Shown here piece by piece: positions 1 to 64,000 of a DNA stretch of 64,000 nucleotides. Both the position numbers and the translations under genes were made by a program. How positions within the stretch are numbered: position 1 is the stretch's first letter; every line of letters begins with the position of its first letter. The notes under the pieces are model-generated. The model saw only the letters and a program-made list of their open reading frames with translations. It was not told where the DNA came from and did not search any database. The stretch is taken from the NCBI GenBank assembly GCA_002339345.1, contig DDKM01000032.1, forward strand, positions 13,259 to 77,258, read 5' to 3'. The stretch is from Firmicutes bacterium UBA2598. Its GTDB lineage: Bacteria > Bacillota > PH28-bin88.

Positions 1-1
1 C

Positions 2-379
2 AACTGCTTAAGCCATCCCCGTTTCAAGGTGGAAAAGACCTACCGGGCCCTGGTGAAAGGTGTTCCAGCGGAAGAATCGCTGGCCAAACTACGGCGCGGT
101 GTGATGTTGGAGGATGGTCCTACCGCTCCGGCCAGGGCCAGGCTAATCCGGTCCAGTGCCAGGGATGCCATTGTGGAGTTAACCATCCGCGAAGGGCGCA
201 ACCGGCAGGTGCGCCGAATGTTTGCCAAGGTGGGTCACCCTGTCTTGCATCTCACTCGAACTGGAGTTGCATCCCTGAATTTGGATGGGCTGCATCCCGG
301 AGCCTACCGTGAGCTAACACGGGAGGAAGTGCAGAGGTTAAAAAAATTGGCCGGCTGTCCAAGTGCGATTGATTATTAA
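2..379 (+). CDS. rluB: Pseudouridine synthase, RluB/RsuA family (C-terminal part; 5' end lies upstream of the window)
   Basis: The frame is open from the window edge. The translation ...HPRFKVEKTYRALVKG...EGRNRQVRRMF...HPV..L.R matches the conserved C-terminal motifs of RsuA/RluB pseudouridine synthases. Confidence 0.8.
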   Translation, partial: NCLSHPRFKVEKTYRALVKGVPAEESLAKLRRGVMLEDGPTAPARARLIRSSARDAIVELTIREGRNRQVRRMFAKVGHPVLHLTRTGVASLNLDGLHPGAYRELTREEVQRLKKLAGCPSAIDY

Positions 380-825
380 TCCCTGGGCCTGAAAAACCCC
401 TTGCCACCGGATCCCCAACGTTCAACATCCTTTCCACCGTAATCCTGGAACACATTCATTACCATACCAGCCCTCTCGTTATTGGTTTCTACCAATAACA
501 GGGTTTTGTTTTGCCGGGAGACAGCGTCGCCATAGAATGTAGCGCGGTGTTCCGGGATGCCATAATACTTCAAAGATTGACTCAAATCCTTATCCGGCTG
601 TTGGATGGCACCCGCTAGCGGGCCGGCGACAGACAGTGTGGATCCATGATCTTGCCGAAGATCTGCCCCCTGTACCATTAACCCTTGCCAAGGGATGTGG
701 CCGTCGGTGGGGGAAACCACTGATACTTGATTATTACCCAATCCCTTTTGATTGATGATGTCCACGGCCTGCTGCACTTGTTTGGGAGAGCCGAAAAGAC
801 CGATGACCACGCTTCTGACAGCCAT
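376..825 (-). CDS. Hypothetical protein (149 aa, Gly-rich; possibly a general-stress YflT-like fold)
   Basis: Clean 149-aa ORF convergent with rluB. I do not recognise a confident family. Confidence 0.45.
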   Translation of the reverse strand: MAVRSVVIGLFGSPKQVQQAVDIINQKGLGNNQVSVVSPTDGHIPWQGLMVQGADLRQDHGSTLSVAGPLAGAIQQPDKDLSQSLKYYGIPEHRATFYGDAVSRQNKTLLLVETNNERAGMVMNVFQDYGGKDVERWGSGGKGFFRPRD

Positions 826-914
826 TGCCTTAACCTCCTTCTATTTTTCACAAGGGTATTATGCCGCAAGATGTGAAAGAATAGGCATAAATACACCAAA
901 AGGGGAAGAATCCG

Positions 915-1157
915 ATGCCTACATGCAGCCTGTGTGGTAACACTATTTCTTTTTCCAGCAGCGGTTTTACTGGTCCCTACCGGAACTCCATTTTAGGGGG
1001 TATGTGCCCGGGGGTGGTGGCCATATTTTCCGCCCAGGGGTTATCCCATTGGGAGGGTACTTTAACACCTGACAGTCTTAATTCCGTCTGTCGCTATCCT
1101 GAGCAGTATGTAGATCAGTGCTATCAGTGCGGTTCAACCCGTTTACTGTGGCCATGA
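915..1157 (+). CDS. Hypothetical small Cys-rich protein (CxxC ... CxxC, zinc-ribbon-like)
   Basis: 80-aa ORF with an AAAGGGGAAG Shine-Dalgarno-like element upstream. CSLCG lies near the N-terminus and CYQCG near the C-terminus. No family recognised. Confidence 0.3.
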   Translation: MPTCSLCGNTISFSSSGFTGPYRNSILGGMCPGVVAIFSAQGLSHWEGTLTPDSLNSVCRYPEQYVDQCYQCGSTRLLWP

Positions 1158-1307
1158 CTTTTTAGTGAAAAAGCAGGAATGGATAAATATGACACGAATA
1201 AAGACTGTGGCCATACTAATTTTGGGGGTCAAGCCCTGGTCCTGCTACCGGCCGGGGCTTCGTAATTGAAAAATGTTTATACGGGAAGGGAAGGTGTGTG
1301 AGACAAT

Positions 1308-1850
1308 ATGGCGGAGGACAGATACCAGTTGCCTGTTGGCCTGATTCAGGTATATACAGGTAATGCTAAAGGAAAAAGCACTGCTGCCTTTGGTTTGGCC
1401 ATCCGCGGGGTGGGGCACGGACTGCGTGTGTCTATCGTTCAATTTATGAAAACAGGGTCATATGGCGAAAATGAAACTTTTGCCAGATACCTGCCCCAGA
1501 TAAAAATCAGGTCCTTTGGTCGCAAGGGCTTTATTAAGTCTGGAGGAGCTACACCTGAAGATTACATACTGGCTGCGGAGGCCATGAAGGTTGCCAAGGA
1601 GGACATGCTGTCCGGTGAATGGGACATTCTGATCTTGGATGAGATTAATAATGCCTTGTTCTTTGGGCTGGTTACCCTTGAGGAGGTAATGAATCTACTG
1701 ACACTGAAACCGCAAAGGGTGGAGGTGGTCCTAACAGGGCGCAACGCCCCCAAAGAGATTAAGGACTGTGCCCATTTGGTCACGGAGATGGTGGAGGTCA
1801 AACACCCATACCAACAAAACATACCGGCCAGGAAGGGGATCGAATATTGA
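1308..1850 (+). CDS. cobO: Cob(I)yrinic acid a,c-diamide adenosyltransferase (CobO/BtuR type)
   Basis: The N-terminus GLIQVYTGNAKGKSTAAFGLAIRGVGHGLRVSIVQFMK and the later ILDEIN motif are typical of CobO/BtuR ATP:corrinoid adenosyltransferases. Confidence 0.85.
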   Translation: MAEDRYQLPVGLIQVYTGNAKGKSTAAFGLAIRGVGHGLRVSIVQFMKTGSYGENETFARYLPQIKIRSFGRKGFIKSGGATPEDYILAAEAMKVAKEDMLSGEWDILILDEINNALFFGLVTLEEVMNLLTLKPQRVEVVLTGRNAPKEIKDCAHLVTEMVEVKHPYQQNIPARKGIEY

Positions 1851-1928
1851 GCAGGATAAAGGGAGCAGGAATATGTAACCAGGTTACCGAAATTTCACAA
1901 ATGATATACTTGCCGAGGGGGGAATGGG

Positions 1929-2390
1929 GTGAAATTCCGGCTGGGAGAAGATGTGAACAAGAACCACATTAAGCTCAGGGTACGGTTGGACTACAAGGGA
2001 GAGACGAAACCGGGACGTTTCTTCTTTGGGGGAAAGTCCACCGAAAAGGTGGCGGAGGATACCCGGGAGCAGCGGATTGCGTTGTTACGGAACATTCCCA
2101 TGCAGGGAATTGTGGTTGAAGACATAGACACCACCATGGAAATTTATACCGCCCCGGATGAGACGACTGGGGAGGATATCGCATACGCACCTGCAGTGTT
2201 AACGGTTTGTGCCGATACGTTGGAAGATGTCTTACGGCTGGTCATGCGGGAAGAATTCCGACGGGTTGAAGTTATGGAACCGGATCAACTTACATTATCC
2301 AGATATGAAATTGAAAGACTTTTATTTAAGGTGTCGGATGAGTTTGGACAAGCTCGGCAGTTATGGGAAAGGCGATTAAACAGCAAGTAA
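1929..2390 (+). CDS. Hypothetical conserved protein (153 aa)
   Basis: GTG-initiated ORF with coding-like composition that fills the gap between cobO and the FAH gene. No family recognised. Confidence 0.45.
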   Translation: MKFRLGEDVNKNHIKLRVRLDYKGETKPGRFFFGGKSTEKVAEDTREQRIALLRNIPMQGIVVEDIDTTMEIYTAPDETTGEDIAYAPAVLTVCADTLEDVLRLVMREEFRRVEVMEPDQLTLSRYEIERLLFKVSDEFGQARQLWERRLNSK

Positions 2391-2458
2391 TGTGCATGGC
2401 CCACGGCCTTAATGGTAATCAGGAAACTAAAAGAGACCCATCCATTGGAGGAGCGAGT

Positions 2459-3217
2459 ATGAAACTAGCAAGATTTTGGGACGGCGAGAAGGTACAAGCA
2501 GGGATCATCACCGGTGAAGAAGTAGCAGAGCTTCGGGGTTCCATCTATGGTGGGTATGAATTGACCGGTCGCCACTTCCCCTTTAGGGAAATGTCTCTCC
2601 TTGCTCCGTGCGAACCTACCAAGGTAGTCTGTGTTGGACTGAATTACCGTGATCACGCGGAAGAACTTCATTTAGACATACCAGTTGAACCGGTACTCTT
2701 TTTAAAACCACCGTCATCTGTCATAGGGCATCGTCAGCCCATTTGTAAACCCAAGATTTGCCGCCGGCTGGACCATGAAGCTGAACTAGCGGTGGTGATT
2801 AAAGAAGTCACTCGCAGTGTCTCCCCAACGGAGGCGAAGGATAAAATTCTGGGTTACACCTGTGCCAATGATGTTACAGCCCGGGACTTACAACCAAAGA
2901 CCGGGCAATGGACCCTGGCTAAATCCTTTGACACCTTTTGCCCATTAGGTCCCTTTATCGTCACCGATGTTGATCCAACCAACTTGGAGGTTTCCCTTTT
3001 TCTCAACGGATCCATCCGGCAGAAATCCTCCACGCATCAAATGATCTTTCCGGTATATGATCTTGTTAGCTATATTTCCCGGGTAATGACCCTATTCCCC
3101 GGTGATGTGATCCTGACAGGCACCCCCGGCGGTATAGGCTGCATGGAGCCGGGTGATGAGGTTATTGTGGAAATTTCGGGTGTAGGACGTCTGATAAACG
3201 AAATAATTGAGGGATAG
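2459..3217 (+). CDS. Fumarylacetoacetate hydrolase (FAH) family protein
   Basis: Motifs KVVCVGLNYRDHAEE, HEAELAVVI, YTCANDVTARD and GDVILTGTPGG are FAH-family hallmarks. I moved the start to ATG 2459 (MKLARF...), which is preceded by GGAGGAG. The ORF-track start at 2363 overlaps the previous gene. Confidence 0.85.
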   Translation: MKLARFWDGEKVQAGIITGEEVAELRGSIYGGYELTGRHFPFREMSLLAPCEPTKVVCVGLNYRDHAEELHLDIPVEPVLFLKPPSSVIGHRQPICKPKICRRLDHEAELAVVIKEVTRSVSPTEAKDKILGYTCANDVTARDLQPKTGQWTLAKSFDTFCPLGPFIVTDVDPTNLEVSLFLNGSIRQKSSTHQMIFPVYDLVSYISRVMTLFPGDVILTGTPGGIGCMEPGDEVIVEISGVGRLINEIIEG

Positions 3218-3235
3218 CCTAAACCCCAGGAGGTA

Positions 3236-4480
3236 ATGATTATGTCTTTACCGGTGCTGGTAGTTGGGGGTGGTCCTGCGGGCATCATGGCGGCGATCTG
3301 TTCCGCCACCAACGGCGTACCGGTTGTCCTGTTGGAAAAGGGCAGGCGTTTAGGTACAAAAATGCTCATTACCGGTAAGGGCCGGTGCAATCTCACCAAT
3401 GTTGCTCCCGTTACGGAAATGATTACCCAATATCCCGGCAACGGACAGTTTTTGTATAGTGCCTTGCATACCTTTGACAACCAGGCCTTGATTTCCCTCT
3501 TGTCAGACCTGGGTGTAAAGGTCAAGGTGGAGAGAGGAGGCAGAGTATTTCCAGCCAGTGACATGGCCAAGGATGTGGTTTCCGCCCTGACGGGATACCT
3601 GTACCGTCTGAGAGTGGACATCCGCCTGAACCATCAAGCAACAGGAGTCTCTGTACAGGAAGGTAGAGCAACAGGAATTACCGTGGGGGACTGTTTGGTT
3701 AGGGGACGTGCAGTTGTTGTAGCGACTGGAGGTCTGTCATACCCTCGAACGGGCAGTACCGGCGATGGGTATCGGTGGGCAAAGGATCTGGGACATACCG
3801 TCAATCCCCCCCTACCATCCCTGGTTCCGTTGGAAACAGCGGAAGAATGGCCAACTCAACTACAAGGCCTTACCCTCAAAAACGTAACGGTTAAGGCAGT
3901 GGGCGATGAGGTTCTGGGAAGCGAATTCGGGGAGATGATGTTCACCCACTTTGGTTTGACAGGTCCCATCATACTTACCCTTAGCCGGTATATTGTCCAG
4001 TACCAGGCCAAAAAACCCGGACCGGTTACTCTGTTCATAAATATGAAACCTGCCCTGAAACCTGAGCAGCTGGATGCCCGTATCCAACGTGATTTTCTAA
4101 AATTCAGCCGCCGGCAGTTGAAAAACGCACTAGATGATCTCCTGCCCCAGAGGATGATTCCGGTATTTATTGAGTTGTCAGGCATACCAGGGGATAAATA
4201 TGTACATCAAGTTACCCGGGTTGAACGACAGCATCTTGTTTCCTTGTTACAGGCCATTCCTGTAAGAATTACCGGCACTCGACCTCTGGCTGAGGCTATA
4301 GTCACTGCAGGGGGGGTATCGGTAAAAGAGGTTAACCCAAGAACAATGGAATCCAACCTGGTTTCGGGCCTTTTTTGGGCTGGTGAGGTTTTGGATGTCG
4401 ATGGTTTCACAGGAGGCTATAATTTGCAGGCCGCCTTTTCCACTGGCTATGTGGCTGGTAAATACGCTGCATCCCGGTAA
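3236..4480 (+). CDS. NAD(P)/FAD-dependent oxidoreductase, HI0933/BaiN-like flavoprotein
   Basis: N-terminal GGGPAGIMAA dinucleotide-binding motif, GKGRCNLTN, and C-terminal GGYNLQAAFSTG are typical of the HI0933/YhiN family. Confidence 0.85.
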   Translation: MIMSLPVLVVGGGPAGIMAAICSATNGVPVVLLEKGRRLGTKMLITGKGRCNLTNVAPVTEMITQYPGNGQFLYSALHTFDNQALISLLSDLGVKVKVERGGRVFPASDMAKDVVSALTGYLYRLRVDIRLNHQATGVSVQEGRATGITVGDCLVRGRAVVVATGGLSYPRTGSTGDGYRWAKDLGHTVNPPLPSLVPLETAEEWPTQLQGLTLKNVTVKAVGDEVLGSEFGEMMFTHFGLTGPIILTLSRYIVQYQAKKPGPVTLFINMKPALKPEQLDARIQRDFLKFSRRQLKNALDDLLPQRMIPVFIELSGIPGDKYVHQVTRVERQHLVSLLQAIPVRITGTRPLAEAIVTAGGVSVKEVNPRTMESNLVSGLFWAGEVLDVDGFTGGYNLQAAFSTGYVAGKYAASR

Positions 4481-4507
4481 GTTGCAAGGTATGGGGGGAG
4501 AGAAAAC

Positions 4508-4924
4508 ATGAATCAGGTGGGCAGTAAAAAAACCGCCGCAGTTGCAATTCAGATGGCCATCACAGAAACAAGGGAAGAGGAAAACGAACTGAAGGTGAAG
4601 TATCAGACCATGGGAATAAAGACGGCCGCCGTGGATTACGGTGGTGAATACATTAATGCGGTGAAAAAGATTGTGGAGCGGGCTGTAGTAGCAGCCAAAA
4701 GAGAAGGTGTGATCAAGGAAACCCATGCCGATGAAGGTGCTGTGGCCGGGGCAACCCGCGAGGCACTATCACAGATTATGCCAAAGGCAATCGGTTTAAA
4801 TGTTGGTGGAAAAATCGGTATTGCCCGGTATCGTGATCATGTAAGTGTGGCAGTTTTCTTTGGGATTGGGTTGTTACATCTTGATGAAGTCGGCATTGGC
4901 CTTGGACATCGGGCTGTCCCCTAG
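4508..4924 (+). CDS. HutP-family RNA-binding protein (hut-operon positive-regulator fold), not linked to hut genes here
   Basis: The 138-aa product carries ...[15 protein letters not shown]...[13 protein letters not shown]...[26 protein letters not shown] recognise this as the conserved core of HutP-family proteins. A strong SD (GGGGGGAGAG) precedes the ATG. Confidence 0.75.
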
Positions 4925-4937
4925 GAGGTTTTTATCA

Positions 4938-5327
4938 ATGACTGTGCGGGGTATTCGCGGGGCAATTTCCGTTGAGGAAAACAATCCCGTAGCTATATTG
5001 GCGGCGACACGTCTTTTGCTGGAAGAGATGGTAGATAGGAACGGCCTGATTATTGATGATCTGGTTAGTGTCTTTTTTACCGTTACCAGTGACTTAAATG
5101 CCGCTTTTCCGGCCTTTGCAGCAAGGGAGATGGGGTGGAAGACCGTACCTATGCTTTGCGCTACCGAAATTGATGTACCAGGAGCCCCTGGTGGTATAAT
5201 CAGGGTGTTAATTCACACCAACACACCAAAAAGTCAGGCCGAGATTCGCCATGTTTACCTGGGAGCAGCAGCTTCACTCCGTCCTGATATTGAGCCATCA
5301 CCTGGACCGGGAGGGGCCAATGGATGA
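4938..5327 (+). CDS. aroH: Chorismate mutase, AroH class
   Basis: [16 protein letters not shown]...[16 protein letters not shown]... is the AroH-type chorismate mutase signature. The start was refined to ATG 4938 behind AGGAGG at 4923-4928. Confidence 0.85.
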
Positions 5328-5893
5328 TCGTGGTGATTGACAATTACGATTCTTTCACCTACAACCTGGTGCAATACCTGCAGGAATTGGGTCGCAGGGT
5401 TGTGGTTTACCGTAATGACGCGATCACAACCCAAGGGATCATTAATATAAATGCCACCCATATAATCTTATCACCAGGGCCCTGCACTCCCAATGAGGCA
5501 GGCATATCCATGGAGGTAATTAAGACACTGGGTTCACAAATCCCCATTTTAGGCGTATGTTTAGGGCACCAATGCATTGGACAGGTTTTTGGTGCGCAGG
5601 TGGTCAGATCGCCACAGCTAATGCACGGTAAAACCTCTCGTGTTTTCCACGATGGTCGTACGATTTTCCGCAATATCGAGAATCCTTTTACTGCTACCCG
5701 CTATCACTCCCTCATCCTTAGCCCGGAAACCATCCCGCCTAACTTGGAGGTTTCTGCGGAAACACAACAAGGAGAGATCATGGCAGTGCGCCACAGGGAA
5801 TTGCCCATTGAAGGGGTGCAGTTTCATCCCGAATCAATACTAACAACCCAAGGCAGGCAGATGCTAGAGAACTTTTTACACTATTATACTTAA
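5324..5893 (+). CDS. pabA: Glutamine amidotransferase component II of anthranilate/aminodeoxychorismate synthase (TrpG/PabA)
   Basis: [26 protein letters not shown] (catalytic Cys) and GVQFHPES are class-I GATase TrpG/PabA motifs. The start codon overlaps the aroH stop. Confidence 0.9.
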
Positions 5894-5916
5894 GACCTTT
5901 CCTGGAGGGATTTATC

Positions 5917-6492
5917 ATGCCTCCTACGTTGATGGTAAGCGGCATTACCGAAATAACCAGCGTTTCAGAATTACTGTTAGTCGGCACGGGGGCTGTAGGA
6001 TTTCGGTTTATACCAGGAGCCGGGGGTGTAGACCCGGAATGGAGCAGGGAAGTAGTGCTGCAATTGCCTCCCCTGATTGTTCCTGTAGGTATTTTTGCCA
6101 ATCAACCAAAACACGAGGTGCAGGAGATCGCCAGCTTTTGTCGGCTGGATGTCTTACTTTTTATCGGAGAGGAGGTCCCTCAGTATTTTCATGGTTTTAG
6201 CCACCGCGTTATTAAGGGACTTGATTTGTGTAGCCGGGTAGAAGAGAAGGCCAAAGGTTATGCTGACAGGGTATCGGGGTTCCAATTATCTATCCCATCT
6301 GATCAACTGACCGCCCCAGATCACCTTCTGCAGCTTAAACGTCTATCAACCCGGTACCACGTAGTGGTTGCGGGCAGTCTGCCGAAACATACCATGGATT
6401 TGGCCGAGGAATCAGGGGCTGGCGGCGTTCACCTGGATTGGTCAGCATTAAAAGGTTGTAGGGAACATCTTGTATCACCTCTCAGGATATGA
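5917..6492 (+). CDS. Phosphoribosylanthranilate isomerase (TrpF)-like protein, divergent and possibly non-catalytic
   Basis: The N-terminal half aligns by eye to TrpF (VSGIT..., GAVGFRFIPG..., LPPLIVPVGIFAN...EVQEIA...LDVLLFIGEE). The usual KICGIT cysteine is Ser, and the C-terminal GG(S/T)G..FDW phosphate-binding motif is not visible. Confidence 0.55.
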   Translation: MPPTLMVSGITEITSVSELLLVGTGAVGFRFIPGAGGVDPEWSREVVLQLPPLIVPVGIFANQPKHEVQEIASFCRLDVLLFIGEEVPQYFHGFSHRVIKGLDLCSRVEEKAKGYADRVSGFQLSIPSDQLTAPDHLLQLKRLSTRYHVVVAGSLPKHTMDLAEESGAGGVHLDWSALKGCREHLVSPLRI

Positions 6493-6558
6493 TAATATCC
6501 ATAACAAGCCAATGTAGTCGGCTTGAAAAGCCACTGTAATGGGCTTGAAGTTGAACGG

Positions 6559-6599
6559 TAGGAAAATTTTAGGATGTGCAGGATGGTAGGATGGTAGGG
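6559..6599 (+). promoter_or_regulatory. Cluster of five YAGGR repeats (UAGGA x3, CAGGA, UAGGG; three AGGAUG units) in the aroF leader: candidate RNA-binding-protein site
   Basis: Read directly: tAGGA at 6559, tAGGA at 6570, cAGGA at 6579, tAGGA at 6587 and tAGGG at 6595, with start-to-start spacings of 11, 9, 8 and 8 nt. The 3' end forms a tandem aggatggt-aggatggt-aggg. Confidence 0.5.
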
Positions 6600-6625
6600 A
6601 GCATCGTTGAATGCACGATCACTCC
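6597..6625 (+). promoter_or_regulatory. Putative antiterminator hairpin of the aroF leader
   Basis: GGGAG(6597-6601) pairs with CUCC(U) (6622-6626), and AUCGU(6603-6607) pairs with ACGAU(6615-6619), with a 7-nt loop. This hairpin shares residues 6618-6625 with the terminator 5' arm, so the two structures exclude each other. Confidence 0.45.
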
Positions 6626-6646
6626 TGGTGGGGTGATTTTTGCTTT
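6617..6646 (+). terminator. Intrinsic terminator (attenuator) in the leader upstream of aroF
   Basis: GAUCACUCC (6617-6625), loop UGGU, GGGGUGAU(U) (6630-6638), followed by UUUUGCUUU. It lies about 100 nt upstream of the aroF start and inside an operon-internal untranslated region. Confidence 0.6.
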
Positions 6647-6746
6647 CACAACTTCTTCCTTTCGTCCGGCTAAAGGGGGGATTGGTTAAACTACTGGATT
6701 TAGGCCATTCTAGAAAAGCTGGAGAAAATGGCAGGGGGGAAGTGCG

Positions 6747-7775
6747 TTGATAGTTGTGATGTCTCATGGAGCAACCAGTGAACAAATTGCCGCCGTTGAA
6801 GAGCGGTTGAAAAAATCCGGGTTTGATGTCCACCGTTCTGAAGGGGTTTCCCGGACAGTTCTCGGTGTAATTGGGGAGGATACCAAAGCCAAGTTACCCA
6901 GTATGGCTCTGGAAGCCATGGCCGGTGTGGATAAGGTTGTGCCAATCTTACAGCCTTTTAAACTGGCAGGTAGGGAATTTAAACCCGATGACACTGTAAT
7001 CAAAATCGGTGATTTGCGTCTTGGGGGTCCTGATATCCACATTATAGCTGGTCCATGTGCAGTTGAAAACCGGGAACAAATGCTGGAGACAGCCTGTATT
7101 GTTAAGAACGCAGGGGCCACAATGTTACGGGGTGGGGCCTTTAAACCCCGCACTTCTCCTTACAGTTTCCAGGGACTGGAGGAAAAGGGGCTGGAAATCC
7201 TGGCCGAAGCTCGAGCCAAGACCGGCTTGCCGGTGGTAACTGAGGTAATTGATGTGAACACCGTGCCCCTTGTGGCAGAGTATGCTGATGTATTGCAGGT
7301 GGGAGCCCGGAACATGCAGAATTTTCGCTTGCTACGTGAACTTGGTCGTATCCGCAAGCCGGTAATGCTTAAGAGGGGGCCTTCTGCTACCATCGAGGAA
7401 TGGATTTTGGCGGCGGAATATATCATGAGCGGTGGGAATTATGATGTAATCTTTTGCGAGCGGGGCATCCGAACCTTTGAGGTGCATACCCGCAATACAC
7501 TAGACCTAAGTGCTGTGCCCATCCTGAAACACCTGACCCATTTACCGGTGATAGTGGACCCCAGTCACGGCACAGGACGATGGCGTCTTGTACCGGCCAT
7601 GGCCAGAGGGGGATTAGCTGTAGGGGCAGACGGGTTGATGATTGAGGTTCACCCAGATCCCAGCGAAGCCCTTTCTGATGGGCCCCAATCCTTGACGCCG
7701 GAAAACTTCTCCGGTTTAATGGATGAATTGGCCGGTATCGCCACAGTACTGGGAAGGCGGTTTCCGTCAAGCTAA
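6747..7775 (+). CDS. aroF: 3-deoxy-7-phosphoheptulonate (DAHP) synthase, type I-beta with N-terminal ferredoxin-like regulatory domain
   Basis: The TTG start gives MIVVM..., the same N-terminus as the Thermotoga-type DAHPS. Motifs [42 protein letters not shown] and VDPSH are all present. Confidence 0.92.
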
Positions 7776-7791
7776 TCAGGGAGGAGCCAAT

Positions 7792-8889
7792 ATGATCAGC
7801 AAGGTGGCCATTATCGGCATGGGTTTGATAGGGGGATCCATCGGGATGGCCTTAACCTACAGTGGAACTGTAGAACAGGTCACTGGCATCGACCAGGATA
7901 GCCATGCGCTACAATTAGCCATGGAAACAGGGGCAGTGCATACCGCGACACAGGATCTTGTAGCGGGGCTTTCCCAGGCGGATGTTGTTTTTTTGGCCCT
8001 GCCGGTTTCCACCATCATTAACTTGGGAAGCACCATTGGCCCGCTTCTACAGCCCGGCAGCGTGGTGACAGATGTGGGTAGTGTAAAACAGGTGGTTGTC
8101 CAACATATGGAGCGGATCCTCCCTCCGGGAATCAGCTATGTGGGGGGGCATCCCATGGCTGGTTCCGAACGGGTAGGTATCCAGGCTGCAGACAGGTATT
8201 TGTTGGAAAACGCAGCCTACGTCCTAACCCCAACCTCCCGTACCGATCAAAGAGCCTTACAAGTTGTGAGCCACTTGGTCCAGGTCATGGGGGCAAGACC
8301 GATCATATTGGATCCGGTCCAACATGATGAAATGGTAGCTGCTGTCAGCCACCTGCCGCATCTGGTGGCTACAGCTTTGGTACAAACAGCAGCCTTTTTG
8401 GATTCCAAGTGTCCCGGTACTCTGACACTAGCCGCCGGCGGATTCCGCGATGCCACCCGCATAGCGGGGGCTAACCCGGTGATGTGGCGGGATATTTGCT
8501 TGGCTAACCGTGGCCAGTTGTTAAAGGTAATGCAACATTTTCGGGCTACGTTAACGGAACTGGAAGCCCTGATCACAGATGGCCGAGGCGATGAGCTGAT
8601 GGAAGTCTTTCATCACGCCTGTCAGGTGCGGGCACAAATTCCAGCCAAAGCCAAAGGTTTATTACCCCCGTTGGCGGAGGTTGTGGTTACAGTGCCTGAC
8701 CGGCCAGGAATGATCGGCCACTTGGCACAGGTTTTGGGAAATGGCGGGATCAATATTACAGATATCGAAATACTTCGTGTGCGAGAAGGAGAAGGTGGAA
8801 CTATCAGATTGGGGTTTTTAACGGATCAGTCGGCAGATATGGCCGTGGGACTTTTACGTGCCAGTGGTGTTGTGGCCAAACGCAGGTAA
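7792..8889 (+). CDS. tyrA: Prephenate dehydrogenase with C-terminal ACT domain
   Basis: VAIIGMGLIGGSIG Rossmann motif, GGHPMAGSE active-site region, and an ACT-like C-terminus. The start was refined to ATG 7792 behind GGGAGGAG. Confidence 0.9.
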   Translation: MISKVAIIGMGLIGGSIGMALTYSGTVEQVTGIDQDSHALQLAMETGAVHTATQDLVAGLSQADVVFLALPVSTIINLGSTIGPLLQPGSVVTDVGSVKQVVVQHMERILPPGISYVGGHPMAGSERVGIQAADRYLLENAAYVLTPTSRTDQRALQVVSHLVQVMGARPIILDPVQHDEMVAAVSHLPHLVATALVQTAAFLDSKCPGTLTLAAGGFRDATRIAGANPVMWRDICLANRGQLLKVMQHFRATLTELEALITDGRGDELMEVFHHACQVRAQIPAKAKGLLPPLAEVVVTVPDRPGMIGHLAQVLGNGGINITDIEILRVREGEGGTIRLGFLTDQSADMAVGLLRASGVVAKRR

Positions 8890-8920
8890 GGACGGATAGT
8901 GTAATGAGGGGGTTGGGGCT

Positions 8921-10207
8921 ATGCAAAAAGTCATCCAGGCAAAAGGGGGCCTGACAGGGAAGATTACCGTCCCGGGCGATAAATCAATTTCCCACCGTGC
9001 CGCCATGTTAGGTGCTTTGGCGAGAGGCCGAACCGTAATTCACGGATTTTTAAGGGGTGCTGATTGTCTCAGCACCCTGGCCTGTCTTCGTCAATTGGGC
9101 GTGCAAATTAACGAACTCTCCACCGGTGAGATTGAGATTTGGGGGAGGGGATTGGCGTCATTGCATGAGCCATCCACGGTGCTGGATGCCGGTAATTCAG
9201 GTACCACCATGCGCTTGATGGCCGGCATCCTAGCCGGGGCCAAGGGGCTATTTGTACTGTCGGGGGACTCATCTCTCAACAGGCGCCCCATGGCCAGGAT
9301 AATCCAGCCTCTAACCATGATGGGAGGGCGGATATGGGGGCGAGATAATCATACCCTGCCGCCGCTGGCGATTTATGGGGAAAAGCTTCGTGGCATTGTC
9401 TACCAGTCACCGGTGTCCAGTGCCCAAGTCAAATCGGCAATACTCTTGGCAGGGTTGGGTGCTTCTGGTCAGACAACCATAATAGAACCAACCCGTTCAA
9501 GGGATCATACCGAGAGAATGATCCGGGGTTTTGGCGGAAAACTGTCGGTAAACGGAACAACGGTATCCCTGGCAGGACCCCAGGAATTGACTGGGTGTGA
9601 AATAACAGTCCCTGGGGACATCTCTTCTGCCGCTTTCTGGCTGGTGGCGGGTGCCATTGTACCAGGCTCCGAACTGATGGTCAGTGGAGTAGGGTTAAAT
9701 CCCACCCGCACTGGCATCGTGGATGTTCTGCAACAAATGGGTGCCCGGTTGGAGATTACCAATTACCGGGAAGTTGCCGGTGAACCCGTTGGCGATGTGA
9801 AGGTAAAAGGAGACACGACCTTACGGGGGATTACTATTGCCGGCAGCATGATTCCCCGCTTGGTGGATGAGATACCGGTGATCGCCGTAGCTGCCTTGGT
9901 AGCAAAAGGGGAAACCATTATTAAGGATGCAGCCGAGCTGCGAGTCAAGGAAAGTGATCGCTTGGCTCTCCTGGCTAGTATTCTGAAGAAAATGGGAGCA
10001 ACAGTGACGGAAAACCCCGATGGATTGGTGATTAGTGGTGGGGTGGAGCTCACGGGGATCACCGGTTTGGCACAGGGAGATCACAGGATCGCCATGGCTA
10101 CTGCCATTGCCGGGCTTATCGCACGTGGTGAAACCACGGTGTTGGATTCCCAATGTGTAGACGTCTCCTATCCGTCTTTTTGGACTACCCTGGCAGGATT
10201 GCGCTGA
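8921..10207 (+). CDS. aroA: 3-phosphoshikimate 1-carboxyvinyltransferase (EPSP synthase)
   Basis: Motifs PGDKSISHRA, LDAGNSGTTMRL, RPM.R and KESDR are canonical for AroA. Confidence 0.95.
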   Translation: MQKVIQAKGGLTGKITVPGDKSISHRAAMLGALARGRTVIHGFLRGADCLSTLACLRQLGVQINELSTGEIEIWGRGLASLHEPSTVLDAGNSGTTMRLMAGILAGAKGLFVLSGDSSLNRRPMARIIQPLTMMGGRIWGRDNHTLPPLAIYGEKLRGIVYQSPVSSAQVKSAILLAGLGASGQTTIIEPTRSRDHTERMIRGFGGKLSVNGTTVSLAGPQELTGCEITVPGDISSAAFWLVAGAIVPGSELMVSGVGLNPTRTGIVDVLQQMGARLEITNYREVAGEPVGDVKVKGDTTLRGITIAGSMIPRLVDEIPVIAVAALVAKGETIIKDAAELRVKESDRLALLASILKKMGATVTENPDGLVISGGVELTGITGLAQGDHRIAMATAIAGLIARGETTVLDSQCVDVSYPSFWTTLAGLR

Positions 10208-10218
10208 CGGAGGTATAA

Positions 10219-10917
10219 TTGGACTACGGGGGGGATTGGACATTGGCCTGTATCGATGGTATTGCCATTGACGGGCCAGCCGGAGCAGGCAAGAGCACTG
10301 TCGCCAAGCTGGTGGCCCGTAAGCTCTCTTATCTATATATTGACACCGGGGCCATGTACAGGGCGTTGACCTGGAAAGCTCTAAATTTGCACATGGACTT
10401 GGAAGATCCCGATCTCCTGGGTGATTTGGTAGAAAACACCGATATCCGTCTGGCCGTGGATGCAAGCGGTCAAACCAGGGTATTTTGCGACGGCAGAGAG
10501 ATTACCGATCTCATAAGATCCCCCCAAATCAACAAAGCGGTTTCCCGGGTCGCCTTGATACCAGCAGTGCGGAAACGGATGGTCGAACTGCAAAGGGCAA
10601 TGGCCGAAGGCGGTAAAATAGTGATGGACGGAAGGGATATTGGCACCCATGTCCTGCCCGAAGCGGCAAACAAGTTCTTTCTGACTGCCAGTAGCCAGGA
10701 GAGGGCTATGCGTCGTTATCGCGAACTTAAGGAAAAGGGACATGATGTGACTTTGGAGGAAGTGCTTGCAGAAGTAAAAGAAAGGGATTGGCAGGATTCT
10801 ACACGGAGTGCTGCACCCCTGGCAAAGGCAGAAGGGGCTATTGAAATAGATACCACTGGTCTTTCACCAGATGAGGTGGCCAACTTGGTCATCAGGCATG
10901 TCACCAGGGGGTGTTAG
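10219..10917 (+). CDS. cmk: Cytidylate kinase
   Basis: IAIDGPAGAGKSTVAK P-loop, then YLYIDTGAMYRA, GRDIGT and the C-terminal RD..D..R motif. The TTG start is uncertain; TTG 10243 is an alternative. Confidence 0.9.
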   Translation: MDYGGDWTLACIDGIAIDGPAGAGKSTVAKLVARKLSYLYIDTGAMYRALTWKALNLHMDLEDPDLLGDLVENTDIRLAVDASGQTRVFCDGREITDLIRSPQINKAVSRVALIPAVRKRMVELQRAMAEGGKIVMDGRDIGTHVLPEAANKFFLTASSQERAMRRYRELKEKGHDVTLEEVLAEVKERDWQDSTRSAAPLAKAEGAIEIDTTGLSPDEVANLVIRHVTRGC

Positions 10918-10918
10918 G

Positions 10919-11509
10919 TTGTTTTATCGATTTGCCAGGGGACTTTTTCGCCTTTTTTTTAATATTTGTTGCCAGTGGAGGATTATCGGGGGCGAAAACG
11001 AGCCCGTTGAAGGGCCTGTAATTGTCATCTGCAATCATGTGGGCAACTGGGATCCCATTGTGCTGGGCGTAGCCCTTAAACGACAGGTACGGTACATGGC
11101 AAAGGAAGAACTGTTCCGATGGCCAGTGTTAGGCCAGTTAATCAAGAGCCTAGGTGCGTTCCCCATTAAGCGTGGTCAATCAGACCGGGCAGCCATGAAA
11201 ACGGCCCAGGAAATAATTACCCAAGGACAGATGCTGGGTATGTTCCCTGAGGGGAGCCGTAGCCGCACGGGTGGATTGCGTCCATTCAAGGCTGGGGCTG
11301 CGGTTCTGGCCCTGCGGACTGGGGCAACCGTACTGCCGGTGGCACTGGTGGGAACACAGCGTATATTTAGGCAGGGATGGTTCCGTCCTTTTCAGGTACG
11401 AATTGGTGCTCCCATCATGGTGAATAAACCAGATGTAGTGGATTCCGCAAAGGTAGAAGAACTTACCGCCAGATTTTATACTGCCATTGAAAACCTTTTG
11501 AGCCAATAA
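10919..11509 (+). CDS. plsC: 1-acyl-sn-glycerol-3-phosphate acyltransferase
   Basis: NHVGNWDP (the HX4D acyltransferase motif) and FPEGSRSRTG are present. I chose TTG 10919 because AGGGGGTG sits 6 nt upstream. The ORF-track start at 10871 would overlap cmk by 47 nt. Confidence 0.85.
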   Translation: MFYRFARGLFRLFFNICCQWRIIGGENEPVEGPVIVICNHVGNWDPIVLGVALKRQVRYMAKEELFRWPVLGQLIKSLGAFPIKRGQSDRAAMKTAQEIITQGQMLGMFPEGSRSRTGGLRPFKAGAAVLALRTGATVLPVALVGTQRIFRQGWFRPFQVRIGAPIMVNKPDVVDSAKVEELTARFYTAIENLLSQ

Positions 11510-11620
11510 AAATTGGCGAATTTCTTTTTTTGGAAGGATTTTCGGCAATTTTAACGAAGGATAAATAATGTTTGACATTTCGCATTAGAATACAACTTAT
11601 AGGCTGTTCATGATGGGAAG

Positions 11621-13606
11621 ATGCACGTGGAAATAATTAAGGCAAAGCATGCTGGGTTCTGTTTCGGTGTGCGCAGGGCAATCCGGCAGGCAGAAGAAAC
11701 GATGAGTTCAAGTAAAGGACCTTTCTATTCCTTGGGGCCTTTAATTCATAACCCACAAGTGGTTAAAGATCTCGCGGCCAAAGGTATTATGCCTGTGGAT
11801 GACCTGGAAAAACTTCCGGCCGGTACAGTAATTATCCGATCCCATGGAGTATCGCCGGCAGTACTGGACCAAATAAAACATCATGGATCACAGGTGTCAG
11901 ATGCCACCTGCCCATTTGTGCGGAGGGCCCAGGAAAAGGCGCGATTTATGGCGGAACAAGGATTTCGGGTGGTAGTGGTTGGCGAACCGGCTCACCCGGA
12001 GGTACTTGGGTTACTAGGCTGGGCTGGCCAGGATGCCATAGTTATCGAAACCGAGGCTCAAGCCAAAGGATTACCCAGTTACGATAAAGTCGCCCTTGTT
12101 GCCCAAACAACTCAACCAGCAGACAAGCTTGTCAGAATTGCTGATATTATAAGAGGTAAAACTAACGAACTGGTTGTATGTGATACCATCTGTGATGCCA
12201 CCCGCCAGAGACAGGAGGCTACCGCAATACTGGCAGGCCTGGTAGATGTCATGATTGTGGTGGGGGGTAAGAACAGCGCCAATACCCGCAAACTAGCGGA
12301 ACTCAGCAGTCAAAAGGGGACTCCTACTTACCACATTGAGGACGCTAGTGATTTGAAGGCCCAAATGTTGGTAGGAGCCGAGAAAGTGGGAATCTCAGCT
12401 GGAGCTTCTACTCCAGATTGGATTATTGAGGAGGTTGTAAGAAAAATGACTGAAATGGAAAAGGAAATAACCACGGGAGAACAGGCAGCACCGACTGATG
12501 TCAAACGGGATATGCCAACAGAAACCATGTCCTTGGAAGATGGCATCAGAAATATCCGGAGAGGTGAAATAGTCGTTGGCACAGTGGTGCAAATCAAAAA
12601 TGATGAAGTGGTAGTGGATGTTGGTGGCAAATCCGAGGGTATCATTCCCTTAAATGAGCTGTCCTACCGGAGCATTTCAGATCCTAGTGAACTGCTGAAG
12701 GTAGGTGACAGCATAGAAGTACAGGTGTTGAGAACGGAAAATGAGGAAGGGCATCCAGTCTTATCCAAAAAGAGAGTGGACCGTAAATTAGCATGGGACA
12801 AGCTTGAACAATACCACCGGGAAGGACATATCATTACCGCTAAGGTTGTGGATGTGGTAAAGGGCGGCTTGTTGGTGGATGTGGGAATTAACGGCTTTGT
12901 TCCGGCTTCCCAAGTGGAGCGGGGTTATGTGGAAAATCTTGACGTTTATTTAGGGCGGGAACTGCGCCTTAAAGTCATTGAATTGAATCGCGCCAAGAAC
13001 AAAGTTGTCTTATCACAGAAGGTAGTGCTGGAAGAGGAGCTTACCAGAAAACGCCAGCAGACTTGGGAAAATCTCGAGGTTAACCAAATTCGCAAAGGAA
13101 TAGTGCGTCGTCTGACCAATTTTGGCGCCTTTGTGGATATCGGCGGTGTAGACGGCCTATTACATGTGTCAGAGATTGCCTGGGGCAGAATCAACCATCC
13201 CCAGGAAGTGCTCAGTGAGGGTCAGGAAATCGATGTGGTAGTCCTTAATGCCGATCCAGTTACCGGAAAGGTTTCCCTTGGCAGAAAACAGATTCTGCCA
13301 AATCCATGGCATACAGCAGCGGAACGCTACCCGGTAGGTGCAATCGTTCAGGGGAGGGTGTTGCGTACAGCGCCCTTTGGAGCATTTGTAGAGCTTGAAC
13401 CAGGTATTGAAGGGTTGGTTCATGTTTCACAATTGGCTGATCGCCACGTGGCCAAGCCGGAGGACGTGGTTTCAGTAGGCGAGATTATATCGGTAAAGGT
13501 ACTTAGTGTGGATCAAGGGGCGCAACGGATGAGCCTAAGCCTTAGAGAAGCTGGTGGTAAATCACAACTTAGTCCGGCAGTTGCCGAGGAAGCAGGAAAT
13601 GAATAA
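11621..13606 (+). CDS. ispH: Bifunctional 4-hydroxy-3-methylbut-2-enyl diphosphate reductase (IspH/LytB) fused to ribosomal protein S1 repeats
   Basis: The N-terminal ~280 aa carry IspH motifs (AGFCFGVRRA, HNP.VV, ATCPFV, SANT.KL). The C-terminal ~370 aa contain four S1-type OB repeats (GTVVQI..., ITAKVVDVVKGGLLVD, KGIVRRLTNFGAFVDIGG.DGLLHVSE, QGRVLRTAPFGAFVELEPGIEGLVHVSQ). Confidence 0.9.
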   Translation: MHVEIIKAKHAGFCFGVRRAIRQAEETMSSSKGPFYSLGPLIHNPQVVKDLAAKGIMPVDDLEKLPAGTVIIRSHGVSPAVLDQIKHHGSQVSDATCPFVRRAQEKARFMAEQGFRVVVVGEPAHPEVLGLLGWAGQDAIVIETEAQAKGLPSYDKVALVAQTTQPADKLVRIADIIRGKTNELVVCDTICDATRQRQEATAILAGLVDVMIVVGGKNSANTRKLAELSSQKGTPTYHIEDASDLKAQMLVGAEKVGISAGASTPDWIIEEVVRKMTEMEKEITTGEQAAPTDVKRDMPTETMSLEDGIRNIRRGEIVVGTVVQIKNDEVVVDVGGKSEGIIPLNELSYRSISDPSELLKVGDSIEVQVLRTENEEGHPVLSKKRVDRKLAWDKLEQYHREGHIITAKVVDVVKGGLLVDVGINGFVPASQVERGYVENLDVYLGRELRLKVIELNRAKNKVVLSQKVVLEEELTRKRQQTWENLEVNQIRKGIVRRLTNFGAFVDIGGVDGLLHVSEIAWGRINHPQEVLSEGQEIDVVVLNADPVTGKVSLGRKQILPNPWHTAAERYPVGAIVQGRVLRTAPFGAFVELEPGIEGLVHVSQLADRHVAKPEDVVSVGEIISVKVLSVDQGAQRMSLSLREAGGKSQLSPAVAEEAGNE

Positions 13607-14663
13607 CCATCCTCCGCAGCGGGAGCAGCGGAAGCTTGATCATATCAAATACTCCCTGGAACTGGTGGATGGGCCCAGTACCAGTGGTTTTGAAGAAATT
13701 CATTTAATTCATCAGGCTACCCCGGAACTAGACCTTTCGGATATCGATCCATCGATCGAATTATTCGGAAAACGGTTGAGTTTTCCATTAGTAATCAACG
13801 CATTAACCGGCGGTGTTGCGGAAGCAAAGGCCATCAATCATTCACTGGCAAGGGTATCCTCCCGGTTAGGAGTGGCCATGGCCGTAGGATCTCAGGCTGC
13901 CGCTCTGGAGAATACTGACCTGCAGGAAACCTTTCAGGTGGCCAGAAAAGCAAACCCGAGGGGCGTGTTAATGGCAAATGTTAGTGCCCTTACCTCCTAT
14001 AAAGATGCCCGTAGAGCAGTGGAAATGCTTGAAGCAGACGCGCTGCAAGTACACTTGAACGTACCACAGGAACTGGCCATGGGTGAGGGAGACCGTCATT
14101 TTCGAGGGGTGCTCCAAAATATCGGGGAACTGGTACAAAATGTAGGTGTTCCGGTTGTTGTGAAGGAAGTAGGATTTGGCATTTCTAGGGAAACAGCGGG
14201 TAAGCTTTTTGGCCGCGGTGTGCGTTACCTTGATCTCGGTGGACAGGGGGGCACCAATTTTATAGCCATTGAACACCGCCGAGCAGGCCATGGATATCAA
14301 ATTCCCCTGGACTGGGGAATTTCCACCGCAGCCAGTTTGGTCGAGGTAAGCAGTCTCCGCCTTCCTATGTTTTTGATTGCCAGTGGCGGAATTAGGCATC
14401 CCCTGGATATGGTTAAGGCGATGGCTCTGGGAGCAGGACTTATTGGGGTTGCTGGGCCCTTCCTACGTACATTAATTACACAGTCCGAGGATAGTCTACA
14501 GAAACAGTTGCAATGGTGGCGTCAATGCTTTATAGTCTTAATGCTGATGGTTGGGGCCTCTCGGGTTGCGGATCTCGCCCATTGCCCACTGGTTATTTAT
14601 GGTAGATTAAGGGAATGGATGCAACAACGGGGTATCACTATGACGGAGTATGGTAAAAGGTAA
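13599..14663 (+). CDS. fni: Type 2 isopentenyl-diphosphate delta-isomerase (FMN-dependent)
   Basis: RK.DHI N-terminus, VGSQ, VVKEVGFG and the SGGIR motif are present. The start was refined to ATG 13599, which overlaps the ispH-S1 stop in ATGAATAA. Confidence 0.9.
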   Translation: MNNHPPQREQRKLDHIKYSLELVDGPSTSGFEEIHLIHQATPELDLSDIDPSIELFGKRLSFPLVINALTGGVAEAKAINHSLARVSSRLGVAMAVGSQAAALENTDLQETFQVARKANPRGVLMANVSALTSYKDARRAVEMLEADALQVHLNVPQELAMGEGDRHFRGVLQNIGELVQNVGVPVVVKEVGFGISRETAGKLFGRGVRYLDLGGQGGTNFIAIEHRRAGHGYQIPLDWGISTAASLVEVSSLRLPMFLIASGGIRHPLDMVKAMALGAGLIGVAGPFLRTLITQSEDSLQKQLQWWRQCFIVLMLMVGASRVADLAHCPLVIYGRLREWMQQRGITMTEYGKR

Positions 14664-14675
14664 AACACAATCGCG

Positions 14676-16153
14676 ATAGGGAGCGGCTAATAGCCGCCGA
14701 CCCTCCCACACCACCTAGCAAGCGGGTCATACTCATGCGGTTCGTCAAGATTAACGGGCTATCTCTTAGACAGACTTGCCACACCCAGTCTTGCTAGATA
14801 GTTATTGGTAAGGGTCAACTAAGAATGGGGCTGGCTATTGGAGGTTCTCCAGTAGCCCTTTCTTGTATTGGCGAATCAAGAGAACCGGCTCTTGGTGCAG
14901 TTTTTCCAGCTCTTCAATCGCTACTATACTGAACTCCGTTATGCTTACTGCATCAACCCCGCCCGCTCCGCGGTTCTCCCTGACTTTCTCCCAGAGGCTA
15001 ATCTTAGGTTGGTCGGGTGATACACCTTGTCGATCAGTGAATGGACCTTGGTCTTTTGGGTCGTGCCTACTGGGTCCATTGTCATCAGTCTCCTCCGTCC
15101 AAGTTCCGGGTCTTTCACTTAGGGAACTATCCTTCCCTTGCAACATACTCACTGCTTCCTCTGGATTTTCGGCCTCAGTTAAGCGAATCGCCTTCCCCTC
15201 ACAGGCTACCTTTTGGGTAACCTTGAGCCGCCCCTTCTTCCAAGCGGTCCCGGCGTTTCTGTTGTTCGCCGGTTCGAGTGCTATTCGATTCTCCGACTCC
15301 TCGCATCGCTTGGGCATTCACTTCGAGGTTACCTTATAGAATGCCTTACCGGTTATTGTGCTTGTCTGAACAGGACGGACATGCACAAACTACCTCCATC
15401 CCGGCTATCTTTACCCACCGGCCCATTTCGGTGCATCAACCGGACGATACGAGGCCTCCGTGGGTCACGCAGTTATCTTCCGTACCATGCCGCCCGCACA
15501 CACCTTGGTACGACGGGTGGACTAGAACGCCTTCGCCTCCATAGTGCAGGCTCGACCTTGCCCCGTCTTTGGCCGACCGGTTCATCTTTGGGGCAGCCCC
15601 CTTTGATTACGGCCTGGTACTTCTCCTCAAGTCCTCCGGACCCCACCTCGCGATGGGCACCCTGCCTTCCGGGTGTTACCCGGCCCCCGAGGCATTACCC
15701 CCGGATTTGGATATGGGTCTCCTAGTCCGAGACCCAGTGGGATTTTAACCCACCTGACAACTACGCTGCCACGCGCACATTATGGCCTCTGCTGACTTTT
15801 GGCAGTTCAGCCGTACATTACTGCACGGGTTGCCCCTTCAAAGTTCATTTCCACGGCGTACCTGCCAGATCCCCCCGGGTAAGCGTGTATGCTTTCATCC
15901 CATGTACCCGCCGTATCTACTGCATGGGGTTCGGGCAGTGTTGGATTTCGTCGTGTGTTACAAACCCGTCCGCCTCAAGGCAGCCTCCCATAGGGTTTTG
16001 GTGCATCGGGCCGGGACTTTGCCGCCGACTTCCTGCACCACCCACCTGCGTTGGGTCCCCACACCTCGGACACCCTTGCCTTTGGCTAATGGTTCCCACT
16101 GCCAGGCCCATAGCGGACTTTCACCGCCAAACCTACACCCATGCCGGGCGCAC
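14676..16153 (-). mobile_element. Group II intron relic (ribozyme 5' domains plus truncated maturase/RT ORF), antisense to the flanking genes
   Basis: The minus strand begins GUGCGCCCGGCAUGGGUG... at 16153, the group II 5' consensus GUGCG. GC-rich structured RNA follows with no credible sense ORF. It contains an N-terminal RT fragment. The 3' boundary is tentative: ...CCCUAU at 14676 after a hairpin at 14677-14707. Confidence 0.75.
14835..15317 (-). pseudogene. Truncated group II intron reverse transcriptase/maturase (only about 160 aa: N-terminal extension plus RT-0 region)
   Basis: ...ISLWEKVRENRGAGGVDAVSITEF...EELEKLHQE resembles the RT-0/RT-1 start of intron-encoded proteins (..NKGA.GVDG.T..EF...L..L...L). 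The ORF then stops, and RT domains 2-7, X and En are absent. Confidence 0.75.
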
Positions 16154-16163
16154 CACTAGCTTC

Positions 16164-16194
16164 AACAGGCGGTAATAATCGCCTGTTTTCATTT
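16164..16194 (+). terminator. Rho-independent terminator-like hairpin, probably the original fni terminator displaced by the intron
   Basis: AACAGGCG (16164-16171), 8-nt loop, CGCCUGUU (16180-16187), then UUC AUUU. It sits 10 nt beyond the intron 5' junction. Confidence 0.55.
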
Positions 16195-16262
16195 GTATAT
16201 GAAGAAAAAAGATGGGCATTCTAGAGTTAATAATTCTTATTTTACCAGAGAGGAGCAGGGAT

Positions 16263-17042
16263 ATGGCCGGATTTCCCATCGGCATGATCGCCCTCCTTGG
16301 ACTAGCTGCCCTTATCTATTTTGGGTTAGCCCAGAGGGTGCTGGACAGAATGTACTTAAATGATAAAGTGGCCATTGGCATCTTGGCAGCCATAGCAATT
16401 GGCAGTTTTATCAACATACCACTGTTCACCGGGCGCATGGATATATCCATCAATGTTGGTGGTGGATTAATTCCCATTGGACTTGCTATCTATGTGTTGA
16501 CCAGGGCCGGAACACCCATGGAAAAATGGCGGGCAATTGGGGCCATCATTGCGACTGCCATAACGGTATTTTTGATTAACGGGTTGCTTTTCACCGATGA
16601 CCCGTGGCAAGGAGGACGGGACTGGTTGGATCCGTTGCTGGTATATCCTCTGGCAGCAGGCACCATTGCCTATATCGTTGGGAGGTCAAGGCGGAGCGCT
16701 TTCATTTCAGCTACCATTGGGGTACTGTTACTTGATTTGTACGATGCATTTTATCTCGGAACCACTGGAACACCAGGCACGGTAGCCATCGGCGGGGCGG
16801 GGGCCTTTGACACCATTTTGTTATCGGGTGTGGTGGCAGTCTTATTAGCTGAGGTTATGGGGGAAACCATGGAGCGCCTGCAGGGCGGGCCAAAGCCGGA
16901 AGGGCATGCACCAAATCTTCTGCGACAACTGTCTGATCTACAAGGCCACCAACATTTAGCCCAACCCGCTAAGAAAGAACTACCTAAGAACGCCGGGGAT
17001 GAAGTAACTGATGAAGGGAGGCGTAACGGCCATGCGGAATAA
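16263..17042 (+). CDS. DUF1614-family integral membrane protein
   Basis: Polytopic membrane protein starting MAGFPIGMIALLGLAALIYFGLAQRVLDRMYL..., which I recognise as DUF1614-like. The start was refined to ATG 16263 behind GAGAGGAGCAGGG. Confidence 0.7.
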   Translation: MAGFPIGMIALLGLAALIYFGLAQRVLDRMYLNDKVAIGILAAIAIGSFINIPLFTGRMDISINVGGGLIPIGLAIYVLTRAGTPMEKWRAIGAIIATAITVFLINGLLFTDDPWQGGRDWLDPLLVYPLAAGTIAYIVGRSRRSAFISATIGVLLLDLYDAFYLGTTGTPGTVAIGGAGAFDTILLSGVVAVLLAEVMGETMERLQGGPKPEGHAPNLLRQLSDLQGHQHLAQPAKKELPKNAGDEVTDEGRRNGHAE

Positions 17043-18225
17043 CTGGCGGATATCCTTAGGAATATGGGTGCTGGTTTTGGGTATAACCATATTGGTCGGC
17101 GGTTTGGTGGGACCGGAAACCAAACCCGTGATCGATATGCCGGACTTAGACTTTTTCCCGGACGAGGTTTCCGATGGCCGTTACTTTACTGTAGAAGACG
17201 AAAACGGTCGGGAATTAGATAAGACAGCGCGTTTTGTGTATGTAGGTGACGAATTTATCACTCAGGACAATTATCATTACCGCGTGAAAAGGGTGGATGA
17301 CCGCAGGGCTGTGGCAGAATTGTTGGGTCGGGTGGATTTAGTGTCTGCAACGGAAGATGTCCAACCAGTATGGTCATTGGTGAGTTCAAAGCTGTTGCCC
17401 GTGCAGAATCAGCCTCGCAACTTACTAGCCGTATACAATACCCATAGTGCCGAATCCTATGTTCCTACAGACGGTTCAGACAGCATCCCAGGCGGAGGTG
17501 GTATCTTTAAGGTAGGGGATGTCTTTACCGCCAAACTACAGGAACTTGGTGTGGATGTGGCCTATGACAAAACACCCCATGAACCACATGATGCCAATGC
17601 CTATAAACGTTCCCGGCGCACGGCCATACAGTTGCTAAGCCGCGGTCCCGCTGCCATCATTGACATTCACAGGGATGGGGTACCCGATCCAGATTTTTAT
17701 ACCGCTAAAATCAGTAACCGTGATGCCACACAAATCCGTCTTGTGGTAGGCCGGCAAAACCAAAATATGCAGGCCAATCTCGACTTTGCCAAAAGAATTA
17801 AGGCCCAGGCGGATCAGATCCATCCTGGATTGATCAAAGGAATATTTATGGCGCGTGGGAACTACAACCAGGATCTTTCCCCGCGGTCAATTCTGATTGA
17901 GGTAGGCACCCACACAAATAAGAGAGAAATGGCCCAGGAAGGAGCGGCCCTTTTTGCCGATGTGATTACCCAGGTAATGGGTCTTGGTGGCCGGGCCGGG
18001 GTAACACCAGGGGGACCTGGCCCGGTGGGTGCTACACGGATAGGGGGCGACTGGTTCGGTGTATTGTGGGTTTTGGGTATCTTGTTGGTTGGTGGTGGAG
18101 CGTTTTTGCTCATCAGCACCGGCAGTTGGCAGGGTGCTGTGGATAAACTGCGTCAATTCTCCACAAAGGAATGGGCGAATGCTCTGAGACGGAGGAAGGG
18201 CGACAAAAAACCGGACAATCAGTAG
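17032..18225 (+). CDS. spoIIP: Stage II sporulation protein P
   Basis: N-terminal TM segment, then LLAVYNTHSAESY, IDIHRDG and ILIEVG (amidase-3-like SpoIIP core). The start was refined to ATG 17032. Confidence 0.85.
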   Translation: MRNNWRISLGIWVLVLGITILVGGLVGPETKPVIDMPDLDFFPDEVSDGRYFTVEDENGRELDKTARFVYVGDEFITQDNYHYRVKRVDDRRAVAELLGRVDLVSATEDVQPVWSLVSSKLLPVQNQPRNLLAVYNTHSAESYVPTDGSDSIPGGGGIFKVGDVFTAKLQELGVDVAYDKTPHEPHDANAYKRSRRTAIQLLSRGPAAIIDIHRDGVPDPDFYTAKISNRDATQIRLVVGRQNQNMQANLDFAKRIKAQADQIHPGLIKGIFMARGNYNQDLSPRSILIEVGTHTNKREMAQEGAALFADVITQVMGLGGRAGVTPGGPGPVGATRIGGDWFGVLWVLGILLVGGGAFLLISTGSWQGAVDKLRQFSTKEWANALRRRKGDKKPDNQ

Positions 18226-18319
18226 CTCCGGAAGAATTTGGTCCGATAGTTGATGATCGACCGATTTTTAGCGGCGTAATCGCCGCTTTTTATTGCCGCT
18301 ACAGAATAGGGAGGAATCA

Positions 18320-18802
18320 ATGAAGGTAATTTACTATTGTTATGGTGGTTCCCATTCTTCCGTAACGGCTGCTGCCATTCACCTGGGACTGTTAAAGGAA
18401 AGGCCTTCATACCACCAGTTGCTTGATATCCCCTACTTTGATTACCAGACAAAATACCAGCATGGGATTATCCGGTGCTTGGGGGTGGATGGGAATGGTA
18501 CGGAAGTGTTTTTTGTGGGACGACGGAACTATAAAGCTTTTGAACAACTAGTTCTTTCAATAGCAGACCTGCTGGGTACGCCAAGGTCGGAACTGATATT
18601 GGTGAACACGCTCCCATGCACAAACTGGCTCATGGTAATCGGCGGATTGCTTTCCCGTGGGCTTGGGTTGGTAAGCTTGGGGCGGCCAATCGTTGCTTGG
18701 GGCACTATCATGGCCTTTCCCCGTTTCACCAGCTTGGTTAAAGAAGTTAAAGGGCTGGTTTCCGTCCATTTAAGCTGCAAGGAAAGCAGGCCTAACGAAT
18801 GA
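18320..18802 (+). CDS. DUF3189-family protein (paralog 1)
   Basis: MKVIYYCYGGSHSSVTAAAIHLGLL... The start was refined to ATG 18320 behind GGGAGG. It is paralogous to the next gene. Confidence 0.7.
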   Translation: MKVIYYCYGGSHSSVTAAAIHLGLLKERPSYHQLLDIPYFDYQTKYQHGIIRCLGVDGNGTEVFFVGRRNYKAFEQLVLSIADLLGTPRSELILVNTLPCTNWLMVIGGLLSRGLGLVSLGRPIVAWGTIMAFPRFTSLVKEVKGLVSVHLSCKESRPNE

Positions 18803-19245
18803 TTGTCATTTACTGTTGTGTTACTGGCGTACATGATGCACAAATAGCTGCTGGAATACACCTGGGCATCTTGCAACCGGATTATGGTGCAACCCGCATA
18901 CAATTTAAGCACATGGAGGGTTACAACAATTATGCCTACTACCAAACGGGCGGAATCCGTGTAGTGGGTAGAGATGGCAGTGGACGGACCGTCGCAACCC
19001 TGGGAGTGGCCAGGGATATGGATGTTGTCTTGGAGACCGTCAACAGCTTGGGTCGCATATGGGGTAAAGAAAAAGTGGATATCCACCTGGTTGATGTCGG
19101 TAGACCTTATTGGAAGACCATGATCTGGTCGCTGTGTCACAAGCTAAAGCTTCCAAACCTGGGGAATTGCCTCATGGATGGGCACATACGAGGGGAATTT
19201 ACTCGGATTGCCAAACTGGTTGAGAAGTACCAATCCCTTGACTAG
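18799..19245 (+). CDS. DUF3189-family protein (paralog 2)
   Basis: MIVIYCCVTGVHDAQIAAGIHLGIL...GGIRVVGRDGSGRTV shares an N-terminal motif with the upstream gene. Start and stop overlap in ATGA. Confidence 0.7.
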   Translation: MIVIYCCVTGVHDAQIAAGIHLGILQPDYGATRIQFKHMEGYNNYAYYQTGGIRVVGRDGSGRTVATLGVARDMDVVLETVNSLGRIWGKEKVDIHLVDVGRPYWKTMIWSLCHKLKLPNLGNCLMDGHIRGEFTRIAKLVEKYQSLD

Positions 19246-19257
19246 CCGGAATGGATA

Positions 19258-20643
19258 ATGGATAATGATGGCGAACAAGGGGTGGAGAACTTGGTTAATA
19301 AAATGGTGTCTCATGAGGTCATCGAAAAGGTTGTGCCTGGTAGCATCGCCGACAGGCTGGGCATAAAGGCGGGGGACTTGCTCTTATCCATTAATGGGCA
19401 GCCAGTAACCGATCAGATTGATTACCGGTTTTTGGGGGCTGGGGAATGGGTGCAAGTAGATATTAAATCTAATAAAGGATACCGGCGGTCATTCACCGTT
19501 AAAAAGGATTTCGAAACTGATCTGGGTTTGGTCCTATCCTCGGCGAACCCCAAGAATATAAGAGAATGCCGGAACAAATGTATTTTTTGTTTTGTGGACC
19601 AGATGCCCGGTGGCATGCGGGAAAGCCTGTATGTGCGGGATGATGACTACCGCCAATCTTTTTTGTATGGTAATTTTATCACCCTTACCAACACCAGTTT
19701 GGCTGATCTGGAAAGAATCGTGCGATTGCGGCTTAGCCCCCTTTACATTTCTGTTCACACCACCAACCCTGAGTTAAGATGCCGAATGCTGCGCAACAAA
19801 GATGCCGGGCGCCTCATGGAGCAAATGAAGTTTCTTGCCGAAGGCGGCATTGAGATGCATACCCAAATTGTTTTATGTCCCGGGGTCAATGATGGCCCGG
19901 AACTGGATCGTACTATCCAGGACCTAGCTTCACTTTGGCCAGCGGTAAACTCATTGGCGGTTGTGCCGGTAGGTTTAACCAGATACCGCCATGGACTTAT
20001 GCAGGTGGATGGGTTTGATCACCGTTTGGCAACAGAACTTGTCAGACAACTAAAAAAGCATCAGCTCCGTTTTTTGCATCAGTTGTCTACGCGGTTTGTT
20101 TTTCCGGCAGATGAGTTTTACCTGCTGGCGGAAATGAATTTACCAGCTGGTACTACTTATGAAGGGTATCCCCAGCTGGAGAATGGAGTTGGTCTAGTTA
20201 GGCTATTCCTAGATAACTACAGGTCGGCGAGGCGTCGGCTACCCGATCAGCTACCTGCTAGGCGGCGCGTTCTGGTTGTTACAGGTATATCCGCTGGGCC
20301 GCTATTGCAAAGTATCTGCAGTGATTTGGTGGAAAGGGTTGGAAATTTGGAAATTATGGTAGCCCCAATCCAAAATGATTTTTTTGGCCCCAGAGTTACC
20401 GTAGCCGGTTTGCTGACAGGGGGAGACTTGGTGAGGGGACTACTCTCTCATGTAGAGGGTAAAAAGTGGGACGCTATTTTGTTGCCATCGATAATGCTGA
20501 AAACTGGGGAAGATCTTTTTTTGGATAATCTTAGCCTAAAAGAGGTAGCCTTTTCCCTTGATACCCCGTTGACTGTTGTAAATCCCGATGGCCGATCCTT
20601 TGTTAAAGCAATTTTGGGCAATCCTACACCAAAAAAGGCGTAA
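19258..20643 (+). CDS. DUF512 protein with N-terminal PDZ domain and radical-SAM-type CX3CX2C motif
   Basis: PDZ-like GSIADRLGIKAGDLLLSING, then CRNKCIFCF (CX3CX2C) and YVRDDDYRQSFLYGNFITLTN. Position upstream of der is conserved in Clostridia, as I recall. The start codon is not certain. Confidence 0.75.
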   Translation: MDNDGEQGVENLVNKMVSHEVIEKVVPGSIADRLGIKAGDLLLSINGQPVTDQIDYRFLGAGEWVQVDIKSNKGYRRSFTVKKDFETDLGLVLSSANPKNIRECRNKCIFCFVDQMPGGMRESLYVRDDDYRQSFLYGNFITLTNTSLADLERIVRLRLSPLYISVHTTNPELRCRMLRNKDAGRLMEQMKFLAEGGIEMHTQIVLCPGVNDGPELDRTIQDLASLWPAVNSLAVVPVGLTRYRHGLMQVDGFDHRLATELVRQLKKHQLRFLHQLSTRFVFPADEFYLLAEMNLPAGTTYEGYPQLENGVGLVRLFLDNYRSARRRLPDQLPARRRVLVVTGISAGPLLQSICSDLVERVGNLEIMVAPIQNDFFGPRVTVAGLLTGGDLVRGLLSHVEGKKWDAILLPSIMLKTGEDLFLDNLSLKEVAFSLDTPLTVVNPDGRSFVKAILGNPTPKKA

Positions 20644-20660
20644 TTCTTAAGGAGGTTGCC

Positions 20661-22004
20661 ATGGGTAAGCCGATTGTTGCCATTGTGGGCAGACCAAATG
20701 TAGGTAAATCAACACTGTTTAACCGTTTGACGGGAGGTAGGGTTGCCATTGTGGAGGATGTCCCAGGGGTAACCAGGGACCGCTTATACCGGGATGCCGA
20801 GTGGGCGGGCCGAGTCTTTACCGTTGTGGACACAGGCGGGATTGACTTTAGCGAGGGGGAAGTAACAAATTCCATTGTGAAGCAAATGCGTTTTCAGGCC
20901 GAGATAGCCATTGGCGAAGCTGACGTCGTGCTGTTTTTGGTGGATGCCAAAACAGGCCTGATGCCCGATGATTATGCCATCGCCGAAGTGTTGCGCCGAT
21001 CCCACAAACCGGTTATTTTAGTTGCAAATAAAGTTGAGGACTTCAGTGACAAGGGTACGTTTATAGATTTTTATCAATTGGGAGTTGGCGAACCAATTCC
21101 CATTTCTGCAGCCCATGGCATGAACACCGGCGATCTGCTGGATAAGCTGGTTGAAATCATTCCATCCTTAAGTCCGGATCCCTATCCCGATGGGGCGATC
21201 AAGGTAGCCGTAATCGGCAGGCCCAATGTAGGGAAATCTTCCCTGGTAAACAGGTTGTTGGGACATGAGCGTTCCATTGTAAGCAATGTACCGGGCACTA
21301 CGCGTGACGCCCTGGATACTCCCTTTTATCATAACGGGCGACTATTTATCCTGGTGGATACAGCAGGCATACGGCGCAAGGCCAGGATTGAGTTACCCAC
21401 GGAACGGTACAGTGTTATTCGATCACTTAAGGCCATTGACCGTAGTGATGTGGCTCTAATGCTATTGGACGGTCAGGAGGGAGTGACCGAGCAGGACAAG
21501 CGGATTGCCGGCTATGCTCATGAAGCGGGTAAGGCAATGATTGTGGTGGTAAACAAATGGGACCTGGTGGTGAAAGATGACAAGACATTACACCGGTACG
21601 AAAAGGAAGTGAAAAACCAGCTTTCTTTTATGTCCTATGCACCGATAGTATTCATATCGGCCTTGACCGGTCAGCGTGTATATCATTTGCCACAATTGAT
21701 CTGGCAGGTAGCGGAACAGTCGGCAATGCGCATTGGTACTAGTGAGCTTAATGATTTGCTCAGAGAAGCAGTGGCATTAAATCCCCCCCCCACCTATAAG
21801 GGAAAGAAATTAAAGATATATTACGCTACTCAAGCGTCTGTCCAACCCCCAACCTTTATTCTATTTGTAAACCAGGCGGAGCTGGTGCATTTTTCGTACC
21901 TAAGGTATTTGGAGAACCAGTTGAGACAGACCTATGGGTTTACCGGCACTCCCATCAGGTTATCCGTCCGGCAGCGTGAAGGCCCTGAAGGGGCCTCCAA
22001 GTAA
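20661..22004 (+). CDS. der: Ribosome-biogenesis GTPase Der (EngA), double GTPase domain plus KH-like domain
   Basis: Two G-domains (GRPNVGKST...DTGG and GRPNVGKSS...DTAG...NKWD) and a C-terminal KH-like domain. Confidence 0.95.
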   Translation: MGKPIVAIVGRPNVGKSTLFNRLTGGRVAIVEDVPGVTRDRLYRDAEWAGRVFTVVDTGGIDFSEGEVTNSIVKQMRFQAEIAIGEADVVLFLVDAKTGLMPDDYAIAEVLRRSHKPVILVANKVEDFSDKGTFIDFYQLGVGEPIPISAAHGMNTGDLLDKLVEIIPSLSPDPYPDGAIKVAVIGRPNVGKSSLVNRLLGHERSIVSNVPGTTRDALDTPFYHNGRLFILVDTAGIRRKARIELPTERYSVIRSLKAIDRSDVALMLLDGQEGVTEQDKRIAGYAHEAGKAMIVVVNKWDLVVKDDKTLHRYEKEVKNQLSFMSYAPIVFISALTGQRVYHLPQLIWQVAEQSAMRIGTSELNDLLREAVALNPPPTYKGKKLKIYYATQASVQPPTFILFVNQAELVHFSYLRYLENQLRQTYGFTGTPIRLSVRQREGPEGASK

Positions 22005-22031
22005 AATATCGCCATGGGAGGAGAAGTGGGA

Positions 22032-22622
22032 ATGTTAGCCTTCGGTTTGATCATCCTTGCATACGTGTTGGGGTCCCTTCCCATAGGATACCTTGTCGGC
22101 AAGCACCTGCGGGGAATTGATATCCGGCAGCATGGCAGCGGAAACATCGGTACTACCAATGCCTTCCGCATCATGGGTACAGGGCCAGGAATTGTAGTTC
22201 TGGTTGGCGATTTGCTGAAAGGAATGTTACCGGTTCTATTCAGCCAATACGCTACTGGCCCCAACATTGCACTTCTGGCTGGAATTGCTGCCATAGCAGG
22301 TCATAACTGGTCATTGTTTCTCGGTTTCAGCGGTGGTAGGGGAGTGGCCACTGCCGCAGGTGTAATATTTGCCCTTGCACCTTCGGTAATCCTGGTAGCG
22401 TTCTTGATTTGGGTAGCTGTTGTGGGTCTTTCCCGCTATGTTTCCCTAGGTTCAATTGTTGCCGCAATTTCTGTGCCTCTGTTAATGATCATCTTTGCCA
22501 AACCGTGGTCTTATACGTTTTTTGGAATCATTGCTGCACTTTTCATCATCATCAGACACCGTCCCAACATCCTGCGGTTACTGAAGGGGACTGAAAACAG
22601 GCTGGGTGGGCATACAAAATAA
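22032..22622 (+). CDS. plsY: Glycerol-3-phosphate acyltransferase PlsY
   Basis: MLAFGLIILAYVLGSLPIGYLVGK...GSGNIGTTNA..R..G motif. The start was refined to ATG 22032, 8 nt after GGGAGGAG. Confidence 0.9.
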   Translation: MLAFGLIILAYVLGSLPIGYLVGKHLRGIDIRQHGSGNIGTTNAFRIMGTGPGIVVLVGDLLKGMLPVLFSQYATGPNIALLAGIAAIAGHNWSLFLGFSGGRGVATAAGVIFALAPSVILVAFLIWVAVVGLSRYVSLGSIVAAISVPLLMIIFAKPWSYTFFGIIAALFIIIRHRPNILRLLKGTENRLGGHTK

Positions 22623-22634
22623 GGGGGCAAGGGG

Positions 22635-23666
22635 ATGCAGAAAATTGCGGTTATGGGCGGGGGTAGTTGGGGAACTGCCTTGGCAATACTACTTGCAAAA
22701 AAGAAACACCCGGTCGGTCTTTGGGTGAGGAACGAACAGGCCAGTTTGGTTATGGAACGGGAAAGATCAAATCCCCAATACTTACCGGGAGCTACCCTGC
22801 CAGCTAACGTGTCTGTAAGTCATCACCTGGAGGATGTACTATCGGGGGCGGGAGCGGTAATCCTTGCAGTTCCTTCCCACGCAGTGCGGTCGGTCATTTC
22901 CCAGGTTGCACCATACATTGACCAGGATACCCTGGTTATCAATACGGCCAAGGGGTTGGAGCTGGGTTCCCTACAACGCCTGTCGCAGGTCATCATACAA
23001 GAACTGCAGAAAATCCGTAACCCGCAGGTGGCGGTACTTTCCGGACCAAGCCATGCCGAGGAAGTGGTGAAGGACATGCCCACTGCTGTAGTTGTGGCGG
23101 CCACTAGCAAATCATATGCCGAATCCGCCCAGGATTTGTTAATGACACCCCATTTCCGCGTATATACCAACCCGGATATGATCGGAGTTGAATTAGGTGG
23201 TGCTTTAAAAAATATCATAGCTTTGGCAACGGGTATTTCTGACGGGCTTGGTTTTGGCGATAACACCAGAGCAGCCCTAATTACCCGGGGAATTGCCGAA
23301 ATCGGGAGGCTTGGGGTCGCCCTTGGTGCCAGTCCTTTTACCTTTGCCGGGTTGGCAGGTATCGGTGATTTGGTGGTTACTTGCAATAGCATGCACAGCC
23401 GCAATAGAAGGGCAGGAATTCTACTGGGACAGGGAATGCCACTGGAAAGGGTACTGGCGAAAATTGGGATGGTTGTTGAGGGTATCCGGGCAGTACAAGC
23501 CGGCATCATGCTTGGGGAACAGTTAAATATCGAGATGCCTATCACCAGGGAAATACATCAGATTCTTTTTAAAGGCCAGAACCCGGCAGAGGGTGTATCA
23601 AACCTAATGCAGCGTACGCGAACCCACGAGGTGGAAGATGTTTCCGGACGAGGCCGGGGATGGTAA
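22635..23666 (+). CDS. gpsA: NAD(P)H-dependent glycerol-3-phosphate dehydrogenase
   Basis: IAVMGGGSWGTALA Rossmann motif, NTAKG.E, GALKN(I)IA and GDL..TC.S..SRN motifs. Confidence 0.95.
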   Translation: MQKIAVMGGGSWGTALAILLAKKKHPVGLWVRNEQASLVMERERSNPQYLPGATLPANVSVSHHLEDVLSGAGAVILAVPSHAVRSVISQVAPYIDQDTLVINTAKGLELGSLQRLSQVIIQELQKIRNPQVAVLSGPSHAEEVVKDMPTAVVVAATSKSYAESAQDLLMTPHFRVYTNPDMIGVELGGALKNIIALATGISDGLGFGDNTRAALITRGIAEIGRLGVALGASPFTFAGLAGIGDLVVTCNSMHSRNRRAGILLGQGMPLERVLAKIGMVVEGIRAVQAGIMLGEQLNIEMPITREIHQILFKGQNPAEGVSNLMQRTRTHEVEDVSGRGRGW

Positions 23667-23720
23667 TGGCGTATTACCCTATATCCAGTTTAAAAGTTTC
23701 ACGTAGGTTAAAATTTCTAG

Positions 23721-23757
23721 GATGGTGCGGTGAAAAGCCGCATCATTTTTTATTTTT
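23721..23757 (+). terminator. Rho-independent terminator after gpsA
   Basis: GAUGGUGCGG / CCGCAUCAU stem with a UGAAAAG loop, followed by UUUUUUAUUUUUU. Confidence 0.7.
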
Positions 23758-23963
23758 TAACATTACGGACAGCTTTTTTTGGGAGATGGGTTATATATAC
23801 AGGGACTAGTCATATATATATAGCGTTAATGTGTAACCAATTAAAGGGAAACTAACCGGTCAAAACCGGCAAACGGTTAGGTGGTGGTAGAAGGGAGGGT
23901 ATATTCTTCGTCTTCGGCATTCATTGCCTGGGTAGAAGATTAATTGGATAAGGAGGGAAGTGC

Positions 23964-25442
23964 GTGGATAGGATCGATATCTTCCGGGACATTGCGGAAC
24001 GCACCGGAGGCGACATCTACCTGGGTGTTGTAGGACCGGTTCGGACCGGAAAGTCCACCTTTATTAAGCGTTTTATGGACCTTTTGGTTCTGCCAAATAT
24101 CAAAAACCCCAATGAGCGCGACCGGGCCAAGGATGAAATGCCCCAAAGCGGGGCTGGCCGAACCATAATGACTGCAGAACCAAAATTCATTCCCAATGAA
24201 GCTGTAGAGATTGTAATTAAAGAAGGCCTGAAGATGCAGGTCCGGTTGGTTGACTGTGTTGGCTATACCGTTGAAGGGGCCCTGGGTTATATGGAAGACC
24301 AAGGACCAAGGATGGTCAACACTCCCTGGTTTGACGAGTCCATTCCATTCCAGGAAGCTGCGGAAATTGGTACTAGAAAGGTAATTGTGGATCATTCCAC
24401 CATTGGGATGTTGGTCACAACAGATGGTACCATAACAGACCTGCCGCGGGAATCTTACATCGATGCGGAAGAGCGGGTTGTTTGGGAGCTAAAAGAGATC
24501 CAAAAGCCCTTTGTGGTAATTCTGAACTCTGCTTATCCCTACCGGTCAGAGACGGTGGCGCTGGCCAATTCCCTGGAAGAAAAATATGATGTGCCGGTAA
24601 TCCCGGTGGATTGCGCCGAGATGACCGCTGAAGACATTATTAATATCCTGGAAGAGGCCCTGTATGAATTCCCTGTCACCGAGGTTAACATTGCGTTGCC
24701 ACGATGGGTGGAAGAATTGGACCAGACCCACTGGCTGCGTCAACAGTTTGAGGATGTGGTCAGAATGGCGGTTAACAAGGTTAATCGGCTGAGGGATATT
24801 GACGCCGTGGTGGAGGAGCTGGCTGGGTACGATTTCGTACAAAAAGTCGGACTGCAGAATATGAACCTGGGAACAGGTGCGGCTTCTATTGAGATGGGTG
24901 CAGCCGAGGGCTTATTTTATAAAATACTGGGAGAGGCTTCCGGTTTTTCCATTGAAGGAGAACACCACCTATTACGTCTAATGAAGGATCTCAGTTTTGC
25001 CAAACGGGAGTACGACAAGATAGCCTATGGCTTACAGGAAGTACGAAATACCGGGTATGGGGTGGTCACTCCGGGTGTTGAAGAAATGGAACTGGCGGAA
25101 CCTGAATTGATCAGGCATGGTGGACGGTCGGGAGTTAAGCTGAAGGCAACAGCACCTTCTTACCATCTCATCAGGGCCAATATCACCACGGAAATCACTC
25201 CCCTAATTGGTACGGAAAAACAGTGTGAAGATCTGGTGAAAAACATCTTACAAGATTTTGAAGAGAATCCACAAAAGATATGGGAGACTAACATCTTTGG
25301 CAAATCACTGCATGAGCTTGTACGGGATGGTATCCAGGGCAAACTGTACCGTATGCCGGAAAACGCCCAGATCAAATTGCAGGAAACTGTAGAGCGGATC
25401 GTCAATGAAGGAAGTGGAGGACTAATCTGCATCATTATCTGA
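23964..25442 (+). CDS. spoIVA: Stage IV sporulation protein A (spore-coat morphogenetic ATPase)
   Basis: GTG start behind AGGAGGG. IYLGVVGPVRTGKSTFIKRFM Walker A, and a conserved C-terminus ending ...GGLICIII. Confidence 0.95.
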   Translation: MDRIDIFRDIAERTGGDIYLGVVGPVRTGKSTFIKRFMDLLVLPNIKNPNERDRAKDEMPQSGAGRTIMTAEPKFIPNEAVEIVIKEGLKMQVRLVDCVGYTVEGALGYMEDQGPRMVNTPWFDESIPFQEAAEIGTRKVIVDHSTIGMLVTTDGTITDLPRESYIDAEERVVWELKEIQKPFVVILNSAYPYRSETVALANSLEEKYDVPVIPVDCAEMTAEDIINILEEALYEFPVTEVNIALPRWVEELDQTHWLRQQFEDVVRMAVNKVNRLRDIDAVVEELAGYDFVQKVGLQNMNLGTGAASIEMGAAEGLFYKILGEASGFSIEGEHHLLRLMKDLSFAKREYDKIAYGLQEVRNTGYGVVTPGVEEMELAEPELIRHGGRSGVKLKATAPSYHLIRANITTEITPLIGTEKQCEDLVKNILQDFEENPQKIWETNIFGKSLHELVRDGIQGKLYRMPENAQIKLQETVERIVNEGSGGLICIII

Positions 25443-25445
25443 AAA

Positions 25446-25472
25446 AGTCGGTTCTGACCGGCTTTTTTTTTT
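25446..25472 (+). terminator. Rho-independent terminator after spoIVA
   Basis: AGUCGGU-UCUG-ACCGGCU hairpin followed by a run of 9 U. Confidence 0.8.
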
Positions 25473-25485
25473 AGCTATTTTTGCA

Positions 25486-25514
25486 TTGACAACATATAAT
25501 CTTGCTTGTATATT
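25486..25514 (+). promoter_or_regulatory. SigA-type promoter for the SAM riboswitch-metY-metX unit
   Basis: TTGACA (25486-25491), 17-nt spacer, TG-extended TATATT (25509-25514). Confidence 0.6.
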
Positions 25515-25546
25515 AATTTTATGATTGTTAACCCAATCAAAAAAGA

Positions 25547-25668
25547 AGACTCTTATCCAGAGAGGTGGAGGGACTGGCCCGATGAAACCCGGCAACCATT
25601 ACCTGCCGCATTATGGGCAGGAAAAGGTGCCAATTCCTGCAGGGCGACAGTCCTGAAAGATAAGAGGA
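25547..25668 (+). promoter_or_regulatory. SAM-I (S-box) riboswitch aptamer
   Basis: CUCUUAUCCAGAGAGGUGGAGGGACUGGCCCGAUGAAACCCGGCAACC...GGUGCCAAUUCCUGCAGG...GAUAAGAGG matches the S-box consensus almost position for position. It lies upstream of methionine-biosynthesis genes. Confidence 0.92.
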
Positions 25669-25682
25669 GGTTTAGCGCGCAG

Positions 25683-25708
25683 CCTCTTCTTGTCGAAGAG
25701 GTTTTTTG
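25683..25708 (+). terminator. Expression-platform terminator of the SAM riboswitch
   Basis: CCUCUUC-UUGUC-GAAGAGG followed by UUUUUU. The 5' arm can alternatively pair with the aptamer P1 3' strand (AAGAGG). Confidence 0.8.
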
Positions 25709-25747
25709 TGTGTTGAGAGAGGTTACAGTTAAGATAAAAACATTTAG

Positions 25748-27037
<1,290 letters not shown>

Positions 27038-27056
27038 AATAGCAAAGGAGACTTCA

Positions 27057-28175
27057 ATGGCAGGAATAGGTGTGGTTCAAACACAAAAATATACCTTTGC
27101 CCATCCCCCGGACCACTTTCTATTGGAAAGTGGAAAACGTCTTGGTCCCATTACGGTAGCCTATGAGACATATGGAGAGTTAAACAGTACGGGAGACAAT
27201 GTCATTCTGATTTGCCACGCCCTGACCGGTGATGCCCACGTAGCAGGTCTGAAAAGGCCGGATGACCGGGTTCCTGGCTGGTGGGATGAGATGATTGGTC
27301 CAGACCGGGTATTCGACACCAACCGGTATCTGGTAGTTTGTAGCAATGTGTTGGGCGGATGTTATGGAACAACAGGGCCTTCCAGTTTAGACCCTGCCAC
27401 AGGTTCTCCTTATGGAATGCGTTTTCCGGTAGTAACCATCAGGGATATGGTCAATGTCCAGTATCGCCTGCTTCAGTACCTTGGCGTGCGACGCCTAAAA
27501 TTGGTGGTAGGCGGTTCCATGGGTGGCATGCAGGTTCTGGAATGGGCAATATCCTACCCCGATTTCATGGAAGCGGTTATCCCCATAGCCACATCGGGTC
27601 GCTTGTCTGCACAGGGCATTGCCTACAACCAAACCCAGCGGCTAGCCATTATGCAGGATCCTCTGTGGAATAACGGGGACTACCCTCTGGGGGGTGGACC
27701 CGGGAAAGGCCTCAGTTTGGCACGCATGATTGGAACCATTACCTACAAGAGTGACCAGTCTTGGACCAAGAAATTTGGGCGCACCTTCAGTAGCCATGAC
27801 CCGAGGGACATCTTTGAATTTGATCAATGTTTCGAAGTGGAAAATTATCTGCATTACCAGGGGCGCAAGTTGGTGGATCGTTTCGACGCCAACACCTATC
27901 TCTACCTTACTAAGGCTATGGATCTCCATGATGTGGGCAGGAACAGATCCTCCTACGAGGAAGCCCTTGCGCAGATACGCTGCCGCGTGCTTTCCATCGG
28001 AATAACCTCGGATTTCCTTTATCCCACCCACTGGCAAAAGGAGTTGGTACAGATTTTGCGAAGGGCCGGTCGCAACGCCAGGTATGCAGAAATAGAATCT
28101 CCCTACGGGCATGATGCCTTTCTCATTGAATTTCGACAGATGGCTGACATCATGGAACGCTTTTTACAGGAATAA
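27057..28175 (+). CDS. metX: Homoserine O-acetyltransferase
   Basis: NVILICHALTGD, VVGGSMGGMQ (nucleophile elbow) and the SPYGHDAFL C-terminal motif. The start was refined to ATG 27057 behind AAGGAGA. Confidence 0.9.
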   Translation: MAGIGVVQTQKYTFAHPPDHFLLESGKRLGPITVAYETYGELNSTGDNVILICHALTGDAHVAGLKRPDDRVPGWWDEMIGPDRVFDTNRYLVVCSNVLGGCYGTTGPSSLDPATGSPYGMRFPVVTIRDMVNVQYRLLQYLGVRRLKLVVGGSMGGMQVLEWAISYPDFMEAVIPIATSGRLSAQGIAYNQTQRLAIMQDPLWNNGDYPLGGGPGKGLSLARMIGTITYKSDQSWTKKFGRTFSSHDPRDIFEFDQCFEVENYLHYQGRKLVDRFDANTYLYLTKAMDLHDVGRNRSSYEEALAQIRCRVLSIGITSDFLYPTHWQKELVQILRRAGRNARYAEIESPYGHDAFLIEFRQMADIMERFLQE

Positions 28176-28183
28176 CCCTAATC

Positions 28184-28216
28184 AAGGTGGGAACGGAAAG
28201 GAACCCACCTTTTTTA
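28184..28216 (+). terminator. Rho-independent terminator after metX
   Basis: AAGGUGGG ... CCCACCUU hairpin followed by UUUUUAUU. Confidence 0.75.
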
Positions 28217-28227
28217 TTAAAAGTCTA

Positions 28228-28256
28228 TTGGCCAAAACCCCATTCCTTGGTATAAT
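28228..28256 (+). promoter_or_regulatory. SigA-type promoter of the ACT-hom-thrC-thrB-aspartokinase operon
   Basis: TTGGCC (28228-28233), 17-nt spacer, TATAAT (28251-28256). Confidence 0.5.
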
Positions 28257-28316
28257 GTCTCCCATGGGAGGATGGATGTGTGCCTGAGGCGGACATAAGG
28301 AAAGGGGGTTGGGTAC

Positions 28317-28754
28317 ATGCCCGGACAGGAGAGGTTTTTCATCGTGAGAGCGGATCTCCTGCCCGAGGTGGTGCAAAAAACTGCCAGGGCCAAGGAAATG
28401 CTGTCCAGAGGTGAGGTTTCCACCATTAATGAAGCCATTCAAATGGTGGGCATCAGTAGAAGTTCATTTTACAAATATAAAGATGGCATTTTTTCGCTGG
28501 AAAAGGCTGTGCGGGGATTGGTAATCAGCCTTGTCCTCCGCCTGGAGCATAGGTCTGGTGTATTGTCAAGGGTACTGCAAACCATTGCCTATGCCCAAGG
28601 TAATGTAGTAACCATTAACCAGGGAGTGCCTATTCATGGTATGGCAGAGGTAGGAATAGAAGTGGACACAAACCAAATGAATACCAGCATGGAGGAAATG
28701 TTGGCCACACTTCGGGAACTGCCAGGTGTCAAAAGTGTTGAGATTGCCCCCTAA
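28317..28754 (+). CDS. ACT domain-containing protein (UPF0735/PheB-like)
   Basis: N-terminal helix-turn-helix-like ...INEAIQMVGISRSSFYKYKD... followed by an ACT fold. This family commonly precedes hom in Firmicutes. Confidence 0.75.
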   Translation: MPGQERFFIVRADLLPEVVQKTARAKEMLSRGEVSTINEAIQMVGISRSSFYKYKDGIFSLEKAVRGLVISLVLRLEHRSGVLSRVLQTIAYAQGNVVTINQGVPIHGMAEVGIEVDTNQMNTSMEEMLATLRELPGVKSVEIAP

Positions 28755-28830
28755 CTCGACCAGTTGGTCGGGCTCAGGCATTTGATCATGGTTTACATCC
28801 AAGGTTAATACGGAAGGTGGGGAAGTAGGA

Positions 28831-30123
28831 GTGCGAAGGATACAGGTTGGAGTTATCGGGTTGGGAACTGTCGGAACAGGTGTAGTAAAACTGTTAATGA
28901 AAAACGGCAGCCACATTTCCCGCATGCTTGGTGTTTCATTGGAACTGGCCATGGTGGCAGAAAAGGACGTCAGCAAACACGCCAAAGTAGACCTGCCCCA
29001 CAGCATGTTTACCACCAATGCCATGGACATCATTAAAAATCCAGACATCAATATTGTTGTGGAGGTGATTGGTGGGGTTGAAACAGCCAAAGAACTGATT
29101 CTGGCAGCGCTCAATACCGGAAAAAGTGTGGTTACTGCCAACAAGGATCTACTGGCAGTCCATGGCCGAGAGTTGTTTGAGACAGCTGCCCAGTGTGGTA
29201 CCGATTTATATTTTGAAGCAAGTGTCGGTGGTGGCATTCCGATTATTAGGCCCTTGAAGGAATGCCTGGCAGGCAACCGCATTGATGAAGTGGTTGGCAT
29301 TGTTAATGGGACAACAAACTATATTCTAACAAAAATGTCCCATGAAGGGGTGGACTTCCGCGAGGTGTTGACCCAAGCCCAAATGTTGGGATATGCCGAA
29401 GCGGATCCTACTTCTGATGTTGAGGGTTATGATGCCGCGCGTAAGATGGCAATCCTAGCATCCATTGCCTTCCAGACCAGGGTAACATTCCAGGATGTTT
29501 ATGTCGAAGGCATTACTAAAATTACCGCCCAGGATATTACCTATGCTAAGGAATTGGGATATACCGTCAAGCTTTTAGGGATCGCCCGGGAATCACGGTC
29601 TGGAATTGAAATCAGGGTTCACCCGGTGATGTTACCACAAACCCATCCCCTTGCTGCAGTAAATGATGTATTTAACGCCATCTTTGTGCGGGGGGATGCG
29701 GTAGGAGAAACTATGTTTTACGGGCGGGGAGCAGGGGAAATGCCCACCGCCAGTGCAATCGTGGGCGACATCATTGCAGTGGCCAGGGACTTAATACACC
29801 ATGACACCGGACGCATACCCTGTACCTGCTTTGAACATAAGCGCATTAAGCCCATTGGTGAGGTGGAAACAAGGTTTTTCCTTCGCCTACTGGTAAAGGA
29901 CCGTCCTGGTGTGCTGGCAAGTATTGCCAGTGTCTTTGGCAACCAGGAGGTTAGTTTGGCTTCGGTGATCCAAAAGCGTTGTATCGATGATATGGCTGAA
30001 ATTGTGCTGGTTACCCATAAGGTATTGGAACAGAATTTCCGTGATGCCTTATGTATCCTTGAAGGACTTTCGGCAGTAGCGGAGGTAAGCAATGTAATCA
30101 GAGTTGAAGGAGGCCCCCAATAA
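28831..30123 (+). CDS. hom: Homoserine dehydrogenase with C-terminal ACT domain
   Basis: VGVIGLGTVGTG, ANK, FEASVGGGIPII, GIVNGTTNYIL and an ACT C-terminus. Confidence 0.93.
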   Translation: MRRIQVGVIGLGTVGTGVVKLLMKNGSHISRMLGVSLELAMVAEKDVSKHAKVDLPHSMFTTNAMDIIKNPDINIVVEVIGGVETAKELILAALNTGKSVVTANKDLLAVHGRELFETAAQCGTDLYFEASVGGGIPIIRPLKECLAGNRIDEVVGIVNGTTNYILTKMSHEGVDFREVLTQAQMLGYAEADPTSDVEGYDAARKMAILASIAFQTRVTFQDVYVEGITKITAQDITYAKELGYTVKLLGIARESRSGIEIRVHPVMLPQTHPLAAVNDVFNAIFVRGDAVGETMFYGRGAGEMPTASAIVGDIIAVARDLIHHDTGRIPCTCFEHKRIKPIGEVETRFFLRLLVKDRPGVLASIASVFGNQEVSLASVIQKRCIDDMAEIVLVTHKVLEQNFRDALCILEGLSAVAEVSNVIRVEGGPQ

Positions 30124-31170
30124 ATGGTTTGGCATGGAATCATTCAGGCATATCGTCACTATCTGCCGGTAAGTGAGCGGACACCGGATGTATCTTTAAA
30201 TGAAGGAAACACACCCCTCGTCTATGCAGTTAATCTTTCCAAAAGTATTGGGGCCAAAGTCTATTTCAAGCTTGAAGGGTTGAATCCAACGGGCTCCTTT
30301 AAAGACCGCGGGATGGTGATGGCTGTGGCCAAGGCTGCCGAGTCCGGGGCAAAGGCCATTATGTGCGCCTCCACCGGAAACACCTCAGCAGCCGCCGCTG
30401 CCTTTGCTGCCAGATGTGGTTTAAAGTGTAGTGTTTTAATTCCCGAGGGCAACATTGCCCTTGGTAAGCTTGCACAGGCATTAATCTATGGAGCGCAGGT
30501 AATTCAGGTTCAGGGCAACTTTGATGATGCCCTCAAAATGGTGCGGACTATAACTGAGTCCCACCCAATTACCCTGGTTAACTCTGTAAATCCTTTTCGA
30601 ATTGAAGGTCAAAAGACAGCAGCCTTTGAGATTTGTGATGTCCTAGGAAAAGCCCCCGATTACCTGGCCATACCGGTGGGTAATGCAGGTAACATTACTG
30701 CCTATTGGAAGGGTTTTCAGGAATACTACCGGAACAACATTGTTCAAGAACTGCCTATAATGATTGGGTTTCAAGCAGCAGGGGCAGCTCCCATTGTGTT
30801 AAACCGAGTAGTGGAAAACCCGGAAACGGTGGCAACGGCAATCCGCATTGGAAATCCTGCTAGCTGGCAATCTGCCGTTCAGGCGGCTGCGGATTCTGGT
30901 GGATTTGTTGATAGTGTAACCGATGAAGAAATCCTCGCTGCCCAACGTCTCCTCGCAAACAGTGAAGGAATATTTGCCGAACCGGCTTCGGCCGCCTCCC
31001 TGGCGGGTGTATGGAAACATGCCCAAAGGGGACTGTTTAGGCCGGAAGACATAGTAGTATGTGTGTTGACCGGCAATGGCCTGAAAGACCCCGATACGGC
31101 AATAAAACAGGTGGCTAAACCAATTACCGTACCGGTTGATGCCGATGCCGTGCTGGCAGCGATACTTTAA
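30124..31170 (+). CDS. thrC: Threonine synthase
   Basis: [17 protein letters not shown] (PLP lysine) and ASTGNTSA motifs. Confidence 0.93.
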
Positions 31171-31179
31171 GCAAGGTGA

Positions 31180-32088
31180 ATGCCAATGGTAAAGGTAAAA
31201 GTACCCGCGACATCCGCCAATCTGGGGCCGGGCTTTGATACTTTGGGTATGGCCCTTGATTTGCACAACATCATTGAAATGTGTGAGATTCCTGGTGGAT
31301 TGCACATTTCGGTATCCGGCGCCGGTAAGGAGGCCATACCCATAGGACCGACCAATGTGGTATACCAGGCCGCCATGCTGGTTTTTCAGCAATCAGGCTA
31401 CCAGCCAAAGGGGTTAGCCATTAGGATCCATAATCACATACCGATAGCCCGTGGTCTTGGCAGTAGTGCAGCAGCTATCGTCGGTGGTCTGGTGGCAGCC
31501 AACGAGCTTGCCGGTCGGAAATTGCCGCCGGATGTACTGGTTGAACTGGGCACCGGTTTGGAGGGACATCCGGATAATGTGGGTCCGGCATTGCTCGGCG
31601 GAGTCGTGATAGCCGCTAAGCTTGGGAGTGGGATCTGTTATCGCAAGTTGGAACCTCCCAAAGACCTACAGATGGTTTTGGCTGTCCCAAAATTTGGTCT
31701 TCCTACAAAGGTAGCCCGCGAGGCATTGCCAAAAAGCGTTTCCTTTGCCGATGCAGTGTATAACTTAGGTCGATCCAGTTTACTGGTCTTGGCGTTTGCC
31801 AGTCACGATCTGGACCTCTTGGGGCAGGTGATGGAAGACAGGTTGCATCAGCCTTACCGTTCATCCCTTGTACCAGGTATGGAAAATGTATTTATGGCAG
31901 CCAAAGGAGCGGGAGCACTGGGGGTGGCCCTTAGTGGGGCCGGGCCCACCTTGGTGGCCTTCTGTCGGGGAGATCAGCAACTCGCCGTGGTTGGAGAAGC
32001 AATGTGGCAAGCCTTTGCCTCTTGCGATGTGGAGGCTGAGGTTAAGTTTGTCAAACCTTGTGCATCTGGGGCGGAAGTAATCGGATAA
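31180..32088 (+). CDS. thrB: Homoserine kinase
   Basis: [13 protein letters not shown] and [11 protein letters not shown] (the GHMP kinase motif). Confidence 0.93.
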
Positions 32089-32105
32089 ACTGGGGGGATG
32101 GCAAA

Positions 32106-33347
32106 GTGGCAATAGTCGTGCAAAAATACGGGGGTAGTTCTGTGGCCAATGCTGAACGCATCCAGCGGGTGGCTGGCCGTGTGGTGGAGTGTGCAAGGAA
32201 GGGGAAACATGTGGTAGTGGTTGTTTCCGCACGGGGTGACACCACCGATGACTTGATCAGTCTGGCCCGGGAAATTACGAACGAACCGCCTAAACGGGAA
32301 ATGGATATGCTTTTGGCGACAGGGGAACAGATATCCATTGCGCTATTGGCTATGGCCATCGACAAGCTTGGCCACCCCGTAATTTCCTTGACTGGGCCGC
32401 AAGCAGGCATTTCCACTGACGCGGTGCACACCAAGGCACGTATTCAGGATATTAATACAAGACGCATCAGGGATGAATTGGCCGGTGGTAAAATTGTCAT
32501 TGTGGCGGGATTTCAAGGAGCTACCACCGAGGGCGAAATAACCACCCTCGGACGAGGCGGTTCGGACACCACAGCAGTGGCCCTTGCGGCGGCATTGGAT
32601 GCTGAGGTATGCGAAATTTATACTGATGTTGATGGTGTATATACAACAGATCCTAGGATCGAGCCACAGGCTTGCAAGTTGGATAGTATTTCTTATGATG
32701 AAATGCTGGAGTTGGCCAGTTTAGGTGCCCAGGTATTACACCCAAGATCGGTGGAATATGGTAAACAATACGGTGTGCCAATCCACGTACGTTCCAGTTT
32801 CAACCACAACAGGGGTACAATGGTGCAGGAGGTGGATAAAATGGAGAAGGTAATGATGGTTTCCGGCATAGCCTATGATTTAAATGTGGCAAAAATTGCC
32901 CTGTATGATGTACCGGATAAACCCGGCATTGCTTTTCAACTATTTGAACAACTGGCTAAGGAAAGCATCAATGTGGATATGATCATTCAAAGCTCCATGC
33001 GGGATGAGCGCAATGATATTTCCTTTACCGTTGGCAAAGATGACTTGAACCGGGCCGTGGCGGTAGTACAAAAGGTAAGGGAAGAGATCGGTGGAACTGG
33101 CATTTCCTATGATGAAAAGGTGGCCAAAGTCAGTATCGTTGGTGCTGGTATGGTTAGCAACCCGGGTGTGGCAGCAAGCATGTTTGGGGCATTGGCCCAG
33201 GAAGGTATCAATATTCAAATGATCAGTACTTCAGAAATTAAGGTCTCCTGTATTATCAGTTCTAGCCAAGTACAACAGGCGGTACGAGCTTTGCACAAAA
33301 CATTTGACCTGGCAGCAGTACCAAATGTTCAGCAAAGAATAGGTTAA
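32106..33347 (+). CDS. Aspartate kinase (monofunctional, two C-terminal ACT domains)
   Basis: [21 protein letters not shown] and tandem ACT domains. The start was refined to GTG 32106. The ORF-track start at 32058 overlaps thrB. Confidence 0.9.
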
Positions 33348-33362
33348 ATTGTTTTAATCTCC

Positions 33363-33391
33363 TTGACATGGTGCAGGCAGTGAGGTAAAAT
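33363..33391 (+). promoter_or_regulatory. SigA-type promoter of tRNA-Pro
   Basis: TTGACA (33363-33368), 17-nt spacer, TAAAAT (33386-33391), 9 nt before the tRNA 5' end. Confidence 0.6.
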
Positions 33392-33400
33392 ATTTTTTGT

Positions 33401-33478
33401 CGGGGCGTAGCTCAGTTTGGCTAGAGCGCTACCTTGGGGTGGTAGAGGCCGCTGGTTCAAGTCCAGTCGCTCCGACCA
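33401..33478 (+). tRNA. tRNA-Pro (anticodon GGG), CCA encoded
   Basis: The cloverleaf was read by eye. Acceptor CGGGGCG/CGCUCCG; anticodon stem CUACC/GGUAG with loop UUGGGGU; T-arm GCUGG-UUCAAGU-CCAGU; discriminator A followed by CCA. Confidence 0.9.
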
Positions 33479-33503
33479 TCCAAATGAAGGTTAATAGTCA
33501 TGA

Positions 33504-33546
33504 AAAGCCTTTTGGGTCTGAAAAAGACCGGAAGGCTTTTTTGTTT
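33504..33546 (+). terminator. Rho-independent terminator after tRNA-Pro
   Basis: AAAGCCUUUUGGGUC ... GACCGGAAGGCUUU hairpin followed by UUUUGUUU. Confidence 0.7.
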
Positions 33547-33609
33547 ATTATTCAGCATGATTTTTTTTTGCTGGGGAGGGGGATATTTATACCAGAGGGG
33601 GTGACAACT

Positions 33610-34773
33610 TTGACGATCAAGGTTCTGCACGTACTCAGGCCTGCAGAGGGAGGAATGCTGGATCATGTTCGCCAGCTACTACTTTACGGCGATCGGAACA
33701 CTTATAATTTTATGGTGGCCTGCCCTCAGATACCACAAATGAGCCAAAGCTTGGGCTTGCCTTGGGCCAGGGTGTTATCCGTAGAAATTACAAGCAGGCC
33801 TAACCCTATCATGGACTGGCGGGCCATCAATGTACTATCACAGTTGCTTATTAGTGAAAAGGTGCATGTGGTGCACACCCATGGTGTAAAGGCAGGTATA
33901 TTAGGTCGGATTGCCGCTGTCAAAAGCCGTGTGCCTGTGGTTCTGGCTACCGCTCATAATATGGTTTATGACTATCTGTATCCCCCCCTCGGCCGTCTAG
34001 CTGCCTCAGTTGGCCAACGGTGGCTTAATCTTTATACAGATCACCACATTGTAGTCTCATCTGCTGTTGGTGTACAGTTGATCAAATGTGAGGGAATTGA
34101 TCCCCATAGGGTAACAGTTATTCCTAACGGGATCGACCTAACCAGGTTTCAGGGGCTGGTGGAGTGTACTCAAAAGCGAAGGGAAATTGGTCTTGAACCT
34201 GGTAGCATTGTAATTGGTACAATTGCAAGACTGATCCGCGCAAAGGGTATTGATTTCTTTCTCAGGGCGGCGAGGCTAATACGAGACCAAATCCCTGCCA
34301 CTCAGTTTTTGGTGGTTGGCGATGGACCGGAGCGAGCCACCCTGGAAAGGCTGGTACACCAATTAGGTCTGAGGGAATGGGTTGTCTTTACCGGTTACCG
34401 GCATGATGTGCCAGCACTCCTGCCGGTCATCAACATCGTGGTGATTCCAAGCCTTAGCGAAGCCTTCTCTATCACTGCTCTGGAAGCCATGGCGGCCCGC
34501 AGACCTGTAGTGGCCTTTGCCGTTGGAGGTTTGCGGGAATTAATTCAGCCAGATGTATCGGGGATTTTAGTCCATCCCGGCGACTACAGGCAGTTGGCTA
34601 CTGCTGTAGTTCAATTGATTCGTAACCCCAATAAAGCTGAGCAGATGGGGAGGCAAGCCAGATTATTGGTGGAGGATAAGTACAATGTGCATAAAATGGT
34701 GGAAAAAACCCAGTCTTTATATCTACGGCTACTGCAACAGAAACGCCATTGCCATGGATTTGACTTGGTTTAA
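33610..34773 (+). CDS. Glycosyltransferase family 4 (GT-B, group 1)
   Basis: IKVLHVL..AEGGM N-terminus, and the C-terminal EAFSITALEAMAARRPVVA (E-X7-E-type GT4 motif). The start is set to TTG 33610, 9 nt after GAGGGGG. The ORF-track N-terminal extension runs through tRNA-Pro and its terminator, so it is not coding. Confidence 0.8.
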   Translation: MTIKVLHVLRPAEGGMLDHVRQLLLYGDRNTYNFMVACPQIPQMSQSLGLPWARVLSVEITSRPNPIMDWRAINVLSQLLISEKVHVVHTHGVKAGILGRIAAVKSRVPVVLATAHNMVYDYLYPPLGRLAASVGQRWLNLYTDHHIVVSSAVGVQLIKCEGIDPHRVTVIPNGIDLTRFQGLVECTQKRREIGLEPGSIVIGTIARLIRAKGIDFFLRAARLIRDQIPATQFLVVGDGPERATLERLVHQLGLREWVVFTGYRHDVPALLPVINIVVIPSLSEAFSITALEAMAARRPVVAFAVGGLRELIQPDVSGILVHPGDYRQLATAVVQLIRNPNKAEQMGRQARLLVEDKYNVHKMVEKTQSLYLRLLQQKRHCHGFDLV

Positions 34774-36949
34774 GTTATCCATGATGGTTATCCTGATCCT
34801 TTTTTTAATACAAGCACAGCCAGTGTTTGCTGCCACCCCGGAACCAGCGGGAAGATTTATTGTTCTAGTCATAGATCGGACAACTTTGGGAGAGTGGTTT
34901 GGTGGTTATATGGAGAACCTGTCAGGCTTAGCTAAGCGAGGTAGTGTGGGATTAATGAACATCAACTCCTTGGGCCAACGGGGGCCTTGCAGCGGATTTG
35001 CCACCCTTGGAGCGGGGAGGTATTCAGTGGGTATAGTAGAAGGCGGACAAGCTTTTAATGCATGGGAAGAAGTTTTGGGGGAAAGGGCAGGGCAGATTTA
35101 TCGGCGCAAAACCAGCCTTGCTGTCCCATTAAACGGTGTTGTCCACTTAGGGATAGGTAAAATCATAAACGCCAACAAAAATAATGATCATCGTTTTATA
35201 CCAGGATTACTGGGTGAGACCATGAAAACCCATGGTCCAAATGCAGTAGCCATCTTTGGTAATGGTGATCTACCGGGGCAAAAGGATCGGCATGTGTCCT
35301 TAATGGCTATGGATGCTACTGGATTTATCCCACAGGGTGTGGTGGATGACACTATACTGGAACCATATGGGGGGGCATTATGGTGGCGAACGGATTATAA
35401 CAAAATAATAAAGGATCTGATTCCCCGGCTGCCTGTGGAAACGAGATTGATTATTGTTGATGTTGGTGATCTAACGCGGCTGGATAAAATGGCTAATGAA
35501 CTGTTGCCTGAATTGGAGCGAAAGACTCGGATGGAAGCCTTTGCAAGGATTGACCATTTTATTGGGGAACTGTTGCAAACCTTCGATCCAGCCGAAACAT
35601 ATTTCATGATTCTTTCCTCAACACCTCCGGGGCATAGCCTTTGGCAAAAAGACTACTTGGGCCCGGTTCTTTTTGCTGGACCAGGCATTGAAGCTGGCGT
35701 ATTGACCAGTGGCACAACTAGGCGGCCAGGCATCATCAGCAATTTGGATATTGCACCAACCATTCTTTCATACCTTGGTACCGATGTGCCTATCACGATG
35801 GCTGGCCAGGTCATCAAGGCAGTTCCTCCGCCAACAGGGGAGTCCGGCGTAATCTATCTGCAGCAGGTGCAGAAAAGACTTAGGTTTATCCATTTCTCAC
35901 GGCCAACGCTGTTAAGGGTTTATATTCTGGCACAGATTATTGTTGTTGCACTGGCAGCAATCTTCATCTTGATCCCCTACCCGGCAACTCGCCTTTTCCG
36001 GCTTATTTTACTTATCCTGGCCAGCGGTCCTTTAAGTATGCTTTTAGCCGGCGCATTACAGGTGGGTAATTTGATATCCTACGGTATTGCGTTACTTGGT
36101 TTAAGTATTGCCTTGGCCCTGGCAGTTTGGCGGATTGCTGGCTATAAAGCATTCGGAGTAGTCAGCGGGGTCACCTGTTTGGCCATATTATTTGATGGAT
36201 TTACCGGTTCAGGGTTGATGCAATATTCTATACTGGGATATGACCCAATTGCAGGGGCCCGTTACTACGGTGTGGGTAACGAATACATGGGGGTGTTATT
36301 GGGCTCAACCATTATGGGATCATCTGCGCTACTCCAAAGTTATGCTTCATGGCCCGGAGCTTGGTACATCGTCATTGCCACAATGGGTATGGTGGTCATC
36401 CTTCTGGCCTTACCGATCCTTGGGAGCAATTTCGGGGGAACCATTGCTGCCGTAATTGGATTTGGATGTACATTGGCTTTTCTGCGTTACGGATCTCTGC
36501 GTTTGCGCCACCTGTTTTTATTGCTGACCATTCTGGTAATAATCATCGGGGGCATCATCGTTTTTGATATGCAAAGATCCCCAGAGGCCCGATCCCACTT
36601 GGGGCGAATTACAGCTAGTGTTGTTACAGATAGGTCTATAGTAAGCCTGGGAGCGATTGTTACACGGAAAATGGCCATGAACTACAAGTTGATCAAATAT
36701 ACCATTTGGAGCAGGGTGTTCTTGGCCATGTTGGCCGTCATGGCAATTATGATGGTGCGACCAGTAGGGGTGGTCCATAATCTGCGCAATAAATATCATT
36801 ATCTTTTTCGCGGGGTTTATGGACTGCTGTCAGCTAGTTTCATTGCGCTAGTGGCCAATGATTCCGGAATCGTGGCAGCGGCAACCATGATGATTTATGG
36901 AGCCGTCCCGGTTATTGACTTGGTGTTACAAGAGAAGGAAAATGGATAA
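34754..36949 (+). CDS. Large membrane protein: N-terminal extracytoplasmic alkaline-phosphatase-superfamily-like domain plus C-terminal polytopic (about 10-12 TM) domain
   Basis: Signal/TM segment (MMVILILFLIQAQPVFA), then FIVLVIDRTTL..., ...GTTRRPGIISNLDIAPTILSYLG (a sulfatase/phosphodiesterase-like C-terminal motif), then long hydrophobic helices from about aa 395 to the end. The start at ATG 34754 overlaps the GT4 stop. Confidence 0.6.
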   Translation: MDLTWFKLSMMVILILFLIQAQPVFAATPEPAGRFIVLVIDRTTLGEWFGGYMENLSGLAKRGSVGLMNINSLGQRGPCSGFATLGAGRYSVGIVEGGQAFNAWEEVLGERAGQIYRRKTSLAVPLNGVVHLGIGKIINANKNNDHRFIPGLLGETMKTHGPNAVAIFGNGDLPGQKDRHVSLMAMDATGFIPQGVVDDTILEPYGGALWWRTDYNKIIKDLIPRLPVETRLIIVDVGDLTRLDKMANELLPELERKTRMEAFARIDHFIGELLQTFDPAETYFMILSSTPPGHSLWQKDYLGPVLFAGPGIEAGVLTSGTTRRPGIISNLDIAPTILSYLGTDVPITMAGQVIKAVPPPTGESGVIYLQQVQKRLRFIHFSRPTLLRVYILAQIIVVALAAIFILIPYPATRLFRLILLILASGPLSMLLAGALQVGNLISYGIALLGLSIALALAVWRIAGYKAFGVVSGVTCLAILFDGFTGSGLMQYSILGYDPIAGARYYGVGNEYMGVLLGSTIMGSSALLQSYASWPGAWYIVIATMGMVVILLALPILGSNFGGTIAAVIGFGCTLAFLRYGSLRLRHLFLLLTILVIIIGGIIVFDMQRSPEARSHLGRITASVVTDRSIVSLGAIVTRKMAMNYKLIKYTIWSRVFLAMLAVMAIMMVRPVGVVHNLRNKYHYLFRGVYGLLSASFIALVANDSGIVAAATMMIYGAVPVIDLVLQEKENG

Positions 36950-36971
36950 TAATGGCATATGGTGATTTTTG

Positions 36972-37000
36972 TTGACAAAGGTTAGGGGGGTGCTTAAAAT
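36972..37000 (+). promoter_or_regulatory. SigA-type promoter of speH
   Basis: TTGACA (36972-36977), 17-nt spacer, TAAAAT (36995-37000). Confidence 0.55.
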
Positions 37001-37046
37001 GGAATTTGATTGGAATGGACTTTGAAAGTAAAAGGAGGAATGATAG

Positions 37047-37424
37047 TTGCAAGCATTGGGGCGCCATGTATTGGCAGAAGTTTTTGGTTGTGAGTTTGAC
37101 ATTCTGAATGACCTGAAGCGTGTGGAACAAATCATGGTCAATGCCGCTCTAGAAGCTGGTGCTGAGGTTAGAGAATTTGTGTTTCACAAATTCAGCCCGC
37201 AGGGAGTTAGCGGAGTAGTGGTGATTTCCGAGTCCCATCTTGCCATCCATACTTGGCCTGAACTGGGGTACGCCGCTGTAGATGTCTTTACATGTGGTGA
37301 CAAGGTTAATCCATGGGATGCTTGTCGCTATCTAACAAAGCACTTTCGGGCCAAAAAAGTAGATGCAACGGAAATTCAGCGCGGGACAATGGGACCTCCT
37401 CACCGGATTGCGGCAAATTTATAG
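37047..37424 (+). CDS. speH: S-adenosylmethionine decarboxylase proenzyme (class 1, pyruvoyl)
   Basis: GRHVLAE..GC, the VVISESHLAIHTWPE self-cleavage site (ES|H) and DVFTCG. TTG start behind AAGGAGG. Confidence 0.9.
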   Translation: MQALGRHVLAEVFGCEFDILNDLKRVEQIMVNAALEAGAEVREFVFHKFSPQGVSGVVVISESHLAIHTWPELGYAAVDVFTCGDKVNPWDACRYLTKHFRAKKVDATEIQRGTMGPPHRIAANL

Positions 37425-37463
37425 GAGGGATATTTATTTTATCCAACTTAATTAGGACCCGCT

Positions 37464-37512
37464 AGCACAGGCCTGGTATCAAAAAAAGATACTACGGCCT
37501 GTGTAGTTTTTT
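37464..37512 (+). terminator. Rho-independent terminator after speH
   Basis: CACAGGCC ... GGCCUGUG stem (37466-37503) followed by UUUUUU. Confidence 0.75.
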
Positions 37513-37601
37513 GCGGAATTGCAGGAATCAATGCTACCGGCGAGAATAGTTATCCGGTAAAGGTTTTTTATCCATGCCACCTCAACAAAGGAGGCCTTTT
37601 C

Positions 37602-38342
37602 ATGGATCAGATCCTGTTGCCTATCCTGCGGGAGTTGGAGGCAACAAATCACCTTGTGGAAAAGGAAATGTGGCTCAAGGCTGGGCACATCAGCCAGTTT
37701 ATATCATTGGAGTTTGAGGCGCCGGAAAAATACTTTTATCCCGCCCAGCTTATCCTAGCTGCCAAAACATTTGGCTGTGAGAAGGACCAGGTTCATGCCC
37801 TAGCAGCGGTGGTGCAATTTATTAATATCGCTACAAGGGTAAGCAGTTATAATGAACCACCAGCCTTTCCAGTATTGGTTGGAGATTATCTTTATACAAA
37901 GTTTTTTTCCTTTCTTTGCCGGTATGGCGGGTTGGAATGGCTGGCCCCCCTTTCCCATGCCATTTGCATGATTCACGAGGCTGGTGTGATCAGGCAGCAA
38001 TGGAGGACCCAGGGAACAGGCAGCGAAAAGGACCAGCTGGCCATATTAGAAAAGGAAACTGCATTGTTGGCAGGTGAAGCGGCGGCTATAGGCTCCTGGT
38101 TAGCTGGCCAAAATGGGGCCACCACGGAAATGGTGCGAAAAGCCGGGTTTAATCTTGGAATGGGATGGGCTGTTGGGAAAGAACCCTCACTGGCCCATTT
38201 GGTGCCTTGTTACCTGTCCAATGCCAAGGAGGTTCTGACCCATTTGCCTCAGAATGCCTTTTCCCAAGCCTGGTTGGATATGTTAATTTGGCTGGGCAGG
38301 ATTACGGAATCATCAGGTCAACTGCGGGGTGCTTTGGCATGA
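37602..38342 (+). CDS. Polyprenyl-synthase-like protein lacking DDxxD motifs (heptaprenyl diphosphate synthase component I, HepS-like)
   Basis: 246 aa. It sits immediately upstream of ubiE/menG, as in the Bacillus hepS-menH-hepT arrangement. The sequence is helical and prenyl-synthase-like, and I see no DDxxD motif. The assignment rests on context and size. Confidence 0.5.
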   Translation: MDQILLPILRELEATNHLVEKEMWLKAGHISQFISLEFEAPEKYFYPAQLILAAKTFGCEKDQVHALAAVVQFINIATRVSSYNEPPAFPVLVGDYLYTKFFSFLCRYGGLEWLAPLSHAICMIHEAGVIRQQWRTQGTGSEKDQLAILEKETALLAGEAAAIGSWLAGQNGATTEMVRKAGFNLGMGWAVGKEPSLAHLVPCYLSNAKEVLTHLPQNAFSQAWLDMLIWLGRITESSGQLRGALA

Positions 38343-39064
38343 GCGTGCCACATGGATATTCCAAGGAGGAGTTTGTTCATTCCGTCTTTACCAAAATTGC
38401 ATACCGTTATGACCTTATGAACACAGTATTAAGCTTTAACCGCGATAAGTACTGGCGTTCCTTCGCCGTAGCCCGGGCAGAGTTACAGCCGGGTGACCAC
38501 GCATTGGATGTTTGTTGCGGGACAGGCATGCTAGCCCTAGCCCAGGCTCAGGCCGTTGGACCAACTGGCAGAGTGACTGGGCTGGATTTCTGTGATGAAA
38601 TGCTAAAGATGGCGCAAAAAAACATTGCTTCATCATCCCTTGGGGAGATTATCCATCTCGTGCAGGGAAATGCCATGGCCCTGCCGTGGGCAGATAATGT
38701 TTTTAATTGTGCCACCATCGGGTTTGCTTTACGTAATGTACCTGACATTCGGAGGACACTGGCGGAGATGACCAGGGTAGTCAAACCGGGTGGTAAGGTT
38801 GTTTCACTGGAGCTGGCCAAGCCTTCCACACCCGTGTTCAAACAAATTTATTACCTTTACTTTGAGTTGTTGGTACCCTTGCTGGGGAGGTTGGGGGTAG
38901 GGCAAAGCGGACCTTACAACTGGTTACCAGCGTCATTAAGAACTTTTCCCCATCAAAAGGAAATTTGCGGTATTTTTGCCGAGATCGGCCTCCATGATGT
39001 ACAGTGTTACGAGTTATCTGGTGGGATAGTTGCAGTTCATGTTGGGACAAAACCACTGAAATAA
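38339..39064 (+). CDS. ubiE: Demethylmenaquinone methyltransferase (UbiE/MenG family)
   Basis: VFTKIAYRYDLMN..LSF...WR, LDVCCGTG SAM motif, and FALRNV. The start was refined to ATG 38339 (ATGA overlap with the upstream stop). Confidence 0.9.
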   Translation: MSVPHGYSKEEFVHSVFTKIAYRYDLMNTVLSFNRDKYWRSFAVARAELQPGDHALDVCCGTGMLALAQAQAVGPTGRVTGLDFCDEMLKMAQKNIASSSLGEIIHLVQGNAMALPWADNVFNCATIGFALRNVPDIRRTLAEMTRVVKPGGKVVSLELAKPSTPVFKQIYYLYFELLVPLLGRLGVGQSGPYNWLPASLRTFPHQKEICGIFAEIGLHDVQCYELSGGIVAVHVGTKPLK

Positions 39065-39086
39065 AACCTATGCTAAGGAGGAGCTC

Positions 39087-40535
39087 ATGGCCTACAAAAA
39101 CCTACAGGAATTTATTCAAAAACTCGAACAGGCTGGAGAATTGGTCCGGATTTCCACCGAGGTGGATCCTGAACTGGAAATAACGGAGATTACCGACAGG
39201 ATCAGTAAACAGCATGGACCTGCATTATTGTTTGAAAAAGTTAAAGGCTCCACCATGCCTGTTCTGACCAATGCCTTCGGTAGTTATCGCCGGATGGCCA
39301 TGTCCCTTGGCGTCAACCAATTGGATGATGTGGCAGCGGATCTGGCAAACCTGCTGACCATCCCAGAAGTGCCAGCCGGAATTCTGGATAAATTGAAGGC
39401 ATTACCTAGGTTTGCGGAATTAGCTTCCTTTGCTCCTAAAAAGGTGAGGAGGGGGGCCTGCCAGGAAGTAGTGATCAAGGATAACCCAAGCCTGGACATT
39501 TTGCCTGTCCTAAAATGTTGGCCGGGTGACGGAGGCCGTTTCATTACACTTCCAATGGTGTTTACACGTGATCCTGTTACGGGCACCAGAAATGTGGGCA
39601 TGTACAGAATGCAAGTTTATGATAGTCGTACCACAGGTATGCACTGGCACCTGCAGAAGGATGGTGCTGAACACTACCGTAGTGCGGAATCCAAAGGACA
39701 GCGGATGGAGGTTGCGGTTGCTCTAGGGGATGATCCCGCCCTCACCTATGCTGCAACAGCCCCGCTGCCGAAAGGTATCGATGAGGTACTTTTTGCAGGA
39801 TTTTTACGCAAGTCGCCGGTTGAATTGGTCAAAGGAGTAACAGTCGATCTGGATGTACCCGCCAATGCGGAAATAATCTTGGAGGGTTATGTTGAGCCGG
39901 GTGAACGGAGACTAGAGGGGCCTTTCGGGGATCACACCGGTTACTACTCACTGGCGGACTATTATCCGGTCTTTCATGTCACCTGTATTACTCACAGGCA
40001 AAATCCCGTTTACCCGGCAACCATCGTGGGTAAGCCGCCAATGGAAGACTGTTACATGGGAAAAGCCACGGAGAGAATTTTTCTGCCTCTCCTAAAGATG
40101 CAGTTGCCGGAAATTGTAGATATTAACCTACCCTTGGAAGGGGTGTTTCACAACTGTGCCATTGTCTCCATCCGTAAGTCCTACCCCGGACATGCCAAAA
40201 AGGTGATGCATGCCCTATGGGGAATGGGACAAATGATGTTTACAAAACTGATTATCGTAGTTGATCATACCGTCGATGTACAGAATCTGTCGGAAGTGAT
40301 GTGGAAAGTTTTCAACAACATCGATGCCCGGAGGGATGTGGTGATGGTGGATGGTCCGCTGGATGCCTTAGACCATGCTTCTCCACTTCCACACCTTGGT
40401 ACAAAGATGGGTGTAGATGCTACAAAGAAATGGAAAGAAGAGGGCCACCCCAGGGAATGGCCGGATGATATAGTAATGTCCCCAGAAATAAAGGCACTGG
40501 TGGACAGGAAGTGGCGTGCGTATGGGTTTAAATAG
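39087..40535 (+). CDS. ubiD: UbiD-family (prenylated-FMN-dependent) decarboxylase, menaquinone-biosynthesis type
   Basis: LQEFIQKLEQAGELVRI N-terminus, GMYRMQV, and typical UbiD length of 482 aa. Confidence 0.88.
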   Translation: MAYKNLQEFIQKLEQAGELVRISTEVDPELEITEITDRISKQHGPALLFEKVKGSTMPVLTNAFGSYRRMAMSLGVNQLDDVAADLANLLTIPEVPAGILDKLKALPRFAELASFAPKKVRRGACQEVVIKDNPSLDILPVLKCWPGDGGRFITLPMVFTRDPVTGTRNVGMYRMQVYDSRTTGMHWHLQKDGAEHYRSAESKGQRMEVAVALGDDPALTYAATAPLPKGIDEVLFAGFLRKSPVELVKGVTVDLDVPANAEIILEGYVEPGERRLEGPFGDHTGYYSLADYYPVFHVTCITHRQNPVYPATIVGKPPMEDCYMGKATERIFLPLLKMQLPEIVDINLPLEGVFHNCAIVSIRKSYPGHAKKVMHALWGMGQMMFTKLIIVVDHTVDVQNLSEVMWKVFNNIDARRDVVMVDGPLDALDHASPLPHLGTKMGVDATKKWKEEGHPREWPDDIVMSPEIKALVDRKWRAYGFK

Positions 40536-41376
40536 GTTGAAGACTTTCCTGGAAATGATCAAAGTCGAGCACACCGTCTTTGCCTTGCCATTCGCCTATA
40601 TTGCTGCATTTGTGGCAGCCGAGGGGTTCCCCACCGCTGGACAACTTTTCTGGATTACCATGGCCATGGTCGGAGCAAGAACCGCTGCCATGTCCCTTAA
40701 CCGGTTAATTGACAGGCACATTGACGCCCTGAATCCCCGCACGTCAGGCAGGGCACTGCCCAAGGGCCTTCTTACGGTAAAGGAGGTGTTGATATATACC
40801 TTTTTGTCCTTCGGTTTGCTGTATTTGGCCGCAAGTATGCTTAATCCTTTATGTGTAAAACTGATGCCGATCGCCGTAGCAGTATTAACTATATATCCAT
40901 ACGTAAAAAGGTGGTCGTGGTCTTGCCACCTGGTCCTAGGGATGGCCGATGCCCTGGCACCCCTGGGCGCATGGGTGGCCCTCACAGGCTCCATCGATCT
41001 TCCCGGAGTGTTGTTAGGCCTAGCCATGGGATTTTGGGTGATAGGGTTCGATTTGATATATGCCTGTCAAGATTATGACTTCGACCGCCATCACGGGATT
41101 CATTCCATACCTGCCCGGTTTGGTTTGTCAGCTGCACTGGGATCTGCCAAGATTTTTCACCTGGTTTCAGTAATCGTGCTGGCCGTAGTTGGTGTTAGCA
41201 CTGGTCTTGGCCTATTTTATTGGTTGGGGCTGGTACTGGCTACCGCGTTGCTGGTCTATGAACATTCCCTTGTTAAGCCAACCGATTTATCAAAAATTAA
41301 TATAGCCTTTTTCAATGTAAACGGATATTTAAGTGTTTCACTTTTGGCCTTTACAATTTTGGATATTGTACTTTAA
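40516..41376 (+). CDS. ubiA: UbiA-family aromatic prenyltransferase (4-hydroxybenzoate/1,4-dihydroxy-6-naphthoate polyprenyltransferase-like)
   Basis: Polytopic membrane protein with NRLIDRHIDALNPRT (NxxxDxxxD) and a second Asp-rich motif DYDFDRHHG. The start is uncertain: GTG 40516 or ATG 40522. Confidence 0.88.
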   Translation: MRMGLNRLKTFLEMIKVEHTVFALPFAYIAAFVAAEGFPTAGQLFWITMAMVGARTAAMSLNRLIDRHIDALNPRTSGRALPKGLLTVKEVLIYTFLSFGLLYLAASMLNPLCVKLMPIAVAVLTIYPYVKRWSWSCHLVLGMADALAPLGAWVALTGSIDLPGVLLGLAMGFWVIGFDLIYACQDYDFDRHHGIHSIPARFGLSAALGSAKIFHLVSVIVLAVVGVSTGLGLFYWLGLVLATALLVYEHSLVKPTDLSKINIAFFNVNGYLSVSLLAFTILDIVL

Positions 41377-42030
41377 CACAAAATCGGCTGGAGGTTCTGC
41401 GGCATGCAAAATCCCTGTCCGGGTACCAAAATTATTTCGGTATGGGAATTTGTCCAATCACCTCTTGATTGGCATGTGATCCCTGAGAGGATTGGTTTAA
41501 CCGTTAACCCCTCGGCAGCTGGATGGTTGTTTAGCAGGATGAAGCCAGGAGAATTAGATGGGAAGAAGGTTAGACTGGCGGAAGGGAAGCACCCCGCAAA
41601 TCTTTTTGCAAGGGTACTGTTGAATAATTTTCATCAAGTCCATCCTCATTATATTGAACACCAAGTTGAACACCGCAGGGAAGAACCTGTTCAGGCTGAG
41701 GTTGGATTAAGTAGTTTGTAGGGGAATGGGCGTTCTGCGGACGGTTGGGTTGCCACAAGCTTGTTCCACGGTTGGCAAGCCCATACTGGACTACCATTGG
41801 TAGGATAGTTGTGGGTGGTTCCTGCAGGGAAGGTTTTACGGCCGCCTGTACCGGAACTGCGTGGGACAGTTGCTTGCCTACCCTACCAGCCAACAGCACA
41901 ATAATGAAAGGTGTGGAATGGACATCCTCAGATGAGCTAACTCATAAAGGGCTTTTACACCTATTGGCCCATACCCAGTTGTGTGGAACGGCCCCCTTGA
42001 AAGATACTCCTTCAGCTTTGGGCGGGGAAG

Positions 42031-42348
42031 TTACCACCCAATAACGGCCTTCAAGTTGCGTAGTTCCAGACGCCATATCTCAGAGCCTTTCCGGTTTCCT
42101 CGTTGGCATCTTTTCAGCAAAATGGGTGTGTGGAGGGGAAACCACCACAGAAACTCCCTATGTAGTTGTGCCGGGGCAAGCCAGCGATATACCGTATGAC
42201 TTCGGACATCCTTGAGATAGTAAACAAAACCCCTGACCTTTTCCACTGTAACTTCATCGATTTTAATATATTCTACCCGTTCCCTTTCATCTATTCCTGT
42301 TATTTCCATTAAATATGTTTTGTTGTAAATTGGGAAGAAAGCTTGCAT
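42031..42348 (-). CDS. Hypothetical protein (about 105 aa)
   Basis: This minus-strand ORF has its own good promoter (see 42387-42415) and an AAGGTGG SD. No family recognised. GTG 42360 is an alternative start. Confidence 0.45.
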   Translation of the reverse strand: MQAFFPIYNKTYLMEITGIDERERVEYIKIDEVTVEKVRGFVYYLKDVRSHTVYRWLAPAQLHREFLWWFPLHTPILLKRCQRGNRKGSEIWRLELRNLKAVIGW

Positions 42349-42386
42349 ATTCTCCGCCACCTTTTCGCAATTAACTCTTTAAATAC

Positions 42387-42415
42387 ATTATATAGAAACG
42401 CCTTTACAATAACAA
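42387..42415 (-). promoter_or_regulatory. SigA-type promoter (minus strand) of the hypothetical gene 42348-42031
   Basis: On the minus strand: TTGTTA (42415-42410), 17-nt spacer, TATAAT (42392-42387). Confidence 0.5.
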
Positions 42416-42471
42416 GATATATTGCCAGAACATTCATACAATATATCTGTTTGGTGGGGATGCATTGGATG

Positions 42472-42506
42472 TTGCATGATTATTCCTTGCCAAGGTATAA
42501 TCATGC
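42472..42506 (+). promoter_or_regulatory. Putative promoter (TTGCAT, 18 nt, TATAAT) embedded in a 33-bp near-perfect palindrome (candidate operator)
   Basis: GCATGATTAT-t-CCTTG-c-CAAGG-t-ATAATCATGC (42474-42506). The -10 TATAAT (42496-42501) lies inside the right arm. Confidence 0.45.
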
Positions 42507-42532
42507 AAAGAATGGGAGGGGGTAGGGTGGGT

Positions 42533-43051
42533 GTGTTTTTCCGCAAAGCGAAGATGTCTGATATTCCACAAATACACGCTTTAATTAACGGCTTTGCCAT
42601 GCAAGGTGTGATGTTAAGGCGTCCCTTAATGCTTTTATACGAAACGGTCAGGGATTTTGTAGTTTGTGAACGCGATGGCAAGATAGTTGGCACAGGTGCT
42701 CTCCATGTATTGTGGTCGGACCTGGCTGAAATTAGATCATTGGCGGTTTTGCCAACAGAACAAAATAAGGGGATTGGTCGGAAACTTGTTGGTTTCATGG
42801 TATCCGAGGCGAAGGAACTGGAGATCAGCAGACTGTTCGCCCTTACCTACCAGCAACGCTTTTTCGAAAACTGCGGATTTTTGCAGGTCGAAAAGGAAAG
42901 CTTACCACAGAAGGTTTGGAAAGAGTGTATCTACTGTGATAAATTTAATTGCTGTGACGAGGTGGCGGTGATTCGCCTTCTAAATGGAAAGATTGCCGAA
43001 AAGGAGATGGAGATCCCTTTGGTGGATATCCCATCTTGGAGGGTACGGTAG
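42533..43051 (+). CDS. GNAT-family N-acetyltransferase (amino-acid N-acetyltransferase-like)
   Basis: FFRKAKMSDIPQI..., LAVLPTEQNKGIGRKLV (GNAT motif A), and C-terminal F...GF. GTG 42533 was chosen about 10 nt after GGGAGGGGG. The ORF-track start at 42422 would include the promoter palindrome. Confidence 0.8.
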   Translation: MFFRKAKMSDIPQIHALINGFAMQGVMLRRPLMLLYETVRDFVVCERDGKIVGTGALHVLWSDLAEIRSLAVLPTEQNKGIGRKLVGFMVSEAKELEISRLFALTYQQRFFENCGFLQVEKESLPQKVWKECIYCDKFNCCDEVAVIRLLNGKIAEKEMEIPLVDIPSWRVR

Positions 43052-43060
43052 GGGGTTGCG

Positions 43061-44293
43061 ATGAGGGCAGAGGTTATCTTTACCGGTACTGAGCTGCTGT
43101 TGGGAGAAATCGTTAACACCAATGCTCAGCTTATAGGCCGCAGAATGGCTGAATGGGGAATCAACCTGTATTACCTCACCACGGTAGGCGATAATCGCGT
43201 CCGTCTGGTGGAATGTATTAAAAACGGGGTGCGCCGCTCAGATGCTATCTTCCTTGTGGGAGGCCTTGGCCCGACGGAAGATGATTTGACAAGGGAGAGT
43301 CTCGCGGAAGCCTTGGAACTTGAACTACGGATCGACCCGGCGGCTTTGCAGCAAGTGGAGCACTTTTTTACCGTACGGGGCCGTCAAATGCCACCAGAGA
43401 ACATCAAACAAGCAATGATGCCCACTGGAGCGAACATGATCCCAAATCCGATCGGAACAGCACCCGGCCTTTGCCTCACCCACGGAGGTTGTTTGTTTAT
43501 TGCTTTACCCGGACCACCTAATGAGTTTGAGTTGATGCTGGAGGAACAGGTGAGCCGAATTGTAGCTACAAGGGGAGAGGGAACCATTATTTCCCATACC
43601 CTGAAGGTATGCGGTATTGGCGAATCCCATCTGTGCCAGCTCATCTCCGATTTAATGCAGGGTGCCAACCCCACCCTTGCTCCAACCGCAAAAATCGGGG
43701 AGATACATCTCCGCATCACCGCCAAGTCGCCAAACAGGAATACCGCCCTTGCCATGATCGGTGATCTTGAAAAAAGGGTAATGGAGCGGGTTGGAAGGTA
43801 TGTTTTCGGGTGTAATGCGGAAACTTTAGAAGGGGTGGTCGGCAACTTGTTATCCGTACAGGGCAAAACACTGGCGGTGGCAGAGTCCTGTACCGGAGGG
43901 CTGCTAGCTCACCGTTTGACCAATGTTCCCGGCAGTTCGGCCTACCTCCAATTGGCTGTGGTGGCCTACCACAACAGGTGGAAAAAGGAATTGTTGGGTG
44001 TCCAGGAAGAAAATCTTACAACATATGGTGCAGTTAGTGCTGAAGTTGCCAGGGATATGGCGGAGGGGATTCGGGATAAAGCCGGCTGTGACATTGGTAT
44101 AGGAATTACAGGCATTGCAGGGCCAGGGGGAGGAAGTGACGAAAAACCTGTGGGGCTTGTACACTACGGTATTGCGGGACGAAATTGGTACCTTGGACGC
44201 CATGAGGTATTTTGGGGCAGTAGGGAGGAGATCAAATACCGTGCTACCCAGGCGGTTTTGGCTTTATTATGGCAAAAGTTGCGGGAGAATTAG
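43061..44293 (+). CDS. cinA: Competence/damage-inducible protein CinA (MoCF-binding domain plus NMN amidohydrolase PncC domain)
   Basis: MRAEVIFTGTELLLGEIVNTNA, GGLGPTEDDLT, and C-terminal AESCTGGLLA...GITGIAGPGGG. Confidence 0.92.
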   Translation: MRAEVIFTGTELLLGEIVNTNAQLIGRRMAEWGINLYYLTTVGDNRVRLVECIKNGVRRSDAIFLVGGLGPTEDDLTRESLAEALELELRIDPAALQQVEHFFTVRGRQMPPENIKQAMMPTGANMIPNPIGTAPGLCLTHGGCLFIALPGPPNEFELMLEEQVSRIVATRGEGTIISHTLKVCGIGESHLCQLISDLMQGANPTLAPTAKIGEIHLRITAKSPNRNTALAMIGDLEKRVMERVGRYVFGCNAETLEGVVGNLLSVQGKTLAVAESCTGGLLAHRLTNVPGSSAYLQLAVVAYHNRWKKELLGVQEENLTTYGAVSAEVARDMAEGIRDKAGCDIGIGITGIAGPGGGSDEKPVGLVHYGIAGRNWYLGRHEVFWGSREEIKYRATQAVLALLWQKLREN

Positions 44294-45120
44294 AGCTTGA
44301 GGGTATACATGTTGTCTCCCACCGGCTGAAACCCAGACTTAACCCACAGGTTACGCACACTTGACTTTGAGGTAAGGTTAATCTGTTTCAGATTATGCTC
44401 CTTTGCCCAATTAGTAACAGCTTCGATGACAGAGCGGGCGTATCCCTTTCCTCGGAGGTGTTCCGGTATATAGAGGAGAACGATGGTCAAGGTGTGTTCC
44501 TTAATCGATAATGTTAAAGAAAAGGGATCCGGTTGCCCGGAACTGTATTCAAAATTGAGAATATAATGATCAAGTTTATTAAAGGAAGAAAACTTGATGG
44601 GCGTGGCAAAAATTCTTTCCAGGCCCATCTTTAGGGTGCCAATCTCTAGGCGCTCAAATGCATGCATGGTATCAAACCATTCATCACGGCCGGTAAGCAC
44701 TTTTTTTAGAGTATAAAACTGTAGTCCAATATAAACCAATGCGACTGCCACTCCGGCTGGGAGGTACAATCCTGCGCCAATGGCCAGGCCCAGTGCACTG
44801 GTAACCCAAAGGGTGGTAGCAGTGGTCAATCCTCTAACCCATGAACCTTCCCGCCAAATAGTGCCCGCCCCAATAAATCCCATCCCGGTAACCACCTGGG
44901 CAGCTAGCCTTGCTGGATCCTTTTGGCCTTCGAAAGTTGTAAAACCGTAGATGGATACGATCATGAATAAGGCTGAGGCGAGACAAACCAGAGCATGGGT
45001 CCTGGAGCCTGCTGGCTTTTGCTGGTAGGTGCGCTCATACCCTACTACACCCCCGGCGGCAAAAGCCAGTACCAGGCGCAGTGCTATAACCAGTTGGGTA
45101 TTCCAATCCAACTCCGTCAC
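44290..45120 (-). CDS. MgtC/SapB-family membrane protein fused to a C-terminal GNAT-like acetyltransferase domain
   Basis: The N-terminal ~140 aa carry LVLAFAAGGVVGYER....KPAG.RTH.LVCL..ALF and GMGFIGAGTI, the MgtC core. The C-terminal ~120 aa carry LLYIPEHLRGKGYARSVIEAV..WAKEHNL..I.L....S..N.W.KSGF, which is a GNAT motif A/B pattern. Confidence 0.7.
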   Translation of the reverse strand: MTELDWNTQLVIALRLVLAFAAGGVVGYERTYQQKPAGSRTHALVCLASALFMIVSIYGFTTFEGQKDPARLAAQVVTGMGFIGAGTIWREGSWVRGLTTATTLWVTSALGLAIGAGLYLPAGVAVALVYIGLQFYTLKKVLTGRDEWFDTMHAFERLEIGTLKMGLERIFATPIKFSSFNKLDHYILNFEYSSGQPDPFSLTLSIKEHTLTIVLLYIPEHLRGKGYARSVIEAVTNWAKEHNLKQINLTSKSSVRNLWVKSGFQPVGDNMYTLKL

Positions 45121-45192
45121 CTCCAGGGTAAAACACCTATGATGTCACATTATGCTGATGATTCTACAAGGTGAGCAATAAATCCTTGTAAC

Positions 45193-45219
45193 AAAAAAAT
45201 GGCCGGTCCAATGGACCGG
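45193..45219 (-). terminator. Rho-independent terminator (minus strand) after the zinc-ribbon mini-gene
   Basis: Minus strand reads CCGGUCC-AUU-GGACCGG then CCAUUUUUUU. Confidence 0.65.
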
Positions 45220-45237
45220 AACATGGGAGAAATAGTA

Positions 45238-45378
45238 TTATAATTTGCCTTGAAACAGTTCTCCGTCCTTTATTAGGACAAATTCTACATAGCAATACGG
45301 GCAGGTGATCCGATCTCCACTTTGAGCATTCAGGGCTAAATGAACTTCATTAACACAGACTGGACATTTAACTTTCAT
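45238..45378 (-). CDS. Small zinc-ribbon protein (46 aa, CPVC...CPYC); not in the ORF track (<60 aa)
   Basis: My own translation is MKVKCPVCVNEVHLALNAQSGDRITCPYCYVEFVLIKDGELFQGKL. A GGGGGA SD lies 9 nt upstream and a terminator lies downstream. Confidence 0.6.
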   Translation of the reverse strand: MKVKCPVCVNEVHLALNAQSGDRITCPYCYVEFVLIKDGELFQGKL

Positions 45379-45503
45379 TACCTATATCCCCCTTTCTTTT
45401 ACGCAAATAATTGTACACGATAAAAGGATGCTATGAAAGCTATTGTAAAGGTTTACGATTACTGCGAATATGGTATAATTAGCAAAAAGAGGTAAGGGGG
45501 GGG

Positions 45504-46196
45504 ATGTACTTGAAAATAACCTTTCATGGCCATGCTTGTTTTGAGTTGGAGAGCAGCGGGCACAGGATCATTATTGATCCATGGCTGACCGGTAACCCAT
45601 TGGCCAAGGCTAAGCCCGAGGGCATTTCGCCGGAAGCTATTTTAGTAAGTCATGGCCACTGGGATCACCTTGGCGATGCGGTTGCCATTGCCACTAAATC
45701 CGGCGCAACCATAATAGGAGTAGCTGAACTGTGTCACTACTGCCAAGGGCTTGGAGCCAAAACACATTCCATGCATATTGGTGGTTCTTTTCGTTTTCCC
45801 TTTGGGAAGGTCAAGTTAACGCCGGCATTACATGGCTCCGCCGTGATGGGGGATGATGGTGCCCGTTATACTGGGAACCCCTGCGGGTTTATTATTGAAA
45901 TGGGGGGCAAGACCGTTTACCATGCCGGCGACACAGGTTTGTTTGGTGATATGCAACTGATTGGTAAACAATTCTCCCTTGATGTAGCACTCCTCCCCAT
46001 CGGCGATAATTTTGTGATGGGGCCAGAGGATGCTGCAGTTGCCGTGGAAATGTTGAGACCCAAGATGGTAGTGCCGATGCACTACAACACCTTTGATGTG
46101 ATCAGGCAGGACCCCGAAACTTTCCGGAAGGCTGTCAAGACCAGAGGTCTAACCCAAGTGGTAGTCCTGGAACCAGGGGGTAGTTACAGCATTTAG
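45504..46196 (+). CDS. Metallo-beta-lactamase-fold hydrolase (UPF0173 family)
   Basis: KITFHGHACFEL, ILVSHGHWDHLGD (HxHxDH-type motif), PMHYNTF. Confidence 0.85.
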   Translation: MYLKITFHGHACFELESSGHRIIIDPWLTGNPLAKAKPEGISPEAILVSHGHWDHLGDAVAIATKSGATIIGVAELCHYCQGLGAKTHSMHIGGSFRFPFGKVKLTPALHGSAVMGDDGARYTGNPCGFIIEMGGKTVYHAGDTGLFGDMQLIGKQFSLDVALLPIGDNFVMGPEDAAVAVEMLRPKMVVPMHYNTFDVIRQDPETFRKAVKTRGLTQVVVLEPGGSYSI

Positions 46197-46417
46197 AAGT
46201 TTTTTTTAAAACTAAGAACATGGACAATCCAAGGTGAGGGCTGGTAAAATAACTTAGGAACCAGCTCTCTTCTATCTTTTAGAAGGATATATGCTGATTA
46301 TTTGCAACAATTAGGATTTTCAGGCTTATCAGGGGGTGAGTGATAGAAATCAATAATGGTTTCCCATGCCATACTAATTTTTTGTACATGTAAAAGGCGA
46401 CAGGGGGGAAATGGTTT

Positions 46418-48133
46418 ATGGAGACGAGAACACACGATCTCATAATCATGGGTTCAGGCCTTGCGGGATTACGTGCCGCTGTTGAAGCCGCCCGTGTAAG
46501 CGGTGGAAAGTTGGATATCGCTATTCTGGCCAAAACGCAACTGATGCGGGCACATTCTGTATGCGCTGAAGGTGGTACGGGGGCGGTGATGCGGCCGGAG
46601 GAAGGAGACAGTCTCGAACTGCATGCTTGGGACACCGTCAAGGGCAGCGACTTCCTGGCCGATCAAGATGCCGTCGATCTGTTTGTCCGGTCAATGCCTG
46701 AAGAAATCCTGCAGCTAGACCACTGGGGCATCCCCTGGTCCAGGCGTGAGGACGGTTTGATTAACCAGCGCCCCTTTGGTGGACATAGTTTTCCCAGGGC
46801 TGTTTTTGCCGCCGATAAAACCGGCTTTTTTGAAATGCAAGCCTTGTATGATACCCTGCAGAAGTATGCTCAAGTAATACGTTATGATGAATGGTTAGCC
46901 ACCTCACTGCTTGTGGAAAATGGCCAATATAAAGGTTTCACAGCCATTGAACTAGGTTCCGGCCGGTTTACATCCTTCCGGTCCAAGGCTTTAATTATCG
47001 CCACAGGCGGTGCATGCCGCATTTACGGTTTTACAACATACTCCCATACCGTAACCGGGGATGGAATGGCCATGGCTTACAGGGCAGGTTTGCCGTTAAA
47101 GGACATGGAGTTTGTCCAGTTTCATCCAACGGGCCTGGTTCCCTCGGGAATCCTGATCACCGAGGCGGCAAGGGGTGAAGGTGGATACCTGATCAATAAT
47201 CAGGGCGAGAGATTCATGTCCAAATATGCCGAGAAAATGATGGAACTGGCTCCACGAGACATTGTATCCCGTTCTGCCATGATTGAAATTGAAGCTGGAC
47301 GTGGATTTAGCGATCCAAGAGGGCTGGATTATGTTCACTGCGACCTTCGTCACTTAGGAGCCCATCGCATTAACGAACGACTGCCCTTGATCCGGGAAGT
47401 GGCGATAAAATTTAACGGTATTGACCCCATCGACAATCCAATTCCGGTGAGGCCTGTAGCCCATTATTCCATGGGAGGTATCCATGTAAATACCGAGGGA
47501 GCCACACCTATAGAAGGTATCTGGGTGGCAGGGGAGGCAGCCTGTGTTTCTGTTCATGGGGCCAACAGATTAGGAACCAATTCCACGGCAGAATGTTTGG
47601 TTTGGGGTAAAATAACAGGCGCCAAGGCGGCCCTTTTTGCTATGCAGAGTAAAGGTATGCCTGAACTGCCCATGGAACTTGCCAGGGCTGAGGAAAACCG
47701 GGTTATGCATGAATTGTTCGCCCGGTCCGGTAGTGAAAGCCTGTATCAAATCCGACAGGAATTACGGGACATTATGGATAACAATGTCGGAGTGTTCCGG
47801 ACGGAACAGGGGTTACAACAAGCGTTGGTCAAGGTCCGTGAATTGAAGGCACGGTATCAACATGCAGGACTACAGGATAAGGGTACCGTCTATAATACTG
47901 ACTTAATCACAGCCCTGGAACTGGAAAACATGCTGGACCTTTCCCTGTCCATCGTGGAAGGGGCGCTTGTAAGACAGGAGTCCAGGGGCGGACACGCGAG
48001 ACGTGACTTCCCCAACAGGGACGACCAAAACTGGCTCAAACACACCCTTGCATATTACACACCACAAGGTCCCAAACTTGATTACATTCCGGTCCGGATT
48101 ACCAACTGGAACCCGGTAGAAAGAAAGTATTAG
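46418..48133 (+). CDS. sdhA: Succinate dehydrogenase / fumarate reductase flavoprotein subunit
   Basis: HDLIIMGSGLAGLRAA FAD motif, RAHSVCAEGG (covalent-FAD His), HPTG, HYSMGG and RGGHAR. Confidence 0.95.
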   Translation: METRTHDLIIMGSGLAGLRAAVEAARVSGGKLDIAILAKTQLMRAHSVCAEGGTGAVMRPEEGDSLELHAWDTVKGSDFLADQDAVDLFVRSMPEEILQLDHWGIPWSRREDGLINQRPFGGHSFPRAVFAADKTGFFEMQALYDTLQKYAQVIRYDEWLATSLLVENGQYKGFTAIELGSGRFTSFRSKALIIATGGACRIYGFTTYSHTVTGDGMAMAYRAGLPLKDMEFVQFHPTGLVPSGILITEAARGEGGYLINNQGERFMSKYAEKMMELAPRDIVSRSAMIEIEAGRGFSDPRGLDYVHCDLRHLGAHRINERLPLIREVAIKFNGIDPIDNPIPVRPVAHYSMGGIHVNTEGATPIEGIWVAGEAACVSVHGANRLGTNSTAECLVWGKITGAKAALFAMQSKGMPELPMELARAEENRVMHELFARSGSESLYQIRQELRDIMDNNVGVFRTEQGLQQALVKVRELKARYQHAGLQDKGTVYNTDLITALELENMLDLSLSIVEGALVRQESRGGHARRDFPNRDDQNWLKHTLAYYTPQGPKLDYIPVRITNWNPVERKY

Positions 48134-48144
48134 GGGGTGTCTCC

Positions 48145-48579
48145 ATGCAGGCGAACAAACACCTGGACAACCGTCTGGGCCTCCGCGGCTGGATAAGGGC
48201 TGGCCGTTACCGTTTCGAGCGTTATCTATATATCCTGCACAGGATTTCCGGTTTGTCGCTGCTGGCCTACCTGTTAATGCACATCTATGTAACAGGAGCC
48301 AGGATTTATGGCGCCGATGCGTGGAATACCACCATGGGTTCGGTAACCGGCCCGGTTTTTACAATGTTGGAATTCTTGGTGATGGCCGCTTTTGTCTTCC
48401 ATGGGTTGAACGGCATCAGGTTGGTTTTGATTGAACTTGGTATAGGCATCGGACGCCCTATGCGCCAGGAATATCCCTATGTGAACTCCAATGACAAACA
48501 GCGGACAATGATGTGGATCTTGATGGTTCTGGTAGTAATCATCCTTGTAATCAGCGCCCTGGATTTCTTTGTGTTGTAA
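48145..48579 (+). CDS. sdhC: Succinate dehydrogenase/fumarate reductase membrane anchor, cytochrome b subunit (SdhC-like)
   Basis: 144 aa with three predicted TM helices and conserved His contexts (LHRISG, FHGLNGIR). It sits within the sdh cluster. Confidence 0.75.
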   Translation: MQANKHLDNRLGLRGWIRAGRYRFERYLYILHRISGLSLLAYLLMHIYVTGARIYGADAWNTTMGSVTGPVFTMLEFLVMAAFVFHGLNGIRLVLIELGIGIGRPMRQEYPYVNSNDKQRTMMWILMVLVVIILVISALDFFVL

Positions 48580-48591
48580 GGGGGGAGCAGA

Positions 48592-48963
48592 GTGAGAGAA
48601 TCACGTTACTGGGTAATGTTCCTGGCCTCAGGAGTGTTGATTTTCCTAATGCTAGGTGTGCACATGGGGGTAATGCACCTTGAATCAGTATTGGGGTTGT
48701 TGGGTATTCATCTAGGTGACCCCCTAGAGTATGATACAGTAGTCAGTCGTGGTACCAGCACGGCTTGGTTGGTACTATACATCCTACTGCTGGTGATCGG
48801 ATTGTATCATGGCCTTTATGGCTTACGTTCGGTGCTCTTGGAAGTATTCCACACTGAACGGGCGAATCGTTGGATTTCAGGTCTGGTAATACTAATCGGT
48901 GTGATCGCCTTTAGCTGGGGTGCGTACGTTACAGTATATACCTTTACGATAGGGGGGCTATAG
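48592..48963 (+). CDS. sdhD: Succinate dehydrogenase/fumarate reductase small membrane subunit (SdhD-like)
   Basis: 123 aa with three predicted TM helices and the LYHGLYGLRSV motif. GTG start behind GGGGGGAG. Confidence 0.7.
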   Translation: MRESRYWVMFLASGVLIFLMLGVHMGVMHLESVLGLLGIHLGDPLEYDTVVSRGTSTAWLVLYILLLVIGLYHGLYGLRSVLLEVFHTERANRWISGLVILIGVIAFSWGAYVTVYTFTIGGL

Positions 48964-49809
48964 GTGGATACCAAAAAAGGTACTAATCATCATACCAAGA
49001 CCATCACTTTTCGTGTCCAGAGGTTCGATCCCAACAGAGATGCTGAGCCCCGCCTGCAGGAGTATACCTTTCCCGTGTCTCAGGGGATGACTGTACTGGA
49101 TTGCTTGATTTATATTAAGGAGAAACTTGATGGCTCCTTGTCCTTCAGGGCTTCCTGCCGGATGGGTATTTGCGGATCATGTGCCATGTTTGTTAACGGT
49201 TTCCCTATTTTAACATGCCATACCCAAACCTTTGAACTAAACGCCGATGTCATTGAAATTCGCTCCCTGCCCAACTATCCAATTATTAAGGACCTAATCC
49301 CTGATTTGACCATGTTATTTGAAAAACACAAGTCCATCAAACCCTATATTATCCGTACGGATATAAAGGAGATAGAAAGCCCAACTAGGGAATACCATCA
49401 ATCACCACAGGAGTTGGAAGATTATCTGCAGTTCAGTTATTGCCTCAAATGCGGCATCTGTCTTTCCGCCTGTCCCACCGTAGCAACGGATCGGGCCTTC
49501 ATCGGCCCCCAGGCCCTTGGGCAAGCCTTCAGATATAACAACGATACGCGTGATGGCGGGACAGCGGAGCGGCTTGATGCAATAGACCATCCCCATGGAG
49601 TTTGGCGCTGTCACATGGCTGGGGCTTGTGCCGATGCCTGCCCCAAAGGTGTAGATCCGGCCATGGCCGCGCAATTACTAAAACGCCAAGCAGCAGCAGC
49701 TGTATTTGGCCGGGGGAAGAAAGCTAAACCGGCAGGAGTTGCCCCTGAACCCAAGAATGTATCCAGGCGTCCCAATATACCGGACGCGCCTCCTCGTACC
49801 GTGGAGTAA
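48964..49809 (+). CDS. sdhB: Succinate dehydrogenase / fumarate reductase iron-sulfur subunit
   Basis: [2Fe-2S] motif SCRMGICGSCAM, then CLKCGICLSACP and CHMAGACADACP cluster motifs. Confidence 0.93.
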   Translation: MDTKKGTNHHTKTITFRVQRFDPNRDAEPRLQEYTFPVSQGMTVLDCLIYIKEKLDGSLSFRASCRMGICGSCAMFVNGFPILTCHTQTFELNADVIEIRSLPNYPIIKDLIPDLTMLFEKHKSIKPYIIRTDIKEIESPTREYHQSPQELEDYLQFSYCLKCGICLSACPTVATDRAFIGPQALGQAFRYNNDTRDGGTAERLDAIDHPHGVWRCHMAGACADACPKGVDPAMAAQLLKRQAAAAVFGRGKKAKPAGVAPEPKNVSRRPNIPDAPPRTVE

Positions 49810-49820
49810 CAACCGGCATG

Positions 49821-49856
49821 GGCTGACCACTTAAATGGTCAGCCTTGTTAGTTTTT
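49821..49856 (+). terminator. Rho-independent terminator after sdhB
   Basis: GGCUGACCA-CUUAAA-UGGUCAGCC followed by UUGUUAGUUUUU. Confidence 0.7.
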
Positions 49857-50014
49857 ATGGTATTTAGGCACCACCTACACGGCAAGGGGGATTGCCCTTT
49901 TTGTTGGTTTTGGGCAGGATTCTCCTCCAACAGAGCGAATAAAAGTTAAGGTACGTACAAAGTTCCAAAAAACCCTGATAGTAAATGATGGTATTAGCTG
50001 AGCGGGTGAAATAA

Positions 50015-50986
50015 TTGATTGGCTTAGAGTGTTTTTCCGAAATTAAGAAGGATTTGGAGCAAGTGGAACAGGAATTGTATCGGTTCGTTCAAGTTGAAAA
50101 CCCGGTACTTGCCGAAAGTTCGGCCCACCTGTTGCGCGCCGGAGGTAAACGGTTACGCCCTGCTTTTGCCCTACTGGCCGGTAAAACCCATTTTAACTAT
50201 AATTTAAGCAGTTTAATGCCTCTGGCTGTGGCTTTGGAAATGATTCACATGGCCACATTAGTACATGATGATGTCATTGATGTCTCAACTACCAGAAGGG
50301 GTATTCCTACCGTCAGAGCAAAGTGGGGGGATCGGGTTTCCTTACACACCGGATATTACCTATTTGCAAAATCCTTAATCTTAATTTCTGGCTATGACAA
50401 TCGAAGGATATCGGAGATTCTTGCAGAAGTCAGTGTACAAATGTGCCAGGGGGAAATACAACAAATAGCTACGGCCTTTGACGTATCACAAAACACAAAG
50501 GACTATTTTTACCGCATTAGGCGTAAAACCGCACTGCTAATAGCCGCCAGTTGCCAGCTAGGTGCCATAGTGGTAGGTGCACCACCAGCATGGGAGCGAG
50601 CGCTAACCAGCTATGGTTATAACCTGGGAATGGCATTTCAGATCACCGATGATATCCTGGATTTGATTGCGGATGCAGCCGAGTTGGGCAAACCCATTGG
50701 GGGGGACTTACGCCAGGGTATTATTACCCTTCCGATAATTTATGCCATGAAGAACAGTTCCCGTGCTCAAGAATTGCAGACAATGGTGGCCATGAGACCA
50801 AAAAGCGATGCTGATATTGCCAATGCCATTGATATTATTAAGGAAAGCGGGGCCATTGATTATGCGGCAAGAGTGGCTGAAGCATATGTAAATAAAGCAA
50901 AGAAAGCCCTTTCCGGTTTACCCGCCAATCCAGCGAGGCATAGTATGCAGTTAATCGCTGAATTCATAAAGGTAAGAAACCACTGA
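50015..50986 (+). CDS. hepT: All-trans polyprenyl (heptaprenyl) diphosphate synthase component II
   Basis: GGKRLRP, first DDxxD (LVHDDVIDVS), second DDxxD (QITDDILD) and GKP.G.DL. Confidence 0.9.
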   Translation: MIGLECFSEIKKDLEQVEQELYRFVQVENPVLAESSAHLLRAGGKRLRPAFALLAGKTHFNYNLSSLMPLAVALEMIHMATLVHDDVIDVSTTRRGIPTVRAKWGDRVSLHTGYYLFAKSLILISGYDNRRISEILAEVSVQMCQGEIQQIATAFDVSQNTKDYFYRIRRKTALLIAASCQLGAIVVGAPPAWERALTSYGYNLGMAFQITDDILDLIADAAELGKPIGGDLRQGIITLPIIYAMKNSSRAQELQTMVAMRPKSDADIANAIDIIKESGAIDYAARVAEAYVNKAKKALSGLPANPARHSMQLIAEFIKVRNH

Positions 50987-51022
50987 GACAAAATGCCTGT
51001 CCGGAAAGGGGGTGAACAACAA

Positions 51023-51778
51023 GTGAGAAAGTCTAGAATTGGGCTGCTCTTTTTAATTGTACTAGCCATTCTGGTTCTGGCGGGATGTGCTAGCGGTAAA
51101 AAGGTTGATACTGACAAAAGTCTTCCAGAACATGTTCAACCAGTCGCGAGGGATCTTAAGTTTGTCAGTTCCGATCAGATGGCTGGTGGTTGTGCCAGTT
51201 GCCATATGGGTCCACTCAGCCTGTCCAGCATGTTACAAAAGATGAACCATCCGCCAATGCCGATGGACTCAGTCAGTCAATGCTTAAGCTGCCATGGCAA
51301 CGACAAACCATTCCCCTTTAAAAACATGCTACACAAAGCCCATAAGATTGGAACTCCCAGCGCTGTAGTTACAAGTTGTGTTGCTTGCCATACCATGGGT
51401 ATTGATGGGGTTTTTGGTGTGAAAGGAATGCTTGCAGATGGGTTCCAGGAGTTGACCATCAAGGCAACTACGGTGGATGATGCACCGGATGGGTGTAATA
51501 GTTGTCATCAAACTTATGCCGGTGGAAAAGATTATTCTCTCAAAGCTGAGACAACAAAAATGAATGCAGCCTCAGGTCATCCTGTCGTGCCGGCCGCCGA
51601 TGCCAAACAATGCCTGACATGCCATAAGCCGGGAGGCAACCTGCCCCTTAGCAGAGGTCTGCACTTGGCTCATTTGGTGGGTGAACAGAATTATTTCGTT
51701 ACCACCTATGGAGCCAGTTGCCTGCAATGCCATGTGGCAGACGATAAGGGGTCCATTTCCGTCAAAGGGCTCAGGTAG
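51023..51778 (+). CDS. Hexaheme c-type cytochrome, predicted lipoprotein
   Basis: Six CxxCH motifs: CASCH, CLSCH, CVACH, CNSCH, CLTCH, CLQCH. Signal peptide with lipobox LLFLIVLAILVLAG|C. GTG 51023 was preferred because of the AAGGGGGTG SD; ATG 50993 is the alternative. Confidence 0.8.
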   Translation: MRKSRIGLLFLIVLAILVLAGCASGKKVDTDKSLPEHVQPVARDLKFVSSDQMAGGCASCHMGPLSLSSMLQKMNHPPMPMDSVSQCLSCHGNDKPFPFKNMLHKAHKIGTPSAVVTSCVACHTMGIDGVFGVKGMLADGFQELTIKATTVDDAPDGCNSCHQTYAGGKDYSLKAETTKMNAASGHPVVPAADAKQCLTCHKPGGNLPLSRGLHLAHLVGEQNYFVTTYGASCLQCHVADDKGSISVKGLR

Positions 51779-51793
51779 GATCAACAGTTGCGG

Positions 51794-51834
51794 GAGAGGC
51801 ATCTGTCAATGGTGCCTCTCTTGCCTTGTCTTTT
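51794..51834 (+). terminator. Rho-independent terminator after the cytochrome gene
   Basis: GAGAGGCA ... UGCCUCUC stem (51794-51820) followed by the U-rich tail UUGCCUUGUCUUUU. Confidence 0.6.
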
Positions 51835-51932
51835 ATGGCATTAATTCCACTAATAGGTTGGCCCGATTAACAGGATTTGACCATTATTTCACGAAGAAAA
51901 TGTACAGAATTTCTTCGGAAATGGTATAATAA

Positions 51933-52595
51933 ATGCAATTTGAAGCTGGGAGAGGGCTTCCATTGGTCACACCATATCCTATTAGTTTAAGACTGGCAGG
52001 ACAACAATGCCTGGTGATTGGTGGGGGCCGGGTTGCTGAACGCAAAATCCGCACCTTGCTTGAGCATGGAGGCTTGGTCAACGTGATCAGCCCCCGCCTT
52101 ACCGATGCCCTTTTTCAAATGAAGCAACAGGGGCAGATCAGACATGTGGCAAATTATTACCATCGGGAATTTTTGCATGGAGTATTTCTGGTCATCTGTG
52201 CATCAGATAGTGATAAGGTGAACCATGAAGTCGCCAATGATTGTTTTGCCATGGGAATCTTGGTCAATGTGGTGGATGACCCGGATTATTGTAGTTTCTT
52301 CGTCCCTTCGTCCTTTCGCCGGGGTGATTTGACCATCAGTATTTCGACCGGTGGAAAAAGCCCCATGCTGGCACAACGTTTACGGCAGCAACTGGAGCAA
52401 CACTTTGGACCGGAGTATGGTGAACTGGTAAGGATAATGGGAGACCTTAGGCAGATGGTTCGCCAAAGGGTCAAGGATTCCAAAAAGCGACGGCTGATCT
52501 ATGCTTGTCTTCTGGACAGCGACATACTTGATCTGCTGCGCAATGGACAAATAGATCTGGTAAAGGAGCGGATTGAGCAGTGTATGTACTGGTAG
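51933..52595 (+). CDS. sirC: Precorrin-2 dehydrogenase / sirohydrochlorin ferrochelatase (SirC/Met8/CysG-N type)
   Basis: YPISLRLAGQQCLVIGGGRVAERKIRTLLEHGG Rossmann motif typical of siroheme synthase N-domains. The true start may be TTG 51963 (GGGAGAGGG SD), because an extended -10 (TGgTATAAT, 51922-51930) lies only 3 nt before ATG 51933. Confidence 0.8.
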   Translation: MQFEAGRGLPLVTPYPISLRLAGQQCLVIGGGRVAERKIRTLLEHGGLVNVISPRLTDALFQMKQQGQIRHVANYYHREFLHGVFLVICASDSDKVNHEVANDCFAMGILVNVVDDPDYCSFFVPSSFRRGDLTISISTGGKSPMLAQRLRQQLEQHFGPEYGELVRIMGDLRQMVRQRVKDSKKRRLIYACLLDSDILDLLRNGQIDLVKERIEQCMYW

Positions 52596-53890
52596 TTGGG
52601 CTTAACCACCGGACAGCACCAGTTGAAATTCGGGAGGTTTTGGCCTTTTCCAGGCAGGAACTGCCGACTGCCTTATTAAAAATAAAAGGAAAACCGCATA
52701 TCGGCGGCTGCACAATTTTATCAACGTGTAATAGAACGGAAGTCTACGCTGCTGTAACCGATGTGGAAGCAGGACTAGCCGCTGTTCGTGATTTTTTAGC
52801 GAAGAAATGTAACAAGCCACAGCACATCATCGGGGACTACCTTTACACGCGTACCCTTTACGATGCTGTGCGGCATTTGTTCCGGGTATCCTCCGGCCTT
52901 GATTCTATGATTTTGGGCGAAACCCAGATTCTGGGGCAAGTTCGAGAGGCCTACCAAATTGCCCTGGAGTGCGGAGCGACAAATGGAGTGTTGAACACAC
53001 TCTTTAAACAATCCATCACAGTTGGTAAAAAAGTCAGAACCGAAACATTAATTGATCAAAACCCCGTTTCCATAAGCTATACCGCGGTTGAGCTAGCCAA
53101 ACAGTCTTTTGGGGAATTGCAGGGCCGGCAAGTACTCGTGGTCGGAGCAGGCAAAATGAGTGAACTGACACTTAAACACCTTGTAGCTAGTGGGGTAGGT
53201 AAGATTGTAGTAGCTAACCGCTCTCTGCCAAGGGCGGAACAACTAGCAACGGTTTGTGGCGGTATAGCCATCCCCTTTACCCAAATCGACAATTATTTGG
53301 CCGACACAGACATCCTGATTAGCTGTACCGCAGCCTCTGAATATGTAATTTCATATGATATGGTGCAGGCGGTTTGGCGGAAGAGAGGTGACCGGCCCAT
53401 ATTTATGATAGACATTGCTGTACCGAGGGATATCGATCCGGCGGTTGGTAAAATTGAAGGGGTTATTCTATATGATATCGATGATCTTCAACATGTAGTA
53501 GAACAGAATCTGGCAGAAAGGCAACGTGCCGCCTCCCAGGCAGAGGAGATTATTGAAAAGGAAATCGTTGAATTCTTTCAGTGGTTGGGGTCATTGTTCG
53601 CCGTTCCGACTATTATGGCTCTAAAAGCCAAGGCTGAGACCATTAAACAAACGGAATTGGAAAAGGCCATGGGTAAACTGTCTAGCCTCAACGACCGAGA
53701 AAAAAAGGTGGTGACCAGTTTGGCCAGCTCCATAGTTAACCAGCTCATGCACATTCCCATTGTTAATCTAAAAAAATATGCATCTACCCATCAGGGACAC
53801 CTTTATGCCGAAATCCTTCAGAATTTATTTGATCTGGAAATATCAGGTCAACAGGCGCGTTTAATGCAAAACATTAATGACGGGAGATGA
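52580..53890 (+). CDS. hemA: Glutamyl-tRNA reductase
   Basis: GTG start gives MYVLVVGLNHRTAPVEIRE. Also LSTCNRTE (catalytic Cys) and GAGKM NADPH motif. Confidence 0.95.
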   Translation: MYVLVVGLNHRTAPVEIREVLAFSRQELPTALLKIKGKPHIGGCTILSTCNRTEVYAAVTDVEAGLAAVRDFLAKKCNKPQHIIGDYLYTRTLYDAVRHLFRVSSGLDSMILGETQILGQVREAYQIALECGATNGVLNTLFKQSITVGKKVRTETLIDQNPVSISYTAVELAKQSFGELQGRQVLVVGAGKMSELTLKHLVASGVGKIVVANRSLPRAEQLATVCGGIAIPFTQIDNYLADTDILISCTAASEYVISYDMVQAVWRKRGDRPIFMIDIAVPRDIDPAVGKIEGVILYDIDDLQHVVEQNLAERQRAASQAEEIIEKEIVEFFQWLGSLFAVPTIMALKAKAETIKQTELEKAMGKLSSLNDREKKVVTSLASSIVNQLMHIPIVNLKKYASTHQGHLYAEILQNLFDLEISGQQARLMQNINDGR

Positions 53891-53893
53891 GCC

Positions 53894-54832
53894 ATGGAAA
53901 TGGAAGTTGTTATATGTACCAGGGACAGTGCCTTGGCCATGTGGCAGGCCAATTGGGTGCTGGATAAACTGCGGGCCCGTTTCCCCAAAAACGCCTTTCG
54001 CCTAATGCCTGTGAAGACTAAAGGAGACAAAATCCTGGATGTAGCCCTCGCCAAGATTGGTGATAAGGGTCTCTTTACCAAAGAACTTGAGGTTGCCTTG
54101 CTTGAAGGACAAGCCCATGTGGCTGTCCATAGCATGAAAGACCTGCCTACCAAACTTCCCCAAGGACTTTGCATCGGGGCAATTTGCCAGCGGGAAGACC
54201 CCATGGACGTGATCATTTCACCAAAGGGATGGACTTTGCAAGACCTGCCTCACGGCGCTAGGGTTGGAACCAGCAGTTTACGTCGAAGGGCACAATTACT
54301 ACACTACCGACCAGATCTCAACCTATTAGATCTACGCGGCAACTTGCATACCCGCATGGTTAAACTGGATCGCGGTGATTACGATGCTATCATTCTTGCC
54401 CGGGCAGGGGTTGTCAGGTTAGGCATGACCGAGCGGATTACAGGAATTATTCCCTACGCTGTTTGCCTGCCAGCCGTTGGACAAGGCTCCATAGGAATAG
54501 AAATTCGGAATGATGACCACCAAACAGCATCCCTTGTCAAGGTCCTGAATGACCCTAAAGCTGAACAATCCATCCGGGCCGAAAGGGCATTTTTGCGCGA
54601 ACTGGAAGGAGGTTGTCAGGTCCCCATTGGAGCCCTTGGTTCTGTGGAAAAGGACGGTCTTATTCTGGAGGGAATGGTGGCTAATCTTGAGGGTACCACT
54701 ATTATAAGGGAGAAAATGGTCGGTATGATAGGTGAACCGGAAATCTTGGGTCAAAGGTTGGCGAAACGCCTGATTGAGTTGGGGGCAACGGACATTTTGT
54801 CCAAAATTAGACGGGAGTTTGAGCAATGCTGA
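53894..54832 (+). CDS. hemC: Hydroxymethylbilane synthase (porphobilinogen deaminase)
   Basis: ICTRDSALAMWQA, GDK, HSMKD, GTSSLRR, and ...GGCQVPIGA (cofactor Cys). Confidence 0.95.
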   Translation: MEMEVVICTRDSALAMWQANWVLDKLRARFPKNAFRLMPVKTKGDKILDVALAKIGDKGLFTKELEVALLEGQAHVAVHSMKDLPTKLPQGLCIGAICQREDPMDVIISPKGWTLQDLPHGARVGTSSLRRRAQLLHYRPDLNLLDLRGNLHTRMVKLDRGDYDAIILARAGVVRLGMTERITGIIPYAVCLPAVGQGSIGIEIRNDDHQTASLVKVLNDPKAEQSIRAERAFLRELEGGCQVPIGALGSVEKDGLILEGMVANLEGTTIIREKMVGMIGEPEILGQRLAKRLIELGATDILSKIRREFEQC

Positions 54833-56412
54833 AACAGTATTTAAAAGGACCTATGGTTTATCTGGTTGGAGCGGGACCCGGTGATCCCCGTCTGCTAACC
54901 ATTAAGGGAAGAGACTGTCTTGGCCAAGCGGATGTAATTATCTATGATCGCCTGATCAACCGGCGGTTATTGTCCTATGCCAAAGCCGATGCTAAACTGA
55001 TTTTTGCTGGTAAATCTCCGGAGCGGCATGTTTTAAATCAGTCAGAAATTAACCAGGTCATGTTGCAGGAGGCTTTGGCCGGAAATATTGTTGTCAGGTT
55101 AAAGGGCGGAGACCCCTTTGTTTTTGGCAGGGGGGGAGAAGAGGCGGAAGTGCTTGCGAAACATGGCATACCCTTTGAGGTGGTCCCGGGGATCACATCT
55201 GCCATCGGAGTACCGGCCTATGCCGGAATACCCGTCACCCATAGGGGCCATAATTCAAGCTTAGCCATCATCACCGGCAACGAGGACCCTGACAAGGAAG
55301 AAACAGCTTTAGCCTGGGATAAAATATCCACGGGGGCAGGAACCCTTGTGTTCTTAATGGGCATGGCCAACCTTCCCGGAATCGTCAAAAATCTCATTCA
55401 ACATGGCCGGTGTCCCACTACTCCGGTGGCGGTTATTCGCTGGGGTACCAGGCCAGAACAAAGGACAGTTACGGGTAACTTAGCAGACATTGCTAACAAA
55501 GTCAAGGTAGCCCAAATAGGACATCCTGCTATAATTGTAGTCGGTGAAGTTGTAAACCTCCGCGAAAGCTTGGTCTGGTATGAAAAAAAGCCCCTTTTTG
55601 GTAAAAGGGTGTTGGTGACCCGCTCGCGGGAACAAGCTGGTGATCTGTCGGCAATAATTGAAAACCTTGGCGGAGAACCATGGGAATTTCCGGTCATCGA
55701 AATAGCACCTCCTTTAGATTTTACCCCTTTGGATGCTGCCTTGGGACGCCTGGATAAGTATGACTGGATTGTTTTTACGAGTATCAACGGCGTTCGTTCC
55801 TTTTTTGACCGTATGCGTCAACTCAGGGTGGATATACGCCAATTAGCCGGCTGCCGGTTGGCTGCCATTGGTCCGAAAACAAAGTCGGCAATCGAAAACT
55901 ATGGCCTTATGGTTGAACATGTACCGGATGAATATGTAGCAGAGGCTGTCATAGAATTTTTTCGCCAACAAAACGTGCAGGGACAACGGTTTTTATTGCC
56001 GAGGGCTGATATTGCGCGTAAGCTGCTAGTTACAGAATTGGCTGCCATGGGTGCCCATGTGGACGCCGTGGACGTCTACCGTACTATTAAAGGTAGCGCT
56101 GATACCGCATTATTAAAGGAATTGTTCCAAAGGGGGGCAATTCACGCAGTTACCCTTACTTCTTCCTCAACGGCAAAAAATCTTGTTGAGATGTTGGGTA
56201 AGGAAAACCTGTTTTCCTTGCTAAACGGAGTAGCAGTGGCCTGCATAGGTCCGATTACTGCCCAAACGGCAAGGGAGCTGGGCCTGCCTGTACATGTGGT
56301 AGCTAAAGAATATACCATAGAAGGGTTAATGGAGGCACTACTCATCCATTTCGGGAGTAAGGACTGCATTGGTTATGGGGAAGGTGTAAAAGGCTTTGGG
56401 GGAGGTGGTTGA
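54826..56412 (+). CDS. cobA: Bifunctional uroporphyrinogen-III C-methyltransferase (CobA/SUMT) / uroporphyrinogen-III synthase (HemD)
   Basis: The N-terminal ~250 aa carry [24 protein letters not shown] and VPGITSA. The C-terminal ~260 aa are HemD-like ([12 protein letters not shown]...DWIVFTS.NGV). Confidence 0.9.
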
Positions 56413-57389
56413 CCGTGACATTTCCCGTAGTAAGGCACCGACGATTGAGGAGTAATGAAACGCTAAGGCGAATGGTGCGTGAAACCAATCTAACAGTGTC
56501 TGATTTTATTTATCCCCTTTTTGTCATGGAAGGCAGGGAAATTCGCAACCCGGTTCCATCTATGCCTGGCGTATATCAGATGTCTATTGACCAGGTAGTC
56601 CAGGAAACTAAAGTAGTATTTGAACTGGGCATTCCCGCCGTAATTCTGTTTGGCATACCTGAACACAAAGACGACATCGGCTCAGGGGCCTTTGATCCCG
56701 AAGGTATAGTCCAAAAGGCTATTAAGGCCATTAAGGATTGCTGCCCAGAATTAGTTGTTGTAACCGATGTCTGCCTGTGTGAATACACAAGCCATGGGCA
56801 TTGCGGGATCATTGACGGGGGAACAATCCTCAATGATCCGACCTTGGAGTTTTTATCCCGGACCGCCTTGTCCCATGTACAGGCGGGTGCGGATATTGTG
56901 GCCCCGTCCGACATGATGGATGGACGGGTAATGGCCATCAGGCAAAAATTGGACGCCCATGGATATTCCAATACCCCTATTCTTTCCTATGCCGCCAAAT
57001 ATGCCTCGGCGTTTTATGGCCCATTTCGGGACGCAGCAGGTTCAACCCCGCAATTCGGCGATCGGCGTAGCCACCAAATGGATCCGGGCAATGCCCTCGA
57101 GGCACTTCGAGAGGTAGAACAGGATTTGGCGGAAGGTGTCGATATGGTGATGGTAAAACCAGCGTTAGCGTACCTGGACATCATTCGACGTGTAAAGGAA
57201 AACTTTAATGTCCCGGTTGCAGCCTATAATGTTAGTGGAGAATATGCCATGGTTAAGGCCGCTGCTGCTAATGGATGGGTTGAAGAGGATAGGGTGGTAA
57301 TGGAGATTCTCACTTCCATCAAACGCGCCGGCGCAGACTTGATTATTTCGTATCATGCCAAGGATGTGGCCCGTTGGCTCCAAAGCTAA
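56409..57389 (+). CDS. hemB: Porphobilinogen synthase (delta-aminolevulinate dehydratase)
   Basis: [20 protein letters not shown] (Zn site), [11 protein letters not shown] (Schiff-base Lys) and SGEYAM. Confidence 0.95.
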
Positions 57390-57421
57390 GAACATTAATC
57401 AGCTATATTTAAAGAAGGGAT

Positions 57422-58426
57422 GTGGTGTCCTTGATCATTTCATGGAACTCGACTAACCAGTGCAATATGTACTGTGACCACTGTTACAGGGACGCCGGAG
57501 CCAGAGCCAGTGATGAATTATCAACTATGGAAGCCAAATCCATGCTGGATGAGATTGCCAAAGCAGGTTTTAAAATAATGATTTTCAGTGGTGGAGAACC
57601 CTTTATGCGTGACGACATTTTCGAATTAGTCCGTTATGCCCGGGACTTGGGCATGCGGCCTGTTTTCGGTACCAACGGCACGCTGATTACCCCGGAAAAG
57701 GCCAAGAAGCTTAAAGAAGTCGGTACCATGGGTGTGGGGATTAGCCTGGACAGCATCCACCCGGAGAAACATGATCGTTTGCGCAAGTTTACAGGAGCAT
57801 GGGATGGAGCTATCCAGGGCATGCGCAACTGCCATGAGACAGGTGTTCCCTTCCAAATCCATACCACCATTTTCGATTGGAATCAAGATGAGGCCCTGGA
57901 AATTACCGACTTAGCTGTTAAAATGGGCGCGGTGGCCCATCATTTCTTTTTCCTGGTGCCCACTGGTAGGGCTGTGAACATTGAAGAGGAATCACTACGA
58001 GCTGAGCAATATGAACAAATTTTGACACGGATTATGCAGAAACAGCAGCAAGTGGAAATTGAGCTAAAACCCACGTGTGCTCCACAGTTCATGCGTATTG
58101 CCCACCAAATGGGGATGGATCTCAGATTTGGACGTGGATGTCTTGCGGGAACATCCTATTGCATCATCAGTCCCACCGGGGATGTCCAGCCATGTGCCTA
58201 TTTAAATATTCCCATCGGCAATGTCCGGAAGATTCCTTTCAGCCAGCTATGGAAGGAAAGCGAGGTGTTTCAGAAATTACGTTCCCTTGACTATGGAGGC
58301 GGTTGTGGTAAATGCGGATACAAGAAGATGTGTGGCGGTTGCCGTGCGAGGGCTTTCTTTTACCATGATGGCGACTATATGGCGGAGGAGCCTTGGTGTC
58401 TCTACCATGGCCGCAAGGGTATCTAA
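57422..58426 (+). CDS. Radical SAM/SPASM protein of the AhbC/AhbD (NirJ-like) family, siroheme-dependent heme synthesis
   Basis: CNMYCDHCY (CX3CX2C) plus a C-terminal Cys-rich SPASM-like CGKCGYKKMCGGCRARA. It is embedded between hemB and hemL. I cannot separate AhbC from AhbD by eye. Confidence 0.65.
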   Translation: MVSLIISWNSTNQCNMYCDHCYRDAGARASDELSTMEAKSMLDEIAKAGFKIMIFSGGEPFMRDDIFELVRYARDLGMRPVFGTNGTLITPEKAKKLKEVGTMGVGISLDSIHPEKHDRLRKFTGAWDGAIQGMRNCHETGVPFQIHTTIFDWNQDEALEITDLAVKMGAVAHHFFFLVPTGRAVNIEEESLRAEQYEQILTRIMQKQQQVEIELKPTCAPQFMRIAHQMGMDLRFGRGCLAGTSYCIISPTGDVQPCAYLNIPIGNVRKIPFSQLWKESEVFQKLRSLDYGGGCGKCGYKKMCGGCRARAFFYHDGDYMAEEPWCLYHGRKGI

Positions 58427-58444
58427 TTTGCGGGAGGGATACTT

Positions 58445-59743
58445 GTGCATAAGGGTTATACCAGTTCTGAAAAACTGTTTAGCCTGGCAAAGGACCTGAT
58501 TCCTGGCGGTGTCAACAGTCCGGTGCGTGCCTTTAAAGCAGTAGGGATGACCCCTCCCTTCCTTTGCAAGGGAGAGGGAAGCATTGTTTATGATGTTGAT
58601 GGCAACAGTTACATTGACTATGTGGGATCATGGGGCCCGTTAATCCTGGGGCATCGACACCCAGCTGTGGTAGCCGCCCTTCACCGGTGCCTGGACGAAA
58701 CAGGTACAAGTTTTGGCGCCCCAACTGAATTAGAGAATGAAATGGCACAATTAGTAATTAATGCTGTCCCGTCCATCGAAATGGTGCGGATGGTCAATTC
58801 CGGTACAGAAGCAACAATGAGTGCCCTTAGGCTGGCGAGAGGGTATACAGGCAGGGATAAGATCGTTAAATTTGAAGGCTGTTACCACGGCCATGCCGAT
58901 CACTTGCTGATTAAGGCAGGATCAGGTGCATTGACCTTGGGAGTACCGACCAGCCCCGGTGTGCCAGCCAATATCGCCGGGAACACCATAACCGCATCCT
59001 TTAATGATCTGGATACTGTTACCAAAATATTTGCCCAGGAAGGTTCTAATATCGCTGCCGTAATCGTAGAGCCAGTACCCGGCAACATGGGCTGTATTCC
59101 GCCAAAACCCGGTTTCCTTGCCGGTTTGCGGGAGATTACCGCAAAGTACGGAGCATTACTCATATTTGATGAGGTGATGACCGGTTTTCGTCTTGCTCTA
59201 GGAGGAGCACAAGAGTTGTATAACATCCATCCCGATTTAACCTGCCTTGGAAAGATAATTGGTGGCGGTTTGCCTGTAGGTGCTTATGGCGGAAAAAGGG
59301 AGATTATGGAAAAAATGGCTCCTGCCGGTCCGATATACCAGGCCGGCACCCTTTCCGGGAATCCCCTAGCCATGACCGCAGGACTGGAAACCCTAAAACT
59401 ACTGGCCAAAAAGGATGTTTATACGGAACTGGAGAATAAGACCCAGCGTCTAACCGAAGGGTTGGCCAAAGCAGCGAAAGAAACGGGTGCGAAGGTGTTC
59501 TTCACCAGAGTTGGGTCAATGTTTTCCGCCTTTTTTACCGAATATGAGGTGGTTGACTATGCCAGTGCCCTTACTTCAGACACCGGCAAGTTTGCCATCT
59601 TTTTCCGCAAAATGCTTGAACAGGGAGTTTATCTTGCGCCCTCCCAGTTTGAGGCCGGCTTTATGTCCCTAGCCCACAGCGATGAAGATATAGATAAAAC
59701 AATTAATGCCGCTACTGTGGCATTTGCGGCTACCGTAGAATAA
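58445..59743 (+). CDS. hemL: Glutamate-1-semialdehyde 2,1-aminomutase
   Basis: [22 protein letters not shown], and FDEVMTGFR ... CLGKIIGGG (PLP Lys). Confidence 0.95.
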
Positions 59744-59840
59744 AAAAGTTGCCTTATAAATATAAAGAGTGAGTGTATATTCAGGCGGGGTAACGCCCAT
59801 ACTAGGAATACACACTCACTTCTTCATAGACCTCCTTGAA

Positions 59841-59884
59841 CCGACAAATCCGGTAGCGTAAGCTCCGGGTTTGTCGGTTTTTTC
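59841..59884 (+). terminator. Rho-independent terminator after the heme operon
   Basis: CCGACAAAUCCGG ... CCGGGUUUGUCGG (13-bp stem) followed by UUUUUUU. Confidence 0.8.
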
Positions 59885-59964
59885 CTCAAACAGGAGGGAT
59901 TTCATCAAAACCGCGCGAATATTTGTCATAGATGGATTGTAATGGCTACCCGGGGGTGGGGAAA

Positions 59965-61914
59965 ATGTCCGGTGACTGTACATTTGCTTTGGATGTGGGT
60001 ACACGGTCGGTTGTGGGGATTGTTATGGAACGGGTGGAAGATGGTTTTAAAGTAAAAGCTGCAGAAATGGAAGAACATCAAGAACGGGCCATGCTTGATG
60101 GCCAGATTCATGATATCCCCATGGTTGCCAGTGTGGTCGCTCGAATCAAGGCCAAATTAGAAAAAAAAACGGGGCGTACTTTGCAAGAAGTCGCCGTTGC
60201 CGCTGCAGGCCGCACCCTTCAAACGGCCAAGGGCAGGGCCATAAGGGATACCTCATGGCTGGCAGATATTGATCACCATCTTGTCGCCAATATGCAGCTT
60301 GAAGCAGTGCAAGAGGCTCAACGATCCCTAAACGATCCAACCGGGGAATACCATTGTGTTGGCTTTACAGTACTCAATTCCTGGTTGGACCATAGCAGAA
60401 TTGGCAATCTAGTAGGTCAGCGGGGTAACCGTGTTGAAATAGAAGTAATTGCAACCTTCTTGCCGCGAGTGGTAATCAACTCCCTACAGGCAGTACTACA
60501 AAGAGCCGGTCTGGAGATGGCTCACCTTACCCTTGAGCCCATTGCGGCCTTAAATGTAGCCATCCCTAGCAATATGCGTCAGCTCAACTTGGGCCTGGTG
60601 GATGTGGGTGCAGGTACATCTGATATTGCCATTACAGCATCAGGGTCAGTTGTGGGTTACGCCATGGTACCCTCCGCTGGGGATGAAATAACCGAGGAAA
60701 TCTGCCAACATCTGCTGGTAGATTTCGCCACGGCAGAAGATATCAAAAGGCGCCTTAATCAGCAGATGATCGAGTTTACCGATGTTGTCGGGTTTTCACA
60801 TTGCATTGCGGCAGAGGAAATAATTGCGGTAGTGGCTCCACAGGTTGATGAAATCGCAAAACTGGTAGCCAATAAAATGATTGAGATCAACGGCAAAGCT
60901 CCTCAGGCGGTAATTTGTATTGGTGGTGGAAGCCTCACGCCCGGTTTCACAAAAGCTCTAGCTACAAATCTAGGGCTACCGGCTTCCCGGGTTGCTGTCC
61001 GTGGAAGAGAGGTTATCACAATGGTTACAGGCGGACCCAAGTTTTTGGAGGGTCCCCAATGCGTTACTCCCATTGGTATAGGGGTAACGGCCTTTTTGCA
61101 GCAATCCCTATCCTATATACCCGTGACGGTAAACGAACGGCCCGTGCGCATTCTCCAAAATCAAAAATCAACCGTGGCCGATGCGATTTTATCGGCTGGG
61201 ATCCCCCTGCGAAAACTTTATGGCAAACCCGGTGCTGCTTTAGCTGTGGAAATTAACGGCCGTCTAACATTTATAAAAGGTCAAATGGGGACTCCTGCAC
61301 AAATTCGAGTAAATGGTAGGGAAGTGACTTTGGAAGAAGAAGTTTCAGCAAACGATATAGTAACCATTACTCCTGCACAGGATGGTGCTGCCGCCCATGG
61401 TTTCGTAGCAGATGTGATACCAAGCCTAAATGCAAAAACAATTTATATTAATAAGCAGCCACACCGGGTTGAGCCGCAGGTTTTCATGAACGGGGAACCT
61501 GTTTCTGGTAATACACCGTTGATTGATAACTGTAAAATTCAATATCATCCCATGGCCACAGTCGGTGATGTCCTCTCCTTACTGGGCTTCCGGTTGGAAT
61601 TGGGACAGGAAATTAAGCTAAATAACGAACGGGCAGACCTTGACACTATCATTAATGATGGAGATCATCTCACCTTTGACCAACCAAGCCTATTGCCCAA
61701 AGGAATTATTGTTGAGTGCAACGGGAGGCCCTTAGCTATAACTGGATCTGGTAGCCCGGTGATCATAGCGGATCTTTTTCCCTTAATTGATCTCGATCCC
61801 ACCCAGGTTAGAGGTGGTAAACGCCTGTTGCTTGAACTGAACGGAGAACCCGCCACCTTTACCACCGTATTGAAGGAAGGATGTAAAGTAACAGTACAAT
61901 GGATTGATAATTAA
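59965..61914 (+). CDS. Actin-like (ASKHA, FtsA/EutJ/PilM-type) ATPase fused to C-terminal tandem ThiS/MoaD-like beta-grasp repeats
   Basis: The N-terminus has FALDVGTRSVVG, LVDVGAGTSDIAI and CIGGGSLTPG (sugar-kinase/actin phosphate motifs). The C-terminal ~270 aa have repeated ..(V/I)NG(R/E)..........(L/I).(D/E)G..(V/I)T(I/F).. units. The start was refined to ATG 59965 behind GGGGGTGGGG. Confidence 0.7.
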   Translation: MSGDCTFALDVGTRSVVGIVMERVEDGFKVKAAEMEEHQERAMLDGQIHDIPMVASVVARIKAKLEKKTGRTLQEVAVAAAGRTLQTAKGRAIRDTSWLADIDHHLVANMQLEAVQEAQRSLNDPTGEYHCVGFTVLNSWLDHSRIGNLVGQRGNRVEIEVIATFLPRVVINSLQAVLQRAGLEMAHLTLEPIAALNVAIPSNMRQLNLGLVDVGAGTSDIAITASGSVVGYAMVPSAGDEITEEICQHLLVDFATAEDIKRRLNQQMIEFTDVVGFSHCIAAEEIIAVVAPQVDEIAKLVANKMIEINGKAPQAVICIGGGSLTPGFTKALATNLGLPASRVAVRGREVITMVTGGPKFLEGPQCVTPIGIGVTAFLQQSLSYIPVTVNERPVRILQNQKSTVADAILSAGIPLRKLYGKPGAALAVEINGRLTFIKGQMGTPAQIRVNGREVTLEEEVSANDIVTITPAQDGAAAHGFVADVIPSLNAKTIYINKQPHRVEPQVFMNGEPVSGNTPLIDNCKIQYHPMATVGDVLSLLGFRLELGQEIKLNNERADLDTIINDGDHLTFDQPSLLPKGIIVECNGRPLAITGSGSPVIIADLFPLIDLDPTQVRGGKRLLLELNGEPATFTTVLKEGCKVTVQWIDN

Positions 61915-61942
61915 AAATTTAGGCTCCCTAGCCCTGGGAGCC

Positions 61943-62388
61943 TTAAACATATATTTCGATATTTCGCATGCCAAACCTAAGGGCTTCCTGGTGATTGGAC
62001 ATAAATATATCCATGCAGTATCCTTTTATTTTTCCTCCCGTATCCTCTGCAGTAAAAACCCTGTTTAGGGCGGGCACGTAAACCTTACTGCCTCGGGGAA
62101 TTATTTCCGGATCGACAGCAATGGTATACCAGGGTTGTGCTTTATTGCCACTTGCCGTAATTCCGTCAACCTTTCCGCAACAGGAATGGCAGGCATCATA
62201 GGCCGTTGCTTTGACCACCAGTGGCATGGAAATACGGTACCCGGTCAACCGCCATTCACCCAAAACGATATCTGCAACCGGCTATGCTGTAAGCCACCAA
62301 ACCGGTGATTTGGCTGGCGTCCGACGGCTCAAGGCTTACATGTTGCCATTGCCGCCATCATTACAAACAGGATTATACTTCTAATCAA
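61943..62388 (-). pseudogene. 3D-domain (MltA/YuiC-like) cell-wall lipoprotein gene, apparently disrupted by frameshifts
   Basis: The 3' ORF (62263-61943) encodes ATAYDACHSCCGK..GITASG...IAVDP.IIPRGSKVYV...FTAEDTGG.IKG..MDIF, a 3D domain. A strong SD (GGAGGAGGAG) plus TTG at 62388 opens a 19-codon lipoprotein signal peptide (LIRSIILFVMMAAMATC) in another frame, ending at TGA 62331-62329. Total length is 446 nt, not a multiple of 3. Confidence 0.5.
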
Positions 62389-62480
62389 TCTTTTTCTCCT
62401 CCTCCAAAAAGATTAGTTTATGCCTATTCTCATCGGCTATAATGGAAATATGTTTAATATCTTTTGCTAGTTTTCCCATG

Positions 62481-62509
62481 TTGACAATGGTGTTTATGTA
62501 TGTTAAGAT
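62481..62509 (+). promoter_or_regulatory. SigA-type promoter of tRNA-Leu
   Basis: TTGACA (62481-62486), 17-nt spacer, TAAGAT (62504-62509). Confidence 0.55.
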
Positions 62510-62534
62510 ACATTTTGTCGGTAGTGATAAACGT

Positions 62535-62622
62535 GCGGCAGTGGCGGAATTGGCAGACGCGCTAGATTCAGGGTCTAGTGGGCTTTACGCTCGTGGGGGT
62601 TCAAGTCCCTTCTGCCGCACCA
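62535..62622 (+). tRNA. tRNA-Leu (anticodon CAG), long variable arm, CCA encoded
   Basis: Acceptor GCGGCAG/CUGCCGC. Anticodon stem CUAGA/UCUAG with loop UUCAGGG. Long variable arm GGGCUUUACGCUCGUGG. T-loop GGUUCAAGUCC. Ends ACCA. Confidence 0.9.
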
Positions 62623-62639
62623 AATACAATAGTCCATAA

Positions 62640-62671
62640 AACCTCGGGTAATTTACCTGAGGTTTTTGTTT
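62640..62671 (+). terminator. Rho-independent terminator after tRNA-Leu
   Basis: ACCUCGGG-UAAUUUA-CCUGAGGU followed by UUUUGUUUU. Confidence 0.7.
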
Positions 62672-62918
62672 TCCTTGAACCCATAGGATGATTTGATTAG
62701 ATTATGTTATTATTTACGTAATATTTATATTAAAAATTTTTATAGAACATGCATAAAGAATATAGTATGTGCTCTGGAAATTATTGAAATTCTTAGTATA
62801 ATAGTAGTATAAATTATTTCTTTCACTTTCGCTATACCCCAAAGAAAGGGGGGGGTACCGCACAAAGGGTATTTCGCTAAAAATCAAAGAGCCCAGATTT
62901 GAAAAATCGGAGGTGGAG

Positions 62919-63917
62919 ATGTTGGCAGAAACAAAGGAAAAGGTAGATAGGGAAGAGGAAGGGCACGAAGGACTGACCAGGCGAAAGCTCCTAGTAGGTG
63001 CAGGCTCTCTGGCAGTCGGAGCTGTTACCAGCGCTGGCGTACTGGGGATCAACCCGGGTACCGCTCTATCAAAGGAAGATGTTACAATTGTTGTTAACGA
63101 CAAACCACTGTCCGGCGTGCCCGCTACTGTGGTGAAAGGTGTTACAACTGCACCTGTACGTCCCGTTGCCGAATCCCTAGGCGCCCAGGTTGAATGGATT
63201 AAGGAAAGCAAGACTGTGAAGATCACCAGTAAAGCTGCTGGAACCGCCCCTATAGCTAACCAAGTCCCTGAATGGCCATGGCCATATAAAAAACTTGATC
63301 CGGAAGTGGTCAGAAAGCTAGGATATGAAAACTACTTTAAAGGCGGATGCATGTTTGGTACAGCATCAGCCTTGCTGCTTACCCTTAGCAAGGAAGTCGG
63401 TTTCCCCTATACTACTATTCCCATTGATATATACAAGTATGGCGCAGGGGGAGCTGCCGGCTGGGGTACTCTTTGTGGTTCTTTAAACGGCGCCTCCCAA
63501 GTGATTAACATGATAACCAAGGATTTTTCCAAAGTGATCAACGAACTCATTGGTTGGTATACCGAATTTCCCTTCCCGAGTGCCAAGCATGAGTCCTATT
63601 GCAAGATAAAGAACCAGATCACCACTGTAGCCAAGTCGCCCCTTTGCCATGCTTCGATCACAAAATGGGCTAGGGCTGCCGGGGCTAAGGTAAAAGGTGC
63701 GGATAAGGATGACCGGTGTGCTAAGGTTTCTGGAGATGTTGCTGCCCGCACTGTGGAATTATTAAACAGCTTGGTTGATGGCAAGTTCATTGCTGCTTAC
63801 AAAGCGTCCGATGAATTTGCTCATTGCCTTAAATGCCATGACGGTGGTCAATTTGGTCCAGATCAACTTGGTAAGATGAATTGTACTTCCTGTCATGATG
63901 ATCATACCAAAAAATAG
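62919..63917 (+). CDS. Tat-exported redox protein: copper-amine-oxidase-N-like domain, C_GCAxxG_C_C-type domain and C-terminal diheme (2 x CxxCH) module, resembling split-Soret cytochrome c
   Basis: Twin-arginine signal LTRRKLLVGAGSLAVGA. A stalk domain VVNDKPL...VKGVTTAPVRPVAESLGAQVEW...KTVKI. The core has GGCMFGTASALLL...GAGGAAGWGTLCGSLNGA...C...C. The C-terminus has CLKCH and CTSCH. ATG 62919 was preferred (GGAGG 5 nt upstream); GTG 62913 is the alternative. Confidence 0.7.
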   Translation: MLAETKEKVDREEEGHEGLTRRKLLVGAGSLAVGAVTSAGVLGINPGTALSKEDVTIVVNDKPLSGVPATVVKGVTTAPVRPVAESLGAQVEWIKESKTVKITSKAAGTAPIANQVPEWPWPYKKLDPEVVRKLGYENYFKGGCMFGTASALLLTLSKEVGFPYTTIPIDIYKYGAGGAAGWGTLCGSLNGASQVINMITKDFSKVINELIGWYTEFPFPSAKHESYCKIKNQITTVAKSPLCHASITKWARAAGAKVKGADKDDRCAKVSGDVAARTVELLNSLVDGKFIAAYKASDEFAHCLKCHDGGQFGPDQLGKMNCTSCHDDHTKK

Positions 63918-64000
63918 CTCCCAACAAACATATCCTAATTTAAATAGATAAACAGGACAACCATTACTTGGGCCTCCTATCAAATCGTAGAGGCCCTCCT

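Follow-up and report, generated by a model that had tools for sequence, protein, structure and literature searches.

Gene organization at the locus

A HutP-family open reading frame (ORF) stands ahead of aroH, a pabA/trpG-type gene, and a trpF-like ORF in the window, the whole 64-kb stretch of DNA analyzed here. A leader with UAG repeats and an intrinsic terminator separates these genes from aroF, tyrA, and aroA (Table 1; coordinates are positions within the window). A preliminary description of this DNA had read the gene order in the same way, and it holds: the first ORF matches Pfam PF09021 over its full length, the genes downstream are identified by Pfam and NCBIfam, and the gap between the hutP-like gene and aroH is indeed 13 nt, with the stop codon ending at 4924 and the next ATG at 4938. 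The same description reported that hut genes are absent from the 64 kb; a Pfam scan of window ORFs of at least 250 aa agrees, finding no histidase, urocanase, imidazolonepropionase, or formiminoglutamase.

The PRAI-like ORF at 5917..6492 is a weak match: half of the Pfam profile is covered, and its scores lie well under all NCBIfam TrpF cut-offs. AroF would be the first gene gated by the repeat leader. For tyrA, the ATG at 7792, past the aroF stop, appears a likelier start than the listed ORF start at 7723. The window has a single riboswitch, of the SAM type, at 25550.

Table 1. Genes and leader features between the hutP-like gene and aroA
Feature	Positions	Strand	Evidence
hutP-like gene, 138 aa, proposed RNA-binding regulator	4508..4924	+	Pfam HutP 171 bits
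aroH, monofunctional AroH-type chorismate mutase	4938..5327	+	Pfam CM_1 152 bits; TIGR01796 equivalog 137 bits
pabA/trpG-type glutamine amidotransferase, overlaps aroH stop	5324..5893	+	Pfam GATase 209 bits; TIGR00566 260 bits
Divergent PRAI (TrpF)-like ORF, final gene ahead of leader	5917..6492	+	Pfam PRAI 26.5 bits
Candidate promoter of aroF leader: TTGTAT, 17 nt, TG-n-TAATAT (extended -10)	6470..6498	+	Putative, read from sequence
Two degenerate upstream NAG triplets, UAG at 6559 and 6570, in the place of "site I" elsewhere	6559..6578	+	Read from sequence
"Site II": CAGGAUGG-UAGGAUGG-UAG plus purine tail GGAG; proposed protein-binding site	6579..6601	+	Fits consensus
Candidate antiterminator hairpin GGGAG/CUCCU plus AUCGU/ACGAU	6597..6626	+	Pairing read from sequence
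Intrinsic terminator: GAUCACUCC-UGGU-GGGGUGAUU plus UUUGCUUUCA	6617..6648	+	Terminator scan
aroF, DAHP synthase, N-terminal ferredoxin-like domain, TTG start	6747..7775	+	DAHP_synth_1 270 bits; DAHP_snth_FXD 75 bits; NF006421 502 bits
tyrA, prephenate dehydrogenase, C-terminal ACT domain	7792..8889	+	Pfam PDH_N, PDH_C, ACT; NF005107 332 bits
aroA, EPSP synthase	8921..10207	+	Pfam EPSP_synthase 411 bits

The HutP-like protein

The product of ORF 4508-4924 belongs to the HutP fold family in the broad sense. It scores 171.1 bits against Pfam PF09021 (E 1.6e-50, profile positions 2-128 of 128, cut-off 25), and HutP of Bacillus subtilis itself scores 111 bits. An AF2 monomer model (pLDDT 92.1, pTM 0.86) was compared with the PDB by Foldseek: ranks 1-10 are all HutP chains, with TM of 0.61-0.78 and E down to 9e-9; the best matches are HutP at TM 0.72-0.78, and the next fold reaches at most 0.44. 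The protein is no orthologue of HutP. The NCBIfam HutP equivalog model NF002838, against which B. subtilis HutP scores 253 bits (cut-off 155), does not match it at any E up to 10, and its identity to B. subtilis HutP is about 23%. No HutP came up among PDB sequences when the query was the single protein (phmmer) or a profile of 19 sequences; the kinship is visible through Pfam, hhalign, and the predicted structure only.

The residues at the reported ligand site of classical HutPs differ. H73, H77, H138, R88, and R98, reportedly identified as the L-His and Mg2+ ligands of HutP by Kumarevel et al. in 2005, are invariant in the 8 classical HutPs of our alignment A2, which sets them against 14 members of the HutP-like clade at about 20% identity, so that a local one-residue misalignment is possible. 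The window protein has G, G, L, a deleted loop, and L at the same five positions. Among the 14 clade members, the H73 position is mostly G or A; the H77 position is G, with E in one distant member; the H138 position is L in all and the R88 loop is deleted in all; and the R98 position holds a hydrophobic residue. Three loops are shorter in the clade than in classical HutPs. With the classical ligand residues gone, the HutP-like protein may not sense an amino acid at all; in the model proposed below, it would bind RNA in response to an aromatic ligand.

This clade is a large, uncharacterized part of the HutP fold family. Protein identity is 66-87% across Moorella, Thermincola, the Desulfotomaculum group, Pelotomaculum, Syntrophomonas, and Ruminiclostridium. 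Clustered at 90% identity, the clade comprises about 6,560 clusters and classical HutP about 770, such that the characterized HutP represents a minority of its own family. The window protein had been called a re-tasked paralog; the linkage to aromatic genes stands, but that wording may have the direction reversed, since the clade makes up the bulk of the family.

Conserved linkage to aroH

Linkage to aro genes extends over many Clostridial genera: of 73 loci that could be evaluated, 69 have aroH directly 3' of the hutP-like gene, and 3 of the 4 exceptions have aroF there instead. The gaps between the two genes often measure -1 to 20 nt, which suggests translational coupling. A distant member of the family is flanked by genes for a malic enzyme and an ABC transporter, and nothing evident in that setting points to aromatic metabolism.

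The aroF leader

The UAG-repeat/terminator leader claimed before aroF is present, its NAG triplets and a hairpin with a U-rich tail occupying 6559-6648. The repeat spacing had been given as 8-11 nt. This is accurate for the window, where triplets at 6559, 6570, 6579, 6587, and 6595 are set 11, 9, 8, and 8 nt apart, but across leaders a strict 8-nt period is conserved, together with the spacer AYGG. The conserved unit, (Y)AG-NAYGG, is matched by the last three window triplets only (6579-6597). No strict site I unit (NAGNAYGG) was found 5' of site II in the window leader, and no repeat motif was found in front of aroH in the window.

The element in the window leader is more than a chance occurrence. 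A profile HMM trained on 18 homologous leaders from other genomes only (leave-one-out) returned a single match in the 64-kb window, at 6577-6641 on the + strand, with E 9.5e-10. The candidate promoter went unreported by a consensus scan because its -35 is weak; similar TGnTAAnAT boxes lie just 5' of site I in loci L035, L041, L042, and L052. The terminator hairpin spans 6617-6638, with a U-rich tail to 6648, and folds at about -11 to -15 kcal/mol. The candidate antiterminator has 6617-6625 in common with it.

A leader peptide was considered at this position and rejected: the 16-codon ORF that spans the repeats has no Shine-Dalgarno (SD) sequence and a single aromatic codon. A possible hairpin also lies between the terminator and aroF; it leaves the SD 92% paired in the window, but its z-scores across leaders are unremarkable.

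The repeat element across related genomes

The repeat element recurs before aroF, aroH, hutP itself, pheA, and transporter operons, which bears out the proposed linkage between this protein family and the leader. Its conservation, strand specificity, and gene specificity are established here. Besides the window, 23 of 24 related aroF leaders have site II, whose consensus from 24 aroF leaders is G-YAG-NAYGG-YAG-NAYGG-YAG-G-R-R, with invariant A, G, and GG columns. In 1.12 Mb, the strict three-unit pattern occurs 26 times in sense and 2 times in antisense orientation, against 2.5 +/- 1.6 in shuffles. Matches to a two-unit motif fall before aroF (46), before aroH (14), and at hutP starts or leaders (9); other positions are at background level.

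Most genomes carry a second cluster. A strict NAGNAYGG unit lies 10-76 nt 5' of site II in 19 of the 24 leaders, and 20 such upstream units are observed where 1.2 are expected. Most related leaders also have CACUCC...GGGGUG hairpins with a U-run 3' of site II. The consensus speaks against a CsrA leader, which we rejected: the base after the invariant GG is C or U in 24/24 leaders for unit 2 and in 22/24 for unit 3, followed by AG. A GGA arises in aroF-leader units only where the free position after NAG is G.

The element is placed differently before other genes. It lies between hutP and aroH in 15 of 69 loci; in 11 of these, the repeats begin 13-36 nt ahead of the aroH start codon and run across the SD or the AUG. 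Leaders of hutP itself carry the motif with a terminator in L005, L006, and L028, and the leave-one-out HMM gave new matches 5' of hutP in L003 and L006.

An exact-pattern scan of metagenomes proved unusable as a test of specificity, because most of its matches (79 of 124 classified) were plain tandem repeats of 8 nt on unrelated contigs; the informative subset is the non-tandem, terminator-associated matches only. Non-tandem matches followed by a U-run are found before aroF and before ABC (PF04392) or DctPQM transporter operons; for one more of this kind (L166), no downstream gene was identified. Other non-tandem matches lie before pheA (L141) and before aroH (L184), and a match flagged as tandem (L171) precedes hutP. 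A HutP-like gene ends 80-110 nt 5' of the motif in L182 and L187.

T-box and riboswitch candidates were rejected by covariance search. The Rfam 15 models gave nothing in 6490-6750 of the window at E up to 10 and, in 10 loci with the motif, no hit at gathering scores.

Pairing in the leader and direction of control

When the leaders are folded without the 3' arm of the terminator, site II pairs with the 5' arm of the terminator in the window and in about 15 of 19 leaders. Tested against composition-matched shuffles, the duplex between the site II tail and the terminator 5' arm has a mean z of about 0, with no leader below -1.64; RNAalifold on a MAFFT alignment of the 19 leaders found no pairs and no consensus structure. 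The pairing of G-runs with C-runs slips register across these leaders. The antiterminator pairing is plausible as read from sequence.

In view of these null results, the logic of termination draws on analogy and on SD-overlapping sites in other genomes. Repeats over the aroH SD, in 11 loci, imply that binding should block translation there. Biosynthesis and uptake genes fall under one element, a pattern of regulons repressed by their end product. The predicted direction of control is repression.

A proposed model for the HutP-like protein

We propose that the protein is a ligand-activated, RNA-binding repressor built on the HutP fold, which acts on an aromatic amino-acid regulon through attenuation and translation block in the manner of TRAP. 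We consider this reading probable. The preliminary description had arrived at a similar idea, an aromatic attenuation protein analogous to TRAP on a different fold; the conserved linkage to aroH, the linkage to the leader, and the SD-overlapping units support it. We infer the binding of the repeats by the window protein, its oligomeric state, its ligand, and the coupling of binding to termination.

The proposed sequence of events is as follows. Transcription would start just 3' of the trpF-like gene, or arrive by readthrough from hutP-aroH-pabA, and the transcript would enter a leader carrying (Y)AG-NAYGG units with an 8-nt period. When the effector, most likely Tyr and/or Phe, is abundant, an oligomer of the protein would occupy all three units in 6579-6597; if HutP is a guide, it would be hexameric, each face having three sites. 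The upstream site I cluster of most genomes would be bound as well, and a layout of 3 plus 2-3 units would fit a D3 homohexamer with two RNA faces. The bound oligomer would sequester the purine-rich 3' end of site II and prevent its pairing with the CACUCC arm of the terminator; the terminator at 6617-6648 would form, leaving aroF-tyrA-aroA untranscribed. When the effector is scarce, the free repeats would pair with the terminator arm (antiterminator 6597-6626), allowing readthrough. In other genomes, units over the aroH ribosome-binding site would confer translational repression, units before hutP itself would provide autoregulation, and units before pheA and uptake transporters would add these genes to the regulon.

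Alternative explanations

The same protein and RNA sites could instead operate with HutP-like logic: the ligand-bound protein would be an antiterminator or activator whose binding prevents or destabilizes the terminator and switches aroF-tyrA-aroA on, perhaps in response to a precursor or to starvation. We regard this reversal as unlikely. It has in its favor the logic of HutP, the only characterized member of the family (PMC2425495, PMC12591593); the order regulator-terminator-targets in L182, L187, and L184, which copies hutP-terminator-hutH; and the shuffles, which give no statistical support to the pairing that repression requires. However, the clusters lie 15-45 nt 5' of the hairpin and outside its stem, whereas site II of HutP lies inside the terminator stem. 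Activation by binding is hardly possible where units cover the aroH SD or AUG, as in 11 loci, and the joining of biosynthesis with uptake genes under one element fits end-product repression. An intermediate that induced DAHP synthase would, moreover, create positive feedback.

A second alternative, which we consider quite improbable, makes the protein mainly a partner of AroH at the protein level, in a regulatory or scaffolding role, with the repeats bound by some other factor. In its favor are the adjacency to aroH in 69 of 73 loci, with gaps often of -1 to 20 nt, the retention of the hutP-aroH pair in hutP-aroH-cmk loci without nearby aroF or motif, and the loss of the classical ligand residues. 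The distribution of the RNA element argues otherwise: the motif also occurs 3' of HutP-like genes without aroH (L182, L187) and before hutP itself (L003, L005, L006, L028, L171), no other candidate RNA-binding gene is conserved in the related loci, and NAG triplets in two clusters are the known mode of recognition of the HutP fold (PMC2425495).

A further variant is an enzyme-coupled sensor, in which a complex of a HutP-fold hexamer and an AroH trimer controls binding to the repeats; we give it a similarly slim chance. A HutP-fold hexamer is three-fold symmetric and the chorismate mutase AroH is trimeric, and the genes are near-obligatory neighbors. The signal for RNA binding would be the occupancy of AroH (chorismate/prephenate flux), or else Phe/Tyr held where the two proteins meet, and no free amino acid would occupy a HutP-type pocket, which is lost in the clade.

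Finally, it is highly improbable that the repeats are TRAP or CsrA sites or a known RNA switch (T-box, riboswitch, or leader peptide) with the HutP-family gene as a bystander: TRAP too reads (G/U)AG triplets, CsrA reads GGA motifs and the window units contain AGGA, and the 16-codon ORF across the repeats ends in Trp, but separate TRAP-type leaders (2-3 nt spacers, 9-15 triplets) exist in the same loci, neither the window nor the loci contain an mtrB homologue, GGA is not conserved in the sites, and no Rfam family matches the window or 10 loci with the motif.

Implications

To our knowledge, HutP is a textbook example with a single known function, histidine utilization in Bacillus. If the repressor model is true, it would give a role to the many genes that carry the label "HutP family protein" in Clostridia, acetogens, sulfate reducers, and syntrophs. 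For the common shikimate pathway and the Phe/Tyr branches, these organisms would then have the regulator that has long been missing. The system would represent a second independent invention of TRAP-like control, placed beside TRAP in one locus, and an apparently undescribed RNA-binding switch for aromatic amino-acid genes in many Clostridia; we found no description of a HutP-like/aromatic system in the literature outside subscription journals. The new RNA operator, (Y)AG-NAYGG with an 8-nt period, would further predict regulons that include two transporter families of unknown specificity.

Comparison with known systems

The nearest relative is HutP of B. subtilis (PDB 1VEA, 1WMQ, 1WPV), which has its Pfam family, fold, and size in common with the window protein. 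In both systems the regulator gene heads the genes it controls, and operators of NAG triplets form two clusters with a linker, beside an intrinsic terminator (PMC2425495). The two faces of HutP bind two clusters, each of three XAG, and its operator consists of NAG clusters with 4-nt, sequence-independent spacers and has site II within the terminator (PMC2425495). The units here differ in spacing, as had been noted: 8 nt with a conserved AYGG spacer, versus 7 nt with free spacers in HutP. In the aroF leaders the sites lie 5' of the terminator hairpin, whereas site II of HutP is inside it. The window gene does not head hutHUIG(M) but has aroH as its neighbor; its targets would be aromatic biosynthetic and uptake genes rather than hut genes, and the predicted effect is repression.

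T-box and TyrR/PheR-type systems control aroF, tyrA, and pheA elsewhere, with the same target genes and presumably the same purpose. The element described here is a single-stranded repeat, unlike a structured tRNA- or ligand-binding RNA or a DNA operator.

TRAP is an oligomeric protein that reads NAG repeats, acts through the choice between terminator and antiterminator and through SD occlusion, and governs a regulon of biosynthesis and transport genes. TRAP-type arrays occur in the same loci, where trp operon leaders carry 9-15 GAG triplets spaced 2-3 nt before trpE (L003, L004, L007, L009, L011, L012, L016, L036, L070). We rejected the aroF repeats as TRAP sites on the grounds of their 8-nt period, the HutP fold, and the lack of an mtrB homologue; tblastn with B. 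subtilis MtrB found nothing in the window or in 80 loci (best E 3.6). The proposed system would resemble TRAP in its NAG repeats in aromatic leaders, in the choice between terminator and antiterminator at one target and SD occlusion elsewhere, and in a mixed regulon of biosynthesis and transport genes. It differs from TRAP in having an unrelated fold, 3+3 units with an 8-nt period as opposed to 9-11 triplets with 2-3 nt spacers, and, as targets, the common pathway and the Phe/Tyr branches rather than Trp.

A widespread clade with the HutP fold

The product of the hutP-like gene has the HutP fold, yet it is no HutP orthologue. The ten best PDB matches to its AlphaFold2 model (pLDDT 92, pTM 0.86) are HutP only (1VEA, 1WPV, 1WMQ, 4H4L, 4OK9, 1WRN), with TM-scores of 0.61-0.78 and 15-20% identity. 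By sequence, the kinship is remote: neither phmmer nor a 19-sequence profile finds a PDB chain, and hhalign against B. subtilis HutP (query 100% identical to 1VEA) gives E 7e-4 and 23% identity. NF002838, the NCBI curated HutP equivalog, gives B. subtilis HutP 253 bits and the window protein no match, even at E up to 10.

We aligned 8 classical HutPs and 14 proteins of the new clade, to which the window protein belongs. Residues H73, H77, H138, R88, and R98, reportedly the Mg2+ and L-histidine ligands of HutP, are invariant in the classical proteins; the window protein has G, G, L, a deleted loop, and L, respectively. Other members of the clade show equivalent losses (H73 is also A or Q, H77 is E in one distant member, and R98 is another hydrophobic residue), and three loops are shorter than in classical HutPs. 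Since the classical histidine and Mg2+ residues are lost, the pocket of the new clade must differ. The clade has a strongly conserved signature of its own (38 protein letters), and its proteins share 66-87% identity over many genera of Clostridia, an unusually high conservation. It is also large and widespread: clustering of the protein collection at 90% identity yields ~6,560 clusters versus ~770 for classical HutP (Bacillaceae), so that the characterised HutP is a minority of its own family.

A constant pair of genes

Between the hutP-like stop codon (last base 4924) and the ATG of the following gene (4938) lie 13 nt; cmk, plsC, and ispH-rpsA lie downstream of the EPSP synthase gene. A Pfam scan of all ORFs of at least 250 aa across the 64 kb found no histidase, urocanase, imidazolonepropionase, or formiminoglutamase. 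The preliminary description was accurate in all its details: the HutP-family ORF, the 13-nt gap, the aroH-pabA-trpF-like order, the absence of hut genes, and the repeat and terminator leader before aroF-tyrA-aroA.

Features of the hutP-like and aro region of the window
Feature	Position	Strand	Remarks
hutP-like gene	4508-4924	+	138 aa; Pfam HutP PF09021, whole profile, E 1.6e-50, 171 bits
AroH-type chorismate mutase	4938-5327		CM_1; TIGR01796 equivalog
PabA/TrpG amidotransferase	5324-5893
PRAI-like ORF	5917-6492		weak match
Non-coding stretch	6493-6746		254 nt
Terminator hairpin	6617-6638		GAUCACUCC-UGGU-GGGGUGAUU; tail UUUGCUUUCA follows
DAHP synthase	6747-7775		ferredoxin-like N-domain
Prephenate dehydrogenase	probably 7792-8889		ACT domain
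EPSP synthase	8921-10207

Of the PRAI profile, the trpF-like ORF covers the N-terminal half alone (26.5 bits, far under every NCBIfam TrpF cut-off). With pabA nearby but none of trpE, trpD, trpC, trpB, and trpA, it may not encode a working PRA isomerase.

A scan of one genome per species gave 80 loci with close relatives of the hutP-like gene, from Moorella/Neomoorella, Thermincola, the Desulfotomaculum group, Pelotomaculum, Syntrophomonas, Syntrophaceticus, Ruminiclostridium, Petroclostridium, and many MAGs; neighbours were identified by tblastn with the window proteins. Where at least 500 nt of sequence follow the gene, an AroH chorismate mutase lies within 400 nt 3' on the same strand in 69 of 73 loci, and aroF comes directly 3' in three of the other four. 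Beyond this pair the loci differ, continuing with aroF-tyrA-aroA like the window, with an entire trp operon, or with cmk-plsC-ispH. The constant unit is therefore the hutP-like gene plus aroH, and the expected linkage of HutP-family genes to aro genes is borne out.

A third genomic context of the family, again aromatic-linked, occurs on a metagenome contig (L082, 1-7954). A distant HutP-family gene (6001-6453, 40% identity) is directly preceded by genes for tyrosine decarboxylase, an amino-acid permease, a Na+/H+ antiporter, and tyrosyl-tRNA synthetase, and followed by a terminator and a class I/II aminotransferase gene whose leader has irregular UAG/AAG triplets.

Elsewhere, the window holds a SAM riboswitch (RF00162, 92 bits; 25550-25666, +) 5' of genes for a Cys/Met PLP-dependent enzyme (25760-27037) and an alpha/beta hydrolase, followed by a hom-thrC-thrB-lysC-like cluster (28831-33347). 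Two matches to group II intron domains (RF02001, 84 bits; RF01998, 45 bits; 15768-16055, -) sit between an FMN-dependent dehydrogenase gene and a DUF1614 gene, with no large reverse-transcriptase ORF seen nearby among ORFs of at least 250 aa. For a 754-aa ORF at 34685-36949 (+), Pfam yields nothing at E up to 1e-5.

An RNA element with an 8-nt period

In the window leader, NAG triplets start at 6559, 6570, 6579, 6587, and 6595. Comparison of leaders resolves a unit, (Y)AG-NAYGG, repeated three times in a cluster before the terminator (site II: G-YAG-NAYGG-YAG-NAYGG-YAG-G-R-R). Site II precedes full-length aroF in 23 of 24 related loci (the exception, L001, is AT-rich) and in the window, where CAGGAUGG-UAGGAUGG-UAG-GGAG (6579-6601) fits exactly; the supposed co-occurrence of HutP-family genes with a repeat leader holds. 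Over 24 sequences, the A and G of each triplet, spacer A2, and spacer GG4-5 are invariant or nearly so. Further upstream, a strict unit lies 10-76 nt 5' of site II in 19 of the 24 leaders (site I; 20 units versus 1.2 expected), a position at which the window has two degenerate triplets only. An intrinsic terminator follows 15-45 nt 3' of site II, usually CACUCC...GGGGUG with a U-run.

In 1.12 Mb, the strict three-unit pattern has 26 matches on the strand of the genes and two on the opposite strand; dinucleotide-shuffled sequence yields 2.5 +/- 1.6. The two-unit motif lies before aroF (46), before aroH (14), and at hutP leaders or starts (9); outside these positions it is at antisense background level. 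A profile HMM built from 18 other leaders has a single match in the window (6577-6641, E 9.5e-10) and finds untrained instances before hutP in two loci (L003, L006). The hutP leader itself carries units and a terminator in L005, L006, and L028. Units lie between hutP and aroH in 15 of 69 loci; in 11 of these they begin 13-36 nt before the aroH start codon, and so overlap its Shine-Dalgarno (SD) sequence and sometimes the AUG.

At the hutP-like start in the window (4481-4527, AAGGUAUGGGGGGAGAG...AUGAAUCAGGUGGGCAGU), a near-unit precedes the SD sequence and CAG-N5-CAG spans codons 3-6; in several relatives, conserved N-terminal codons (E/H-Y-G-S) read GAGUAYGGYAG, which matches the two-unit motif exactly. 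Either weak autoregulation or mere coding constraint could lie behind this.

Metagenomes and the extent of a proposed regulon

The exact site-II pattern, scanned across metagenome contigs, gave 120 stretches, in which 124 matches were classified. By itself the pattern is unspecific, since 79 of the matches are simple tandem repeats of 8 nt in GC-rich, unrelated DNA. Environmental contigs of high GC content commonly hold such perfect arrays, for example (GCAGGACG)n, (GTAGGACG)n, or (GCAGGATG)n (L089, L093, L095, L113, L136, L205, and ~70 other loci). The arrays often have an inverted copy within some dozens of nt and match by accident, with no aro or hutP genes in the neighbourhood.

Of the 45 non-tandem matches, 12 have a U-run within ~100 nt. 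Eleven of these precede aroF (L111, L170, L177), an ABC transporter with a PF04392 binding protein (L103, L109, L182, L187), or a DctP/Q/M transporter (L094, L097, L183, L185); no downstream gene was identified for the twelfth (L166). Further instances precede prephenate dehydratase (L141) and hutP itself (L171), and in L184 the element stands right after hutP and before aroH-aroF-tyrA. In L182 and L187, from which aroH is absent, a HutP-like gene (57-62% identity) ends 80-110 nt 5' of the element. The DctPQM leaders differ from aroF leaders in downstream layout: site II is followed by two successive terminator-like hairpins, GCCGGCC...GGCCGGC and UACUCC-CGCC-GGAGUA, each with a U-run (L097 451-600, reverse strand; likewise L094, L183, L185).

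From the positions of the element across loci and metagenome matches, the regulon would comprise DAHP synthase, EPSP synthase, chorismate mutase, both post-prephenate branches, uptake systems, and the regulator itself.

Direction of control and effector

We infer that control is by repression, from the sites at the aroH ribosome-binding region, the sharing of the element by biosynthesis and uptake genes, and pairing between site II and the terminator. Occupied units over the aroH ribosome-binding region should block initiation, and an element common to biosynthetic and uptake genes would be as in end-product-controlled regulons. The 5' arm of the terminator is rich in pyrimidines, and the 3' part of site II with its purine tail could pair with it to form an antiterminator. 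In the window, GGGAG (6597-6601) can pair with CUCCU (6622-6626) and AUCGU (6603-6607) with ACGAU (6615-6619); when the terminator 3' arm is omitted, the MFE contains pairing of this kind in ~15 of 19 leaders; and in Syntrophomonas-type leaders, with different terminators, the GAUGG spacer pairs with a CCAUC arm. A terminator/antiterminator switch is a reasonable model. The pairing argument is statistically weak: composition-matched shuffles pair as well as the real antiterminator (mean z ~0), and RNAalifold gives no consensus structure.

HutP-like logic, in which binding would favour antitermination, is possible but improbable: it fits badly with sites that overlap SD sequences and lie outside the hairpin. 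Slightly less probable still is a partnership of the hutP-like protein with AroH at the protein level, which could account for their tight pairing but leaves the element beside HutP-like genes without aroH unexplained; it can be combined with RNA regulation. Known regulators or known RNA families are very unlikely, and Rfam has no match to the element in the window or in ten motif-bearing loci.

As for repression by the hutP-like protein, the regulon points to Tyr and/or Phe as effector, since its genes are those of the common pathway, tyrA, pheA, and transporters, and trp is dealt with apart. The distant member in L082, placed between the tyrosyl-tRNA synthetase, tyrosine decarboxylase, and antiporter cluster and an aminotransferase gene, hints at aromatic ligands elsewhere in the family. 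Comparative evidence supports the proposal of an aromatic amino-acid attenuation protein.

Comparison with TRAP, CsrA, and HutP

In nine loci (L003, L004, L007, L009, L011, L012, L016, L036, L070), the aroH-trpE spacer carries a TRAP-type array of 9-15 GAG/UAG triplets with 2-3 nt spacers and then a terminator (e.g., L004 ~8925-9010), and the aroF leaders further 3' carry 8-nt units; two distinct repeat systems co-exist. A TRAP reading of the aroF leader was rejected on this separation. Such classical leaders precede trp in Moorella/Neomoorella, Thermincola, Desulfofundulus, and several MAGs, so that TRAP appears to serve for Trp in these Clostridia beside the 8-nt system; no mtrB homologue was found in the window or the 16-kb loci. 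CsrA needs GGA, and was rejected because in these units C or U follows the invariant GG. A leader peptide was rejected as well: the small ORF through the repeats has no SD sequence and a single Trp codon.

Gene order in the window (10219-25442 and 38165-50986: cmk, ispH-rpsA, der, gpsA, spoIVA ... ubiE-type methyltransferase, polyprenyl synthetase) seems to resemble the B. subtilis region with mtrA-mtrB (TRAP) and the aroFBH-trp supraoperon; on this resemblance, TRAP and the hutP-like gene, as analogous regulators, may share one ancestral neighbourhood. Between the terminator and aroF (6650-6746), pyrimidine-rich ACUUCUUCCUUUCGUCC can pair with the aroF SD region GGCAGGGGGGAAGU (SD window 92% paired in the MFE, z-scores not significant), and CCUCC...GGAGG hairpins occupy the same place in L019, L045, L049, L064, and L076. 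Such a hairpin would resemble the SD-sequestering hairpin of TRAP-controlled trpE.

A full-text search (subscription journals outside its scope) found no publication linking the HutP family to chorismate mutase, the shikimate pathway, or aromatic amino acids, and a 2025 review treats HutP solely as the Bacillus hut antiterminator (PMC12591593). The HutP fold and the triplet-repeat principle are already known; the operator and regulon appear to be new, as probably is the regulatory sign. Each of the two faces of the HutP hexamer offers three sites, and the Bacillus linker measures 12-17 nt (PMC2425495); the NAG triplets here, in two clusters of up to three, match this mode of recognition. The order in L182 and L187 is that of hutP, terminator, and target in B. 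subtilis. The operator differs from that of HutP in its period (8 nt versus 7) and its conserved spacer, which suggest that more of the RNA is probably read than in HutP.

What the first reader, a model, noticed from the sequence alone, without database searches (positions are those of the whole stretch)
6515..6646. Operon-internal attenuator upstream of aroF: five YAGGR/AGGAUG repeats abutting mutually exclusive antiterminator and terminator hairpins
A 254-nt untranslated leader lies between the TrpF-like gene stop (6492) and the DAHP synthase start (6747).

Read directly from the sequence:
- UAGGA at 6559, UAGGA at 6570, CAGGA at 6579, UAGGA at 6587 and UAGGG at 6595.
- Three of these units are AGGAUG, and the last ones form the tandem aggatggt-aggatggt-aggg.
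- A further UAG lies at 6515.

Immediately 3' is a hairpin GGGAG/CUCC + AUCGU/ACGAU (6597-6625). It shares the segment AUCACUCC (6618-6625) with a second hairpin, GAUCACUCC-UGGU-GGGGUGAU(U) (6617-6638). That second hairpin is followed by UUUUGCUUU, so it is an intrinsic terminator. The two structures cannot coexist.

The last repeat overlaps the 5' arm of the upstream (antiterminator) hairpin. A factor sitting on the repeats would therefore favour termination. This is the logic of TRAP on (G/U)AG repeats in the B. subtilis trp leader, which also sits inside the aro supraoperon.

The leader does not resemble any riboswitch or T-box I know. An alternative reading is that the repeats are CsrA-type A(N)GGA sites, since CAGGAUG is the CsrB repeat unit.
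Basis: partly seen in the sequence, partly recalled or inferred. Interest (0 to 1): 0.72.

Follow-up and report, generated by a model that had tools for sequence, protein, structure and literature searches.

The report
HutP-like protein attenuator before aroF
The leader before the DAHP synthase gene carries a conserved array of UAG-type repeats followed by a terminator, most likely bound by a HutP-family RNA-binding protein encoded in the same operon; this points to an undescribed, TRAP-like way of switching off aromatic amino acid synthesis in many anaerobic Firmicutes.

Summary
UAG/CAG triplets lie at 6559, 6570, 6579, 6587 and 6595. A terminator lies at 6617-6638 with a U-tract, and an alternative hairpin at 6597-6626.

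The conserved unit is not AGGAUG or YAGGR. It is an 8-nt unit, GG-YAG-N-A-Y, usually three NAG in exact 8-nt register and never more.

A sequence model built from 22 leaders of other genomes, window excluded, finds 6575-6641 as the only significant hit in 64 kb (40 bits, E=1e-11). No Rfam family matches.

The decisive clue is ORF 4508-4924, which is a HutP-family protein (Pfam E=1.6e-50; HutP fold, TM 0.72-0.78). HutP binds NAG triplets in threes.

In 80 related loci the same arrays lie on the coding strand. They sit upstream of aroF, of the HutP-like gene itself, or over the aroH/aroF ribosome-binding sites. Further arrays found in a metagenome scan for the repeat sequence itself sit before aroF, an AroG-type DAHP synthase and an aromatic-amino-acid-type ABC importer.

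Best reading: an effector-activated HutP-like protein binds the repeats and favours termination, which is TRAP logic on a HutP scaffold. The direction of control, the effector and the antiterminator are inferred; the antiterminator helix has no covariation support. I found no published description.

The parts
4508..4924 (+). Gene for a 138-aa HutP-family protein, the candidate trans-acting RNA-binding factor
   Evidence: Pfam PF09021 HutP, E=1.6e-50, covering residues 10-135. The AF2 model has pLDDT 82 and the alpha-alpha-beta-alpha-alpha-beta-beta-beta order. The top 11 Foldseek PDB hits are all HutP structures, TM 0.72-0.78 at 17-20% identity. The protein is 75-87% identical to proteins in Moorella, Thermincola, Carboxydothermus, Zhaonella and others.
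6493..6746 (+). Untranslated leader between the PRAI-like gene and aroF
   Evidence: ORF map and Pfam. No sigma-70-like promoter on the + strand inside it. No Rfam hit with E<=10. The antisense ORFs have no Pfam match.
6557..6578 (+). Upstream, imperfect NAG units: ACGG-UAG(6559)-GAAAAUUU and UAG(6570)-GAUGUG
   Evidence: Read from the sequence. Weak match to the family model at 6550-6563 (E=9). 20 of 34 related attenuators have further full units 13-115 nt upstream of the main cluster.
6579..6601 (+). Main cluster: three NAG triplets in exact 8-nt register (CAG 6579, UAG 6587, UAG 6595), ending in the G-run GGGAG (6597-6601)
   Evidence: Pattern occurs once in the window and 0 times in shuffles. 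Period-8 array by TRF. Same layout in 23 of 34 related attenuators; none has more than three. Unit consensus A-Y-G-G-Y-A-G-N-A-Y-G-G.
6597..6626 (+). Putative antiterminator hairpin: GGGAG:CUCCU plus AUCGU:ACGAU
   Evidence: -8.9 kcal/mol. In the nascent transcript to 6629 the repeats pair with the terminator 5' arm, and blocking 6559-6601 frees that arm. Across 34 leaders the last repeats are more complementary to the terminator 5' arm plus loop than to shuffled versions (-9.3 vs -7.6 kcal/mol, Wilcoxon p=7e-5). There is no covariation support.
6617..6646 (+). Intrinsic terminator: 9-bp stem 6617-6625/6630-6638, loop UGGU, U-rich tail
   Evidence: Terminator scan. -12.0 kcal/mol. On a MAFFT alignment of 24 leaders, 79.5% of cells pair, 6 of 9 pairs show changes on both sides, covariation is 0.296 vs 0.222 in shuffles (2/500), and slid controls give 45-66%.
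6728..6746 (+). Possible single extra unit AUGG-CAG-GGGGGAAG over the aroF Shine-Dalgarno (weak)
   Evidence: Second-best, non-significant hit of the family model (4.1 bits, E=1.9). It resembles the SD-overlapping arrays of Desulfosporosinus-type loci.
6747..10207 (+). Controlled genes: aroF (DAHP synthase with ferredoxin-like regulatory domain), tyrA (prephenate dehydrogenase), aroA (EPSP synthase)
   Evidence: Pfam and NCBIfam. The same gene order follows the array in most related loci.

Best explanation
The element is a protein-dependent transcription attenuator that gates aroF-tyrA-aroA.

Proposed mechanism:
- As the leader is transcribed, the NAG array emerges: three triplets in 8-nt register at 6579-6597, with two imperfect units just upstream.
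- The HutP-family protein encoded at 4508-4924 is presumably a hexamer with three NAG pockets per face, as in HutP.
- When charged with an effector, probably an aromatic amino acid or a pathway product, it binds the array.
- Binding ties up the last repeats and the G-run GGGAG. These would otherwise pair with CUCC(U) in the 5' arm of the terminator.
- The terminator 6617-6638 then forms and transcription stops before aroF.
- Without active protein the alternative pairing forms first and RNA polymerase reads through.

In related genomes the same protein-array pair also sits over ribosome-binding sites, giving translational repression, and in front of the regulator's own gene.

Shown here: the sequence features, their conservation and strand bias, the HutP fold, the linkage to aromatic genes, and the terminator.

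Inferred: binding itself, the oligomeric state, the effector, the sign of regulation, and the antiterminator.
For: 1. The factor. ORF 4508-4924 is PF09021 HutP (E=1.6e-50) with the HutP fold. HutP recognises NAG triplets in sets of three per hexamer face (PMC2425495; PMC12591593).

2. The array fits a three-fold face.
- YAG-YAG spacing peaks sharply at 8 nt (48 of about 115 intervals).
- 23 of 34 attenuators have exactly three NAG in register, 11 have two, none has more.

3. Family membership. A model built from 22 leaders of other genomes finds window 6575-6641 at 40 bits, E=1.1e-11. It is the only significant hit in 64 kb.

4. Strand and position in the 80 HutP-like loci plus the window.
- Tandem units: 121 on the coding strand vs 41 on the other, with about 39 expected per strand.
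- Array clusters: 108 vs 24.
- 40 clusters lie less than 450 nt upstream of aroF, 16 upstream of the HutP-like gene, and 8 upstream of aroH.
- 34 clusters are followed by a terminator.

5. Sign of regulation. At least 13 arrays end within about 30 nt of the aroF or aroH start codon, across the SD, where binding can only repress. An end-product-activated repressor makes both site types act in the same direction.

6. Array-anchored evidence that was not anchored on the protein. Firmicute-type arrays with a terminator found in metagenomes sit before:
- aroF (L132, L186);
- an AroG-type DAHP synthase (L138);
- PF04392 ABC importers (L123, and L150 where the order is HutP-like gene, array, terminator, importer);
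- an SSF symporter (L166).
The closest solved relative of the importer's binding protein is 6HNI (E=3.6e-90).

7. Local thermodynamics. Blocking 6559-6601 frees the terminator 5' arm. Repeat-to-terminator-arm complementarity exceeds shuffles (p=7e-5).

8. No competing known element. No Rfam hit in the window leader or anywhere in 9 related loci.
Against: - No binding or expression data exist.
- The 80 loci were selected for carrying the HutP-like gene, so co-occurrence there is not an independent test. Only a handful of array-anchored metagenome loci are independent.
- The antiterminator outer helix shows no covariation and is no better than slid or shuffled controls.
- The terminator (-12.0) is more stable than the antiterminator (-8.9), and the full-length MFE contains the terminator. 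Read-through would need kinetic control.
- Spacers are 5 nt with a conserved sequence, against 4 (2-4) non-conserved nt for HutP.
- Canonical HutP acts in the opposite direction, as an antiterminator.
- Eight loci have the HutP-like gene but no array nearby.
- Two of the three residues that I recall as the Mg2+/L-His site of HutP (His73, His77) align to Gly. The effector is therefore unknown.
Confidence: 0.62

Rival explanations
1. Same protein and same array, but opposite sign. The HutP-like protein is an antiterminator, like canonical HutP. Termination is the default, and binding to the repeats promotes read-through into aroF, for example when the protein is ligand-free or senses a precursor.
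For: Canonical HutP is an antiterminator. In the window the terminator is more stable than the alternative hairpin, and the full-length MFE contains the terminator. The antiterminator has no covariation support.
Against: The repeats lie 19-69 nt 5' of the terminator and do not overlap its stem, unlike the hut sites I and II (PMC2425495). Many arrays cover the SD or start codon of aroH or aroF, where binding must repress; a single protein would then act in opposite directions on one pathway. A biosynthetic operon fits end-product repression.
Confidence: 0.12
2. The switch works through translation of a mini-ORF, not through an RNA antiterminator. The G-run that ends the array is the Shine-Dalgarno of a very short leader ORF. 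A ribosome finishing it masks the terminator's 5' arm and allows read-through. The protein on the repeats blocks this SD, so the terminator forms. This is a mechanistic variant of the best explanation rather than an exclusive rival.
For: In 13 of 34 related attenuators an SD-preceded ORF of 3-7 codons ends within -6 to +3 nt of the terminator foot. The shuffled-spacer null gives 6.0 +/- 2.0 (maximum 12 in 500), and neighbouring position windows give 0-1. SD-to-start spacing is 6-9 nt by eye. Ten of 14 peptides contain F, Y or W.
Against: The window has no such ORF. AUG 6611 (9 nt after GGGAG) opens a 20-codon ORF that runs through the terminator (MHDHSWWGDFCFHNFFLSSG), and UUG 6607 opens a 9-codon ORF that ends inside the 3' arm. 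The A-rich foot of terminators favours UAA there. In several leaders AUG...CAUA is also a palindromic hairpin, so the two signals are confounded. Many of the 13 come from related genomes.
Confidence: 0.15
3. The array is bound by a different factor not encoded here, such as a TRAP-like or CsrA-like protein or an unknown RNA-binding protein. The neighbouring HutP-like gene would be unrelated to it.
For: Linkage in the 80 loci is partly by construction. The HutP-like gene also occurs next to cmk without aro genes or arrays. The spacing differs from the HutP consensus.
Against: No TRAP or CsrA homologue in the window or in 80 loci (query sequences recalled from memory). GGA is not conserved in the unit: position +1 after YAG is G in only 51%. 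There are at most three triplets in register against 11 for TRAP. Arrays flank the HutP-like gene itself in at least 24 loci. In the independently found L150 the order is HutP-like gene, array, terminator, importer.
Confidence: 0.08
4. The repeats are a recent slippage duplication without function, next to an ordinary terminator or attenuator governed by something else.
For: The two perfect AGGATGGT copies could arise by slippage.
Against: The unit core is conserved while the N positions vary in 34 attenuators from many genera. The strand bias is strong. The family model built without the window hits it at E=1e-11.
Confidence: 0.02

Closest known systems
HutP and the hut terminator/antiterminator of Bacillus subtilis (PF09021; PDB 1VEA, 1WMQ, 3BOY)
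   Same: - Same protein family and fold.
- The RNA target is made of NAG triplets in sets of three, often in two clusters.
- The regulator gene lies in the same operon, upstream of the controlled terminator. In L150 and many other loci it lies directly upstream.
- Control acts on an intrinsic terminator.
   Different: - The spacer is 5 nt with a conserved sequence (N-A-Y-G-G), against 4 (2-4) non-conserved nt.
- The array lies 5' of the terminator instead of inside its stem.
- The targets are biosynthetic aromatic genes and importers, not histidine catabolism.
- Binding most likely causes termination or translational block, not antitermination.
- His73 and His77, which I recall as the Mg2+/L-His site, align to Gly.
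- Sequence similarity is so low that phmmer against PDB finds nothing.
TRAP (MtrB) and the trp leader / trpG, trpP, ycbK operators of Bacillus subtilis
   Same: - Same regulatory logic: an amino-acid-activated, ring-shaped RNA-binding protein recognising (N)AG triplets.
- Binding 5' of and into the antiterminator favours a terminator.
- Additional sites over ribosome-binding sites.
- An aromatic pathway inside an aro supraoperon.
   Different: - An unrelated protein (11-mer beta-wheel).
- 9-11 triplets with 2-3 nt spacers, against at most 3 in 8-nt register here.
- No mtrB homologue in the window or loci.
- The control extends to the common pathway (aroF, aroH, tyrA, aroA).
PyrR-type attenuation (pyr operon)
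   Same: The regulator is encoded in the operon it controls. Effector-bound protein binding to the leader favours the terminator over an antiterminator.
   Different: PyrR binds a structured anti-antiterminator hairpin, not a single-stranded triplet array. The protein family is unrelated.
CsrA/RsmA A(N)GGA sites
   Same: Some units read AGGAUG or CAGGAUG, and some sites overlap an SD.
   Different: GGA is not the conserved core. Units such as UAGUACGG and UAGAACGG lack it. The strict 8-nt phasing and the three-unit limit are not CsrA features. No csrA is seen nearby.

Membership tests
HutP protein family (PF09021) | Significant match to the family profile over its full length | tested here: met
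   E=1.6e-50, 171 bits, profile positions 2-128 of 128.
HutP protein family (PF09021) | HutP fold (alpha-alpha-beta-alpha-alpha-beta-beta-beta) | tested here: met
   AF2 model pLDDT 82 with exactly this order. The top 11 Foldseek PDB hits are all HutP, TM 0.72-0.78.
HutP protein family (PF09021) | L-His/Mg2+ site (His73, His77, His138 of B. subtilis HutP; residue roles recalled from the 2005 structural papers, not re-read here) | tested here: not met
   His73 aligns to Gly77 and His77 to Gly81 in both MAFFT and hhalign. His138 aligns to Leu125 in MAFFT. The HutP reference sequence was verified as 100% identical to 1VEA_A. The alignment is at about 24% identity, so it is approximate.
HutP protein family (PF09021) | Homohexamer with three NAG pockets per face | not testable with these tools
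   Only a single chain could be modelled. The limit of three NAG per cluster is indirect support.
HutP-type RNA target (hut terminator) | Clusters of three NAG triplets | tested here: met
   Window CAG 6579, UAG 6587, UAG 6595. 23 of 34 related attenuators have exactly three and none has more.
HutP-type RNA target (hut terminator) | Spacers of 4 (2-4) sequence-independent nucleotides (UAG-N4-UAG-N4-UAG) | tested here: not met
   The spacer is 5 nt (period 8) with conserved A, Y, G, G (83%, 78%, 89%, 88%).
HutP-type RNA target (hut terminator) | Sites I and II lie within the terminator hairpin, so that binding opens it (antitermination) | tested here: not met
   The last NAG lies 17-69 nt 5' of the terminator stem. 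There is no NAG in the window's terminator.
TRAP-regulated leader | 9-11 (G/U)AG repeats separated by 2-3 nt | tested here: not met
   Five triplets with spacings of 11, 9, 8 and 8 nt. The family-wide period is 8 with at most three in register.
TRAP-regulated leader | mtrB (TRAP) gene in the genome | tested here: inconclusive
   No tblastn hit in the window or in 80 loci (recalled query sequence). Whole genomes were not available.
TRAP-regulated leader | Repeats overlap the 5' part of an antiterminator that excludes the terminator | tested here: inconclusive
   The pairing exists (-8.9 kcal/mol). Complementarity exceeds shuffles in aggregate (p=7e-5). There is no covariation, and slid controls do as well.
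CsrA binding sites | Conserved GGA core, typically in hairpin loops | tested here: not met
   G follows YAG in only 51% of 76 units, and many units lack GGA.
Known cis-regulatory RNA families (T-box, riboswitches, leaders; Rfam 15) | Covariance-model match | tested here: not met
   Nothing at gathering score. Only eukaryotic lncRNA noise at E<=10 in 6300-6900. Zero hits in 9 related loci.
Intrinsic (factor-independent) terminator | GC-rich hairpin followed by a U-tract, with the helix maintained by compensatory change | tested here: met
   9-bp stem plus UUUGCUUU. 79.5% of cells paired, 6 of 9 pairs with double changes, covariation above 498 of 500 shuffles.
Ribosome-mediated (leader peptide) attenuation | Conserved translated leader ORF placed so that the ribosome decides terminator folding | tested here: inconclusive
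   13 of 34 relatives have an SD-preceded mini-ORF ending at the terminator foot (null 6.0 +/- 2.0). The window does not; its ORFs run into the terminator. The repeat unit itself cannot be coding, since a period of 8 is not a multiple of 3.

The most novel reading that the evidence does not exclude
A large, highly conserved subfamily of HutP-fold proteins acts as the aromatic-pathway attenuation protein of anaerobic Firmicutes (Moorellia, Desulfotomaculia, Desulfitobacteriia, Syntrophomonadia, Thermincolia, Carboxydothermus and others). It would be a functional analogue of TRAP built on an unrelated scaffold.

It would read clusters of three NAG triplets phased every 8 nt, and repress three kinds of target: transcription via terminators, translation via SD-overlapping sites, and its own gene.

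In part of the family it may work by blocking translation of a 3-7 codon mini-ORF whose terminating ribosome would otherwise mask the terminator.
Probability: 0.5. Interest if true: 0.85.

Novelty: new variant of a known kind. Interest (0 to 1): 0.74.

Why it matters
HutP has been treated as a Bacillus-specific curiosity: one operon, one ligand, antitermination. A 2025 review lists it only for B. subtilis, B. cereus and B. anthracis.

Thousands of HutP-family proteins exist in other Firmicutes without hut genes and without an assigned role.

If the reading here is right, several things follow:
- The family has a second, probably larger, function: end-product control of the shikimate and aromatic pathway and of aromatic amino acid uptake.
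- The sign of regulation is inverted relative to HutP, and the effector is different.
- TRAP-type logic evolved twice on unrelated protein rings.
- The absence of T-boxes and riboswitches in these aro/trp supraoperons would be explained.
- The model is directly testable, with a short RNA, a 138-aa protein and a few candidate ligands.
- It would offer a compact protein-RNA switch for acetogens and sulfate reducers of biotechnological interest.

Tried and rejected
- **Rfam.** Searched at gathering score on the whole window and at E<=10 on 6300-6900: nothing relevant. Nine related loci also gave zero hits, so there are no T-boxes.
- **PDB by sequence.** phmmer of the 138-aa protein against PDB gave no hit even at E<=10. 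The link to HutP needed the Pfam profile and the fold search.
- **CsrA reading.** Rejected because GGA is not conserved.
- **TRAP reading.** Rejected on repeat number and spacing. No homologue was found.
- **Leader peptide inside the repeats.** Rejected because the 8-nt period is not a multiple of 3 and ACGG variants lack AUG and UGG.
- **Other window matches to the two-unit pattern.** 22128 (+) was not examined. 56076 (-) is antisense inside an ORF of more than 500 codons and was judged chance. The window has one array.
- **RNAalifold.** It returned no consensus pairs on the MAFFT alignment of 22 leaders because of register problems in the variable spacer. Model R1 is therefore sequence-only.
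- **Antiterminator covariation.** Tested and not found.
- **Array-anchored metagenome scan.** Mostly returned an unrelated class of GC-rich (GGTAGGAC)n/(GTCCTACC)n palindromes. Only a handful of Firmicute-type loci were informative.
- **Literature.** Searches combined HutP with aromatic amino acid, chorismate mutase, shikimate, DAHP, aroF, Clostridia, and 'HutP-like/homolog/family'. None gave a description of this system. Subscription journals are not covered.
- **Antisense ORFs across the leader** (6429-6833, 6700-6945): no Pfam match.
Full report
**1. The observation**

- The PRAI-like gene ends at TGA 6490-6492.
- UAG lies at 6515, 6559, 6570, 6587 and 6595; CAG lies at 6579.
- AGGAUG occurs three times.
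- The tandem aggatggt-aggatggt-aggg spans 6580-6599.
- The hairpin GGGAG/CUCC plus AUCGU/ACGAU spans 6597-6625.
- It shares 6617-6625 with the terminator GAUCACUCC-UGGU-GGGGUGAUU (6617-6638), which is followed by UUUGCUUU.

Independent checks agree. The terminator is picked up by a consensus scan, and the array by Tandem Repeats Finder (period 8, 3.5 copies).

The three-unit pattern YAGNAYGGYAGNAYGGYAG occurs once in 64 kb and never in 100 dinucleotide-preserving shuffles, even with one mismatch allowed.

Rfam 15 has nothing for this region at gathering score or at E<=10.

**2. Gene context**

Pfam and NCBIfam give the following order:

| Coordinates | Gene product |
|---|---|
| 2363-3217 | FAA hydrolase |
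| 3236-4480 | HI0933-like flavoprotein |
| 4508-4924 | 138-aa HutP-family protein (PF09021, E=1.6e-50) |
| 4938-5327 | AroH chorismate mutase |
| 5324-5893 | PabA/TrpG amidotransferase |
| 5917-6492 | weak PRAI-like protein |
| 6493-6746 | the leader |
| 6747-7775 | AroF (DAHP synthase with N-terminal ferredoxin-like domain) |
| 7723-8889 | TyrA |
| 8921-10207 | AroA |
| 10219-10917 | Cmk |

The HutP-family gene is the key. HutP of B. subtilis is an RNA-binding protein that recognises NAG triplets, three per face of a hexamer, in two clusters (PMC2425495 and PMC12591593).

The window protein is too divergent for phmmer to find HutP in the PDB. An AlphaFold2 model (pLDDT 82) nevertheless has the HutP secondary-structure order. 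Its 11 best Foldseek matches in the PDB are all HutP structures (TM 0.72-0.78 at 17-20% identity).

**3. Relatives of the protein**

About 6,500 proteins match it. The best are 75-87% identical, from Moorella/Neomoorella, Thermincola, Carboxydothermus, Zhaonella, Calderihabitans, Metallumcola and Dehalobacterium.

I fetched 80 genomic loci from one-genome-per-species contigs and mapped the window's proteins onto them.

The order HI0933 - HutP-like - aroH - [trp genes or none] - aroF - tyrA - aroA - cmk recurs across many genera:
- Desulfosporosinus, Pelotomaculum, Desulfotomaculum and Desulfofundulus;
- Syntrophomonadaceae, Formimonas and others.

The HutP-like gene is adjacent to aroH in most of these loci. 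In eight loci it sits next to cmk, with or without aroH, and without aroF.

**4. The RNA element is conserved, and its real unit is an 8-mer**

Upstream of aroF in these genomes the same design recurs. Tandem units such as acggUAGuacggUAGggggcg lie 5' of a hairpin (typically CACUCC...GGGGUG) with a U-tract.

Aligned on the triplet, 76 units give the consensus A-Y-G-G-Y-A-G-N-A-Y-G-G: G 86-96% before the triplet, then A 83% and Y 78% after it.

Spacing between successive YAG peaks sharply at 8 nt (48 of about 115 intervals).

Counting NAG in exact 8-nt register, 23 of 34 attenuators have exactly three, 11 have two, and none has more. The window has three (6579, 6587, 6595) plus two imperfect units just upstream. 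Twenty of 34 relatives have further full units 13-115 nt upstream.

A sequence model built from 22 leaders of other genomes, without the window, hits window 6575-6641 at 40 bits, E=1.1e-11. That is the only significant match in the window.

So the element is real, conserved, and a member of a family that has no Rfam entry.

**5. Where the arrays lie**

In the 80 loci plus the window, two-unit matches number 121 on the coding strand and 41 on the other, with about 39 expected per strand. Clusters number 108 versus 24.
- Forty clusters lie within 450 nt upstream of aroF.
- Sixteen lie upstream of the HutP-like gene itself.
- Eight lie upstream of aroH.

Of the 34 clusters that are followed by a terminator, 24 precede aroF and 10 precede the HutP-like gene. 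The latter amounts to a promoter-leader-attenuator arrangement.

At least 13 arrays end within about 30 nt of the aroF or aroH start codon and cover the Shine-Dalgarno. An example is UAGGAUGGUAGAAAGGGG-N7-AUG.

None of nine related loci contains a T-box or any other Rfam family.

**6. A check anchored on the array rather than the protein**

The 80 loci were chosen for the protein, so I also scanned metagenome contigs for the array itself.

Most of the 120 stretches belong to an unrelated class: GC-rich tandem (GGTAGGAC)n followed by inverted (GTCCTACC)n.

The Firmicute-like matches with a terminator lie upstream of:
- aroF (L132, L186);
- an AroG-type DAHP synthase (L138);
- an SSF symporter (L166);
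- a PF04392 / BPD_transp_2 / ABC_tran importer operon (L123). In L150 the order is HutP-like gene, array, terminator, importer.

The importer has the three-gene architecture of TrpXYZ, the tryptophan/tyrosine uptake system (PMC9382623). Its binding protein is closest to PDB 6HNI (E=3.6e-90). As far as I recall, that is the tyrosine-binding lipoprotein CD0873 of C. difficile.

The sample is small, but it points independently to an aromatic amino acid regulon.

**7. Structure and mechanism**

*The terminator is supported.* On an alignment not fitted to structure:
- 79.5% of cells pair;
- 6 of 9 pairs change on both sides;
- covariation exceeds 498 of 500 shuffles;
- slid partners give 45-66%.

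*The antiterminator is only compatible.* GGGAG:CUCCU pairs in 73% of cells, but shuffled and slid controls do as well.

*In aggregate there is some support.* The last repeats are more complementary to the terminator's 5' arm plus loop than to shuffled versions (-9.3 vs -7.6 kcal/mol, Wilcoxon p=7e-5). By eye, in several lineages the repeat itself (GGUAGGA, CAGGAG, GGACG) is the complement of the arm and loop (UCCUACC, CUCCUG, CGUCU).

*In the window*:
- The nascent RNA to 6629 folds with the repeats paired to the terminator arm (-17.5 kcal/mol).
- Blocking 6559-6601 leaves that arm free (-4.0 kcal/mol).
- The terminator alone is -12.0 and the alternative hairpin -8.9 kcal/mol.
- The full-length MFE contains the terminator, so read-through would need kinetic control.

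*The sign of regulation is inferred from coherence.* SD-covering arrays can only repress. An array placed 5' of a terminator, not inside it, can favour the terminator by removing a competitor. A biosynthetic operon and an importer are both sensibly repressed by their end product.

This is TRAP logic. The protein, however, is HutP-like, and the array geometry (three triplets per cluster) is HutP-like too.

**8. What differs from HutP**

- Spacers are 5 nt and conserved, rather than 4 (2-4) nt and free.
- The sites lie outside the terminator stem.
- His73 and His77 of B. subtilis HutP, which I recall as ligands of the Mg2+/L-His site, align to Gly77 and Gly81 in both MAFFT and hhalign alignments. 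The reference sequence was verified as identical to 1VEA_A.

The effector is therefore probably not histidine. I cannot say what it is.

**9. A second possible mechanism**

In 13 of 34 relatives, the G-run that closes the array is followed 6-9 nt later by a start codon. The resulting ORF has 3-7 codons (MSYFSD, MSNWLK, MRLWSV, MFAYSLV, MCLQSD, MFT and others). Its stop ends within -6 to +3 nt of the terminator foot.

Shuffled spacers give 6.0 +/- 2.0, and neighbouring position windows give 0-1.

A terminating ribosome there would mask the terminator arm, and the bound protein would block the ORF's SD. The sign of regulation would be the same.

The window lacks such an ORF. AUG 6611 opens a 20-codon ORF through the terminator, with UGG UGG in its loop. 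The signal is also confounded with A-rich terminator feet and with a palindromic hairpin. I keep it as a variant, not the main model.

**10. Alternatives rejected**

- CsrA sites: GGA is not conserved.
- TRAP: wrong number and spacing of repeats, and no homologue found.
- Riboswitch or T-box: no Rfam hit, and a phased single-stranded repeat is typical of a protein site.
- Leader peptide within the repeats: the period is 8.
- Chance duplication: contradicted by the conservation.

**11. Novelty**

Literature searches found HutP described only for the hut operon of Bacillus. There was no paper linking the family to aromatic genes. Subscription journals are not covered, so prior description cannot be excluded.

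I rate it a new variant of a known kind. The scaffold (HutP) and the logic (TRAP) are both known, but the combination, the target pathway, the array geometry and the sign of regulation are new.

Noticed in passing
window 6506-6549 (+): A 22-nt tandem direct repeat (86% match) just 5' of the NAG array. Each copy is a small hairpin AAGCC-N9-GGCUU (AAGCCAAUGUAGUCGGCUU and AAGCCACUGUAAUGGGCUU). No U-tract follows and the function is unknown.
   Followed up: no
window 6607-6673 (+); related loci L021, L025, L026, L029, L033, L036, L041, L042, L048, L050, L058, L065, L080, L006: Mini-ORFs of 3-7 codons with a G-rich SD end at the terminator foot in 13-14 related leaders, and 10 of 14 contain F, Y or W. 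In the window, AUG 6611 instead opens MHDHSWWGDFCFHNFFLSSG*, which runs through the terminator with UGG UGG in the terminator loop.
   Followed up: partly
window 6728-6746 (+): A single unit AUGG-CAG-GGGGGAAG lies over the aroF Shine-Dalgarno. It is the second-best but non-significant hit of the family model (E=1.9). It could be a weak translational operator like those of Desulfosporosinus-type loci.
   Followed up: partly
metagenome loci L082-L201 (e.g. L082 4495, L089 2921/3001, L093 6520/6584, L174): A separate, widespread class in GC-rich soil and sediment contigs: tandem 8-mers (GGTAGGAC)n, a short spacer, then the inverted (GTCCTACC)n, forming long perfect palindromes. It is unrelated to aro genes or HutP-like genes and looks like a repetitive extragenic hairpin family.
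   Followed up: no
L017 ~7920-7935, L034, L046, L077 (Desulfosporosinus leaders of the HutP-like gene): Directly after the terminator U-tract comes CUACCAUUC, the exact complement of the repeat GAAUGGUAG about 90 nt upstream. This suggests a long-range pairing that encloses the terminator (read by eye).
   Followed up: no
L030, L053, L054, L055, L060, L067, L072, L079: Here the HutP-like gene, with or without aroH, is followed directly by cmk-plsC-like-ispH/rpsA-like genes. There is no aroF and no detectable array. Its targets there, if any, must be elsewhere in the genome.
   Followed up: partly
window 5917-6492 (+): The 'TrpF-like' gene is only a weak, partial PRAI match (Pfam E=6e-6 over residues 8-113; NCBIfam scores far below cut-offs). 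It sits with pabA/trpG but without trpE, D, C, B or A, so it may not be a true PRA isomerase.
   Followed up: no
window 25550-25666 (+); 15768-16055 (-); 33401-33475 and 62535-62619 (+): Rfam hits elsewhere in the window: a SAM-I riboswitch (92 bits), group II intron domains D1-D4 on the minus strand, and two tRNAs.
   Followed up: no
window 6747 vs 6759; 7723-7775: The aroF start is ambiguous: TTG 6747 has a good SD spacing, while a public gene call uses ATG 6759. The listed tyrA ORF overlaps aroF by 53 nt, so its true start is probably further downstream.
   Followed up: no
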